DNA from: Geosiphon pyriformis uo1 | Lineage: Eukaryota; Fungi; Glomeromycota | NCBI GenBank assembly: GCA_016748015.1 | Contig: JAAOMT010000211.1 | Location: forward strand, 54,248-118,247 | Length of the DNA stretch: 64,000 nucleotides | Direction of reading: 5' to 3' | Shown: positions 1-64,000 of the stretch, in pieces | How the letters are laid out: each line of letters opens with the position of its first letter | Numbering within the stretch: the first letter of the stretch is position 1 | The notes under the pieces: model-generated | What the model saw: only the letters and a program-made list of their open reading frames with translations | Databases searched by the model: none | What the model was told of the DNA's origin: nothing | Program-made: the position numbers and the translations under genes

Positions 1-151
1 ATGGAATGATTTTTTAGCAGACTGCATTACAAACCAGAAAAACTACACACTAATGTTGACAGCCTTTCAAGAATAAGACAATATTAATACCAACATTAAC
101 ACCAACAAAACACCAACAAACTTAACAGCAGAACAAATAACAAAATCAACA

Positions 152-1537
152 ATGGATCCAGAAAACTACAACAACATCAAAAACTATTTGGAGACTCTCA
201 CCATGTCAGAAATTTGGTTTTCAAGTGAAAAACATCAATTACAACACCAATCCAAACAATATTTTATACACCACAACAAAATTTATTACAAGAATCATAA
301 AAATCCAAACCAATCTTTCAGATTAGTACAAGAGAATGAAAAAGAAACAATTTTATACAACATGCACACAGATCCGTCTTCAGCATACTTGGGAAGAGAT
401 GGAACAATTCAAAGAACCCTTGAACATTATTTTTGGTCTCATATGCAAAAAGACATTCGACAATATGTAGAATCTTGTGATAGTTGTCAAAGAAGAAAAG
501 GAACTCACCCCACAGAATCTTTAAATCCAATCAAAGTTGGACAACCTTTTGACAGAGTTGGGATTGATTTAGTTGGACCATTATCTATTACAACCCAAGG
601 AAATTATTATATTGCAGTTGCAGTAAATTATCTCACCAAATGGCCTGAAGCTAGAGCCATTCAAAGAGCAGATGCAAAATCAGTAGCAAATTTCATCTAT
701 GAAGACATTATTTGTAGACATAGATGTCTAATTAAACTTTTATCTGATCAAAAAACACATTTTGTGAACAACTTGATACAAAAAATTTGTGAATGATTTA
801 ATGTCAAAAGACTTCTATCATCACCTTATCACTCTCAAACAAATAGACTTGTAGAACATTTCAACAGAATATTGTGTGAGTCTCTAGCCAAAGTCTCAAC
901 AGACTTTGAGCAGGAATGGAATATCTTTATTCCATCAGTGTTACTAGCATACAAAACGCTAAAACAAGATACTATGAAACACACACTATTTGATTTAACT
1001 TATAGAAGAACAGCAACATTACCAATTAATTTCATAGTGGAAACATATCCAGTGCAACCAATCAATGAAGAAAACTTTCAAGAAACACTCCAAAGAAGGG
1101 CCTACACTTTTCTTAGTACACTGGAAGGAAAAAGAAGAATAGCAGCAACTCATATTGAAAATTCCTAAGCTCAACAAAAAGAAAGACATGACAACAAATT
1201 ACCACCTATTACCAACGAATTTAAAGTTGGAAATAAAGTTCTCTTACACAAAATTAAGGCTGAAAAACAATAGAGTGGAAAATTTGAAAACAAATGGGAT
1301 GGACCATTTTATATTTACAAAATTCTAGACAATAGATCATATAAGTTAAGACTTGATGACAAAATACTAGCAAAAGTTGCACATGGAGACAGATTGAAAC
1401 ACTATCATTTCAGAAACAATCCTGAAACATTAATTCTACAGATTGGTACACATTCTTCTTTAATTAATCCTGAAGATATTCTCCGAAATTTAGAACTAAT
1501 AATTATAATAGAACAATAACCAAACTTAAACACTTAA
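152..1537 (+). pseudogene. integrase of copy A (internal stops)
   Basis: HHCC zinc domain (MHTD..SAYLG..CDSCQ), DDE core (GIDLVGPL, LLSDQ, LVEHFNR), C-terminal WDGPF module; ORFs 152-796 and 872-1168 are pieces of one frame. Confidence 0.93.
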
Positions 1538-1682
1538 ATTTTACAATAATTTTCTAATAAAAACACAAAGACAAAAATAGTAAATAATTACAAAAAACAC
1601 CCAAACCCAAAAACAAATAAAAACTCCATATCCAAAAAATAATTTTCTTTATTCTCTCTTTTCATAATTAGTCAATTTTATC

Positions 1683-2390
1683 ATAATTATTCCTCGAAAT
1701 ATTTAACAAATATCCCAAAAGTTAATGTTAGCCTTAAAAACACTTCCTGACTTATCCATAACGATTAATGGAAGTCAAATTAATTACATTCAGAAAGAAA
1801 CTACAGTCCCAGTAGCAAATCATTTACAGAACTATCACCTCTATAAAAGAAAAACAAGAAGCCACTCTGAAAATAGGTTACCAAGACTTTTGAAGCAAGC
1901 ACTAAAAGAAAATTTTTTAATTGCCCCTATGGACATTCCACCAAATGCTACAATACAACAAAAACTTCTACTATTTCTCAATGAACAGAACAATAAACAC
2001 ACTTCTATCTATAAATACTTTCACATTGGAAAGACACTTTATAAACAAAAACTAGAACTTGAAGCAACAAATCTCACTCCTGAAGCTATACAAAAACAAA
2101 TCCACAATGAATTCAAAATAGCAGCTGGACCAACAAACATTCACTACAAACTTAGAGCAGCTTTTAGACTCTATAATTTGTTTAATACTTGTGAAAATAT
2201 TCTACAAAATCCAATACTACAACCAATGAAAGTCCAATATATTGGCAAATCCACAGAACTGAAATTTCAACAATTTTCAGACCAAATTACTTCAATTATT
2301 TTGGATCACTATCTCAATATTACAGATACTGCTTGGACTTTAACAAAACTCAGTCTTGAGGAGAAGATTATGTTACCAGTAGAATTTTAG
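1683..2390 (+). CDS. accessory ORF3 of copy A, unknown function (open 1725-2390)
   Basis: 221-aa open frame homologous to ORF3 in B, C and D; the upstream ATG of the other copies is decayed to ATA at 1683; reads through the PPT and stops inside the LTR. Confidence 0.8.
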
Positions 2391-3341
2391 CTATTAATTA
2401 GCATGAAATTACCCTTATAATTCTTATAATTAATTAGTATATTAATATCATTTCAAATTATCATTTATTATTTAATCAATTATTACATATCACAATTCAA
2501 TCAAAATAATCTAATTAGTATAACAGAAAGTAGGATGATCAAATTACATAATACTCTGAACTTTGTAATATTCAAAAATTTGCCAAAATTTATAGAAATT
2601 CGCCAAAATTATGAATAGTTCATCCAAATTAATCAATAGTTCAGTGAAATAACTTGTAGTTTATTAAAATGTATCTTTAGTTCACCAAAATTTGAGCAAA
2701 GAGAAAAAGTGCAAGTTCATAGACTAGTACTATAACAAGTTGTATAAAAAAAGAGTTTTTCTCTTCAAGAAAATGTATCTTTCTTTAGATTTATCACTTA
2801 GGACTATTCCTATGCACAAAAAAAGAAATAAATATCAAATAAATTGAAAAAACCAAATTCTTTAATCATTGCACTTGGAAAATTTCCAAAACCCAATTAA
2901 CATTTTGAAATTGATTAGGTACCAATTTCAGTAAACTGTTAGTGATTCCAGGCCTAGATAGAAGACGTTTCCCTTAGTAAAATCCTATTTTTTTTACATT
3001 TTTTTTATTTTTCTTTTCTTTTCTTATTACAATTATTAGAATAGCCTACAGACAAGATTCCTGTAGAAGAGTTGACTTCACAACAAAGTAACTACACATT
3101 TTTAGTTAGCTTCCAAATGAGCAATTCCTAGAAAAAAGTTGATGTTTACTACAATGTAACTATATAAAGTAACTGGCAAGGAATTGGTCATTCCACTTAT
3201 AAGCCCAGCAGTTCAAATTATAGGAGATAATTTGAAGATAAATTCAGTTATTGGAGGTTCAACTACTTCTAGAAAACGTGAATTTGCAACCAACAGATAT
3301 TTACAACATTCAAGAAAAGAGACCAAAAACCTCCAGTAATA
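2371..3341 (+). repeat. 3' LTR of copy A
   Basis: Follows the PPT; TGTTAC start, GTAA(C>T)A end; homologous to the other six family-1 LTRs. Confidence 0.93.
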
Positions 3342-5775
3342 CTGTTTAAAAGCTTTTGCTAAAATTTTTTTCCAAATACTATTATTTTTAGCATAAATAA
3401 AAACATAGACTGACAACTCTATTTATTATATAGCAAACACAATACATCTAAATATGCTTTGTTATATAATTTTTTTTAATCACTACTAATAGTTATTTAT
3501 ATACTGTTTTTATTAAGTATATATATAAATTAACAAACTTTTTACCAATAAATCCAGAAAGCATATGTGAATTAAGATACCAAATTTTTGCAATAGCTAA
3601 TTAACTCACTTTTTTAATTAATATACTCAAAATTATATTATAATCAAAGCCAGTTTTCTATTAAACACAATAAATAAACTTGTACAAATTATAAACAAAA
3701 TAATAAATATTGTTAAATACAATTGTGTTTTTAGCCATTATAAAACATTTACACATTCCAATTAACAAAAAAAAAAGAATAAGCAGTTTTGCTTGCTATT
3801 ATATCAGTCTTAATATTGTTTAAAATTCTTAAATGACTTTTAATTTTTATTCAATTAACAAAAAGATTCTTATTTCTAATCAAATTAGCAATATGTCTTC
3901 TTTTTATTCAGCATTAATTATAAAAGTCCAGTACAGCAAACAAAATTTCAGATATATATACATTAATAGTAACTTGGCTATTCAAATACAAAATTACTAT
4001 ACAGAAAAATAAAACATATTTTAAAAACAGAGCAACAGTTTGTAATTTAGCTATTGTAGAAGACAAAAATCTGTACATTTTAATATTAATATTTATATTT
4101 ACAGCTGGAAAGTAAGCAGCTATCTTACTAGTAATTTCAGCAAAACCAGCATATTTTAAGGATTTATTTATGTAAATTATAATAGAATCAGACCAAATTT
4201 TATGTAAAAATCTTTGCATATTAGAAAACTCTTTAAAATCCAAAATATCCAAGCCAAATAATTTACTAATATTGGCAAAATTAACTACCAAGAAACTCTT
4301 ATTACACAAAAACTTTAACACTAATTTAAACTAATAAGATATAAAATTTTTAAGATTTAATTTTTTCTATTAATAAAACATTTTCTAATTCATTATATTA
4401 TCTTTTTTGTTCAAAAATCTGTTACCAAATACAATTTTAGACTATTTTAAAGAATAAACAAAACTATAGTACATGGTCTTTTTCAAGATGTTTAACATTA
4501 AAAATCTATCAAAATTACGAAATACATTGGACAAATTGTTTATTAAAGATAAATCATTGTCCAAAAAAAATTTTATTATACCACCCAAAAAATTATTCAC
4601 CAAATTAACATGTAATTTGACAAAAAACTACAAAAAATTTAAAAAGATTCACCCCAAAATTTGTAAATTCAAGAACTTGTAATTAAACAAACATTTAAGA
4701 ATATTTAAAGCATTAGAACCAATAAAACCAACTTTTTTTCAAATTGTACTTGTTCAAAAGATTTTAAACTATACAAAAAAAAATAATATAAAGCTTTATT
4801 AGAAAAGTTTTATGGCAAATTAGTTTTAGCTTTAAAGTTTTTTCTGATTATTATATCTTACTTATAACATATATTTAATAAGACAAAACTAAATTATAAT
4901 TAATAGCTAATTATAAATTGTAAAACAACTAACACCAAATAAGAAAACTGCTTATTTATAATCACTTTTTTTAATACTACATTGAAAAAAATCTGATATT
5001 AGTATAAACTTGAGTTATATAAAGCTTAAAAAAACTTTTAATTAATAAAAAATTCTTAAGTACTTATGTAATTTATCTTTTTTAACAATTAAAATAAACA
5101 AACTGATAATTATTAGTGAAGCAGTTTTAATATTTTGGTTGATAGAAATAGCAACTGTTTTTTTATTATTAATTAAAATATTATTAATACTAAAAAACTT
5201 TGCCAATAATATTCAAAATATACTACATAGAAATTTGGCTACTCTCAATTTAAATTGTATTATTAACAAAGATATTAGCAGCAAAAAATAATGTCTTTCT
5301 TTTACCACTCTCAATTCTGTCAGTTTTGACTACAAACTTAATATTAATTTAGTATTTATACAAATGTTCATGTTTTTTGACTTTACACAAAAGAAAATTA
5401 CAGAAAATTTTCTAAAGAAAAAGAAAAAAAACCTTATTTAATCTAATCTATTATGTACTTTATAACTATTTGAAAGCCCAAAATTAATTGTTATTCTATT
5501 GATTTTGTCTTTATATATGTTGCCAAAAAACTCAATAAATCAATTACATATTTTAATATATTATAAGCTAACTCTCAGATAATATTATTCTACTAAGTTA
5601 TAAGCTTAATATATATTTTATAAGACCAACCAAAGCTTTTTATTTTTCTTCAGAACATTTTTAACAAATAGTTCAATAGCAAATATAAGAGACTAAATTA
5701 AAGTACTTTTTAATACCAAAAAGTTATTATCATAAAAAATACCAAATTTGCTATATATAAAAAAAATCTAATAAA

Positions 5776-6678
5776 TATTATTCATAGAAAAATACAAGAG
5801 AGAAAACTGGGAAAAACAGATAAAAAAATAAACCAATAGGAGAACAGTATTTAAAATATGAACACAATATTAGAAAACTATAATACATTGCTCAACAATA
5901 TGTATATTGCTAGTGAATTATAGCATATTGTTTAACAATATAAACAATATCAATAAATTAGAGCATATTGCTTAAAAAAAATGTGAAATCTCATAGAACA
6001 AGAAATATATATATAGTGAAAGTATTAGAAACAAAAAAGACAGAATTCAGTTCAAAATTAATATTTCAATCCATTAATTATCTCATATTTTTTCTTTCAA
6101 AAAGTAGTTTTCTATAACTTAAAGTAGAATTAAATTACATATTAATAAAATATCAATTACTACTTAAATCTATACTATTATTATTTAATTAAAAGAATAT
6201 TAATCACTTTTATTCTATTAACATTCTATATTAATAAAATTCAATATTTAACTATACTAAACTAATAGTTCTTAATTATAATTATTAACAAAATACTAAT
6301 TTTTTAATTTTTTTTAATTTTTTTTTTGTTGTTTTGTTAATTTGCTAACTGATTAAAAAAATTAAGCATTAAGTAATTTGACATTAAAAATAGCCTGATA
6401 AAAGACTCAAAAATAAGAGTATAGAACTTGAAAATTGAAAATAGCTTACCAGAAAGGCACAATTGCCAGAATAAACTGGCCACTACACTAAAAAAAGAAA
6501 TTAATAGAATAACTATTTTGGGAGGCTACTAAACAATCATTAAATTTCTGTTTATTATACAAAAAACTTTATCAAAATTTTCAGATAATAAAAACCTTTA
6601 GATATTACCAACCAGTTATTGAGCACCAAGTTATGAGTTTATTATTTGTATTAACACCTCAAATAATCATTTGTAACA
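5776..6678 (+). repeat. solo LTR, family 2, inserted in the LINE RT region
   Basis: T(G>A)TTA...TTGTAACA termini; homologous to the reverse complement of 40316-41316; flanks TAAA/TCAA; LINE RT sequence resumes across it. Confidence 0.8.
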
Positions 6679-8378
6679 TCAAAAAAATTTTATATAAAAT
6701 TTTTTTGCTATCTTAATTAATACAATAGATCAGATATTTGTTAAAATGCTATTCTATTTATAAAGCTTAAAGATCATTAAAACTTATGCTCTCTTTTAAA
6801 GAACTGAAATATTACCCAAAGCCAAATAAAAATTCAACAAATTTAAAAAACACTTTAAAACAACTTTACTGTAATGCTTCTAAAGTTTATTTAGAATATT
6901 AAACAATTTAACAGTCTTACTATCAAGCAAACTGTCAATTACTAGAACCAATTTTTCTATATTAATCTTTTTTATCATACCAAAAAATACATTATTATTT
7001 ACATAATTCAAAAACAAATATTAATAAGACCAAAAATTAGATATTTTTAAAAACACAAACTGTTTTTTTGTTCATTTTTCTATGATTTTATCGACCTAAA
7101 GCTTAATTTTATAAGATTTTACAACTAATTTTTCTTTAATTACCAAGTAATTTAAAACAACTTTGTAAAAAGGCCATTTTAAAATACTTTTTATTATTTG
7201 TTTTTGTCAAAGCAAAAATTTTTCATATGTTGTTTAATTGCCTTCCTAATTACTATATTTTCTAATGCCTTTAATTTATAATACTTAAATTTCTAATATT
7301 TTTTTTGATTATTGACAAATATTTAATAATGTTCTTTGATTTTATATTATTTTAAATCATACTAATAATTTTAGTCAACTAAATTTTGACAAAACATCCA
7401 AATTTTAAAAGATCTCCTAAATTTAATTTCTTTACAATTTTAACAATAAACAGCTCTAATTTAAAAAATTTTAATAATTATTTGTTTTTTAAACAATTAT
7501 ATTTACTATAATAATATTTACAAAACACTATATTGTTAGAATATACTATAACTTCTCTTAAAATTTTTCATATTGTTTTTAAATTACTACAATTTTTTGT
7601 TTTCTTAAACATACTTAAAATTATTAACAGTTTAGTAAAAAAACACTTTTTAAATTTTATTTACTTGAGCTTATTTACATCTTTTATTTTAAATTTTCAT
7701 TAATTTTTATTGATCTGTTTATAAATATTATTAAGATAAGCATCTAAAAAACCATTTAAGCTAACTAAAACTAAAACTGTCTTATAATTTGTATCAAAAA
7801 ATTCAAACACAATATCAACCTTATGGCTTGTAATTGCAAATGCTAAGTTCTTATTCACAAATATAAAATCTAACATTTTTTCAACACTTTTAGAATTGCT
7901 TTAAGTAAAAACTTTAACCAATAGATGCTTATTAAATGCTTTAATTAAACTCAGATCTAAACAAAACTTGAAATTTGCACTTTTTCTAGATCTATTTTTA
8001 TTGAAATTTCCACCCAAGATCACAAAAGTGCTAAAATTAACTACTTTGATAATAAAAAACTTAATTTTCAATGCTTGTTCAAATTTAATCTCAATAAAAA
8101 CACCAGCATACAATCTTAAGATTGTTATCAAAAATTTATTTTTAAATAAAAGATGAACTGAAATAATTTTGTCCAAAATTTTGTCAACTTTTGAGACATA
8201 ATAAACCAAAAAATTGTTTATAATTATAGTTATTTCAACACTAAAAAAACTTTTGTCTAAATTAGATATAAAAACTTGTACTTCTTTAAACTTATTCATA
8301 ATCTAAAACCTAATATTAGATTTCAATATAGTTTCTGTAATAATAAAAATCATATTATTTAAATTAACATTGTTATGG

Positions 8379-9363
8379 TATTATCAGACGAAATTAGAGA
8401 TATTATTTAGCATAAAATTATCTTTATAATTTTTATCATTAATTAGCATATACTATTGTTTCAAATTATCACTTATTATATTAGCAAAATATCCGAAATT
8501 ATTATTTAATTAATAACCCAATTTGTACATAACACAAATGTAATCTAATTGTGATGATCAATCATGCAATACCCCGAAATATGTAATATTCAAAAGTTTG
8601 CCAAAATTTGTAGAAATTCACCGAAATAATTGATAGTTCACCAAAATATCTAATAGTTCGTAGAAATAACTTGTAGTTCACCAAAATGTATCTTTAGTTC
8701 AGTAAAATTGTAGAAAAGAGCAAAGTTTAAGTTCATAGAATAGTATTATGACAAGTTGTATAAAAGAAGAGCTTCTCTCTTCGAGAAAATGTATCTTACT
8801 TCAGATTTAATAATTAGAACCATTCTTTATACAAAAAAACAAAATAAATATCAAATAAATTCGAAAAGCCAAATTCTTAATTATTTTCTTTGAAATTAAC
8901 CAATTCCTACTAACAGTTTAAAATTGATTAGCTACCAATTTCAGTACACTGTTAAAGCACTTCTAGGCCTGGATCTGAAATGACTTCCAGAAATTATCAG
9001 TTTTACTTTCTCTTTTACATTTTTTTCATTCTCTTTCTTTTCTTATTATAAATTATTTGGGTAGTCTACAGATGAGAATTCTTGTAGAAGAGTTGACTTT
9101 CACAGCAAAGTAACTACACATTTTTAGTGAGCTTCCAGATGAGCAATTCCTGGGAAAAAGTTAACATTTCCTACAATGTAACTATACAAAGTAACTGGCA
9201 CAGAATTGGCTATTCCACTTATAAGCCCAGTAGTTCAAATTATAAGAGATAATTTGAAGATAAATTCAGTTATCGGAGGTTCAAACACTTCCCATAATCG
9301 TGAATTAACAGTATTACAACAAACATACAAGAGCTAAGAAGAGACCAAAAACCTCCAGTAATA
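8379..9363 (+). repeat. 5' LTR of copy B
   Basis: Direct repeat of 17262-18238; followed by TTTGGTGCTC. Confidence 0.95.
8597..8765 (+). promoter_or_regulatory. U3 array of TTC-N3-GAA-like sites followed by a TATA box (TATAAAA 8759-8765)
   Basis: Sites start at 8597, 8607, 8617, 8637, 8657, 8677 and 8698; GTTGTATAAAA is conserved in all family-1 LTRs. Confidence 0.6.
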
Positions 9364-9381
9364 TTTGGTGCTCTTCCACAG
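9364..9381 (+). other. primer binding site (tRNA not identified)
   Basis: TT-TGGTGCTCT.. directly after the LTR, complementary to a tRNA ending ..GAGCACCA; same motif at 19803 and at 33049 (minus). Confidence 0.85.
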
Positions 9382-9407
9382 AAACAATACAGCAAAACAA
9401 CTTCAAA

Positions 9408-12400
9408 GTGGCAACCACACCAGATGCAACAACTCTAGAGTATTACCAATCAATTTACACCCACTGCAAACAAAAATTCAACATTCCAGACGAAATTGAA
9501 GTTGTTAAGAAATCAGTATACCAATACATTGAAAACTGTATCAACAATTATCTTTTTGGAAATTACAATATCTCAGAAGTTAGAAGCAACCTTTACAATA
9601 ATTTAGTACACTATTCACAGTTGGGAACTGAAGACCTTAATAGTGAAACACCTGCCACTTACTTTCAAGAACTTAATTTTAACATTATCAAATACTGTGA
9701 AGAAACATATCCAGTACAGTCTCAATACTCTATTAATTTTAAATCAGAGACAGAAACAAGCAACAAAGACAAACAAAAATTGAAGCAATACTCAAAAACC
9801 ACCCCAAATATCCCAATATTACCAAAAACAACTGCCAAACACTTACAAACACCTGAACAAAGAACCAGTTCAAAACTTCTACTTACTATCACACCTTTTC
9901 TAGCTTCACTTGCACAAGCACAAACACCTAATTCACCCTTAAATTGATTTGCAAGACTAGAAGATTTTACATCATCCAGAAGTCTTATTAGACAACAAGA
10001 ACCCCTTCAAACTAGTTCCAATCTTCTTGACTTTCTAGCTGAAAATTGAAGTGAACACTCTGAGACAGCAGTAAATGAAGAAAACGACTCTGAAGTATCC
10101 AAAGAAGAATCAATAAACAGTAAAAACAAAGAAGACAAAATGACAGCATATATCACAAAAATCCCTGAATTCAATGGAGAAGACATTGAGACCAGTCTCC
10201 AAGAATGGCTCGACCAAATTACTAAAGCTGGAGATGCAAATAGATGGAATGCTGCCAGAATGTTAAGAACAATTCCCTACTTTCTTAAAAGAACAGCAGG
10301 CGAATAGTTTGAAAACTTGACCACCCTTTTTAATGACTGGACAGCTTTCAAAACTGCTTTCTTAGAACAATTCACTGATAACAACACTTCAATCACTCTT
10401 TGAAATCATTTTCACAATATTAAACAAGAACCTTCTAAATCTGTTATGACTTATATTGAGAAATTCAACAAACTTCTCAGACAAATTTGCCAACTTGAAA
10501 CTAATAATTATTATTCTGATGCTCAAATCTTGGATCAATTCATCACTGGTTTAAAAGATAAACTGATTAAAAAGGTTCGCTCACATGCCTCAGAAGATTT
10601 AAACTCTGCCATTCAGCATGCAAAGAGATATAAAATGGCCATGGAAAAAGCCAATCATACAAAACTCGTAAACTTGGCCATTGAAGAAACCAGCTCAGTA
10701 GCTGAAGAGAAAATTGACCAACTCGCAAAAAAAGTCGAAAACTATTTCACCAACCAACAACAACAGCAACCCCAAAGATATCAATCACTCCAAAGACGAA
10801 ATCAAAACAACTTCACATCACCCTTTAATAACCAGTCTTAGAGTTGCCATTACTATAGAATTTCTGGCCACTGGAAAAAAAATTGCAGAAAGCTACAACA
10901 AGACCAACAAAATAGGAGTAATCAACGTTATCCTCCACCATAGCAATCTTATTATCAACCACCATCAGCTTACTATCCACCAAAGCCCCAATATTAAAGT
11001 AACTATTATCAGTTTGCCCCACAGCCAATCCAACAGCAATACCAACAACCACCCATACAACATTATCAAGTACCTGCTTGAAAATTGATTCTGCAAAATC
11101 AATTCACACCACAAAACCAATACCAAGTAAACAACAATAGGATTATTTTAAACAACCAATTAGTTCCCCAAAATTCAGCTCAACCAAGACCCAACCACTA
11201 TCATACTCAACCTAGTTATCTTATGATGCTAGAAGAGCAGAATTTTTACCATACTGCACTCTCAGAAAGTAGAGCTGCAGCACAATGACAAAACTCTTCC
11301 TATATTCCTACCACAATCTCACCAGCCAAAATTGCTGAAAATGCCAACCTTTCAGATATATTTCCTTTTGAATTTGAAGCAAATGAATCACCATTCTTGC
11401 TTAGCAATGCAGCGGCTAATGAGCAAAAAGCCATCACTGCAATGTACACAGAAGCTGAAGTAGAAGAAAAGCCAATTCGCTTGATTCTAAACAGTGGATC
11501 CGCCAAAAGTATTATTACACATCAATTGATGCAACAGCTAAAAAGAAACATTGACCGACCAGCTCAGACAATCATTGTCACTACTGATGGCATGAAAAAG
11601 ACTCCAGTAGGAGAGATTGACAACTTCCCATTCACAATTGATGGAATCATTATTCCAGTCAAAGTTCTGGTCATGGATGCTCCCCAATACCAAGCTCTTG
11701 TCAGAAACAATTGGCTCCAAAAAGCCAATGCTAATCTGAATTGGGAGACACAAGAGTTAACAATCTCCTACCAAAGACAACACGTCTGAGTATCTGCCAC
11801 GTGTGGTACATTCAACAAACACTCTGAAAAAGCCCTGGCTTTTGAATTCGAACCAGAAGAAGAAAAACCTATCATTGAAACATTTATGGCACTTGGATCA
11901 ACCTCCAATTGGGCTGATGAAACTGAACAACAGTATTTTTCAACATATAATTCCCTTGAAACAAAAGAACTAGTAACACCCAGATGGAATGTTTCCTATT
12001 CAAAACCAGAACCACAAAAACAACGCTCTTATATTTCACTCAAATGCAAAAATTGTCACAAGAAACTCTTATCAATAGGAGCCTGCATTTCATCTGAAAA
12101 AGAATATGAAAATCATACTTGTTATTATTGCAAGGCTTGCCACAGAGAACGATGGAGCCATCTAATAAAAAGAAGTGAAAAATGGGACAACACCTCTTGT
12201 TTGACTTGTGGAAATATGCTACCAGAAGAATGCAATTGGATTGATGTAGCAATGAGAGGAGAAGTCTGTAATCAGACCTGCCAATATGCTTTATCAATTT
12301 CAGAAAAAGTCAAAAAAAGAACACCTTTTAATGTGGCATACAACAGTGCTTTCAACAAACTTTATCACTACCCCCATGATGCTAAAATAATTTTTGACCT

Positions 12401-15038
12401 AGCAATGACATTAATTAATAGAGCTACCAAAGAAGATGTCTGTCAAATAAAGGAAGCAGAATATATTGAATATACATTGGAATTAGCTGAATTTGATTAT
12501 GAAGATGAAGTAGAAGTATACCATAAAATCGCAAGTTATACCTACTCGATCCAAGAAGCTCAAATTCAATGATTAGAGCAAATGAACATTAAATTATGTA
12601 AGGAGTGTATAATGCCATACGACAAACAATGGTGTCCTGAATGCTATGTCCTTAGCATTCCATTACCCAGTAAAAGTAACAAATATAAAATCAAATTTGG
12701 TGAATCTGAAGCAACAGAAGAAATTAAAACAACACCCATCTATCTTATCAAAAATCAGCCTGCTTCACAACTCAAATACTTCAACAACAATGGACAAGGA
12801 ATAAAGTCTGAAAAAGCCCACGAATTTGATGCTGAATACGATCTAAGATATCCAGGAAAAGATATCCTTACTCTCAAATCTAAATTGTTTACAAAAATCA
12901 ACCTCAAAATTGCCCTTGAAATTCCACCAGAGGCAATGGTCCAAATCGCTTCACAATCATCATTGGCGAGCAAAAAAATTAATGTTAGAAGAGGAATCAT
13001 AGATGTGGAATATACAGGAGACATTACAATCATGTTACAAAATGAAACCAATAAACCTTTTCAAATTGAACATGCCAAAAAAATTGTTCAAGCTATTTAT
13101 TTACCCTTAATCAACATTTCGGGTTTATAATTAGTCAATCAAAGAGAACTATTGGGAAAAAATGAAAGAGAAACCCAAGGTTTTGGTTCAACTAGATAAT
13201 TCACAGTTCCAGTAAACATAGCCCTTAATGAACAGAAAGAATCTCACCAGATTTTACGACTTCCACAACCAATTACCATTTCACCCTTTGGAGAACACTC
13301 TGAAATTTACATTTGTGGAAAGCCAACAACCACACAACAAATTTTTGAGTCCAACGAACAAATCTGCTTGGAATATAATATCTCGATTCCAAACATTTAT
13401 ATTCCAGAAGGAACAAAAAAAATCCGAGTTACTTTTTACAATCCCAACAATTTCCCCATAGTTTTATTAAATAACTTAGAAATTGGAGTTATTCACAGTA
13501 ATATCTTTTAACAAGAATTACCCCAAACAGTTCCCAATTTCTCAGAAATCATTAAACATTTACTACCAAAAATCAACCCAAATCCCAGTTCTGAGAACTA
13601 CCATGTTGTCATAGAAAAACTATTTTGAATCAACATGAGACAACTTGAACCACAATAACAGAGCCAGCTCAAAGAGCTAATTGCAGAATTTGCTGATATT
13701 TTTGCTAAAAACAACAATGACTTAGGAAGAACTGATGTGGTTCAACACCAAATCTATACAGGAAATGCCAAACCAAAGTGACAACAAGCCTACTGAGTTG
13801 TCCCAGAAAGTCACCAATTTATCCAAGAAGAAGTACAACAAATGCTTAACAATGGGCTTATTCAACCATTAATAAGTCTATGGGCCTCACTTGTAATCCT
13901 AGTTAAGAAGAAAAATGGAAAGATATGATTTTGTGTTGATTATTGACAACTCAACAGTGTCACTATTAGAGATCCCTACTCTCTTCCCCGAATCAATAAC
14001 ATGTTAAATGCTCTTGGAAAATCCAAATACTTTTCAACACTAGATCTAAAAAGCGAATACTGGCAAGTTGCCATGGATTCCAAAGATCATCCCAAAACAG
14101 CATTCACCACTCAAAAAGGAAATTATGAGTTCAACGTAATGCCTTTTGGATTATGCAATGCACCAGCAACATTCCAAAGACTTATGGATGTTGTTTACAA
14201 AGGCCTCTTTTGGAAATCAGTAGTTGTCTATCTTGATGATACTGATGTTTATTCACCATTTTTTGAATTACACTTAAAACACTTGCGCGAAGTTTTTCAA
14301 CAATTATGGAAAGCAGGATTGAAACTGAACATCAAAAAATGCTACTTTGGAAAAACGAGTCTGGCCTTTTTTGGTCACATTGTTAGCAAAAATAGAATTA
14401 AACCAGACCCCAGAAAAATCAGCACTGTCAAGAACTTTAAGACTCCACAAAATATCACAGAATTGAGAGGATTTATTGGATTAGCATTCTATTACCAAAA
14501 ATTCATCAAAAGATTCTCAAAAATCGCAAAACCCCTCAACCAGCTTACTACTAAAAACGTCAAATACAAATGGATAGAAGAACACCAAAAAGCTTTTGAA
14601 ATTCTCAAAGAAAAGCTAACAACAGCTCCAATTTTTGCCTATCCAGACTTCAATAACCGATTTTGACTAGCTACAAACGGTTCTTACACTGCCTTTGGTG
14701 CCATCTTATCACAATTAGATGACAACAGAAATGAGCGAGTAATTGCTTATGCTAGTAGAACATTAAAACCAGCCGAGAAAAACTACCCTGCCACAGAACT
14801 AGAAACAGCAGCCGTAATTTGGGCCCTACACTACTTTAATCTTTACCTCAAACCCAAAGAATTCGATATTATCATTGATAATATTGGACTCAAATGGCTT
14901 CAAAACAAAAACACTCAGCTGAATACCAAACAAATCTGATGGACAGGATTTTTAGCCAACTACTGATACATTGTACATCACAAACCAGGAAAACTCCACA
15001 CCAATGTTAATTGTCTCTCAAGAATGAGACAAGATTAG
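9408..15038 (+). pseudogene. Gag-PR-Cys-rich-dUTPase-RT-RNaseH polyprotein of copy B
   Basis: Capsid-like KIPEFNGED/ILDQFITGL, decayed CCHC knuckle, protease IL(N/D)SGSA, RT MPFGLCNAPATFQ and YLDD, RNaseH; many premature stops. Confidence 0.93.
12770..13197 (+). pseudogene. dut: dUTPase domain within pol of copy B
   Basis: Motifs across copies: AGYDL, ASRSSLA, GGVIDAGYTGDI, KIAQ, RGTQGFGST. Confidence 0.92.
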
Positions 15039-15084
15039 AACATAAAAACAACACTCATTTGAATTAACAACAAAACAACAAACA

Positions 15085-16453
15085 ATGAATCCCAAAAACT
15101 ACAACAATCTTAAAACAATATCTGGAGACATTAACAATCCCAACAGATTGGTCCTCAGATGAAAAACATTGGTTACAACAACAAGCCAAACAATACTTCT
15201 TACACAACAACATTATTTATTATCAAAACTTCAGAAACCCAGACAATTCACTCAGATTAATACAAAAACATGAAAAAGAAACCATTTTATATAATATGTA
15301 CTCAGACCTTTCATCAGCACACCTAGAAAAAGACAGCACTACCCAGAGAACACTAGAATATTATTTTTGGTCTCAAATAAGAAAAGACATTCATGAATAC
15401 ATTAAGGTTTGTGATAGTTGTCAAAAAAAAGGAGGAACTCACCCTACAGAACCTTTAAATCCAATCAAAGTTAGACAGCCTTTTGACTAAGTTGGTATCG
15501 ATTTAATCGAACCACTCCTTATTACAAACCAAAAAAACTGTTATATTACAGTAGCTGTAGACTATCTTACCAAATGGCCTGAAGCCAGAGCCATTCAACG
15601 AGCAGATGTAAAATCAGTAACAAATTTCATCTATGAAGACATTATTTGTAGACATAGATGCCCAATAGAACTTTTATCTGATCAAGAAACACATTTCATA
15701 AACAATTTAATCCAAAAAATTTGTGGATGATTTAATGTCAAGAGACCATTATCTTCATCCTACCATCTACAAACAAATAGACTTGTAGAATGTTTCATTA
15801 GCCAAAGTCTCAACTGATTTTGAGCAAGAATGAGATCTCTTTATTTCATCAGTGTTACTAGCATATAGAACACTAAAACAAGATACCACAAAACACACAC
15901 CATTTGATTTAACTTATGAAAGAACACAGCAATATTATCAATTAGTTTCACTGTGGAAACATACCCAACACAATCAATTGATAAAAACAATTTCCAGGAA
16001 ACACTACAATGAAGAGCCTACACTCTGCTTAGCATGTTGAAAGAAAAACAACAAATAGCAGCCACCCACATTAAACACTCCCAAGCTCAACAAAAAAAAT
16101 GACATAACAACAAATTGTCTTCAGTTACCAATAGATTTAAAATTGAAAACAAAGTTCTTTTATACAAAACTAAAGCTGAAAAACAATGGAGTGGAAAATT
16201 TGAAAATAAATAGAATAGACCATTTTTTATCCATGAAATCCTAGACAACAGATCATACAAGCTAAGACTTGATGACAAAATCCTAGCAAAAGTTGCACAT
16301 AGAGATCGTTTGAAACACTATAATTCTAGAAACAATTCTGAATCATTAATTCCATAAATTGGTACACATTCCTCTTTAATCAATCCCGAAGATATTCCCC
16401 AAAATTTAAAACCAATAGTTGTCATTGAACAACCTCTCAACTTGAACACTTAA
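15085..16453 (+). pseudogene. integrase of copy B
   Basis: ATG AAT CCC AAA AAC TAC start; HHCC and DDE relics; ends ..LNLNT*. Confidence 0.9.
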
Positions 16454-16573
16454 TTTAAATTTATTATTATAGTTATTTTCTTATAATTTAGAAACAATCA
16501 CAAAAACAAAACAAAAATAACATAAAAACCCATACACCAAAAATAATTTTCTTTTATTTTCAAATCTCATATA

Positions 16574-17293
16574 ATGACTATTCCTCAAAACATTCAATAA
16601 TTATTCCAAAAACTAATGCTAGCTTTAAAGACAATATCCAAATTATCCATTACTGTTACTAAAAACCATATTAATTATACCCAAACAGAAGTAGTTACAA
16701 ATTTAGCCCCAAATGCACATAAATATTATCTGTATAAGAGGAACACAAGAAGTTCTTCTGGAATTCATCTGCCAGAACTTTTAAAGCTTGCTTTAAGAGA
16801 AAACTTAATGCTCACTCCTATTAGTATTCCACCAAATGCTACTATTCAACAAAAACTTCAACTGTGTCTTAATGAAGAAAACTACGACTATACTCCAATA
16901 TATAGATATTTCTACATTGGAAAAACATTTCACAAACAAAAACGGAAGCTTACAGCAGCAAACCTCACAAAAAAAGCTATTCTGAAACAACTCCACAACG
17001 AATTCAAGACAACAGCTGGACCTACAAACAGTCATTATAAACTAAGAGCTGCTCTTAGACTTTATGATCTATTCTACATCTGTGAAAATGTTCTACAAAA
17101 CCCAATTTTACAGCCTTTGAAGATTTAATACATTGGAAAGCTCACAGAACTGAAATTTTAACAATTTTCAGACCAAATTTCTTCAATAATTTTGGATTAT
17201 TATCTGGAAATTACAGACAATACTTGGACTTTGATGGAGCTCAGTCTTGAGGAGAAGGTTATGTTACCAGACAAAATTAGAGATATTATTTAG
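16574..17293 (+). pseudogene. accessory ORF3 of copy B
   Basis: MTIPQNIQ..MLALKT..YRYFYIGK..HYKLRAALRLYDLF; homologous to ORF3 of A. Confidence 0.82.
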
Positions 17294-18238
17294 CATGAAA
17301 TTATTTTTATAATTTCTATCATTAATTAGCATATACTATCATTTCAAATTATTACTTATTATATTAGCAAAATATTCGAAATTATTATTTAATTAATAAC
17401 CCAATTTGTACATAACACAAATGTAACCTAATTGTGATGATCAATCATGCAATACCCCGAAATATGTAACATTCAAAAGTTTGCTGAAATTTGTAGAAAT
17501 TTGCCAAAATAATTGATAGTTCACTAAAATATCTAATAGTTTGCAGAAATAACTTGTAGTTTGCTAAAATGTATCTTTAGTTCAGTAAAATTGTAGAAAA
17601 GAGCAAAGTTTAAGTTCATAGAATAGTGTTATAACAAGTTGTATAAAAGAAGAGCTTCTCTCTTCGAGAAAATGTATCTTACTTCAGATTTAATAATTAG
17701 AACTATCCTTTATACAAAAAAACAAAATAAATATCAAATAAATTCAAATTTTTAATTATTTCCCTTGAAATTAACCAATTCCTACTAACAGTTTGAAATT
17801 GATTAGCTACCAATTTCAGTAGACTGTTAAAGCACTTTCAGGCCTGGATCCAAAACAACTTCCAGAAATCATCAGTTTTATTTTCTCTTTTACATTTTTT
17901 TTATTTTCTTTCTTTTCTTATTATAAATTATTTGAGTAGTCTACAGACGAGAATTCCTGTAGAAGAGTTAACTTTCACAGCAAAGTAACTACACATTTTT
18001 AGTGAGCTTCCAGATGAGCAATTCCTGGAAAAAAGTTGACATTTACTACAACATAACTATACAAAGTAACTGGCACAGAATTGGCCATTTCACTTATAAG
18101 TCCAGCAGTTCAAATTATAAGAGATAATTTGAAGATAAATTCAGTTATCAGAGGTTCAAACACTTCCCATAATCGTGAATTAACAGCATTACAACAAACA
18201 TACAAGAGCTAAGAAGAGACCAAAAACCTCCAGTAACA
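17262..18238 (+). repeat. 3' LTR of copy B
   Basis: PPT GAGGAGAAGG upstream; TGTTACCAG...CCAGTAACA; followed by TSD ATGG. Confidence 0.95.
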
Positions 18239-18821
18239 ATGGATAAACTTAGTAGGATATGGTGGTAATATTTGGTGCTTTATTTTTGAGTTATCTTTTA
18301 AGATTGTCTGCTTTTTCCACTGTGTCAATCTGTTGAGTTCTTTGGTTATAAGGCACAGAGTTTGTCTTTCATCAATTGCAATGTTTTTTGTAATTGTAAG
18401 TTTTCTTTTCTACACTAATGAGCACAGTTGTTAGGATCTAGTATTGTCTTTTCATTTTTCTAGTAAGCTACCAAGATAACATTAATATCCAAAACTTAGG
18501 GAGAGCTTTCCTCTTTTACCAGACTATCACAAAGTCTATTCCAAGACAGTCAATTTTTCTATGTTGCCACTCCAAACAAAAGAAGAAAGAAAAAAAAAAT
18601 AAAGAAAAAAAAAGAATTAGTTTTTATCAATCGCCATGATTAAGAGTGATTGGTCCAAATTATTAAGGTTTGAGGTGTTTATGCTAATGGCATCTGTCCT
18701 GGAACAAAGGTAGAAAATACTGATTTCGATTTTTAATTGAAATCCATAATATTGGCAAATATGAAGTGATAAATTGGATTTTTTTTTGGTTTTTGATATT
18801 TTATTGTATTTCAGACTATAA

Positions 18822-19802
18822 TGTTATCAGTAGAATTTTAGCTATTAATTAACATGAAATTACTCTTATAATTTCTATTATTATTTAGCATATATTATTA
18901 TTATTTTGATTATCACTTATTATTTAATCAAATTATTAAATATTATTACTCAATCAATAATTCGATTTGTATTCTAGAAATTAAGATGATCAAATTGCAC
19001 AATACTCTGAACCATTTAACATAGTCAAAATTCGCCAAAATTAATGAAAATTGGCCGAAATAATTAAATAGTTCAGTGAAATAACTTGTAGTTTGCTGAA
19101 ATATATCTTTAGTTCACCCAAATTATAGCAAAAAGAAAAGTGCAAGTTCAAAGACTAGTACTACAACAAGTTGTATAAAAAAAGAGCTTTTCTCTTCAAG
19201 AAAATGTATCTTCTCATAGTATTTTATCATAGTACTTTACTTTAAATATATTAATTGGAACAAATCAACTTTTACACATTCAAATAAAAATTAAATATTT
19301 GAAAACCAAATCCTTTGATTATTGTACTTGAAATTTTTTTAACACAACTAACATTTCGAAATTGATTAGCTACTAATTTCAGTAATCTGTTAGTGACTTC
19401 AGGCCTGGATAGAAAACGTTTCCTTTGATAAAAATATTATTTCTTTTACATTTCTTTTATTTTATTTTATTTTCTTTCTTTTTCTTATTATAATTATTAA
19501 ATTAGCCTACAGACAAGATTCCTGTAGAAGAGTTGACTTTCACAGCAAAGTAACTACACATTTTAGTGAGCTTCCAGATGAGCAATTCCTGAGAAAGAGT
19601 CAATGTTTACTACAATATAATTATATAAAGTAATTGACAAAGAATTGGCTATTCTACTTATAAGCCCAGCAGTTCAAATTATAGGAAATAATTTGAAGAT
19701 AAATTCAGTTACTGGAGATCTAACTACTTCTTAAAAACGTGAATTCTCAGCAAATCAGCATTAACAACATTCAAGAAAAGAGACCAAAAACCTCCAGTAA
19801 CA
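18822..19802 (+). repeat. 5' LTR of copy C
   Basis: TGTTATCAG...CCAGTAACA followed by the PBS. Confidence 0.94.
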
Positions 19803-19847
19803 TTTGGTGCTCTCCCACAAAAATAACACAGCAACAACAAATTCAAA

Positions 19848-22800
19848 GTGGTGACCACACCAAACACAACAACTTTAGAGTATTATCAGTCAATCTACAC
19901 ACACTGCAAGCAAAGATTTAACATCCAAAATGGAATTGAAATTTTCAAGAAATCACTATACTAATACATTGAAAATCATATCAACAACTATTTTTTTGAA
20001 AACTACAACATTTCAGAAGTTAGAAACAACCTCTACAATAATTTAGTATACTATTTACAATTAGAAAAAGAAGACCTGAACAGTAAAATACTTGCTACTT
20101 ATTTTCAAGAACTTAATTTTAACATTATTGAGTATTGTAAAAAAAAATACCCAGTACAGTCTCAATACTCTATTGATTTTGAATCAGAGACAAAAACAAA
20201 CAACAAAGGCAAACAAAAATTGAAGCAATACTCAAAAACCACTCCAAACACTTTAATACTACAAAAAACAACTGCCAAACACTTAAACAAGGAACCAGTA
20301 TTAAATTACCACTTTCTATTACACCATTTTCAATTTCACTTGCTTAATCACAAACACCAAGTTCACTATTTAATCATTTCTCTAGACCAAAAGATTTCAG
20401 TTACCTAGAAATTCTACTTAACAGAACAAACCAATATTAATAAGTGCTAATATTATTGATTACTTACAGAAAAACGAAAGAAATCATTCAGAGAGTCTGG
20501 AAAGTGAAGAAACTGAATCAGAACAAGAAAAAACTACAGAAAACAAAGAAATGGCAACTGCTTATATTGCAAAGATTTCAGAATTTACTGGTGAAAATAA
20601 TAATACCAGTCCTTAAGAATGGCTTGACATAGTTCAAAAAACAGGAGATGCAAATGGTTGGACTGCAGCAAGAATGCTCAAAGCAATCCTATACTTCCTC
20701 CAAGGAACTGCAGAAGAATGATTTGAAAATTTAGGAGAACCATTTGAAAACTGGCAAGCATTCAAAGATGCTTTTCTACAACAATTTACTGACAACAACA
20801 CATCCATTACTTTTTGTAATTGCTTTCACAATATCAAACAAGAAACATCTGAAACTGTTATAATTTATCTGGAAAGATTCAACAAACTTCTTCAACAAAT
20901 TTGACAATTGGAAACCAATGAATACTATTCTGATGCCCAGATTCTGGATCAGTTTATAGCAGGATTAAAGAACAAATTAATCAAGAAAGTTTGCCCACAT
21001 GCACCAGAAAACTTAGCAACAGTCATTAAACATACAAAAAACTATGAAATGGCTATGGAAGAAGCAAATCACACCAAATTTGTCAGCCTAGCTATTGGAG
21101 AAACCAGTTCAATAGCTGAAGAGAAGATAAACCAACTCACAAAAAAGGTTGAAAGCTACTTCACAAACTAACAACAACAGCAATAACAACCACAAAAATA
21201 TCAACCTCCACAATGATACAACCAAAACAATATTGAATTACCATCTAACAACCAACCTCAAAATTGTTATTATTGTGGAATTCTAGGACATTGGAAACGA
21301 GATTGTAAGAAATTACAAAGAGACCAACAAAACAAGAGTAATCAGCATTATTCGTTATCACAAAAATCTTATTATCAATCTCCACCACCAACTTATTATC
21401 CACCAAGACCACAAAATTAAAACAGTTATTATCAACCAGCCCCACAACCAATTCAGCAACAATACCAGCAATCTTTACCCACTCAGCAATATCAAACACC
21501 ATCCACTCAACAATATCAAGTACCAACCAGAAGATTGGTTTAACATAATCAATTCACACTCCAAAATCAATTTCAGAGTAACAACAACAGAATCAATCCA
21601 AATAATTAGTTGGTTTCTCGAAATTCTGATCAGCAAAGACCCAATTACTATTACACTTAACCCAGTTACCTTACAATGCCTAAAGAATCGAATTTTTAAC
21701 AACCTGCACTTTTTGAAGGTAAAGTTGCAGCACCAAGATCAAACTCTTCCAACAATACTATTTCATCAGCCCAAATTGCCCAAAATGCCAATCTTTCAGA
21801 TATATTTCCATTCGAATTTGAAGCAAATGAATCACCATTCTTGCTTAGTAATGCAGCAGCTAATGAACAAAAAGCTATTACTGTCATATACACTAAAGCT
21901 ACAGTAGAAGAAAAACCCATCCGATTAATTTTAAACTGTGGATCAGCTGAAAGTATTATTACCTACCAGTTAATGCAACAGCTTCAAAGAACTGTTGACA
22001 AACCAGCCCAAACTGTAATTGTTACAGCAAATGGTATGAAAAAAACACCAGTAAGAGAAATTGACAATTTCTCATTTACTATTGATGAAATCACCATTTT
22101 AATCAAAGTTTTAGTCATAAATGCATCTCAATACCAAGCTCTGGTCAAAAATGATTGGCTTCTTAAGGCCAATGTAAACTTGGACTGAAAAACTCAAGAA
22201 TTAAAAATCTCATACCAAGGACAATACACCATAGTATCTGCTATTTGTGAAACTTTCAACAAACAATCAGAAAAAGCCCCAGTATTTGAATTTGAAAAGG
22301 AGAAAGAAATGCCACTCACTGAAACCTACATGGCTCTTGGATCAACATCTAATTGGGTTGAGGAAACAAAACAAGAGATTTTTGAAAAATCAAAAGGATA
22401 GAAGAAAGTTAGATATTCCACACCAGAACCACAAAAAAAACCACCATATATTCCACTAAAATACAAAGATTGCAAAAAAAAGCTTTTATCTATAGGAGCC
22501 ATATTTCTTCAGAAGAGAAATATGAAACTTGCACTTGCTACTTCTGCAAAGCATGCCATAGAGAACGATTTGAATCTCCAAAGAGAAGTAGAAAATGAGA
22601 CAACATATCTTGTCTCACATGTAGAGATATGCTACCAGAAAAATGCAACTGGATTGATGTTGCAATGAGAGGAGAAGTATGTGATCAAACCTGTCAATAT
22701 GCTCTATCAATTTCGAAAAAAGTTAGAAGAGAAACACCATTTGATGCAACATACAACAGTGCTCTTAATAAACTTTACTACTATCCTTATGATGCTGAAA

Positions 22801-24170
22801 TGATCTTTGATTTAGCAATAGCTTTAATTAATAGAGCCACACAGGAAGATGTCCACCAAATAAAAGAAGCTGAGTATATTGAATACACAATAGAATTAGC
22901 CAGATTTAACTATAAAGATGAGGTAGAAACATATCACCAAATTGCAAGCCACACATATCCAACACAAGAAGCTCAAATTCAACAATTAAAGCAAATGAAC
23001 ATTTAATTGTGTGAAAAATGCATCATGCCTTGTGATGACAAATGGTGTCCAGAATGTTATGCTCTTAGCATTCCTCTGCTCAGTGAAAATAACCAAGAAG
23101 AAATCAAATTTGGGAAACCTGAAACAAAGAAAGAAATCACAACAACACTAAGCTATCTTATTGAAAACCAGCCCACTATACAACTCAAATACTTTGACAA
23201 CAATGGGCAAAGAATAAAACCAGAAAAAGCCCACAAAATTAATGCCAGATATGACCTCAGATATCTTGGCAAAGACACTTTGGTTCTCCAACCAAAGTCC
23301 TTGACAAAAATCAATCTTAAAATTGCTCTTGAAATTCCACTTAGAGCAATGATTCAAATTGCATTCAGATCATCATTGGCAAGCAAAAGAATCAATATTA
23401 GAGGAGGAGTCATAGATGCAGAATATACTGAAGACATTACCATCATGTTACAGAATGAAACAGACAAACCATTTAGGATTGAACATGCTGAGAAAATTGC
23501 CCAAGCAATTTACCTACCCTTAATCAACATTTCGGGTTTACAATCAGTAAAGAACAGAGAACAAGAGGAAAAAAGTGAAAGAGGAACTCAAAGTTTTGGT
23601 TCAATTGGACAATTTACAGTGCCAGTAAACATAGCTCTCAATGCACAAAATAAATCTCACCAGATTCTTCAACTTCCTCAACCAATTACCATTTCACTTT
23701 TTGGAGAACATCATGGAATTTACACCTGCTCAAAACCCATCACTACCCAACAAATCTTTGAATCCAATGAACAAATCTGTTTGAAGCATGAAATCTCAAT
23801 TCTAAACATTTATATTCCTAAAGGAATGAAAAAATTTTGAGTTATATTCTACAACCTCAACAATTACCCTATTGTCTTATTAAATGAATTAGAAATTGGA
23901 ATCATATATAATAACATTTTCCAAAATGAAAACCCTTAAATTGTCTCTAATTTCATCGAAATTATAAGACATACTCTACTTCCAAATCCAAACACCATTC
24001 CTACTACTAAAAACTACTTTTTGGAAGAAAAACTCTCTCGAATTAACATGGGTCCCTTAGAATCCCAACAACAAAGACAATTAAAACAGCTAATAGCTGA
24101 ATTTGCAGATATTTTTGCAAAGAACAATAATGACCTTGGAAAAACTGATATTGTTCAATATCAGATCCAC
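19848..24170 (+). pseudogene. gag-PR-Cys-rich-dUTPase part of copy C
   Basis: CYYCGILGHWKRDC knuckle, protease, dUTPase in ORF 23007-23840. Confidence 0.92.
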
Positions 24171-25131
24171 TGTTACCAGAGGTTTTTGGTCTCTTTTCTT
24201 GAATGTTGTTAATGCTTGTTTTGCTGTGAATTCACGTTTCCAGGAAGTAGTTGAACTTCCAATAACTGAATTTATCTTCAAATTATCTCTTATAATTTGA
24301 ACTGCTGGGCTTATAAGTGGAATGGCCAATTTCGTGCCAGTTACTTTGTGTAGTTACGTTGTAGTAAATGTCAACTTTTTCCCAGGAATTGCTCATTTGG
24401 AAGCTCACTAAAATGTGTAGTTACTTTGCTGTGAAAGTCAACTCTTCTACAGGAATCTCGTCTGTAGACTACCCTAATAATTATAATAAAAAAAATAAAA
24501 AAATAAAAAAAATGTAAAAAAAATGTAAAAAAAATAGGATTTTATCAAGAGAAACGTTTTCTATCCAGGCCTGGAGTCACTAACAGTTTATTGAAATTAG
24601 TAGCTAATCAATTTCAAAACGTTAGTTGTGTTGAGAGAATTTCAAGTGTAATAATTTAAGAATTTTGTTTTTCGAATATTTAATTTTTATTTGATTTTGT
24701 AAAAAGTGATTTGTTTCAATTAAGACATTTAAAGTAAGATACTATGGTAAGATACTATGAGAAGATACATTTTCTTGAAGAGAGAAGCTCTTCTTTTATA
24801 CAACTTGTTGTAGTACTAGTCTTTGAACTTGCACTTTTCTCTTTGCTACAATTTGGGTGAACTAAAGATACATTTCGGCAAATTTACAAGTTATTTCACT
24901 GAACTATTGATTATTTCGGCGAATTTTAACTATGTTAAATGGTTCAGGGTATTGTGTAATTTGATCATCTTAATTTCTAGAGTACAAATCGGATTATTGA
25001 TTGAGTAATGATATTTGATAATTTGGCTAATTTAATAAGTAATAATCGAAATAATAATAATATGCTAATTAATAATAAGAATTATGAAGATAATTTCGTG
25101 CTAATTAATAGCTAAAATTCCACTGATAACA
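24171..25131 (-). repeat. 3' LTR of copy D
   Basis: Adjacent PPT (GAAGAGGAGA on the minus strand). Confidence 0.94.
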
Positions 25132-25819
25132 TAATCTCCTCTTCAAGACTGAGCTCTGTCGAAGTCCAAGCACTATTTGTCATGTTAAGATAGTGGTCCA
25201 AAATAATTGAAGTAATCTGGTCTGAAAATTGTTGAAATTTCAGTTCTGTGAGCTTTCCAATGTATTGAATCTTTATTGGATGGAGTATTGGATTTTGTAG
25301 AACGTTTTCACAAGTATTGAATAAATCATAGAATCTAAATGCTGCTCTAAGTTTGTAGCAAGTGTTTGTTGATCCAGCTGTTGTCTTAAATTCATTGTGA
25401 ATTTGTTTTTGTATAGCCTCAGGAGTGATGTTGGTTGCTTCAAGCTCCAGTTTTCATTCATAAAGTGTTTTTCTAATATGAAAATATATATATATAAGAA
25501 TATGTTCATTGTTCTGTTTATTGAGGAATAGTAGAAGTTTTTGTTGCATTGTGGTATTTGGTAAAATGTCAATAGGGGCCATTAAAAGGTTTTTTTTTAG
25601 TGCTTGCTTCAAAAGTTCTGGTAACCTATTTCCAAAATGACTTCTTGTTTTTTTTCTATAAGGGTGATAGTTTTGAGAATTATTTACTATTAGGGCTGTG
25701 GTTTCTTTCTGAATGTAATTAATTTGACTTCCATTAATCATTATGGATAAGTCAGGAAGTGTTTTCAAAGCTAACATTAATTTTTGGGATATTTGTTGAA
25801 TATTTCGGGAAATAATCAT
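25112..25819 (-). pseudogene. accessory ORF3 of copy D
   Basis: MIISRNIQQISQKLMLALKTLPDL..; near-identical to ORF3 of C. Confidence 0.82.
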
Positions 25820-25986
25820 GATAAAAATGACTAACAAAAAGTTTGAAAAAGAATAAAGAAAATTGTTTTTTGGATATAGGGTTTTTATTTGTTTTTGGTT
25901 TTTAAATGTTTCTTTGTAATTATTTACTGTTTTTGATTTATGTTTTGTGAGTTATTAAAAAAAGATTATTGTAAAATTATGTTGAA

Positions 25987-27372
25987 TTAAGTGTTCAAGT
26001 TTGGCTGTTGTTCTATTATAATTATTGGTTCTAAATTTTGGAGAATATCTTCAGGTTTAACTAAAAGGGAATGTGTACCAATTTGTGAAATAAATAATTC
26101 AGGATTGTTTCTAAAGTAATAGTGTTTCAATCTATCTCCATGTGCAACTTTTGCTAGTATTTTGTCATCAAGTCTTAACTTATATGATCCATTGCCTAGA
26201 ATTTCGTGAATATAAAATGGTCCATCCCATTTGTTTTCAAATTTTCCACTCCATTGTTTTTCAGCCTTAGTTCTGTGTAAGAGAACTTTATTTCCAACTT
26301 TAAATTTGTTGGTTATGAATGGTAGTTTGTTGTTATGTCTTTCTTTTTGTTGAGCTTGGGAATGTTTAATATGAATTGCTGCTGTCCTTTTTTTTCCTTT
26401 CAGTGTATTAAGAAGAGTGTAGGCCCTTCTTTGGAGTGTTTTTTGAAAGTTTTTTTCATTAATTGGTTGTACAGGGCATGTTTCTACTGTGAAATTAATT
26501 GGTAATGTTGCTGTTCTTCTATAAGTTAAATCAAATAGTGTGTGTTTCATAGTATTTTGTTTTAGTGTTCTGTATGCTAGTAACACTGATAGAATAAAGA
26601 TATCCCATTCCTGCTCAAAGTCTGTTGAGACTTTGGCTAGAGATTCACACAATGTTCTGTTAAAATGTTCTACAAGTCCATTTGTTTGAGAGTAATAAGG
26701 TAATGATAGAGGTCTTTTGACATTGAATTATTCACAAATTTTTTGTATCAAGTTGTTCACAAAATGTGTTTCTTGATCAGATAAAAGTTCAATTGGACAT
26801 CCATGTTTACAAATAATGTCTTCATAGATAAAATTTGCTATTGATTTTGCATCTGCTCTTTGAATGGCTCTAGCTTCAGGCCATTTGGTAAGACAATCTA
26901 CTGCAACTGCAATATAACCATTTCCTTGAGTTGTGATAGATAATGGTCTGACTAAATCAATTCCAACTTTGTTAAAAGGTTGTTCAACTTTGATTGAATT
27001 TAAAGGTTCTGTGGGGTGAGTTCCTTCTTTTCTTTGACAATTATCACAAGATTCTATATATTGTTAAGTGTCTTTTTGCATTTGAGGCCAAAAATAATGT
27101 TCAAAAATTCTTTGTATTGTTCCATCTCTTTCCAAGTGTGCTGAAGAAGAATCTGTGTGCATGTTGTATAAAATTGTTTCTTTTTCATTCTCTTGTACTA
27201 ATCTGAAAGATTGGTTTGGATTTTTATGATTCTTGTAATAAATTTTGTTGTGGTGTATAAAATATTGTTTGGATTGGTGTTGTAATTGATGTTTTTCACT
27301 TGAAAACCAAATTTCTGACATGGTGAGAGTCTCCAAATAGTTTTTGATGTTGTTGTAGTTTTCTGGATCCAT
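25987..27372 (-). pseudogene. integrase of copy D
   Basis: ORFs 27064-27372 and 25987-26652; KWDGPFYIHEILGNGSYKL module; no chromodomain. Confidence 0.93.
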
Positions 27373-27436
27373 TGTTGATTTTGTTATTTGTTCTGCTGTT
27401 AAGTTTGTTGGTGTTTTGTTGGTGTTAATGTTGGTA

Positions 27437-30400
27437 TTAATATTGTCTTATTCTTGAAAGGCTGTCAACATTAGTGTGTAGTTTTTCTGGTTTGTAATGC
27501 AGTCTGCTAAAAAATCATTCCATTGAGACTGTTTGGCACTTTATCTTTTTTTATTTTTATTGAGTCATTTGAGGCCAATATTGTCAGTTATGATGTCAAA
27601 TTCTTTTTCATTCTTCAGGTATTGTTGAAAGTATTTGAGGGTCCAAATAATTGCAGCAGTTTCTAGTTCTGTTGAGCCATATTTGAGTTCTGTTGGCTTG
27701 AGTGTTCTACTAGTATAGGCAATGACTTGTTCCTGGCCATTTTCATTTAATTGTAATAGAATAGCACCAAAAGCTATGTGTAAAGCATTAGTGGCTAGTT
27801 GGAACTGTTTGTTGAAATCTGGATAAGCATGAACTGGGGCTGTTGTTAATTTTGTTTTGAAGGTTTTAAAAGCTTTTTGTTGTTCTTCTGTCTATTTGTA
27901 TAGCACATTTTTGTTGATAAAATAATTGAATGGTTTGGCAATTTTTAAGAATTTTTTTATAAATTTCCGATAGTAGGAGGCTAATCCTACAAATTCTCTT
28001 AGTTTTGTGGTATTTTTGGGAGTTTGTAAGTCTTTGACAGCACTAATTGTTTTAGGGTTTGGTTTGACTCTATTTTTGCTAACTATGTGTTTAAAAAAAA
28101 TTAAGCTTGTTTTTCTAAAGTGACATTTCTCAATATTCAACTTTAATTCTGCTTTCTGTAATCATTGAAAAACTTTTTGCAGGTAAATAAAATGGGCTTC
28201 AAAGCTTGGTGAGTACACATCAGTGTCATCAAGATAAACAACTACTGATTGCCATAAGAGTCCTTCATATACAACATCCATGAGTCATTGGAATGTTGCT
28301 GGTACATTGCAGAGTCCAAAAAGCATAATATTGAACTCATAATTTCCTCCTTGGATGGTGAATGCTGTTTTGGGTCTATCTTTTGGGTCCATTTCGACTT
28401 GCCAGTATCTACTTTCTAAGTCTAAAGTTGAGAAGAACTTGGCTTTTCCTAAAGCATCTAACATGTCATCAATTCTTGGAAAAGAGTAGGCATCTCTAAT
28501 TGTGACACTATTCAATTGTTAATAATCAACACAGAATCTGATTTTTCCGTTTTCTTTTTGACAAAAACTACTGATAAGGTCCATAGACTTTTTGATAGTT
28601 AAATCAATCCGTTATTGAGCATTCTTTGGACCTCTTTTCTAATAAATTGGTGGCTAGCAAGTGGAACTCAATAGGCTTGTTGTTGTTTTGGTAAAGCATC
28701 TCTTGTATGGATTTGGTGTTGAACAATATCCGTTTTTCCAAGGTTATTGTTGTTTTTTGCAAATATATCTGCAAATTCAGCTATCAATTGTTTCAATTGT
28801 TTTTGTTGTTGGAGTTCCAAAGGACCCATGTTGATTCAAAAGAGTTTTTTTTCCAAAAGGTGGTAGTTTTCAGTGGTAAAAATGATGTTTGGATTTGGAA
28901 GTAGTGTATGTTTTATAATTTCGATGAAATTAGAGACAATTTGAGAGTTTTCATCTTGAAAAATGTTACTGTGTATGATTCCAATCTCTAGTTTGTTCAA
29001 TAAGACAATGGGGTAATTATTGGAGTTATAGAATATAACTCGAAATTTTTTCATTTCTTTGGGAATATAAATGTTTGGGATTGAGATTTCAAGCTTCAAA
29101 CAGATTTGTTCATTGGATTCAAAGATTTATTGAATGGTGGTGGGTTTTGAGCAAGTGTAAATTTCGTGATGTTCACTAAAAGGTGAAATGGTAATTGGTT
29201 GGGGAAGTTGAAAAATCTGGTAAGATTTATTCTGTATATTGAAAGCTATGTTTATTGGAACTGTAAATCATCCAGTTGAACCAAAACCTTGAGTTCCTCT
29301 TTCACTTTTTCCCAATTGTTCTCTGTTTTTAACTGATTATAACCTCGAAATGTTGATTAGGGATAGGTAAATTGCTTGGGCAATTTTCTCAGTATGTTCA
29401 ATCCTAAATGGTTTGTCTGTTTCATTTTGTAATATAATGGTAATGTCTCCAGTATATCCTGCATCTATAACATTTCCTTTAACATTGATTTTTTTGTTTG
29501 CCAATAATGATCTGGATGCAATTTGAATTATTGCTCCAGATGGAATTTCAAGAGCAATTTTGAGATTGATTTTTGTCAAAAACTTTGGTTGGAGAACCAA
29601 AGTATCTTTTCCTGGGTATTTTAAGTCATATCTAGCATCAATTTTGTGTGCTTTTTCTGGTCTAATTTCTTGGTTATGGTTGTCAAAATATTTAAGTTGT
29701 AGAGGTGGTTGCATTTTAAGAAGATAAATGAGAGTGGTTGGTAGTTCTTCTACCAGTTCAGATACTCCAAATTCGATTTCATTTTCATCATTTTCCTCTG
29801 ACAGGGGAATGCTAAGAGCATAGCATTCTGGACATCATTTGTTATCACAAGACATGATGTATTCTTCACACAATTAAATGTTTATTTGCTCTAATTGTTG
29901 AATTTAAGCTTCTTGAGTCGGATATGTGTGGCTTGCAATTTGGTAGTAGGTTTCTACTTCATCTTCATAATCAAATCCAGCTAATTTCATAGTATACTCA
30001 ATATATTCAGCTTCCTTCATTTGGCAGACATCTTCTTGGATGGCTCTATTGATCAATGCCATTACTAGGTCAAAAATCATTTCAGCATTATGAGGGTAGT
30101 GGTAAAGTTTATTGAGAGCACTGTTGTATACTGCATCAAATGGTGTTCCTCTTCTGACTTTTTCTGAAATTGATAGAGCATATTGACAGATTTGATCACA
30201 TACTCCTCCTCTCATTGCAATATCAATTCAGTTACATTCTTCTGGTAATGTATCTCCACATGTGAGGCAAGGAGTGTTGTCCCATTTTCCACTTCTTTTT
30301 GAAGATCCAAATCGTTCTCTATGGCATGCTTTGCAAAAGTAACAGGTATGAGTTTCATATTCCTCTTCTGGAAAAATACATGCTCCTATTGATGAAATTT

Positions 30401-33004
30401 TCTTGTTGCAATCTTTGCATTTAAGTAAAATATAGTGTGGTTGTTTCTATGGTTCTGATGTAGAATATCTAACTTTCTTCCATCCTCTTGATTCTTCAAA
30501 AATCTCCTGTTCTGTTTCTTTAGCCCAATTGGATGTTGATCCAAGAGCCATGTAGGTTTCAGTAAGTGGCATTTCTTTCTCCTCTTCAAATTCAAATACT
30601 GGGGCTTTTTCTGATTGTTTGTTAAAAGTACCACAAGTAGCAGGTACTATGATGTATTGTCCTTGGTATGAAATTTTTAATTTCTGAGTTTCCCAGTTTA
30701 AGTTTGCATTGGCCTTAAAAAGCCAATCATTTTCGACCAGAGCTTGGTATTGAGGTGCATCTATAACTAGAACTTTGATTGAGATGGTGATTTTATCAAT
30801 GGTGAATAAAAAATTGTCAATTTCTTCTACTGGTGTTTTTTTCATACCATCTGCTATAACAATTACAGTTTGGGCTGGTCTGTTAACAGTTCTTTGAAGC
30901 TGTTGCATTAACTGGTAGATGATAATATTTCCAGCTGATCTACTGTTTAGAATTAGTCGGATGGGTTTTTTTTCTACTGTAGCTTTAGTGTACATGGCAG
31001 TGATAGCTCTTTGTTTATTAACTGCTGCATTACTAAGCAAAGATGGTAATTCATTTGCTTCAAATTCGAATGAGAATATATCTGAAAGGTTGGCATTTTG
31101 GGCAATTTGAGCTGGTAGAATAGTGTTGTTGAAAGAGTTTGATCTGGGTGCTGCAACTTCATCTTTAGAAAATGCAGGTTGTTAAAAATCCGATTCCTCT
31201 GGTATTGTAAGATAACTGGGTTGAGTGTGATAATGATTGGGTCTTTGCTGACCAGAATTTCAGAGAACCAACTGGTTATTTGGATTAATTCTGTTGTTGT
31301 TATTCTGAAATTGATTTTGGGGTGTGAATTGGTTATGTTGAACCAATCTTCTTGCTGGTACTTGATATTGTTGAGTGGGTGATGTCTAATATGGCCGAAT
31401 TGATAAAGGTTGCTGATATTGTTGCTGTATTGGTTGTGAAGCTGGTTGATAGTAACTGTTTTAATTTTGTGGTCTTGGTGAATAATAGGTTGGTAGTGAA
31501 GATTGGTAATAAGATTGTTATGATAAAGAGTAATATTGATTACTCCTGTTTTGTTGGTCTCTTTGTAATTTCCTACAATTTTGTTTCCAGTGTCTTGAAA
31601 TTCCACAATAATAACAATTTTGAGGTTGGTTGTTGGATGGTGATCCAAAATTGTTTTGGTTGTATCATTGTGGGAGTTGATATCTTTGTGGTTGTTGTTG
31701 CTGTTGTTGTTGGTTTGTGAAGTAGCTTTCAACCTTTTTTGTAAGTTGTTTTATCTTCTTTTTAGCTGTTGAACTGGTTTTTCCAATAGCTAGGTTGACA
31801 AATTTGGTGTGGTTTGCTTCTTCCATAGCCATTTCATAGTTCTTTACATGTCTGATGGCAGTTGCTAAGTCTGTTGGTATATGTGGACAGACTTTCTTAA
31901 TCAATTTGTCTTTTAATCCTGCTATAAACTAATCCAGAATCTGTGCATTAAAATAGTAATTATTGGTTTCCAATTGTCAAATTTGTCAAAGAAGTTTGTT
32001 AACTCTCCCAAAATAGGTCATAACAGTTTCAAATGTTTCTTGTTATTAGTGAATTGTTGTAAGAAAGCATCTTTGAATGCTTGCCAGTTCTCAAATAGTT
32101 CTTTTAAATTTTCAAACCATTTTTCTGCTGTTCCTTGGAAAAAGTAAGGAATTGTTTTGAGCATTCTTGCTGCAATTCAACTATTTGCATCTCCTGCTTT
32201 TTGAACTTGGTCAAGCCATTTTTGAGGACTGATATCATTGTCTTCACTAGTGAATTCTGGAATTTTTGTGATGTAGGCAGTTGCCATTTCTTTTTTGTTT
32301 CCTGTGATTTCTTCTGGTTCTGATTCAGTTTCTTCATTTTCTAAGCTTTCTGAATGATTACTTTCGTTTTCCTGTAAGTAATCAATGATATTGGCACTTG
32401 TTGATATTGGTTCTTGTTGTTGAGTAAGATTTCTAAATGACTGAAAATCTTCTGGTCTGGAAAAATGGTTAAGTAGTAAACTTGGTGTTTTTGGTTGAAC
32501 AAGTGAAATTAGAAATAGTGTAATAGAAAGTGGTAATTTGATACTGGTTCCTTGTTCAGGTGTTTGCAAGTGTTTGGAAGTTGTCTTTAATAGTATTGGA
32601 GTATTTGACATGGTTCTTGATTATTGTTTTACTTTTTGTTTGCCTTTGTTGCTTGTCTCTGTTTCTGATTCAAAGTTAAAAGAGTATTTGGGCTGTACTG
32701 GGTATTTTTCTTTACAATATTCAATAATATTAAAATAAAGTTCTTGGAAGTAGGTAGCAAGTGTTTCACTGTTCAGGTCTTTTATTCCCAATTGTGAATA
32801 GTGCATTAAATTTTTGTAGAGGTTGCTTCTAACTTCTGAAATATTGTAGTTTCCAAAAAAATAATTGTTGATGTGATTTTCAATGTATTGGTATACTGAT
32901 TTCTTGACAACTTCAATTCCGTCTGGGATGTTGAATTTTTGCTTGCAGTAGGTGTAAATTGACTGATAATTCTTTAGAATTGTTGTGTCTGGTGTGGTCG
33001 CCAC
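27437..33004 (-). pseudogene. Gag-PR-Cys-rich-dUTPase-RT-RNaseH polyprotein of copy D
   Basis: Fragments 32621-33004, 30447-31040 (PR), 29337-29714 (dUTPase, IDAGYTGDI), 28285-28515 (RT). Confidence 0.93.
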
Positions 33005-33049
33005 TTTGAATTTGTTGTTGCTATGTTATTTCCATAAGAGAGCACCAAA

Positions 33050-34012
33050 TATTACCAGAGGTTTTTGGTCTTTTTTCTTAAATGTTGTTAATGCTTGTTT
33101 TGCTGTGAATTCACGTTTCCAGGAAGTAGTTGAACTTCCAATAACTGAATTTATCTTCAAATTATCTCCTATAATTTGAACTGCTGGGCTTATAAGTGGA
33201 ATGACCAATTCCATGCCAGTTACTTTGTGTAGTTACATTGTAGTAAATATCAACTCTTTCCCAGGAATTGCTCATCTGGAAGCTCACTAAAAATGTGTAG
33301 TTACTTTGCTGTGAAAGTCAACTCTTCTACAGGAATCTTGTCTGTAGACTACCCTAATAATTTGTAATAAAAAAATAAAAGAAAAATAAAAGAAATAAGA
33401 TTTTATCAAGAGAAACGTTTTCTATCCAGATCTGGAGTCACTAACAGTTTATTGAAATTAATAGCTAATTAATTTCAAAATGTTAGTTGTGTTGAGAGAA
33501 TTTCAAGTGTAATAATTTAAGAATTTTGTTTTTCAAATATTTAATTTTTATTTGATTTTGTAAAAAGTGATTTGTTTCAATTAAGACATTTAAAATAAGA
33601 TACTATGGTAAGATACTATGAGAAGATACATTTTCTTGAAGAGAAAAGCTCTTCTTTTATACAACTTGTTGTAGTACTAGTCTTTGAACTTGCACTTTTC
33701 TTTTTGCTACAATTTGGGTAAACTAAAGATACATTTCGGCAAATTTACAAGTTATTTCACTGAACTATTGATTATTTCGGTGAATTTTCATTAATTTCGG
33801 CAAATTTTGATTATGTTAAATAGTTCAGGGTATTGTGTAATTTGATCATCTTAATTTCTAGAGTACAAATCGGATTATTGATTAAGTAATAATGTTTGAT
33901 AATTTGGCTAATTTAATAAGTAATAATCGAAATGATAATAATATGCTAATTAATAATAGGAATTATGAAGATAATTTTGTGCTAACTAATAGCTAAAATT
34001 CCACTGGTAACA
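33050..34012 (-). repeat. 5' LTR of copy D
   Basis: Direct repeat of 24171-25131; PBS at ~33032-33049. Confidence 0.94.
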
Positions 34013-34016
34013 TCAC

Positions 34017-35300
34017 ACAGGAGATGTTCTACCAAAAAGACAACAAGCTTATCAAGTGCCACCTACCAGTCACCAATTCATCAGAGAAGAGATCCAAAGA
34101 ATGCTTAATAACAGATTGATTCAACCATTAAAAAGTTCTTGGGCCTTATCAATAGTTTTAGTTAAAAAGAAAAATAGAAAAATCAGATTCTGTGTTAATT
34201 ATAGACAACTGAATAGTGTTACAATTGAAGATGCCTACTCTCTTCCAAGAATTGATAACATGCTAGATGCTCTAGGAAAAGCCAAGTTCTTCTCAACTTT
34301 AGACTTGGAAAGTGGATACTGGCAAGTCGAAATGGACCCAAAAGATAAACCCAAAACAGCATTTACCACCCAAAAAAGAAACTATGAGTTCAATATTATG
34401 TCTTTTGAACTCTGCAATGCACTAGCAACATTTCAACAATTCATGGATGTTGTATATAAAGAACTCTTATGGCAATCAATGGTTGTCTATCTTGCTGACA
34501 CTAATATATACTCACCAAGCTTTAAAGCCTACCTTATCTACCTGCAAGAAGTTTTTCAATGATTATAGAAAGCAGGATTAAAGTTAAACATTGAAAAATG
34601 TCACTTTGGAAAAACAAGCCTAATTTTTTTTGGACACATTGTTAACAAAGATGGAGTTAAACCAAACCCTAGAACAATCAGTGCTGTCAAAAACTTTCTA
34701 ACTCCCAAAAATACCACAGAATTATAAGAATTTGTAGGATTAGCCTTCTACTATCGAAAATTCATAAAAAGATTCTCAGAAATTGCCAAACCATTCAACT
34801 ATCTTACCAACAAAAACGTACCATATCAATGGACTGAAGAACAACAAAAAGCTTTTGAAACCCTCAAAACAAAATTAACAACAGCCCCAATTTTTGTTTA
34901 CTCAGACTTCAACAAACAGTTTCAACTAGCTACTGATGCTTCACACATAGCTTTTGGTGCCATTTTATCACAATTTGATAAAAATAGCCAAAAACAAGTC
35001 ATTGGTTATGCCAGCAGAACACTCAAGCCAACAGAACTCAAATATGACTCAACTGAATTAGAAGCTGCCACAATTATTTGGGTTCTCAAACACTTTCAAC
35101 AATACCTGAAAAATGGAAAAAAATTTAACATCATAACTGACAATATTGGCTTAAAATGGCTCAACAAAAAAAAAACTAAACAAAGTACCAAACAGTTTCA
35201 ATGGAATGATTTCTTAGCAAATTACAAATATATTGTACACCATAAACCAGGAAAACTACACACCAATGTTAATAGCCTTTCAAAAATGAGACAAGATTAA
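34017..35300 (+). pseudogene. RT-RNaseH part of copy C
   Basis: LDLESGYWQV, KTAFTT, ATDAS; ends ..SLSKMRQD*. Confidence 0.92.
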
Positions 35301-35358
35301 CATCAACAACAAAACTCACCACAATTTACCAATCTATCAACACAATAACCAAACAACA

Positions 35359-36744
35359 ATAAATCCTAGAAATTACAACAATATTAAAAACTATTTGGAG
35401 ACTTTTACCATACTAGAAAATTGGTTTCCAAGTAAAAAACATTGATTACAACATCAATCCAAACAATATTTTATACATCACAACAAAATCTATTACAAAA
35501 ATTGCAGAAATCCAAACCAATCACTCAGATTAGTACAAGAGAATGAAAAAGAAACAATCTTATTCAACATGTACACAGATCTTTTTTCAGCACACTAAGA
35601 AAAAGATGAAACAATACAAAGAACTTTTGAACATTACTTTTGGCCTCAAATGCAAAAAAACATTCAACAATATGTAAAATTTTGTGATAGTTGTCAAAGA
35701 AAAGAAAGAACTTGTCCCACAAAACCTTTAAATCTAATCAAAGTTGGACAATCTTTTGACAGAATTGGAATTGATTTAATCAGATCATTATCTATCACAA
35801 CTAAAGAAAATTATTATATTGCAATTGCAGTAGATTATCTTACCAAATGGCTTGAAGCTAGAGCCATCCAAAGAGCAGATGCAAAATCAATAGCAAATTT
35901 CATCTATGAAGACATTATTTGTAGACATGGATGTCCAATTGAACTTTTATCTGATTAAGAAACACATTTTGTGAACAACTTGATACAAGAAATTTGTGAA
36001 CAATTCAATATCAAAAGACCTCTATCATCACCTTATCACCCTCAAATAAATGGACTTGTAGAATGTTTCAACAGAACATTGTGTGAATCTCTAGCCAAAG
36101 TCTCAACAGACTTTAAGCAAGAATGGGATATTTTTATTCCATCAGTGTTACTAGCATACAGAATACTAAAACAAGATACTATAAAACACACACCATTTGA
36201 TTTAACTTATAAAAAAACAGCAATATTACCAATTAATTTTACAGTAGAAACATACCCTGCACAACCAATTAATGAAAAAAACTTTCAAAAAACACTCCAA
36301 AAAAGAGCCTACACTCTTCTTAGTATACTGGAAGGAAAAAGAAAGATAGCAGCAACTTATATTGAACATTCCCAAGCTCAACAAAAAGAAAAACATAACA
36401 ACAAATTACCACCTATAACCAACGAATTTAAAGTTGGAAATAAAGTTCTCTTACACAGAACTAAGACTAAAAAACAATAAAGTGAGAAATTTGAAAACAA
36501 ATGAGATGGACCATTTTATATTCACAAAATTCTAGACAATGGATCATACAAGTTAAGACTTGATGACAAAGTACTAGCAAAAGTTGCACATAAAGATAGA
36601 TTGAAACACTATTATTCCAAAAACAATCCTAAACTATTAATTCCACAAATTGGTACACATTCTCCTTTAGTTAAACCTGAAGATATTCTCCAAAATTTAG
36701 AACCAATAATTATAATAGAACAACAACCAAACTTAAACACTTAA
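35359..36744 (+). pseudogene. integrase of copy C
   Basis: Start ATG decayed to ATA; ORFs 35650-35958 and 35971-36480 carry the DDE motifs. Confidence 0.92.
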
Positions 36745-36917
36745 TTCAACATAATTTTACAATAATCTTTTTTTTTAATAACTCACAAAACATAAATTAA
36801 AAACAGTAAATAATTACAAAGAAACATTTAAACCCAAAAACAAATAAAAAAACCCTATACTCAAAAAATATATTTCTTTATTCTTTTCAAACTTTGTTAT
36901 TAATTAGTCATTTTATC

Positions 36918-37625
36918 ATGATTATTTCCCGAAATATTCAACAAATATCCCAAAAATTAATGTTAGCTTTGAAAACACTTCTTGACTTATCCATAATGAT
37001 TAATGGAAGTCAAATTAATTACATTCAGAAAGAAACCACAACCCTAATAGTAAATAATTCTCAAAACTATTACCCTTATAAAAAAAAAACAAGAAGTCAT
37101 TTTGGAAATAGGTTACCAGAACTTTTGAAGCAAACATTAAAAGAAAACTTTTTAATGGCTTTTATTGATATTTTACCAAATGCCACAATGCAACAAAAAC
37201 TTCTACTATTCTTCAATAAACAAAACAATGAACATACCCTTATATATAGATATTTTCATATTAGAAAAACACTTTATGAATGAAAACTGGAGCTTGAAGC
37301 AACCAACATCACCCTTGAGGCTATACAAAAACAAATTCACAATAAATTTAAGACAACAGCTGGATCAACAAACACTCGCTACAAACTTAGAGCAGTATTT
37401 AGATTCTATGATTTATTCAACACTTGTGAAAACGTTCTACAAAATCCAATACTCCATCCAATAAAGATTCAATAGATTGAAAAGCTCACAGAACTGAAAT
37501 TTCAACAATTTTCAGACCAGATTACTTCAATTATTTTGGACCACTATCTTGATATCACAAATAGTGCTTAAACTTTGACGGAGCTCAGTCTTGAAGAGGA
37601 GATTATGTTATTAGTAGAATTTTAG
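36918..37625 (+). pseudogene. accessory ORF3 of copy C
   Basis: Homologous to ORF3 of A, B and D; stop lies in the LTR. Confidence 0.82.
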
Positions 37626-38586
37626 CTATTAATTAGCATGAAATTACTCTTATAATTCTTATTATTAATTAGCATATATTATTATCATTTTGATTATCAC
37701 TTATTATTTAATCAAATTATCAAATATTATTACTTAATCAATAATTCAATTTGTACTCTAGAAATTAAGATAATTAAATTATACAATACTCTAAACCATT
37801 TAACATAGTCAAAATTTGCCGAAATTAATAAAAATTGGCCAAAATAATCAAATAGTTTAGTAAAATAACTTGTAGTTTGTTGAAATGTATCTTTAGTTCA
37901 TCCAAATTGTAGCAAAAAGAAAAGTGCAAGTTCAAAGACTAGTACTATAACAAGTTGTATAAAAAAAAAGCTTCTCTCTTCAAAAAAATGTATTTTTTCA
38001 TAGTATTTTATCATAATACTTTACTTTAGATATCTTAATTGGAACAAATTACCTTTTAGACATTCAAATAAAAATTAAATATTTGAAAACCAAATCCTTT
38101 GATTATTGCACTTGAAATTTTTTCAACACAACTAACATTTCGAAATTGATTAGCTACTAATTTCAGTAATCTGTTAGTGACTTTAGGCCTAGATAAAAAA
38201 TGTTTTCTTTGATAAAAATCTTATTTTTTTTATATTTTTTTTATTTTTTTTTATTTTTTTTATTTTTTTTATTATAATTATTAGGGTAGTCTACAGACGA
38301 GATTCCTGTAGAAGAGTTGACTTTCACAGCAAAGTAACTACACATTTTAGTGAGCTTCCAGATGAGCAATTCTTGGAAAAAAGTTGACGTTTACTACAAT
38401 ATAACTACATAAAGTAACTGGCAAAGAATTGGTTATTCCACTTATAAGTCCAATAGTTCAAATTATAGGAGATAATTTGAATATAAATTCAGTTACTGGA
38501 GGTCCAACTACTTCCTAAAAACGTAAATTCACAGCAAATCAGCATTAACAACATTCAAAAAAAGAGACCAAAAACTTTTGGTAACA
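37606..38586 (+). repeat. 3' LTR of copy C
   Basis: PPT upstream; ends GGTAACA; TSD ATAA. Confidence 0.94.
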
Positions 38587-38710
38587 ATAAATATATGATA
38601 AGTATAATACAAAGTAAAATTGATTGCTAACTAACTGTCTTTTCAACTTCTACAACTACTTGCTTTTATATATTTTTTTGGTTTTACAGGATTGCTTTTA
38701 ATTGCTTCAC

Positions 38711-38790
38711 TATTGCTAGCTATTGCTCATTATTACTAGCTATTGCTTGTTATTGTTAGCTATTGCTCATTATTGTTAGCTATTGTTCGT
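38711..38790. repeat. 10-bp-period tandem array TATTGYT(AGC/CAT) x8 in the host LTR
   Basis: Units start every 10 bp from 38711 to 38781. Confidence 0.9.
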
Positions 38791-39023
38791 GTTTGTCCTA
38801 TGTTATCTCAAGTTGTACTGCATTTTTCTTGTCACATTTTTTTGTCACATTTTTCTTATAGCTTTTTGGTTTTTTTACTCAAGTAACAATATGTTAATAA
38901 ACAATATTCTTCTGTTTAGTAAAAATATTAACATTTTTAATATTATATGTAGCAATTTTCCAAATTAAATTAGTTATTATTAGAGAAAAATGCTCAAATT
39001 CAAACTTTTATTATCTACTTTAG

Positions 39024-39924
39024 TGTTACAGATGATTATTTGGGGTCTTAAATCAAATAACAAACTTGTAACTTGGTGATAAAGTGCTGGATTATGTTGG
39101 TAATATTGGTATGGTATTAGTATTTAAAGAATTTGGTGGTTGAGTTCTTTGTATAATAGACAGAGATTCCAATATAGTTTTTTTTTAATGGTGTTTTCAG
39201 TGTCAACCCATAGGTTACAATAATTGTTGTCCATCACTTTCCGGAATCACAATTCTGTTAATTCTTTTTTCAGCATAGTGGCTAGCAATCTCTTGATAAG
39301 CTATCCTCAAATTTGAGTGTCTACTCTTATTCTTGGGTCTTTTATCAGTGCTATATCCTGATGTCAATAACTCTGTGCTTTAATCTTTTAACAATTAGTA
39401 AACAAAAAAAATAACAAAAAATAATAAAGAAAAGGGAGACAAAGAAATAAAAAAATAAGCCAAGACAATAAAGATTAGTATCCTATCAATAGTCATAATC
39501 AAGAGCTATTGTTTTATGTTGTTAAGTATTAATTACTATCAACATAAAGTGTTAATAGTGGAGAATAGATTAAGATGAAAAATAATTATTTTATTGATAT
39601 TTGTGAATGGAAGAGTTGCTTAGATCAAATTTAAACTGAGAGGTCTGTCTTTTTTTTTCTAATGCTACTATTATATATACATAATTGAGATTTTTCAATT
39701 CCTCAATTTTTTATACCAGAAATTCTGGAATTTCTGGAATCCTGTAATTCCATTTGAGAGGAATCTTGGAATTCTGAAATCCTGTAAATTTTTATGTGAG
39801 AATTCTGAAATTTCTAGAATCTTGCAATTCTTCTGAAAGAAATCCTGAAATTTTATATTTACTATGGCTACTCTTGATTGGCTAATTTATATGCTAATAT
39901 ATTTTCTATATTTTATGAGTAACA
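39024..39924 (-). repeat. solo LTR, family 2
   Basis: TGTTACA...GTAACA termini, TSD TTAG/TTGG; GGAATT(C/T)CT-type repeats at 39718-39850. Confidence 0.85.
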
Positions 39925-40315
39925 TTGGTTAACAAATTCATAATTATAATTAACAAATTGTTTATTTTATTTTTAAATTTTTTGACAGTTGGTAAATCTA
40001 AAAATTTTATTCTCATTACAGTTTTATTACTAATGGCTGTACTTAAATTTTTACTTATTATTATATTCACTTCTTAATTCTATAATGAAAAAGTTATTAA
40101 CAGCTAACATTCAGAGTTAGACTAAGAAATTATTGGCCCAAATGTATTCAACCTCTTAGTTAGTTTGTTAATTTATTTTATGAGATTAATAAAACTATAC
40201 TTAAAAATAACAAACCTATTATTTTCTTTCAAAGAAACCAACAGAAAAGATTTAACATTTAAAGATGAACCAAAACCAAAAGAAACCAAAAGCATTACAT
40301 AAGAAATAGAACTAT

Positions 40316-41316
40316 TATTACAAATAATTATTTGGAATATTAGAACAAATAACAAACCTATAACTTAATGTTCAATAGTTTGTTGATATTAGTAATTTTT
40401 GAAAGTTTTAAAGTCTAAAGATTTTGGTTGAATTTTTGGTATAATAAACAAAAATTTACTTGATGTTTTAGTACTTGTTCTGGAAGTTTTTTCCATAAAT
40501 TTTTTTCTTAGCATAGTGGCCAGTTTTTTCTGACAGTCTTTGTCCTTCTGGTAAACTATTCTTAATTTTATGAGTTTCTTACTCTTGTTTCACAGGTCTT
40601 TTACCAGACTATTCTTAATGTTAATAATTCAGTACTTAATTTTTTTAATTAATCAGTAAACAACAAAGAAACAAAACAAAAGAAAATAAAAAAAATACAA
40701 AAAAAAATAAAAGAAAATAAGAAATTAATATTTTGTCAATAGTTATAATTAAGAACTATTGGCCCAGTATAGTTAAGTGTTGAATTTTATCAACATGAAA
40801 TGTTAATAAAGTGGAAATAATTGAATATTTTTTAATCTAATAATAATAATATGAATTCAGATAATAATTGATATTTTATTAATATATAATTTAATTCTGT
40901 TTTAAGTTGTAAAAACTACTTTTTAAAAAAAAAGATATTGGATAATTAATAGATTCTAACTAATTGTTGGTATCAATTCTGTCTTTTCTGCTTCTAATAC
41001 TCTCATTATATATATCTAATTCTTGTTATATAAGATCTTATATTTTTTAAGCAATATGCTCTATTTTCTCTAATAATGCTCTCATTGTTAAGCAATATGT
41101 CATGATTTTTTAATAATGTGCATATTGTTAAGCAGTATGTATAATTCATTAACAATGTACACATTGCTAAGCAATGTGTTATAATTCACTAATACTATCT
41201 ACATTGCTGTATAATTTCTGATATTGTGCTCACTTATTAAGTACTATTTTCTTATTGGTTTATTTTTCTTATCTGTTTTTTTACTTTTTTTTTCTGTACT
41301 TTTTCTGCATGTAATA
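40316..41316 (-). repeat. solo LTR, family 2
   Basis: Decayed T(G>A)TTAC...GTAA(C>T)A termini, TSD CTAT/TTAT; homologous to 5776-6678; four ~40-bp tandem units at 41049-41208. Confidence 0.85.
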
Positions 41317-44300
41317 TTATTAACAATTTGTGCTCAAGTCTTTCTACTAAAAAAAATTAGATAAGCAATTAATGCCTATTTTTTTTTATATATATTTACC
41401 AAATAAATTTAATCCTAAAAATTAACTATCTATTTATTACAACTACCTAAATTTTTACTTACTGAACACACTTCAAAAACATAACAAAATTGTTTACACT
41501 AAGCTTAACAGACCAAAAAAAAACCAGCTCAACACAAATTTATATTCTTAAAAACAAAAATAAAACCAACAGCAGTTTTTTTAATGTCTTATTAATAAAA
41601 TAAACTATAACACATCTATTACTTACATATGAACTTAGATTGTAACCAATTAAGCAAGTCTTTTTATTATAGAATTTCAACAAACCAGAAAAATTATAAA
41701 CAATAATATTAATTGGCAAGGTATATAATAAAACCCAATAACAATCTTTAATTATCTATATATATTTGTTATTAATAACTAATATTATATGCATTAAATT
41801 TTTACCTATGAACATTAATTATTTAGATGCCATCAAACCAGCAATTTCAAATAATTCAAACTCAATTAGAGTTTTTTGTTAAAGACCAATAAACTATATC
41901 TTAATTAATATAATTTTACCAAGCTTAAAAAAACTGATTTTATAATCAATTTAAAAAGATCTGCTGAAATTTTTTTGATAATTACTTCTTGATTTGTATG
42001 GTTGTTTATTATTCTAATATTATTATTAACCAAAATTTTTTTATAAATTGATATTTTTTAGTCTTTTTTAAATTTAATTTAGATATAAAGAATAATTTAA
42101 TAATTTCTAAGAATTTTAAAAAAGTAAATGCCTCTTTAAAATCATTTATATGATAAAAATTTTTTTCACAGTTACCAATTTATTATCAAAAGTTTTTTCA
42201 AGCATAGCAAAAAGCTCAATATTTAATGTAAAAAAATTTACAATATCAAAATTTTGTTTTTTCATAATATATGACTCAACTAATAATAACTGCTTAAAGC
42301 TAATAAATTTAGAAAAAAAAAACATTAGAATATTATTATTATCATTCAAATTATTAAACAAAAATGCTTTTAGTAAATATTCTAATATATATGTTTAAGT
42401 ATAAATTTTCCTTAGTGTAGTTTTATTTATGTTTTTATTGCTTATAAAAGTATCTGAATTTGTGTAATTAGTTTTTTTTGTAATTGTGTTTTTTATATTT
42501 TTTACATCTGAAAAACTATTAATACTACTTTTCATACTACCAATTTTGATCTCCTAAAATACCACAAGTTTATAGCAGAGCTTATAATATTTATTAAATC
42601 TAAAGAACTAATAGATAAATCAATTATGCTAATATTGGCTTCAAGTTTTTTTGGCTTTTTATAAGATATACTGTGAAAATAAACACTTTTTAAATATTTT
42701 TTTAATATTTAAGCAGGTTTTCAAACCAGTTGAACCAAAACCAAAACCACTAGCAGATAAGTTTATTAATTTTATTATAACAAAAAAAGTATGTTGAAAA
42801 AAATAACTAAAATAAAAAAAACAATTTTTTTAGCAATTTTATGCTCTTGTTGTAACTAAAAAATCAACAAAAAAAAGAGTTTTTATTGTTTTTAGCTATT
42901 TTATAAAATTAAAAATATATATATAATAAATAAATTAGCTTAAAAATAAATAAAATTTAAAATTTATTTTAAAATTTATTTATTTATTTTTTAAGCCAAA
43001 TACTTATAGTATAATATTTTTAAAATTTAATTTTAAAATAATAGTTTTTAATTATAATTATTAATAAAATATAAATTTATTTATTTATTTTTTTAGAAAA
43101 TATTAATTAGCTTAAAAAAACCAAAAATAAATATAAATATAATTTAAGTATTATAATAACTTAATAAAAAATATTTAACAAAAAATTACAATAAATAATA
43201 TATAAAATCAATTATATAAATAATTAAATATTATAAATATTAATAATTGTTATTTATAATATTAAAAAAAAAATTATTATTATTATAATAAAATATAATT
43301 TAATTATTAACTATAATATAAAAATATAATTAATTATAACTCATATATTTATTATATATAACTAATTATTTAAGCCAATTAAAATTATATTTTATTAAAT
43401 TAATTATAATACTTAATTTATTATTACACAAAAATTAATCAATAAAATTGGTTATATTAAAAAAAAACTTAATATAATTTTATAAATAAAAATATATTTG
43501 TTAACTTAATATGTAAAAATTCAAACAAAAAAACAAAAACCACATAATTTAATATAATTTACCAGATTAATATTATTTACAATATTATTAATAAACAGCA
43601 TATTACTTTTTTTATGTTTAATATTTAATAATACTTTGAATAATTAAATCACATTATAATAAAAAACACAAAAACTAAATAAATTTTACAATTTTTAGTT
43701 TTTAAATTTAATTAAACCAAAAATATAAATAGTATTATTGTATTAAGTTTTGAATATAATACTTTTTATTAAAGCAGTATTTATATTAAAATCTAAAAAA
43801 TGTGTTAAAAACTTCTTTTAAAATACTAAAATATACAAATTTTACAAAATTACAATTTTTTTTATAATAAAACCAAATTATTTATATTATAAAATGATAT
43901 TATAAAAAATTATCTTAGTTTTAAATAAAAAATTTTTATTTTAAACAAACAAATAATTAAAAATATTAAAATAATTTATATTATATCTTTTTTTATATTT
44001 AATTATTAATAATTTATTATAGAGTACTTTTATAATATAAGTCTTAAATTTAATAGTCTTAGTATTAATAAAACTAAAACCAAAATACTATTTAAAATAA
44101 TAAATAAATATTGTTTTATTTTAATTTAAATTTTTAATTAAACTTTTCTTTAAAATTATTTAGTAAACTTAATTTTTTATTTAATATAATCAAAAATATT
44201 ACAAATATTATATACAAAGTAAAAATTATTAGAGATAACCACTTTTTTATAATTATAAAAAAAACTATTAGATATTTAAAAAACAGAATATTATTTAAAA

Positions 44301-45049
44301 ACTATATTTAATAATTTTAATAATTTTTTTTATTTAATAATATATTTTAAAATTAGATAAACAAAAACAATAAAACTACAAATAATAATTATAGTTAAAT
44401 TATTTAAAAACATATTAATGAATACCTTTTAAAAATACAATTAAAAACCAAAACAATTACAATAATTTTAACTAAAGTTAATAATATTATATTATAAATT
44501 TTAATATTTAGATTACTATTAATGTTTTTAAAATACATAATAATATTGCTAACTACAAAAAAAAAAATTTTTATTTAAGTTATTAATAATATTAAAATAT
44601 TTAAGTTACAAAAACTCAATTAAAACTTTAAATTAAAAATAAAAATAAAAAATAAAACAAATATATTAACAAACATATTGGTTTTATTTGTTGTTATAAG
44701 ATATTATTATAGTATTTTTAAATCAAAATACAATACTTTTATATAAAAAATTAGCATTAAAATTATATATAAAAAATTATATTATCAAAATTAATTCAAC
44801 AAATATTAATTAACAACAAAAAAATAAAAAATAAAAAATTAGTCTAATTATAATTAAATTATTATATAGTTTAATTAAAAATTTAAATTAAATATATAAA
44901 AATTAAAAAAAATTAATAATTAATTTATGTAATCTAATAATAACAAATTTTATTATGTTTTAAAATTCTTATACACCCTTATTTAAACAATTTAATATTT
45001 TAAATTTGCAATTATTATTCAAAAATAATTACTAAAAAATCTAATTAAT

Positions 45050-45360
45050 TAATAGGTTTTTGATTATATTAATTATAATTACAATTAGTATTATTAATAT
45101 ATAATTAATATTTTAAATTAAGTTATCTAAATTTAAGCATCTAAATTATTAACTGCTAAAAAATAATGTGTTAAATAAGCTTAAATTTAATTGATTAATT
45201 TAAAATATAAAATTAATTAATATAATTAAAATAATATTAATATAGTATATAGATTTTAAATAATTTAATTATATATACAGCTTTTTTATAAGTTAAAAAA
45301 ATATTAATTTTATATTAAACCAATTTTTTATTATTATAAGCAATAGGTTTTTTCTTTTTT
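45050..45360 (+). repeat. relic of a third, LTR-like repeat
   Basis: Alignable by eye to the reverse complement of 53520-53880 (TATATATACAG core). Confidence 0.6.
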
Positions 45361-46419
45361 TTCTGAATTTTATATATATATATATATATATTTTTTATTA
45401 TAAGCAATTAACTTTAATTATATTATTTTTTATTATATTATAAAAAAAAAAAAGTTCAAATCTGTAGTATTATTAAATAATAACAATGCATAACTATATA
45501 TAAAATTAAAAAAAACTTAAAACATATTTTAAAATAATTTAAGATAATTTTTTAGATTTAAAATATTTTTTTTTAATTTATTTAACTAATTATCTTTTAT
45601 AAACTAATTTATAAAAACAATATTCAATTGTTTTAGATGTTTTACTAATTTTCAAAATTTAAATTTACTTAAAATAAATAAAAAAATTAATTTTAAATTG
45701 TAATAAAATACATAAATATTAATATTATTTATAAAAATTTTAAGCTTTTTTAATAAAATTATTATATTAGCCAAAAAAAAATTAACAAACAATATGATAA
45801 TACTTACAGATTTTAAATACAAACAAGCAACTATTTATTTATAAATATATAAATTAGTATATTTATATACAAACAGCTATTTAATAAATTAAAATTGTTA
45901 ATAAACTTTAAAATTAAGACAATTTTGTTTTTTATTTATTTATACTTAAAAAAAGAGTTTAATAATATAAAACAATAAATAATAAATGGCTTCTATCAAA
46001 TTTTTTTTAGTAAATTATTATTAATAAAACCAAATTAAGTATAATAACAAATAATTAAAATTAGAACTATTATAATAAGATATATTAATTATTTATTTAA
46101 AATTAATTTTAAAACTATAAAATTACAAAAAAACCTAAAATTTAAATCTGTTTTTTTTAAACTAAGAATATTAAATCTCTTAAAAAAACATAATATTTAA
46201 GTATTTATAAAATTTATTTAGTTTGATAATATTAATAATATTATTATTTAATAATAAAATTGTAATTTTAATTTTGGTGTTAACAAAAATAATAATTTCT
46301 AACTTAAATTATATTATTTATAAATATTTTAAAAGCAAAATGTATAATTAAATTTAATTAATATAACTTATTTATTAGCTTAATAAAATAAAAACTAATT
46401 TTATAGTTCAGTATTTCTG

Positions 46420-48450
46420 TATAATTTTTAATTTTTCATAAAAAATATCATAAAAAATTCTTTAAAAAATAAAAAAAAGTTTATTTTAATCTAATTTATA
46501 ATATTATATAAATATTAATTAAATTAAAGTTTGTTATTATTTTGTTTATATAATTGTTATAAAATATTATTAAAAAAAATTAATAAATTTTACACATATT
46601 TTAATTATAACCAAATTTATTTATAAATAATACTATTTAAATAATAGATTTTCTACATATTTATAAGACTAATTATAATTTATAATTTTTTTTTAATATG
46701 TTTTTTATTATTAAATTAATAATAAAAATTGGTAATTAAATAATAATGTCTTTAATACTAAAAAATTATCTTTTTAGAAAATATTAAATTTGTTATAAAC
46801 AGTTAAAATATAATTAAATAAAATCTTAAAAAATAGTTCTTGATAGTTTTAATTAAGACAATTAAATAAGTATTTATTAAAAACTTTATTTATAAAACTT
46901 TGAAATTATAAATATCTTTAAAATTTAAAAATTAAGTTAATTAACAAACAAAAATTTATAAATTTTAAAAGTAAATTTAATATAAATTTATTATAATGTT
47001 TTAAAAGTTTATTAAAAATACAAAATAAATTTATAGCTTTTACAAATTTTTAAATATATTACATAATTTATTATAATTAATACTTAATATAATTTTATTA
47101 AAAACATTATTATTAACATAATTCAATAAAATATATTGTTATTAACAAAAAACTAAAATTTTATTTAACACTAATTTTTTTTATTTAATCTTTTATTAAA
47201 TTCAAACTTATAATATTATTAATAATTAAATGATTTAAAACAACTTTTTAAAAAAATATTTTAAAATATTTAAAATAATATAATAAAATTATTTATATAT
47301 TTAAAAATAGTAAACTTAATATAAAAATTTAAAACAAATTAAAATTTACAAAATTTAATTATATTATTACAGTTAAAAATCATAGTTTTTATTAATTATC
47401 ATATTAATATTATATAATTAACCATCTTATTTTTAGAAAATAATTAATACTTTAATTATTAACTACTTTAAATAGTTATATAAATAATATATTTTTTAGT
47501 TTAGAAAAATATGTTTTAATATACAAAACATATATAAATTAAATTAATATAAATTATTTCTAAATATTTAATTTTTTTCAATTTACTTATTTTTTTTGTA
47601 TGTAAATATCTTTGTAATAAAAAATTACTTGTTGGTATTTATTTGTAATTATTAGTTTTAAAAATTATTGAATAAATATTATTATAAAATACAATTAATA
47701 CTTAATATAAGGCATAAAATTATATTAATATATTGTTTTTTGTTAACAGTATAAACTATTTTTTTATTTTCAGATTTTTTTATTATCTTTTAAAAAGAAT
47801 AATAACTAAGATATTTATGAAATTAATCTCAAATATTGAATTTATATTAATTTAATTTACTTTTTAAAGTTGAATTCCTTTTTAATTATTTTTATTATCA
47901 TATAATTTTGTTTTATTTTACTATTTATTAGTTTATTACTTTAATTTATAACAAAATAAGTTTTTTTAATTTTTAATAAAATTAACTTAATAATATTTAT
48001 ATTAAAATTTTTAATATATTTTTAATAAATATAATCTTAATAATATTAAGACTTAATTATGTTTTCAATAATAAATTAAACTTAATATTAAAATTCAGAT
48101 CTATTATCTTAATAATTTTAGAAATTAAAAGTTTAAAAATTATAAAATCTTAAAAAGATCTTTATAATATTATTAACAAAATTTTGAAATCATAATTTTT
48201 TAAAAATAGTTTTAATATAAACATATTAATAATTAAATAATATTTATATTTAGTTTATGTTTCTAATTTTTTTGTGCTTAATAAAAATATATTAATTGTT
48301 TTTATAATTTTTTTAAGTTGTTTTATATTATAATCTTAATTATATAATAGCTTATTAAAAAATTAACTAAATTAAGATTCAAATATTTCTTAAAACTAGC
48401 ATTTTTTAAACTATTTTTATTAAAATTATTATTTAAAATAATAAAAAAAC
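46420..48450 (-). mobile_element. extremely decayed LINE relic (APE to RT)
   Basis: Residual colinear similarity to 51090-52800 and 62330-63990 (QGEVF..WRIFYD region at ~46440-46500). Confidence 0.55.
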
Positions 48451-48521
48451 ACTTATTAATTGTTAAAGCTATAAGAAAATAATTTTACCCATTTAATTTA
48501 AAATTTTTTTTATATTAATGT

Positions 48522-51500
48522 TTAACAAATAAGATTCAAATGTTATCTAATACAAAATTTAAACTAAGTAATCTAAATTAGATGTAAATTATGTATTTTT
48601 TATATATGATTAGCTATTTGGACCAATTTAAACAACACTATAAGTCTATTATAACATAAATTATATTTCTTAATTTCAAAAAAAAATCATAAGACTTACA
48701 AAAATCAAAACTTATATCATGGGTTTTTGCAATCTTAAGTAATTTAATTACATCATTAGAAAACAAGAAAAATTACTAAAACATTAAATTATTATATGTA
48801 ATTAAATTTTTTTTTCTATATTTAGATCTTACCAACTATATTTTAGCATAATAGGCCATTTTTAAGCTTTATACAAAGTTAATAATCTTTTTACTTATAG
48901 TCTTAATATAACCAAAAACAGACATGATCTTCAAAAACCACTCTTTAAACATAAAGTCTTTATATACAGCAGTATAGATAGTGTTATTAAATACATACAA
49001 AAAGAGTATTTAAAAAATACAAGATAATAATAAACTTAAACCCAACAAAAAACTCCATCAAATTAAATGTGACAAAATCTAACTTGTACATAAAAAATAA
49101 TCAGAAAATTCCACTTCTTTACAATGAAAACACAACATACTAAGGTATTTTTTATTATACAGATATTTACAAACAGCAGCAAACAACTAATAATGCAAAG
49201 CTTTTATAAAATATAAATGCAAACTGGCAGTAAACTTGCTTATAAAACCAGATATTATATGTGAATCAAGATGTTAAACTAATAATATCTGAACCCAATT
49301 TACATTTTTAATTATGTTTTTATTAATAAAATCAGACTCAAATCCAACTTCTTAGCAAGTGCAGTAAATAATCCTAAAAACATTTTAAATAAAATGATAA
49401 GCATTTTTAAATACTGCTTTTTCATCTGCTTTAATATATCTTTTATTAATAAAAACAAAAAACATTACACTCAAATACAATATTATATTAACTAGTTTAT
49501 TAGCACACTTATTATCTAAGATACCCAAATGGTCTTTAATCTTAGTCTAAACAATATTTAAATTCTTATATTAAATAAAATTCATAACACAATATCTCTT
49601 AATCCAACAATAATTGCAAAATTCAGACAAAACCAAATTCAATTCTATAGTATAGACATTTAAAACAACTTGGCTGTTTAAATGCACTATTACAGCATTA
49701 GAAACAAAAACACACTCTAAGATTAAAACAATTATTTACAATTGCACCAAGATAAAAAAAACCAAATTACCAATTTTGACTTTTATACTTCAATCCAAAT
49801 CAACAAAATATGTAGTTGTACTGCTTCTTATGGCTTATAAGTCTAAATTCTTTAAAAACTTATTTGTATAAACATTAATAATACTCAAATTAACATTGAA
49901 GAAATAATATCTTATTGTTAAAAAATTATTAAAACTAAGAACATTTAAAGACTAAGAACTACCAACTAACAGCTAATTATCAAGATAAAAGACAATACTA
50001 ATCAGATAATCACATGCCAGTTTGAATTAAATAGAAATAAAGCCCTTAAAATTGAGCTATTTTCAATAACAAAAATTTACCCAACTAAAAACCAACTCTT
50101 TTTTATCATATAGCTGCTTAACAAAAACAACACCAAACTTTTTAAGTAAGTAAAAAATATTGTAGAAAACTAAACTTTTCAGAACAAAAGACATTGAAAT
50201 ACCACCAAAAAAGTAAAATACATAAAGCAAATTGTTTGTAAAAAAAATTCTACAATCCACAAAAATTTTAACCACACCAGCCAAAAAAATATTAACTGAA
50301 CTAATTCTTAATTTTGCAGAATACTGTAAAAAATAACAAAAAAACCAATTTAATATTTGCAAATCCAAAAATTTATGATTAAACAGCTGACTGAAAATAC
50401 TACTAAAGTTTGCAAAACATAATACAAAAGCCATTTTACTTTTTATTTACATCTACTCAAATATTCTCAAGTCATATAGAAACAAATAGTGAAAAGCTTT
50501 ATTAAAAATATTTTTCAGTAAGCTGGCTTTTGTCTTTAAACTTTTCTAAATCAATGTATCTTATTTGTTGTATATATTTTTAGAAATAAAACTAAATTGG
50601 GTTTTTAATCAACTATGAATAGCAGTATAACTGAGACCAAATAAAGAAACTGTTTATCCAAAATAGTTTTCTTCAAAATTATATTAATAAAAAACTTTAT
50701 ATCTGAATGGGCTTTTGTTAAGTTAAGCTTAAAAAAATCTTTAAATAACAAAAAAATATTCAGATTTCTATAAAACTTTTCTTTTTGTGCAACAGAAATT
50801 GACTGATTACTTATTAATAATAAAATATCTTTGATTTTTTGATTAATAAAAATAGTCACTGTTTTTTTGTTGTTAATTAAAATATTATTAATATCAAAAA
50901 ACTTACTTGTAATATTCAAAATATATTAAATAGTAGTATTACTATTTCCTATTCAGATTGTGTTATCAACAAAAACACCAGTCACCAAGTAAAAGATTAA
51001 ACCAATTTGGCTTTTAATTCTGCCAGTTTTGGCAACAAACTTAGTGTTAATATAATAGTTACACAAACTCTTATGTCTTTTTACTTCACATAAGAAAGGA
51101 TTATAAAAAATTCTCCATGGAAAAAAAATTTCATTTTGGTCTAAATTATCATGTATTTGATACTTCTCAGTAAGTTTGTAATTTATTATAACTTGATTAC
51201 ATCTGTTCATATAAATACTGTTAAAAAATCTGATAAACTGATTACAGCATTTTTATTTGAATTAAACTGTTTTTTAAGTAATACTATTTAACTAAGTTAT
51301 AAGTCTTTCACATATTTTATAAAACCATCTAAAGTTTACATCCTTTTTTCAATACATCTTTTATCATTGAATTTATTACAAAGATAAGAAACTAAATGGT
51401 AGTGTCTTTTAAAACAGAAAAATTATTATCATAGAAAATATCAAATTTGCTACAAACTGTCGAAATCTTATTAAAAAGTATTTTAAAAAAAAGTTTCCAG

Positions 51501-52850
51501 GCAGTTTTGATCAATACAATTAGTTTGATATTAGTTAGATTTCTCTTTTTTTTGTAAAATTTAGGAATTATTAATACCCAAGCTTTTTTCTAAGATTGAG
51601 ATACAGATTTACATATTAGACAAGAATTAAAAAAATTTAAGAGCATTATGAAAACAGAAACATTACAGTACTTCTACAGTTTATTAGTAATACTAAATAG
51701 ACCAATAGTTTTTTTATCAAGTAAGTTCTTAATTACTTATAGCATATTATCATAAGTAATAGCACTTATAACACCAGAAAAAGCATTATTATTAATATAC
51801 TTTAAAGACAAATATTGTTGATATCACAGATTAAAAACATTGTTTATTACCAACTTTTTTTTTGTTCAGTTTTCTATTATTTTATTAATCTTAGCTTTAA
51901 CTTCACTAAAGTCCAAAACCAATTTATTATCAACAATAAAATTACTTTTCAAATAGATACTCTAATACACTCCTTATTATATAGTTCTTATTAATTATTT
52001 ACTTATTAATAATAAATTTAATATTCAATTTCTTAGCTCTTAGTAATTCTGCAAGCTTGAAAATATGATAAAATTTTCTCACATTAGATAAAACAGATCT
52101 CATATTATCAAAGTTAGTATCAAATCTAAAAAAATCTAAATGCTTATTACTTTATCACAGTTCAGAAATGTCTAACAGCTTATCAAAAAATCAAACTTAT
52201 TTCTGAGTTTTATATGTAAAAACTTGACAATTTTTAAAACTAAAACTTCTAACTTATAAAACTTAAAAAACTTTTTGGTAAAAACACCATCAAAATTTTT
52301 AAACTATTTTTTCTTAAACACTTTATTGGCTAATAGACACACAATCTTCTAAATAATATTTCATATTATATCTAAATCTGAAAACCTTTTAAATATAGCA
52401 AACTTATCAGTATATATTGTAATATTATTTATTGTAGTATTCTTAAATTTGAATTATTTGGCACTATTAGCATTTTTGAAATCAAACTTTCAACAATTTT
52501 TATTAATCTGTTTGTGAAAAAAATTTAGCTTTATATTAAACAAGTTTTTTAACTCTACAAAAACAAATACAGCTTAATAGTCAAAGTCAAATTAATTACT
52601 AGTATTCAGAATATTATGACTAGTTAATACATTAATAAGACTTAAAAATATAAATATGTAGTCAATTGTTTTTTTAGTACTCTTAGAATTTTTTTATATT
52701 GGAGTTTTCACAAACAAATTTCTTGTCAAAAAATTGATTAGTCTTAGATTAATATATCTTTTTAAATTAGCATTTTTATAAAAACTATTCTTATTAAAAT
52801 TATTACTATTATTAGATAAAAACTATAAGTTATATCACTTTTTAGCAACA
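48522..52850 (-). mobile_element. degenerate LINE copy (APE-RT-RNaseH, 3' UTR)
   Basis: ORFs 50953-51210 (DQNEIF..WRIFYN, VFVDNTI), 50605-50919 and 50063-50434 match the 60-64 kb element; 3' UTR alignable to 59709-59830. Confidence 0.85.
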
Positions 52851-53519
52851 GCAATAGTTTTTACCAGTAATATACATTATCATAATTATGACTAATAACT
52901 GTAGTATATCATAAGTGTATAGACTATTTTAATAAGTAGGAGAGCAAAAAAAAGATGTATCATAAAATCATTAAAGTAAAAGAAAATATTGTTATTATTT
53001 GTTTTTGGACAAGAACTAGTCTTAAATATTTTAAAGGGAAAAAAAAAGTTATATTTCTTTATATAAATTAAAAATGCAATCAACAATAAGAACAAAACCA
53101 AATTATTCTACTAAATACATAATCAGAATTCTTTCAATTAATTGTTGAAAGAATGTGGTATTCAAATGTTTGGCTTTGAAAATAAAGTTATAAAAATTAT
53201 AAAAAAATCGTAAAAGTAAAACATAACTAAAATAGATTTCAATTAAACTTTTTATTGTTAAGACCACTTTCTAACAACATGATATTTTATTACTTATTTT
53301 AATATTTAACAACTTGTTTAGTAAAACAAAACTTAATGTAAAATAGTAATAATACATAATTTAAAAATCAAAAGTAATAAAAAAACTTGAAATAGTGATA
53401 ACAAGTAAGTAAGAGATTATAATAACGTGATTTCAAAGATAATAAGAAATATGTAAAAGCATACTTAAGATTATAATAACAAGTATTTAGAACATAGGAA
53501 GAGGAAAAAAAAAGTAAGA

Positions 53520-53880
53520 TATAAAGAAAAAAACTAATTGCTTACTATAAAAACTATAGCAAAAAGTTGGTTCAGTATTGAATTGATACTTTTTTGAACT
53601 AATAAAAAAACTGTATATATAGCTAAATTATATTAGATCTACATATTATATTAAAACTATTTGAGATATATTAATTATTTATATATTTTAATTAATCAAT
53701 TCATGATAAGTTTACTCAGTCTATTATTTTTTTCAGAGCTAGTAATTTTAGATGATCAGATTTAGATGGCTGAATCTAGAACATTGATTGTAAATTAATA
53801 ATATCAATTATAATTATAATCAACATAATTAGAAGTAGATTAATTGATTATATTTCTTGATAATTACTTTTAACTATTTA
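53520..53880 (-). repeat. relic of the third LTR-like repeat (better preserved copy)
   Basis: Inverted homolog of 45050-45360; true boundaries unclear and may extend to ~52870. Confidence 0.55.
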
Positions 53881-53899
53881 TTATAGATTTGAAATATTA

Positions 53900-54330
53900 G
53901 AAACCAGATTTTTCAAAGAAAAAGAAAGAATTAATAGAACATCTAACAAAATATTATTATTATTATTATTATTTAAAAAATTGATTTTTCCTAAAGGTAT
54001 ATTTAATGCTTTCTTAGTTTTTATCTATAGATCTTTTAGTATTCAATTAAAATTTTCTTCATTAAAAAAGTTTTTTTCGTCATAATTAATATTAGTCTCT
54101 TCTATTAGACATTTCTCTTTCATATCAACACTATTGAATTTAGTAGTATTACCAGTTTTAGAGCTCCAAGAGTAACCAGTTAAAGCCTTAATAAAAACTA
54201 CCTTGTTATTAATACTGTCTTTTAAAATACCACTATTTTTTTCTTTTTAGAAAAAACTTGTTTACTATTATTATCAAAACCAGAATTCTTAACAAACTTC
54301 TTTATAACAGTTATACTGAAATCAACAATA
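53900..54330 (-). pseudogene. probable LINE ORF1 N-terminal relic
   Basis: Minus-strand ..GYSWSSKTGNTTKFNSVDMKEKCLIEET..; same strand as, and upstream of, the 48.5-52.9 kb LINE. Confidence 0.4.
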
Positions 54331-57300
54331 GTCTCATAGTTGAATAGAAAAAATTTGAATTTATTATACTAAATAATTAAAAAATTTCTTTACAAAAATT
54401 ATACTTTTTGGTAAATTTAAAATGTAAAAAAAAGAAGTTTTTAGATAATTTTATATTTTTTTTTTAATAAAATACTAATATAAAAACCTAAAATTAAAAT
54501 TAAAAACCTATTTTTAAACAGTAGTTTAATTAACAAAAAACAATTTGCATATTATTAAATTTGTCTTTAATTTAAAACTTAATTTAATTTTTTAATTTTA
54601 TTTTAGCAATAATAAAAATTAAATTGTTATTTTTTTGCTTAATAAAATTGTTTATTCTTTTTATATTGTACATAACAATTTTTTAAATTAAATTATTTAT
54701 AAAAAAAAATATTATGTAAATTATTTTTAAGAAATATTATGCTAAGTTTTAATAAAATTATATTAATAAAGCCAAAAAACATATAAATATTTATTTTAAA
54801 AATATTTAATTGTTTAATAACAGATATAAGAACATTAAAATTTATATATTTGTATATTTATAATTTTCTTAAAAAAATAATTTAATATTATATTAAAAAC
54901 AATTAATAAAAACAAATAAAGTATAATAATTTAAGAAAAAACAGAAAAAAAAAATTTTTTTTAATTATAAAACTGTTATAAAGAAAACTTCAAAAAAAAA
55001 AAATATACATAAAATTACCATTAAAAATTTGATTAAAAAACTTTATTTAAACTTAAAATCTATTTTTATAAGCTATTAAATACAAAATAAAAACTTTTTT
55101 TTGCATAAAAATTAGTTAAATCAAAGCAATTTTTTTAAAAAATACTAATTTTATCAAAAAAAATATAAAGTCATATTTTAATATAAGTAATTAAATTTAA
55201 TTTAATCTAAAAAAACTTAATACTACTAAATACAAAAATAATATAAACAACTTAATTTAAAATATTTTTAAATTTAAAACAAATAATTACATATTTAATT
55301 TTAGCATTAATAATAAAAATATAATTAATAATATAAGTTTTTATTAATTTATTTAAAAAAGTATTAAGATTATGTATAATTATGTTTATATATAAAGTAA
55401 ATATTTTATATTAATTTTTAGATAATTATATTGTTTAATCTATATTAGTTTTGACTATATATATATAATCTTTATTTATTAGAATAAATTATTTAAATAT
55501 TAATAGATTTGTTTAATTTATTCAGAAAATTTTACTACAGCTTTTTTGTTACAGTTTAATAAGTTGTAATTAAATTAATACAATTGTTTTAAACTTAAAT
55601 AAAACTAAAATAATTATTTTTTTGCTATATTTATTGGAATTTTTTTAATTATTACAACTTAATTTAAGTAAAATTTTTGTTTCTTAAAATTACTATTTAT
55701 TTAAATTTTTTTTTAGTAGTTAAAGCTGTAATTTTATTTAAACTTTTTTTTATAATAAAAGTAAATTTAATAATTTTTTCAAATTTTGAGAAAATAATGG
55801 TACTTTTAAATTTATTTACTAATTAAAACAATTTTTAAACAACTAATACTTTTACAATAATGCTTTTTTTTAAATTATTAAAAAATTTATATTTAATAAA
55901 TAGAATTTTTTAAGGAGTATTTTCACTTTTTCTTTGATAATTTTGGAATTAATTCAAATTTGTTCAATTAAATAATATGTAAAAAAAACCATTTTTTTAT
56001 CTATGTTAAAAATTAGAAAATTACAAAAAAAATTATTTATTTTGTTAATATTAATTTGTTTTGTTTTAGAAGTATTTGTTTTAAAATTTGAAAAAGTATT
56101 ATTTCTATTATTAGTATTATAATTATTATTAATTAATAAAAAATTGTTTATTTTTTATTTATGTTAGTTTTATGTCAAAAAACTGCTTAAAATTATTTAG
56201 AAATTAGTAAAATCTATATTAATTTACTATTTAAATATTTAATATTGCTAAACAGAATCTTTTGTATTTGCTTAAAAATATTACTTATAAAATTTTAAAA
56301 AAACTTTTTTGTTAATTTTTTCTTAATTATATTACTATTAATAATAATTACCAGTTTTAAAACAAAGAAGTAAAATAATAAAAAATATAAATAGAAAAAA
56401 ACTATTTTTTTTTCGAAATTTCTACTTTTTAAAAAATTAAAATATATAAAAAAAAGAAGTTTTTTTTAAGTTTTATCTCAGTTTTTTATAAAAAAACATT
56501 TAAAAATAAAATATAAAAAACAAATTAATTAAAATTTTTAAATTAAGTAAAATTTTTAAATATTAAAAAATTTAAATATTAATATTATATAAAACATTAA
56601 AACTTACAATTTTTATTTAAATAAATTATCTATACTATTAATAAACTAATTAATAAAAACTTTAAATACAATAAAAACCAAAGAATAGTTTTATAATTAA
56701 AAATTAAGTAATTTCAATTTGAATATTTATAATATTATTAATATTTAAAAAGTTTTTACCAAATATAATTTTGGGTAAATATTAGTTATAATAAATGTTT
56801 TATTAAAAACTTTTTTAAATTTAAAAACGATAATAGTAAATTAATAATAATAATTAGTAATAAAAAACAAATAAGTTTAATTACTAATTTAAAAAACCAA
56901 ATTATTAATTTTAAAAACTATACAGCCAAAAAAATCAAAAAAATATTATATAAATTATAACAACAAAAATAAAAATAAAACCAAATTTTACAAAATTTTG
57001 CAATCTTAAAAATAATAATAAAAAATTTAAAAATTCAATTTAGATAACAGTATTTAAAAAAGTTCTAATACAAATTTCGTTCAATATTATTCTTAATAAC
57101 CAAATTTAATTAATAAAATTTATTTAAAAACTAAAAAATAGTCTCAAAATAAGCTAATTTAAATTTTATAATTTTATTAAACATTAAAATAGAAATTATC
57201 TAATTTTAAAATTTTTTTAATAATTAATAATTATTTTTTAAATACTATTAAAATTAATAGTATTTCTAAAAAGTAAAAAAATAAGTTAATTTTTAAAATT

Positions 57301-59683
57301 AAATAATTTAATAAGTTAATTGATTGAATTTACATTTAAAAACATGATTTTTTTTGCTTTTAAAATTATTTAAAATTGACTAAAATATTATATATTTAAT
57401 AATTTAATTATATTTTAATTAAAATTAGTTTTAACAAATATATTATTATTATTCAAAACAAAAAAAACTGGTGTTTATAATTAAAGATTATAATTAATAC
57501 AGTTATAATAAAACTGGTAAAAAACTAATATTTTATTTTTTACAAAAAATAAATAATGATTTAAAAAATAATAAAAAATATTTTTTTAAGATATTTTAAA
57601 AAAATTAATTGTTTTAAGTTTAAAAAAGAAAAAAAATATTTTTGGTTTTTTTGGCTATTTAAATAAAGATAAAAAAAATTTCTGTAAAAAAATAGTTTTA
57701 TTATTAATATTTGTTAAAGATTTTTAGATTTTTTATAATAATAGCAATTATACTAAACCTATAATTAATTAATTATTTAAAAAAAACTTTAAATAAAGAA
57801 AAATCTTATTTTAAAATAAAAAATAATGTTTTTTTAACTGTTTTATGTTTATATTATTTAAAAAAACATTTTAAAAAAATGTAGCTGTTTTAACTTTGAA
57901 AAAAACTTTTTAAGTATTAAAATTATTAAAACAATAAAAAAAAATTTGTTTATTTTAAATTTTTTGTTTTGGTTATAGTTATAAAAAATATAAAAAAAAG
58001 TTAAAAAGTTTTTTTTTAATAATTATTTATTTAAAAATAATTAAAATAAAATAAAATATAAAAATAAGAAAAGCAAATTAAATTATTTATTATTTAAATA
58101 AATAAAATTTTTTATATATTTTTCTTGTATTTTTATAATTACAATTAAAACAAAGAATAAAAAAGTTACAATTTTTTTATTTTTTAAAATATTAATAATA
58201 TTTTTACTAATAAAGTACTTAAAGCTATAAAAATTGTTTATAAAAGTGTTTTTTTTTAAATAAAATAGTAATTAATTAGTTTTTGTTAATTTAAAAACAT
58301 ATTTTTTATGTTTAATTAAAAGTTTTTCTTTTTTAAATTTTTTTTAAAAAGATATATTTAAAGTAATATTAATATAATCTTTGTTTTTTTTAAAAGCTTT
58401 AAAGTATTTAATAAAAAATTAATAATCAAATTATTTTTTTATTTTTATTTTTTTTTATTGTTGTTTAAATAATTAAAAAAACCAAAAAACAACTTTTTTA
58501 AACTTTTATTATGTTTAATAATAACTTTTTTAAAATATTGAAAAAATTTTCTTTTTTTTGATACTAGTTTTAGTGTTTTAAACTAATTTTTTTTGTAAAA
58601 AATAATGTTTTTGTTTTTTGGCTTTTTTGTCAATTCTGTATTATTTATATTAATTATAATATTTAACTTTGTTGTAATTAAAGATAAAAATTTTTTTTTA
58701 AACAATAATAATAAAAACATATTAACCAATTTTAGTTTAAATTAATTTTTATTTATATTGTTAAATTTAGACCAAATTTTACCAGTTTTAAAAATAAAAT
58801 AAAATATGTTTTTATAATTAATTTATTAAATTATTTAATCTTAAAAATTAAACTAATTAAATAAAATTAAAGATATATTTTTTTTTGTTTTTTAATAATA
58901 TAATAGAACTTGTAATAATTAATCTTTTTACAAATAATAATTTGTAATAATTAATAATTTTTTATTAAATAATAATTATTAACTTCTAATAAATTATATA
59001 TATATAAATTAGTTTAAAGAGATAAAATTTTATATAATTATATTTAAAATTATTTAATAATTTATATAATTTTTAATATAAAAAAAATTTATTAAAAATT
59101 ATAATAATATTATATTATTAACAATAATAATTAAAAAAAGTTTGTATATATGTTTTTTTTCCAATTTTAATCGATTCTTTGAGAATATATTATATATAGT
59201 CTAAACTATTAATTGTTATTTTAAAAATCTTATTACTATTATTTAATTAATATAATATATTTGTAATTTGAATAAGTTTTTTATGCTTAAATAATTTAAT
59301 ATTAATTTTTTTAATATTATTTCAGATTTTTAAATTTGTTATTAAATTATAATAAACTTCAATTATGTTTTAATTAGTTAATTTAATATGAATTCTTACT
59401 TTAAAAATAAGATTTATAATTTTTAATACTTAGTTATTTAATGTATAATATTAAAATTTTTGTGATTTTTTTTTCTAATTTAATATTATATGCTGTTTTT
59501 ATTAGATTAAAATAATATCAACAGTTTTAAATAATATATGTATTAATATTAAATCAATATTTTTAAATTTAATAAATTGTTTAAAATAAGTTAATATGAT
59601 AAATATTTTTATATTTAGTATTATATTAATTAATAATATATATAAACATAATAATAATACTTAAATACTATAATAATAATAAT

Positions 59684-62600
59684 ATTTATTTATTTATTTA
59701 TTTTTTAATTTAACGAATGAGGTCCATACACAATCTAACACTATACATCAAAGAAATGATCTAAACTAGGCATGAATCATGCATTTTCTACATGTAACCA
59801 GCCACTCAGGCCAGTCAAAACAACACTATACAGCTATATAAACAGAAACTGAATTACCAATGCTAGAGAAAAACATGTAAGACTTGCGAAAACCAAAATA
59901 CACACCAAAAGCTTTATTGATACCAAGCAAATCAATTACATCAGTAAAAAGATGCGAAGTCAAACTAGAGACCAAAGTAGGAGACGAGTCATTTAAAAGA
60001 ATCAGTCCATGCTTTTTCATATAAGCACGATGTTTGGCACAAACCAACCATATCTCATCTCTAAAAGCGAGGCCAAGAAAACATGTGAAATTAACGACCT
60101 TCAAACATGCCATCTTGGGACTATGAAAAACGGAGACAGCTTCACAAAACCAATTATCAAAAACAAAACCCTTATGAAGAGCCATGGACACCAAGGAACC
60201 TAAAACACAAGATGACAACAACTGCAACAAACATGAAAAAGAGACAGAAGAACCAGAAAGTGTTTTCCAAGTGTCCATGTGAGAATCCAACAACCGACAC
60301 CGAGCAGAATCATCGACCTCACAAGAAAAAACATGATCTGACACCTCCACGTCACCACAATATAAACACAACACACTGAGATAAAGTCTATTATAAAGCC
60401 ATTTTCGAACAGCTACAGGCAACCGATGATGCAAAGCCTTCATAAAATAAGAGTGTGTATTAGCCAAAATCCTGCTAGTGAAACTGGTGGCCATATGCAA
60501 ATCAAAATGCCACACCAAAGAAGAGCGAGACCAATTAATATCAGTCCGCAAGTTGTCAGGCAAAAACTTAGAACCAGATCCTACTTCCCAACATGCATGA
60601 CACATGGCATGAAAAGTGTCATAGACAAAGTGTCTTGAATTGTCAGAAACAATGTTGCCATCAGCCATTAAAAAGTGTTCATCCAGGTAAAGAGAAAAAA
60701 ACCAGTCGGAAACAGAATCAGCACTGGCAATTACATCAGCATGCTCATTTCCCAAAACTCCAGAATGACCTTTGACTTTGTGCCAAGCAACATTTAGGAC
60801 CTTACTGGAAATAACATTGGCAATATGCTGACACTCAATTCAACATCAATTCCGGAAATTAGGAGCCACCATACCCAATTCCGATTTGCAAGCATCTAAA
60901 GTAGACTGACTATCTGAAAACAAATGGACATTACTAAAAACAGAAACACACTCGAGAGCCAACACAATTGCCTGTAACTCAGCCATAGTAGATGACATCA
61001 AGCCAGACACACCAACACCCAAACCCATACCAATGTCCTTGAAAAAAGCCGCAGCACCCACTTTACAGCCAACTGTACCCAAATTTCTCAATGACCCATC
61101 AGTATAGACAGACAACACCCTTGCATTAACCTGTGAAAGATGATCACAAATAGACACAAAGCCAGAAGAACCCAGAATGTCCAAAGGACCCATATTAGCA
61201 AGAACTGGGATGCAAGCAGGAGAGGAGTTCTCACCAGCAAGAAACACAGCAGAAAGTCTGAACCACTCAGGAATAGGGCCATGAGGGTCCAGTTTCTTCT
61301 ATCACTTAAATGTGGACCAATCAAAGACTATATCATGATGATCACAAATTTGGTCTACAAAGGCCACACCATACCACTGAAGTGAGGGGAGACACCTGGA
61401 GAAAACTGATTCACCCAAAACAGTTAACATGGGCATCCCACTATTGACATGAAAAGAATTGGCAAAGGATCCACCCAGAGACAATTTGCAATTATAAAGC
61501 ACACGAACCACATCCGCCAGAAAATTATTAGAGGCGCTAACATGAATGCGAACAGGAGAACTCAATAGATGAATAGGGTGCCAACACAAAACCTGTAGAT
61601 TATGAGACCTATGAGAGAACAAACGTCCCACAATTCCACCAGAGTTGGCAAAATTAATAAGAGAAGCAACCTTGTTTTCAGACTGAATCTGCAGGAAAGA
61701 TTTCAAATCATAAAAGAAGGGGTGGTGAATTGAATTACTAGGAAAGTCAAGTAGAAGTCCAGATTTAAGCTACAGGCCCTTATGAATCATAGCATCCCAC
61801 TTGTTGCAAATGCCAATAGGAACAAAGCTAAATTGTGTCCTGTAGCTAATAATAGGCTGAAGAACCACTGAAACTAAATATAAGAACTGATTATCTGAGA
61901 TAGCTTTTTTTAGAACCAAATTTGTAAAGAAACAAATATCCGAATATGCTTTAGCTAAACTAGGTCTGGAAAAACCCTCAGTCGACAAAAATATGTCCAG
62001 ATACCAATGGGATTCATCTTTTTTGGCAACAGAGATAGGTGAACTACTAATGAAAAGAGTGGAATTTCTAACCCTATAATTGATGGAAATAGCTACAGTC
62101 TTGTCATTGTTTATTAAAATGTCATTAATCTGGAAAAACTCACTAGCAACATTCAAAATGTGTTGAGTAGTGCTCTGACTATTGCCAACCCAAATCATAT
62201 TATCAACAAAAGCACCAGCAGCAAAACAAAAAAAAAGCCCAACCTGTGACTTAACACAACTACTCTTGGAAACGAAATGAGAAATTAGCCTGTACTCACA
62301 CATACTCTTCTAATGCTTAACTTTGCACAAAAAAAGATCATAAAAAATGTGCCACAGAAGGGAAAAAAAGACCTCTCCTTGATCTAAACTATCATGGACC
62401 CAATAACCATCTGTCAAACCAAAATCTGTTATGACTTGATTAGTGCGATCTTTGTAAATGCCGCCAAAAAACCGAATAAACCTGTTGCACATTTTAATTC
62501 TGACTAGACACTTCTCTAAATGCTTCCAGCCAACCAAATCATATGTTTTCCTCATATCCTACAAGACCAGCCAAAGTTCTCGGTTCTTTTCCAGGGCATT

Positions 62601-64000
62601 CTCAACAACCGAACCAACTGCAAAAATGGGGAACTGTGTCATTGTACCTTTCAAAACCAAAAAATTGTCACCACAAAGGACATTATGAGTGCTGCTGCTG
62701 AAGAAATCCTGTTTGAGAGTATTTTGGAGAGAATTTTGCGAGCTGTCTCAATTAGTGCAATAAGATGAGTATTTGTAAGAACACCCTCCCATTCATATGG
62801 TTTGGGAATTATTGAAACCCAAGCTTCTCTCCAGGGACCAGGGACAGATTCCTCAGATAAGCAAAAGTTCAAAAACACCAAGAGCATATTAAAGACCAAA
62901 ATATCGCAATGTTTCCAAAGCTCATTTGAGATACCTGAAAGGCCAGCAGCTTTGCCATCCGGCAGGTTGGAGACAATCCTAAACAGTTTGTCAAAGTTGA
63001 TCAAACCCATCACACCAGAAAAAGCTTTATCGAAAACATAACCTAGAGGACGATACTGGCAAAACCACTCATCATTAATATTAAGCACTACCTTTTGCTT
63101 TCTAGTCCAATCTTCCATAATCTCATCCACCTTGGACTTCACTGGAGCAGAATCCAACACCAGCTTATCTTCCACCACCAAATGGTCCAAAACCATCTTG
63201 CGGAAGGGTTGCTTCAAAACACTACGTACAGTATGACCTTTGTTCAACTCAAAACTCTCTATTCTTTTGTTAATTGCCAACTTGATCTGAGATTTTTTGG
63301 CACAGTTTGATTCTGACAACTTAGATGAATGGTAGAATTTCCTGATCTTGGCCAAAGCTGAACGAATAGTATCAAAATGGGAACCCGAAAGAAAGAGAGA
63401 ATCCACAACAGAAGTGTTAGCAGGATCAATCCCTTTCCATGTATCAAGTAGAGAAACAAACTCCTTATGAGAGACCAGACAAGAGGCTTTGACAATCTTT
63501 GACACCAAAAGTTCTAATTTGTGAAATCTGGATGATATTTTATTATAGACACTATCGAAACCTTTAAACCACTTTTTTTTGAAAACATTCTCAGCCAACA
63601 AACACACTACTTGGCAAAGGTGATCCCACATTGTGTCCAGGTCCAGACTTATCTTGGCAGCATAAAATTCATCATGGAACATGGCAGCATTTGCTGACAT
63701 ATCCTCTTTAAACTTGATCCATTCAGCATCACCAGCATTCACAAAATTGTACTTCCAATGATCTTTATTCACTTGTTTGCGCAATGTGTTCAACTGCACA
63801 TCTAGTAAACCACCAAGACCCATGGAAACAGAAACAGCTTTATGATCAGTATCAAAATACTCTTCAACACCAGACACATTATGATCCAGAATTGTATTAA
63901 TTAAACTCGACGACACAAACACATAATCAATAATTTTAGCTACTCCACGAGAATTGGCCCATGTAGCTTCCTTTCCAAACAAGCTTCCACTCAAGAAGTT
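59684..64000 (-). mobile_element. younger LINE (non-LTR retrotransposon), 3' part with (AAAT)n tail
   Basis: Abrupt GC rise at ~59712; 3' UTR and A-rich/(AAAT)n tail; ORF2 fragments run off the window end. Confidence 0.92.
59826..63994 (-). pseudogene. LINE ORF2: APE C-terminus, RT, RNase H, C-terminal Cys/His finger
   Basis: IDYVFV/TDH (APE); GKAAG, IIPK, IALIE, QGEVF, AFVD(D>N) (RT); VYTDGS, MAELQA, FSDSQ, GNEHAD (RNase H); CLYC..HVFSC; few stops or frameshifts. Confidence 0.93.

Follow-up and report, generated by a model that had tools for sequence, protein, structure and literature searches.

Decayed Ty3/gypsy-type LTR retrotransposons with a separate integrase reading frame in a contig of Geosiphon pyriformis

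In LTR retrotransposons and retroviruses, integrase is ordinarily packaged within Gag-Pol, and a lineage that makes integrase separately needs other means of starting, dosing, and packaging it. Ty3/gypsy integrase usually closes the Pol polyprotein as its final domain (PMC3248453; PMC12440569). Foamy virus Pol comes from a spliced subgenomic RNA (PMC7828637). In this study, a stretch of 64,000 nucleotides from the G. pyriformis contig JAAOMT010000211.1 (hereafter the window) was analyzed together with related loci, and its elements are best read as degraded members of a Ty3/gypsy-type LTR retrotransposon lineage in which integrase has its own ORF. A literature search found no published account of this RNase H/integrase split.

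Layout of the window elements

Four copies of the pol-integrase junction (A to D) were located in the window, with the following features:

8371..9363, forward strand: 5' LTR of copy B, TG...TA ends, followed by a TGG primer-binding-like site
9378..15038, forward strand: decayed coding frame of copy B (capsid, protease, Cys-rich insert, dUTPase, RT, and RNase H), first clear Met at 10140
15036..15038, forward strand: stop codon (TAG) ending the gag-PR-dUTPase-RT-RNase H frame of copy B
15039..15084, forward strand: non-coding spacer of copy B, 46 nt, containing neither AUG nor AG
15085..16453, forward strand: stand-alone integrase ORF of copy B, decayed
16574..17302, forward strand: ORF3 of copy B, own ATG, end approximate
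17262..18238, forward strand: 3' LTR of copy B, TG...CA ends, 93.8% identity to the 5' LTR
85..151, forward strand: pol stop of copy A (TAA, 85-87) and 64-nt spacer, same letters as copy D
152..1537, forward strand: stand-alone integrase ORF of copy A, decayed
18822..38586, forward strand: element C, interrupted by element D, LTRs 91.2% identical, ATAA target duplication
35298..35358, forward strand: pol stop of copy C (TAA, 35298-35300) and 58-nt spacer without any G
35359..36744, forward strand: integrase ORF of copy C, decayed, ATA in place of the start ATG
24171..34012, reverse strand: element D, nested inside C, LTRs 95.4% identical, CCAC/TCAC flanks
27373..27439, reverse strand: pol stop of copy D (TAA, 27439-27437) and 64-nt spacer
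25987..27372, reverse strand: stand-alone integrase ORF of copy D, 461 codons including two internal stops

The LTR pairs of the window elements were 91-95% identical, with a primer-binding-like TGG a few bases past the 5' LTR and a run of purines ahead of the 3' LTR, which in copy B is the tract at 17249-17258; no target-site duplication was recognisable around copy B. The Pfam order in the window element was Retrotrans_gag, Ty3_capsid, RVP_2, RVT_1, RT_RNaseH, Integrase_H2C2, and rve. The integrase of copy D retained the H2C2, catalytic core, and GPF/SH3 regions, and that of copy B carried a 1-nt insertion near 15116 with more indels and stops downstream. The Pfam search gave no match for ORF3, the C-terminal extension of pol, or an extra ORF found in one relative (L079). 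A feature search with the ORF3 of a relative returned mixed low-count matches (top match 0.94, 150 shared features), which were not used.

The first-pass annotation had placed pol stops at four positions, and all four were found, reading TAA, TAG, TAA, and TAA in copies A to D. Re-measurement returned its spacer lengths, namely 64 nt in A and D, 46 nt in B, and 58 nt in C, each of them 1 mod 3; the integrase frame was seen to be open over the spacer in A/D and C with one TAA in B, and its INT-ORF3 spacers of 145, 120, and 173 nt were consistent with the stop and start positions checked. The proposed G-poor CAA leader was present in the window, where each spacer contains 0-2 G and G>A decay may exaggerate the G-poverty, but it does not extend to the relatives, many of whose spacers contain G or structure. 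An ATG opens the integrase as proposed except in copy C, which has ATA at 35359-35361. The annotation listed four copies; window positions 1-373 are letter-identical to 27523-27151 of copy D, leaving three independent junctions, and the frames of C and D are partly common by descent because the two are 87.4% identical. The stop shared by all copies had been called ancestral rather than decayed. Sharing alone is no proof of this, since a second TAA, at position 10995, is also common to B, C, and D (about 0.17 stop triples shared by these copies are expected under independent decay), whereas the relatives described below do show the ancestry. A stop after the dUTPase (13197; B and D) was considered as a readthrough site and taken as decay, as copy C has CAA there.

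The integrase split and its junctions in relatives

Eighty metagenome loci were collected in all, in 35 of which tblastn missed the RNase H end. RNase H and integrase were split in every one of the 45 soil-metagenome relatives holding the RNase H end and the integrase, and residue 1 aligned with the initiator Met of the window integrase in 99 of the 120 listed homologues (94 of the 120 starting with MD or ME). These results bear out the earlier suggestion of a stand-alone integrase gene, and we consider it very probable that the integrase is a stand-alone ORF in this lineage. Five of the 45 loci were dropped before the frame counts as damaged (L032, L065, L054, L069, and L070), as were the near-duplicates L042, L049, and L075. 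Five extra usable gaps from a motif search (-1, 98, 91, -1, and 49) and the genome-collection loci L081-L135 (among them 8 fused outgroups and 3 more that are damaged) were left out of the counts. The named matches to the lineage were all from Glomeromycota, and scans of viral contigs gave no match. Among the Glomeromycota, Rhizophagus irregularis carries two stand-alone integrases, P0020 and P0067. In a tree of search matches only, the split elements grouped as a single clade (SH-aLRT 92) in the midst of gypsy-type pol proteins that are fused. Because the fused P0124 falls inside this clade, the best tree requires two changes (p-AU 0.158; the gene model P0123 was labelled split by assumption), and strict monophyly of the split elements is neither shown nor rejected.

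The gaps between pol and integrase in the relatives ranged from -20 to about 550 nt, with every frame represented. Stop and start overlapped or abutted (-20 to +2) in 9 of 40 clean junctions, including three AUGnnSTOP and one UAAUG arrangements, and the other 31 had the spaced form, which is also that of the window (46-64 nt). The integrase starts had a strong context, with a purine at -3 in 65 of 71 (54% for internal ATGs) and G at +4 in 65 of 71 (33% for internal ATGs). For 62 of 68 loci, an in-frame stop preceded the AUG by no more than 60 nt. Spacers of 20-170 nt (n = 24) held 3 AUGs in total vs 15.6 in dinucleotide shuffles, none of 1000 having as few, and AUG density fell from approximately 14-39 per kb in RT-RNase H to 4 per kb in the final 30 nt and 0-3 past the stop. 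This depletion may be partly compositional, because AAT and GTA were depleted to a degree comparable with ATG (z of -5.0, -4.0, and -4.0). Additionally, AACGG was enriched in the spacers (15 vs 0.9 in shuffles; 9 of 24 loci), as was TTAAC.

In one sub-lineage, to which the window elements do not belong, a covarying RNA structure of 37-39 nt was found directly upstream of the integrase AUG. The Rfam 15 covariance models gave 0 matches to this motif in 10 loci at E up to 1, and with 121 bases only two chance matches at E 4-5.

Possible routes to the integrase start

The reading of the stop and spacer as decay or an assembly artefact of an ordinary fused pol draws on the heavy decay of the window (a CpG frequency 0.16 times that expected; stops in one or more copies at 59 codon positions), the identical 373-nt block of A and D, and five NCBI gene models of Glomeromycota with RT and integrase in one protein. 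In these five models, however, the final RNase H motif or the N-terminus of the integrase is absent, or a long unrelated insert is present, suggesting that predicted introns bridge the gap. The same split in relatives with long open frames, such as L027, which has a gag-pol frame of 1621 codons and a separate integrase of 424 residues, already refutes an artefact, and we give this reading hardly any weight. The other option of the first-pass annotation, which had the integrase always in the +1 frame, was programmed +1 frameshifting where RNase H ends, yielding a Pol-integrase fusion. The three window spacers are indeed 1 mod 3, two of them open in that frame, and in similar contigs a 3-nt CAA unit was the sole indel listed over the D junction and the frame was kept by 5 of the 8 longest pieces over the C spacer; these contigs are short, come from one DNA run and perhaps from the window's own source, and are not independent support. 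In contrast, 3 of the 8 pieces over the C spacer were off by -1, -2, or -4 nt; for C-like contigs, each of the 12 indel rows shown was a single base within the spacer. The frame is not constant beyond the three window spacers: the nearest relative, the sister element L003, has a gap of 24 nt, the near-identical L048 and L049 have gaps of 163 vs 162 nt, and just 2 of 31 spaced junctions leave the integrase frame open all the way between pol stop and AUG. Over 29 spaced junctions with gaps above 10 nt, frames 0, 1, and 2 occurred 8, 11, and 10 times (p = 0.79). The spread of gap lengths refutes a +1 frameshift of the Ty1, Ty3, or antizyme type at the family level, and we regard it as highly improbable.

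Termination-reinitiation, in which ribosomes ending at RNase H restart at the integrase AUG, is the explanation we favour, at about even chances, and it is likelier than frameshifting because the gap keeps no fixed frame in the relatives. The split, the conserved AUG in a strong context, and the short AUG-poor spacers are further evidence for it. After termination, a fraction of 40S subunits would stay on the genomic RNA, restarting on the spot at the overlapping junctions of the relatives and scanning 24-160 nt to the first AUG at spaced junctions of the window type. Integrase output would then be below that of RT, with no need for protease cleavage, and the free integrase would get into the particle by binding RNA or Gag. 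A stop/restart geometry matching the overlapping junctions is listed for calicivirus, influenza B, and the fungal victorivirus (PMC3542737). The extra ORF of L079, with 170 codons, beginning 29 nt past the pol stop and finishing 5 nt before the integrase AUG, also counts for reinitiation. Against reinitiation, the window gaps of 46-64 nt exceed the known stop/restart cases, and only 2 of 37 loci had the TURBS motif UGGGA at 110 nt or less from the AUG. Six relatives (L011, L015, L029, L033, L042, and L079) have 192-547 nt between pol and integrase, with 2-10 AUGs following the pol stop, a stretch that simple scanning would not cross. Moreover, an in-frame UGA-CUA precedes RT in 9 of 26 loci, so that few ribosomes would get as far as the pol stop. 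P0124 as a natural in-frame fusion within the clade, the low coverage of the G of the ATG in C-like contigs (roughly one quarter of the depth), and the AACGG of the spacers, which could be a promoter signal, also count against reinitiation.

The main rival is that integrase is scanned from its own subgenomic RNA, made by an internal promoter, RNA processing, or, less likely, splicing near the RNase H end, which is possible, though less probable than reinitiation. The strong start context and the scarcity of AUGs in the spacers would be just as fitting in a 5' leader, and the AUG-poor zone already begins 30-60 nt ahead of the pol stop. The enrichment of AACGG and TTAAC is consistent with such an RNA, for which the spliced Pol RNA of foamy virus is a precedent (PMC7828637). 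It also accounts more easily for the long AUG-rich gaps and for RT behind a leaky stop. Splicing is disfavoured by the spacers, since AG is missing from 9 of 27 and YAG from 13 of 27, those of window copies B and C among them, and an acceptor within the spacer was rejected as missing from about half of the 27. No YAG was invariant at the RNase H end in 37 loci, and the commonest, in 22 of 37, tracks codon choice. Nor would a subgenomic RNA explain why stop and start touch in 9 of 40 junctions. Ribosomes might also enter the genomic RNA internally, whether or not upstream translation takes place, with A-rich unstructured spacers used in some sub-lineages and the 37-39-nt RNA in another; we consider this unlikely. 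The window spacers are predicted to be unstructured (energy 0), and the motif is single in its loci and sense in orientation, with its end 1-38 nt ahead of the AUG; however, it is missing from the window elements and most loci beyond one integrase sub-clade, is far below the size of known IRES elements, and the overlapping junctions leave no room for an entry site.

Tentatively, these elements might represent a polycistronic lineage of fungal retrotransposons with interchangeable integrase starts (overlap, the AUG-free scanning spacer of the window, or a structured RNA as a compact element for initiation, RNA processing, or integrase loading), in which free integrase would reach the particles via the RNA. 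The intact relatives offer short natural junctions (overlap, as in L055; spacer, as in L001; and structured motif, as in L027) for studying reinitiation after a long ORF in fungi. The split also matters for annotation, since Glomeromycota gene models fuse both ORFs, probably via predicted introns, or call the integrase a lone transposase.

Comparison with known systems

The stop-restart junctions of victorivirus, calicivirus, influenza B, and pneumovirus resemble the 9 of 40 relatives with an AUG at or near the upstream stop (PMC3542737), but UGGGA lies near the AUG in 2 of 37 relatives only, and the gaps are 46-64 nt in the window and hundreds of bases in others. As in foamy virus, an enzyme made apart from Gag must be packaged via the genomic RNA (PMC7828637); there, however, the whole Pol comes from a spliced RNA, whereas here integrase alone is separate and many spacers have no acceptor. 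Ginger1 DNA transposons likewise encode a free-standing gypsy-type integrase (about 400 residues) that has a GPY/F motif and extends N-terminally beyond the zinc finger (PMC2836005). Ginger1 elements are marked by terminal inverted repeats, the absence of RT, and an OTU or Ulp1 domain at the C-terminus, whereas the window elements have direct LTRs, gag, and RT. The window integrase had no match to an OTU or Ulp1 domain, and two stand-alone proteins bearing Ulp1 had family-profile scores of 444 and 390 bits. These Ulp1-bearing proteins fell outside the split clade in an unrooted quick tree, which thus gave no support for placing Ginger1-like proteins within it. If the polycistronic reading above holds, a free-standing integrase gene of this sort might be the type of intermediate that connects gypsy elements with Ginger1 DNA transposons.

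With canonical Ty3/gypsy elements (Metaviridae), the window elements share LTRs with TG...CA ends, a primer-binding-like site, a purine tract, the order capsid-protease-RT-RNase H-integrase, and an integrase with H2C2, core, and GPY-F regions. They differ in that the integrase is a separate ORF and that signals for ribosome dose lie between protease and RT in the relatives. The window elements were thus filed as a variant of the Ty3/gypsy pol organisation and not as a canonical member.

Copies of the element in the window

Self-comparison of the window identified four copies of one Ty3/gypsy-type LTR element family:

1–3339, copy A, partial
8371–18238, copy B
18822–38586, copy C
24171–34012, minus strand, copy D, nested in C

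The LTR pairs were 93.8% (B), 91.2% (C), and 95.4% (D) identical; C and D were 87.4% identical to each other, and B matched both at ~76%. Capsid, protease, a Cys-rich insert, dUTPase, reverse transcriptase (RT), and RNase H are encoded in a single frame, followed 3' by integrase (H2C2, core, and SH3-like end) and then by ORF3. The copies are dead: CpG is reduced to 0.16 of the expected level, C>T and G>A changes predominate, and 59 codon positions of the gag-pol frame read as a stop in B, C, or D. Among named proteins, a gene model from Geosiphon pyriformis was closest (77%, covering 35% of the query), and the remaining named eukaryotic close matches were from Rhizophagus and Cetraspora, which points to a host in Glomeromycota. 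The family is abundant, since LTR sequences account for 41.2% of the G. pyriformis genome according to PMC11952901 and 4215 contigs from one DNA run match 901 bases of D.

The dUTPase domain (12816–13193 in B; also present in D) lies between protease and RT, and the Cys-rich insert upstream has no assigned family. Where the window's elements have dUTPase, the related locus L070 carries a Nudix-box-like motif, located between protease and RT and no more than ~130 residues before the RT match, which begins at 902. ORF3 (16574–17302; in relatives, L002:2284–2712 and L003:2456–3145) follows integrase at gaps of -11 to about 310 nt and had no Pfam match. In relatives, ORF3 products group into one family (25 proteins, about 140–200 residues); the window and L003 share a separate type of 230 residues. 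Elsewhere in the window, an inverted repeat of 1.9 kb, degenerate (67%), lies in very AT-rich DNA at 57150–59016, and a decayed element on the minus strand at 59826–64000 encodes RNase H of type 1 (PF00075).

Integrase as a separate gene

A homologue search restricted to 253–807 residues yielded 568 proteins; among the best 120, residue 1 aligned to the window's Met in 99, and 94 started with MD or ME. Because fusions are invisible at that size, two further searches were run. At 749–2135 residues, the close matches were five Glomeromycota gene models and the metagenome protein P0124, the others being 29–43% identical. In the five models, the final RNase H motif or the N-terminus of integrase is absent or a long insert is present, which we infer to be an effect of predicted introns; P0124 is genuinely fused in frame. 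In a library without length restriction, the 14 best near-full-length single matches among 150 listed (664–444 bits) were all unfused, 13 from the N-terminal Met region and one truncated, and the first fused protein scored 413 bits. Among the best 80 of 573 matching soil and sediment contigs, 45 covered integrase together with the end of RNase H, and every one of these was split. Four long loci had repeated ends, as expected of collapsed LTRs. Judged from these sequences, the split is a family trait, and of the two readings in the first-pass annotation, frameshift or stand-alone integrase gene, the second is supported, an N-terminal Met of its own being typical.

A tree built from RT and integrase together grouped P0124, which is fused, with 31 rows labelled split in one clade (SH-aLRT 92), leaving 19 fused rows outside; strict monophyly of split elements was neither rejected nor shown (p-AU 0.158). 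The edge of the clade is unsure, because the integrase-only tree places five more fused proteins inside the same group. Other stand-alone integrases near the family (P0341, P0379, and others, 413–635 residues) comprise Ginger1-like, Ulp1-bearing proteins and further N-terminal-Met proteins. The Ulp1 domain is described as a mark of Ginger1 transposases (PMC2836005). The stand-alone Ulp1-bearing proteins scored highly yet fell outside the split clade, and a possible link to Ginger1 is a lead only.

Within the window, the stops, the spacers of 64 (A), 46 (B), 58 (C), and 64 nt (D), and the +1 offset were as annotated, except that integrase of C begins with ATA, not ATG. The copies had been counted as four junctions, but A provides no independent one, as its positions 1–373 equal D 27523–27151 exactly, RNase H deletion included, with ~10% divergence beyond; this block could have arisen by gene conversion or by a join in assembly. 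Only two stops, at 10995 and 15036, are common to B, C, and D (about 0.17 expected from independent decay); the window alone thus suggests, and does not prove, that the RNase H stop is ancestral. The TAA at 10995–10997, in the Q/Y/P-rich gag end, may have decayed in parallel in the three copies or may be a genuine end of gag that ribosomes read through.

After exclusion of five damaged loci from the 45, frames 0/1/2 numbered 9/17/14 in 40 loci, 8/16/13 without three near-duplicates (p = 0.27), and 8/11/10 in 29 junctions with gaps >10 nt (p = 0.79); overlapping junctions, which rule out frame 0, account for the slight frame-1 excess. Of 31 spaced junctions, 2 had the integrase frame open from pol stop to AUG; an in-frame stop lay ≤60 nt upstream of AUG in 62 of 68 integrase genes. 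The proposed fixed +1 frame therefore does not extend to relatives, and gap lengths modulo 3, suggested earlier as a check, fall in all frames. A programmed frameshift at the RNase H stop is rejected by this spread and by the closed gaps. L003, which all three trees (integrase, RT, and combined) place as sister to the window's elements, has a gap of 24 nt, and the near-identical L048 and L049 have gaps of 163 and 162 nt. The eight longest C-matching contig pieces (one DNA run) differed in net length by 0, -1, -2, -3, -3, 0, -4, and 0 nt; the 12 indel rows listed of 25 on C were all single bases within the spacer, and a 3-nt CAA unit was the only indel among those listed at the D junction. The modulo-3 agreement of the window's three spacers is explicable by slippage of CAA units together with common descent.

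Junction types and integrase initiation

Type 1 junctions overlap or touch (-20 to +2 nt, 9 of 40), as in the related locus L055, ATGAATAA. Type 2, the window's form, has an AUG-poor spacer of 24–163 nt. Type 3 has a structured 37–39-nt motif ending 1–38 nt 5' of AUG. Six relatives have gaps of 192–547 nt with several AUGs; L079:9483–9992 is an extra 170-codon ORF, without Pfam match, whose ends lie near the pol stop and integrase AUG. In type 2 spacers, AACGG occurred 15 times on the sense strand versus 0.9 expected from shuffles (9 of 24 loci; bearers include L001, L004, L005, L007, L014, L048, and L061), and some contain TTAAC. Type 3 features were located as follows:

L024:3352–3388, 37–39-nt motif
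L027:5193–5229, 37–39-nt motif
L039:4464–4500, 37–39-nt motif (26 more loci)
L027:4357–5163, acidic, Cys/His-rich pol extension, motif-bearing sub-lineage
L039:3497–4438, same extension (about 20 related loci)

The motif comprises a 3–4-bp stem, a 12-nt conserved purine-rich bulge, a 6-bp stem, a bulged A, and a 2-bp stem with triloop. Pairing held in 98.9% of cells (23 distinct sequences) versus ≤50% in slid controls, a comparison biased in its favour because the structure was drawn from the same sequences. Both sides change in 6 of 12 pairs, and the covariation score was attained by 0 of 500 shuffles. A model of the motif found 29 loci at E <0.05 among 92 sources, one per locus and all sense, 24 of which had served to build it; it found none in the window at that threshold, and Rfam gave no match. 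L053 carries the motif though its integrase belongs to another sub-clade. In most motif-bearing elements, pol extends 240–340 residues past RNase H, and this extension had no Pfam match.

Around the integrase AUG, 65 of 71 loci show a purine at -3 and 65 of 71 show G at +4; among 1869 internal ATGs, these frequencies are 54% and 33%. Twenty-four spacers of 20–170 nt contained 3 AUGs, versus 23.7 by base shuffle and 15.6 by dinucleotide shuffle (a count as low in 0 of 1000); composition may contribute, since AAT and GTA show the same depletion. AUG density drops over the last 30–60 nt of pol and is about zero past the stop.

Termination-reinitiation has, in our judgement, an even chance of being the route: ribosomes would end at the pol stop and restart at the integrase AUG directly or following a short scan. 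It is the simplest account because of the own AUG, the absence of frame constraint, the stop/start contact in one sub-lineage, and the AUG-poor spacers in another. LINE-1 reinitiates across a spacer of ~60 nt. Translation from a subgenomic RNA, which we consider rather unlikely, better accounts for the 192–547-nt gaps with several AUGs and for the 9 of 26 loci with RT behind an in-frame UGA-CUA. A splice acceptor within the spacer is opposed by the lack of AG in 9 of 27 spacers and of YAG in 13 of 27. Internal ribosome entry seems improbable.

UGA-CUA is a leaky stop context, and its position between protease and RT likely marks a readthrough site:

L011:2498
L012:2882
L058:3290
L079:7930
L080:780
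also L015, L033, L042, and L062

L073 has UGA-CCA there; L024, L053, and L061 have a frame change instead, and L017 has one between gag and protease.

Comparison with known systems

The split integrase is a real variant of Ty3/gypsy organisation: PMC3248453 and PMC12440569 describe integrase as part of Pol, whereas the window's elements have a separate integrase ORF. It is apparently unpublished, as the full-text papers searched nowhere describe integrase as its own ORF in an LTR retrotransposon; Repbase or subscription papers may already record such elements.

The relatives' stop/start overlaps match the geometries described for caliciviruses, influenza B, and fungal victoriviruses, and the same source states that reinitiation past a long ORF requires special signals (PMC3542737). 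The UGGGA signal of known stop/restart systems is largely missing in split elements (2 of 37 loci). Whichever start route applies, integrase is without a tether to Gag. Foamy viruses, as described in PMC7828637, face a like problem, their Pol being untethered and packaged via RNA; by analogy, free integrase would be packaged through RNA.

Follow-up and report, generated by a model that had tools for sequence, protein, structure and literature searches.

Packaging and primer-control signals are already well mapped in the RNA leaders of retroviruses and Ty1. The MuLV leader contains the tandem hairpins SL-C and SL-D and undergoes a dimer switch (PMC5874298). A block of approximately 240 bases in the LTRs of a Geosiphon pyriformis retrotransposon resembles the SL-A to SL-D region of that leader (PMC5874298) in its predicted tandem similar hairpins in the 5' leader, in GACG within loops, in possible loop-loop contacts and in a predicted switch. 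It differs from MuLV in that its GACG opens a loop of 9 to 11 bases and not a tetraloop as in SL-C/SL-D, that its unit is two hairpins, located before the primer site and inside the LTR, and that it has neither palindromes of 10 to 16 bases nor a sequence match. The U5-IR stem of RSV is reportedly a U5 sequence with an alternative long-range partner next to the primer site. In HIV-1, the leader forms U5:AUG and LDI-BMH conformers (PMC11181671), and the Geosiphon block is similar to these in that U5 has alternative long-range partners beside the primer site. Unlike in HIV-1 and RSV, the partner in the Geosiphon LTR is the LTR terminus together with an anti-PBS sequence; the states are predicted, and there is no homology.

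Ty1 Gag binds a 5' pseudoknot, and the 5' RNA domain of Ty1 contains PAL1/PAL2 and Psi (PMC8396678). Both Ty1 and the Geosiphon element are LTR retrotransposons of fungi; the 5' region of Ty1 is structured and recognised by Gag (PMC8396678), and a comparable role is proposed for the Geosiphon block. Ty1 differs in being of the copia type, with signals that overlap gag, without a duplicated module and with another primer. In RTBV, an AUU-started ORF I is followed by AUG-free ORFs that are reached by leaky scanning (PMC5902531). The arrangement in RTBV and CaMV (PMC5902531) is similar to that in Geosiphon in that a non-AUG ORF devoid of internal AUGs is located before the main ORF and after a structured leader. 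In the Geosiphon element, however, there is no short ORF before the structure, no single stem encloses it, and the non-AUG ORF (ORF0) is fused in frame to gag. The features of a caulimovirid shunt were not observed, since the copies share no ATG between TATA+45 and the block, and the fold is a row of hairpins. The block belongs to none of the MuLV, HIV-1 and Ty1 signal classes.

LTR elements make up 41.2% of the G. pyriformis genome (PMC11952901), and their copies thus represent a natural mutagenesis library in which covariation is testable computationally. A search of the Creative Commons literature retrieved no description of a packaging or primer-control signal in a glomeromycete element and, under non-AUG gag and LTR RNA structure in mycorrhizal fungi, nothing on this element.

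RESULTS

The block resides in a Ty3/Gypsy element with four insertions in the window

We analysed a 64-kb window, namely, the whole stretch of 64,000 nucleotides of G. pyriformis DNA. The family-1 element was classified as Ty3/Gypsy because TG...CA LTRs, a target duplication, a primer site and the order protease-RT-RNase H-integrase are all present. The family encodes gag, protease, dUTPase, RT, RNase H and integrase, along with ORF3; for the element at 8379-18238, the Pfam matches to RNase H and integrase were taken from sister copies at 34728-35297 and 77-793. The closest named RT relatives are Rhizophagus gag-pol proteins. The LTRs are approximately 970 bases long, have TG...CA termini and carry the block near their 3' end in all seven cases. 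They belong to four insertions (8379-18238, 18822-38586, 34012-24171 on the minus strand, and one truncated at the window start), and 4-bp target duplications flank the LTR pairs of all three whole insertions. The minus-strand element is nested in reverse inside the same-family element at 18822-38586, between its dUTPase and RT. As the insertions fall into about three lineages, the seven LTRs do not correspond to seven independent observations. The flagged copy, at 24229-24468, belongs to a 3' LTR, and the copy at 33108-33348 is the one that would act in genomic RNA. The coordinates of the features are provided in Table 1.

Several other features were observed in the window. The dUTPase domain is located between protease and RT (12573-13130, 23007-23840 and 29337-29834), and a Cys-rich unannotated segment (11790-12572) lies directly 5' of it. 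ORF3, just before the 3' LTR (16601-17128, plus strand), has about 239 amino acids in intact gene models; of its 187 relatives, all 120 among the matches listed are from G. pyriformis, and there are two subfamilies with approximately 60% identity. No Pfam match was obtained for ORF3, Atlas matches did not exceed 0.77, and the predicted model was poor (pLDDT of 46). A second, older LTR family is present at 5730-6700 (plus), 40290-41360 (minus) and 39000-39600 (minus). There, a T-rich tract precedes a conserved segment that contains a terminal hairpin and a recurring ATAGC word, a layout shared with family 1; the second family showed no significant alignment with the family-1 block (179 of 300 shuffles scored as high). 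At 57150-59016 and 59826-62309 (minus), there are an imperfect inverted repeat of about 1.9 kb (67%) and decayed ORFs with weak RNase H matches. Changes of the C>T/G>A type dominate the whole window, including non-CpG sites, and CpG amounts to 0.21 of expectation.

Table 1. Positions in the window of the elements, reading frames and predicted RNA features
Feature	Position	Strand	Remarks
Complete decayed element	8379..18238	+	LTR, ORF0-gag, protease, dUTPase, RT, RNase H, integrase, ORF3, LTR
3' LTR with flagged block	24171..25131	-	TG...CA; 4-bp target duplication with one mismatch
5' LTR of the same element	33050..34012	-	Block copy at 33108-33348
TATAAAA	24794..24800	-	In 7/7 LTRs; likely core promoter
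AATAAA	24683..24692	-	In 7/7 LTRs, within a divergent stretch; likely poly(A) signal
Module 1, hairpin A	24447..24467	-	6 bp; loop starts with GACGAG or a decayed form
Module 1, hairpin B	24419..24443	-	4+5 bp, bulged G, 6-nt loop; followed by ACACA
Module 2, hairpin A	24380..24402	-	Loop with polymorphic AUG/ACG and CAAUUC
Module 2, hairpin B	24352..24376	-	Followed by ACACA
Hairpin 3	24323..24339	-	4 bp; loop GAAUUG complementary to module-2 loop
Hairpin 4	24277..24301	-	Perfect and invariant 10-bp stem; variable purine loop
Hairpin 5 (local fold)	24229..24272	-	Inner stem re-paired in the 9k/18k lineage
Shared 5' arm of hairpin 5 and 12-bp long-range helix	24255..24266	-	Consensus fold
U5 terminus, 3' arm of long-range helix	24172..24183	-	Integrase end; adjoins primer site in 5' LTR
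GAGACCAAA, anti-PBS	24185..24193	-	Can pair with primer site in 5' LTR; the U5 terminus then forms the loop
tRNA-type primer binding site TGGTGCTC	33040..33049	-	Also at 9364-9373 and 19803-19812
ORF0	32288..33004	-	About 240 codons, in phase with gag; begins with GTG in AAA-GTG-G
ORF0, other elements	9408-10139, 19848-20550	+	Same frame; likely gag extension
First in-frame ATG, capsid-like gag start	32285..32287	-	At 10140 and 20551 in the other elements

The block is conserved by selection during element replication

A preliminary description had reported a block of about 240 nucleotides that is common to the seven family-1 LTRs, and this was confirmed, as the six sisters of the flagged copy are 87 to 96% identical. 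The statement that it is almost unchanged holds for transversions, which amount to 0 to 1.7% per 50-column window as compared to up to 13% elsewhere in the LTR, and for indels, since gaps are almost absent, but not for transitions, which reach 3 to 12% per 50 columns. The TATA region is conserved equally well. Between lineages, there were 1 to 3 transversions per ~203 bases of the block versus 48 to 86 per 721 to 761 other LTR bases (Fisher p of 6e-4 to 6e-9 in four between-lineage pairs). The divergence that paired LTRs accumulated after insertion was 12/205, 21/203 and 9/203 in the block and 48/773, 66/779 and 36/740 outside it. The block thus decays after insertion like the rest of the LTR. 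It is not a cold spot for mutation, and the host does not maintain it; low change between lineages together with ordinary decay after insertion indicates that selection acts during element replication.

Within the block, loops and linkers are as conserved as stems. The summed depth of run X1 peaks over the block and the TATA region, which fits a wide sharing among copies and does not represent a copy count. In run X2, three low-depth contigs were found over 33432-34013, with less than 90% identity to U3 and none covering the block.

The duplicated hairpin modules differ by changes that preserve pairing

Both modules read as described previously, i.e., as a duplicated unit of two hairpins, and the hairpin B pattern occurs 13 times versus 0.67 expected, a number reached in none of 100 shuffles. 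The compensatory stem changes that had been proposed are present between module 1 and module 2 but absent across the seven LTRs. The modules differ at 11 substituted positions, 7 of which are in stems, and all 7 stem changes preserve pairing (A-U to C-G, C-G to U-A, U-A to G-C and U-A to U-G, that is, three double changes and one wobble). Random placement of substitutions kept all pairing in 284 or 2124 of 400,000 simulations, in a comparison that represents one duplication event and whose helices were drawn from the same sequences as those tested. In the alignment of 14 modules, 95.4% of the cells were paired versus 88.3% after shuffling (0 of 500 shuffles reached this value), and the four doubly changed pairs were not above shuffles (240 of 500). 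Across the seven LTRs, no covariation was detected: both bases were altered in 1 of 62 pairs, and an equally high score was obtained in 499 of 500 shuffles.

The designation of the block as highly structured was an overstatement, since its folding z-score was -2.0 in sense (8 of 200 shuffles) and -1.4 in antisense. For the decay-reverted block, a value of -1.7 was obtained; each decay-reverted module gave -1.0 to -1.6 alone and both jointly -0.1. The outstanding folds of the decay-reverted block were hairpin 4 (z of -4.2) and the 3' domain (z of -2.7), and there were no others. Hairpin 4 had been noted as a perfect hairpin, and all its 10 pairs are indeed invariant in the seven LTRs; for hairpin 5, refolding of the 9k lineage reproduced the altered inner stem that still pairs. 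Of the 49 variants in run X1, 40 were listed, among which 15 had a minor allele of at least 15%; of these, 12 were unpaired, 3 kept the pair and none broke it. Seven variants in the same list break a helix, all at 12% or less. Given 94 paired among 202 positions, the loop bias had a p of 0.03 (binomial) or 0.06 (Fisher), with allele shares that are rough, being summed contig depths, and with a list from which a module-1 loop site that varies in the window is absent. The RNA structure of the block is thus probably real, within these limits, and run X1 provides partly independent support. As judged from one duplication and the run X1 variant table, this structure is under replication-linked selection.

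The loop of module 2 contains AUG in all seven window LTRs and has C at the position of that T in 44% of the run X1 depth; both loops therefore likely began as ACGAG. Its CAAUUC is a candidate for a loop-loop contact with GAAUUG of hairpin 3, but five of the six pairs are invariant, with zero covariation, and are thus uninformative. Two further candidates were rejected. A helix between module 2 and columns 169-173 appeared compensated in two copies, but the sister LTRs lack the changes, which are thus post-insertion decay. A conserved peptide encoded by a module-2 uORF was discarded because its AUG is polymorphic and in a weak context and a stop at codon 17 is common.

The U5 end and the primer site may participate in alternative structures

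In the consensus fold, 24255-24266 form a helix with 24172-24183, at the very end of the LTR. In the decay-reverted sequence, this is a 12-bp Watson-Crick inverted repeat with arms about 70 bases apart, whereas the longest found in 2000 shuffles had 10 bp, and 92.7% of its cells are paired across the seven copies. It extends past the approximately 8 bases that are common to both LTR ends (terminal inverted repeat). The U5 end can thus be paired by an inverted repeat beside the primer site, an arrangement of the U5-IR type. As its 5' arm is shared with hairpin 5, the two structures exclude each other. The minimum-energy fold of the 9k copy comprises hairpin 5 and the anti-PBS stem, and that of the 19k copy the long-range helix. 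For the decay-reverted sequence, the long-range state is favoured over the hairpin-5 state by approximately 8 kcal/mol, and the primer site that it releases pairs anew with the start of ORF0. An open primer site and a balanced two-state switch therefore have the status of predictions from folding models.

The block is likely in U5, within an AUG-poor leader and ahead of a probable GUG-started gag extension

The block had been assigned to R/U5. All seven LTRs carry TATAAAA and, about 110 bases downstream, AATAAA, both upstream of the block, which would imply an R of about 100 bases and a long U5. Judging from these motifs, U5 is favoured over R and the block is likely in U5; in full-length RNA, it would consequently occur only at the 5' end. 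Transcription could instead begin downstream of the T-rich tract that directly precedes the block. GTATCTT repeats, with up to four copies in one lineage, flank the TATA box (24740-24900, minus, and sister LTRs) and may be a promoter element, and a conserved ATG is found about 25 bases past TATA in the family-1 LTRs.

The leader to the gag AUG is approximately 1.4 kb long and AUG-poor. Between TATA+45 and the start of gag, there are 6, 3 and 8 ATGs in the three elements, as compared to shuffle expectations of 13.2, 13.4 and 15.0 (as few in 6, 0 and 6 of 500 shuffles), and gag past its ATG showed no such depletion. Twelve of the 17 leader ATGs are at sites with ACG/ACA in other copies or in run X1; three of the remaining ones are single-copy and two share one site, located 60 bases upstream of the gag ATG. 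Depletion reaches significance in ORF0 and not in the LTR part by itself; CAT is reduced as well, to 0.56 of expectation. ORF0, of about 243 codons, runs from past the primer site into gag with zero shared stops and almost no methionine. Its AAA-GTG-G start follows a CAA-rich stretch, upstream of which the reading phase varies between copies. In 89 gene models, the start position is occupied by Val in 67 and by Met in 11. Both AUG depletion and the AAA-GTG-G context were observed, along with one AUG that is fixed in module 2 of these lineages. ORF0 is likely a GUG-started N-terminal gag extension, and the simplest reading of the leader would be scanning with leaky GUG initiation, comparable to RTBV. 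Since an AUG-poor leader indicates scanning, it argues against the IRES-like leader suggested previously, which appears disfavoured, and it limits the stability of the block. A 35-base (or 25-base) intron over the LTR/primer-site junction (33005-33055, minus) in public gene models is likely a gene-finder artefact.

For the first 100 residues of ORF0, four confident helices were predicted, followed by a low-confidence linker rich in Thr, Pro and Glu. This model gave no clear structural match (best Z of 7.3), and viral matches had an E of 0.42 or more. The third-position bias of ORF0 is weak. All 103 relatives of ORF0 are G. pyriformis gene models; in a wider set of 123 representatives, the nine looked up were all from G. 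pyriformis, and no match was obtained in prokaryote genomes.

Relatives of the block were not detected outside the element family

A search of the window with Rfam 15 gave no match at the gathering threshold, in agreement with the proposal of an undescribed RNA; the best score of the block was an E of 0.78 (14.9 bits versus a cut-off of 50), and at an E of up to 5 only three chance snoRNA/lncRNA rows were obtained. Within the window, model R1 recovered its 14 training modules and nothing else below an E of 0.067. A pattern scan of metagenomes returned 32 loci, none of which showed similarity to the element in blastn or tblastx comparisons; R1 had four matches in them, the best of which was within a bacterial ORF. 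In viral contigs, neither an RT relative nor the hairpin-4 pattern was found.

DISCUSSION

With no Rfam match, a selection tied to replication and differences that preserve pairing, the block is best interpreted as a cis-acting RNA of an undescribed kind. Of the roles suggested previously, packaging or repeated Gag binding would fit, and nothing speaks for or against binding by ORF3. We consider it somewhat probable (roughly 0.55) that this RNA acts as a leader domain recognised by Gag in packaging and dimerisation, with the modules giving avidity and the 3' domain gating the primer site. The block would form the structured 5' leader of the genomic RNA, and its two predicted hairpin modules, arranged in tandem, would offer repeated sites for Gag binding and dimer contact. 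In the first predicted state, hairpin 5 is present and the primer site is paired with the anti-PBS; in the second, the shared arm pairs with the U5 end instead, which sets the anti-PBS free. If retroviruses and Ty1 are taken as models, this change of state may be driven by the binding of Gag and by dimerisation. The hairpins would be weak enough for ribosomes to scan through to the GUG and then to the gag AUG.

Several other explanations were considered. The block may control translation by slowing or routing scanning and thereby set the ratio of GUG-started long Gag to AUG-started Gag, perhaps with feedback repression by Gag bound to the modules. The ATG-depleted leader in front of a gag that is not depleted, the location of 12 of its 17 ATGs at ACG/ACA-polymorphic sites, the 67 Val and 11 Met at the start position of the 89 gene models, and RTBV with its non-AUG first ORF and leaky scanning via AUG-free ORFs (PMC5902531) are all in line with this role. 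We nevertheless regard it as unlikely, because depletion is significant in ORF0 and not in the LTR alone, with CAT low too, the block ends about 120 bases upstream of the GUG, the module-2 AUG is present in all seven LTRs, and a shunt needs a short ORF that stops just before the block, where there is none; furthermore, the helix to the U5 end is left unexplained. Translation control and a packaging leader are compatible and not exclusive. A role of the block as DNA, in the form of tandem palindromic sites for host transcription factors past the promoter with the hairpins as a by-product, is quite unlikely. Such DNA-binding sites would also explain the conserved unpaired bases, as loops and linkers are conserved like stems; words such as TTGAC, ACGT and ACG-x-GAATT recur in the block, and sense and antisense strands fold about equally. 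However, the double transversions between modules alter the sequence yet keep pairing, common variants are located in loops or yield G-U, and factor binding offers no simple role for a complement of 12 bp at a distance of 70 bases.

Retroelements recombine within their terminal repeats, and the block may be functionless, with template switching having spread one version of it and inverted-repeat correction having made the double changes. The comparison of only four insertions leaves room for this scenario, but the bulged G and the U-G pair remain uncorrected, variation among many copies in run X1 is biased towards loops, and both flanks keep the same lineage pattern, so that each lineage would require a double crossover at the same borders; we therefore consider it very unlikely. 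The same can be said of a coding function, either as a 37-codon uORF from the module-2 AUG or as an open frame that begins in hairpin 3, continues up to the end of the LTR and is joined to gag by a 35-base intron. The former frame is in phase with gag in five of seven copies, the latter is mostly open over about 57 codons, and about ten public gene models, as deduced from their peptides, read as spliced by such an intron. However, 35 bases is very short for an intron, the gene models use many different junctions, and the phase relative to gag varies between lineages. In addition, the module-2 AUG is ACG in 44% of the run X1 depth and has a weak context, codon 17 is a stop in 63% of that depth and in three of seven LTRs, two in-frame stops are fixed, and the common variants are mostly non-synonymous in both frames. 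Least probable of all, to a degree that we regard as extremely low, is a self-cleaving ribozyme of a new type in tandem duplicate. The compact duplicated module with its conserved loops and the word CAGACGAG/CAGAUGAG, which we take to resemble the hammerhead core word, would be in keeping with it, and a loose pattern with GAAA downstream matches five of seven copies; yet CUGANGA is absent from both strands of all seven copies, the Rfam ribozyme families were unmatched, and a cut in U5 would presumably strip the cap and R from the genomic RNA.

The packaging and primer-control leader is thus our preferred reading. A more ambitious version of it, namely, a retrovirus-grade leader that combines duplicated Gag-binding modules, a primer-site switch and a GUG-started Gag with a four-helix domain beside the AUG-started Gag, all within the 1.4-kb AUG-poor leader scanned by ribosomes, and that sorts RNA between translation and packaging, is possible but doubtful. 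If the model is true, a fungal retrotransposon would possess a compact Gag-recognition module and, likely, a GUG-initiated Gag extension. This would be a structured leader of the kind expected in retroelements and may be primarily of specialist interest.
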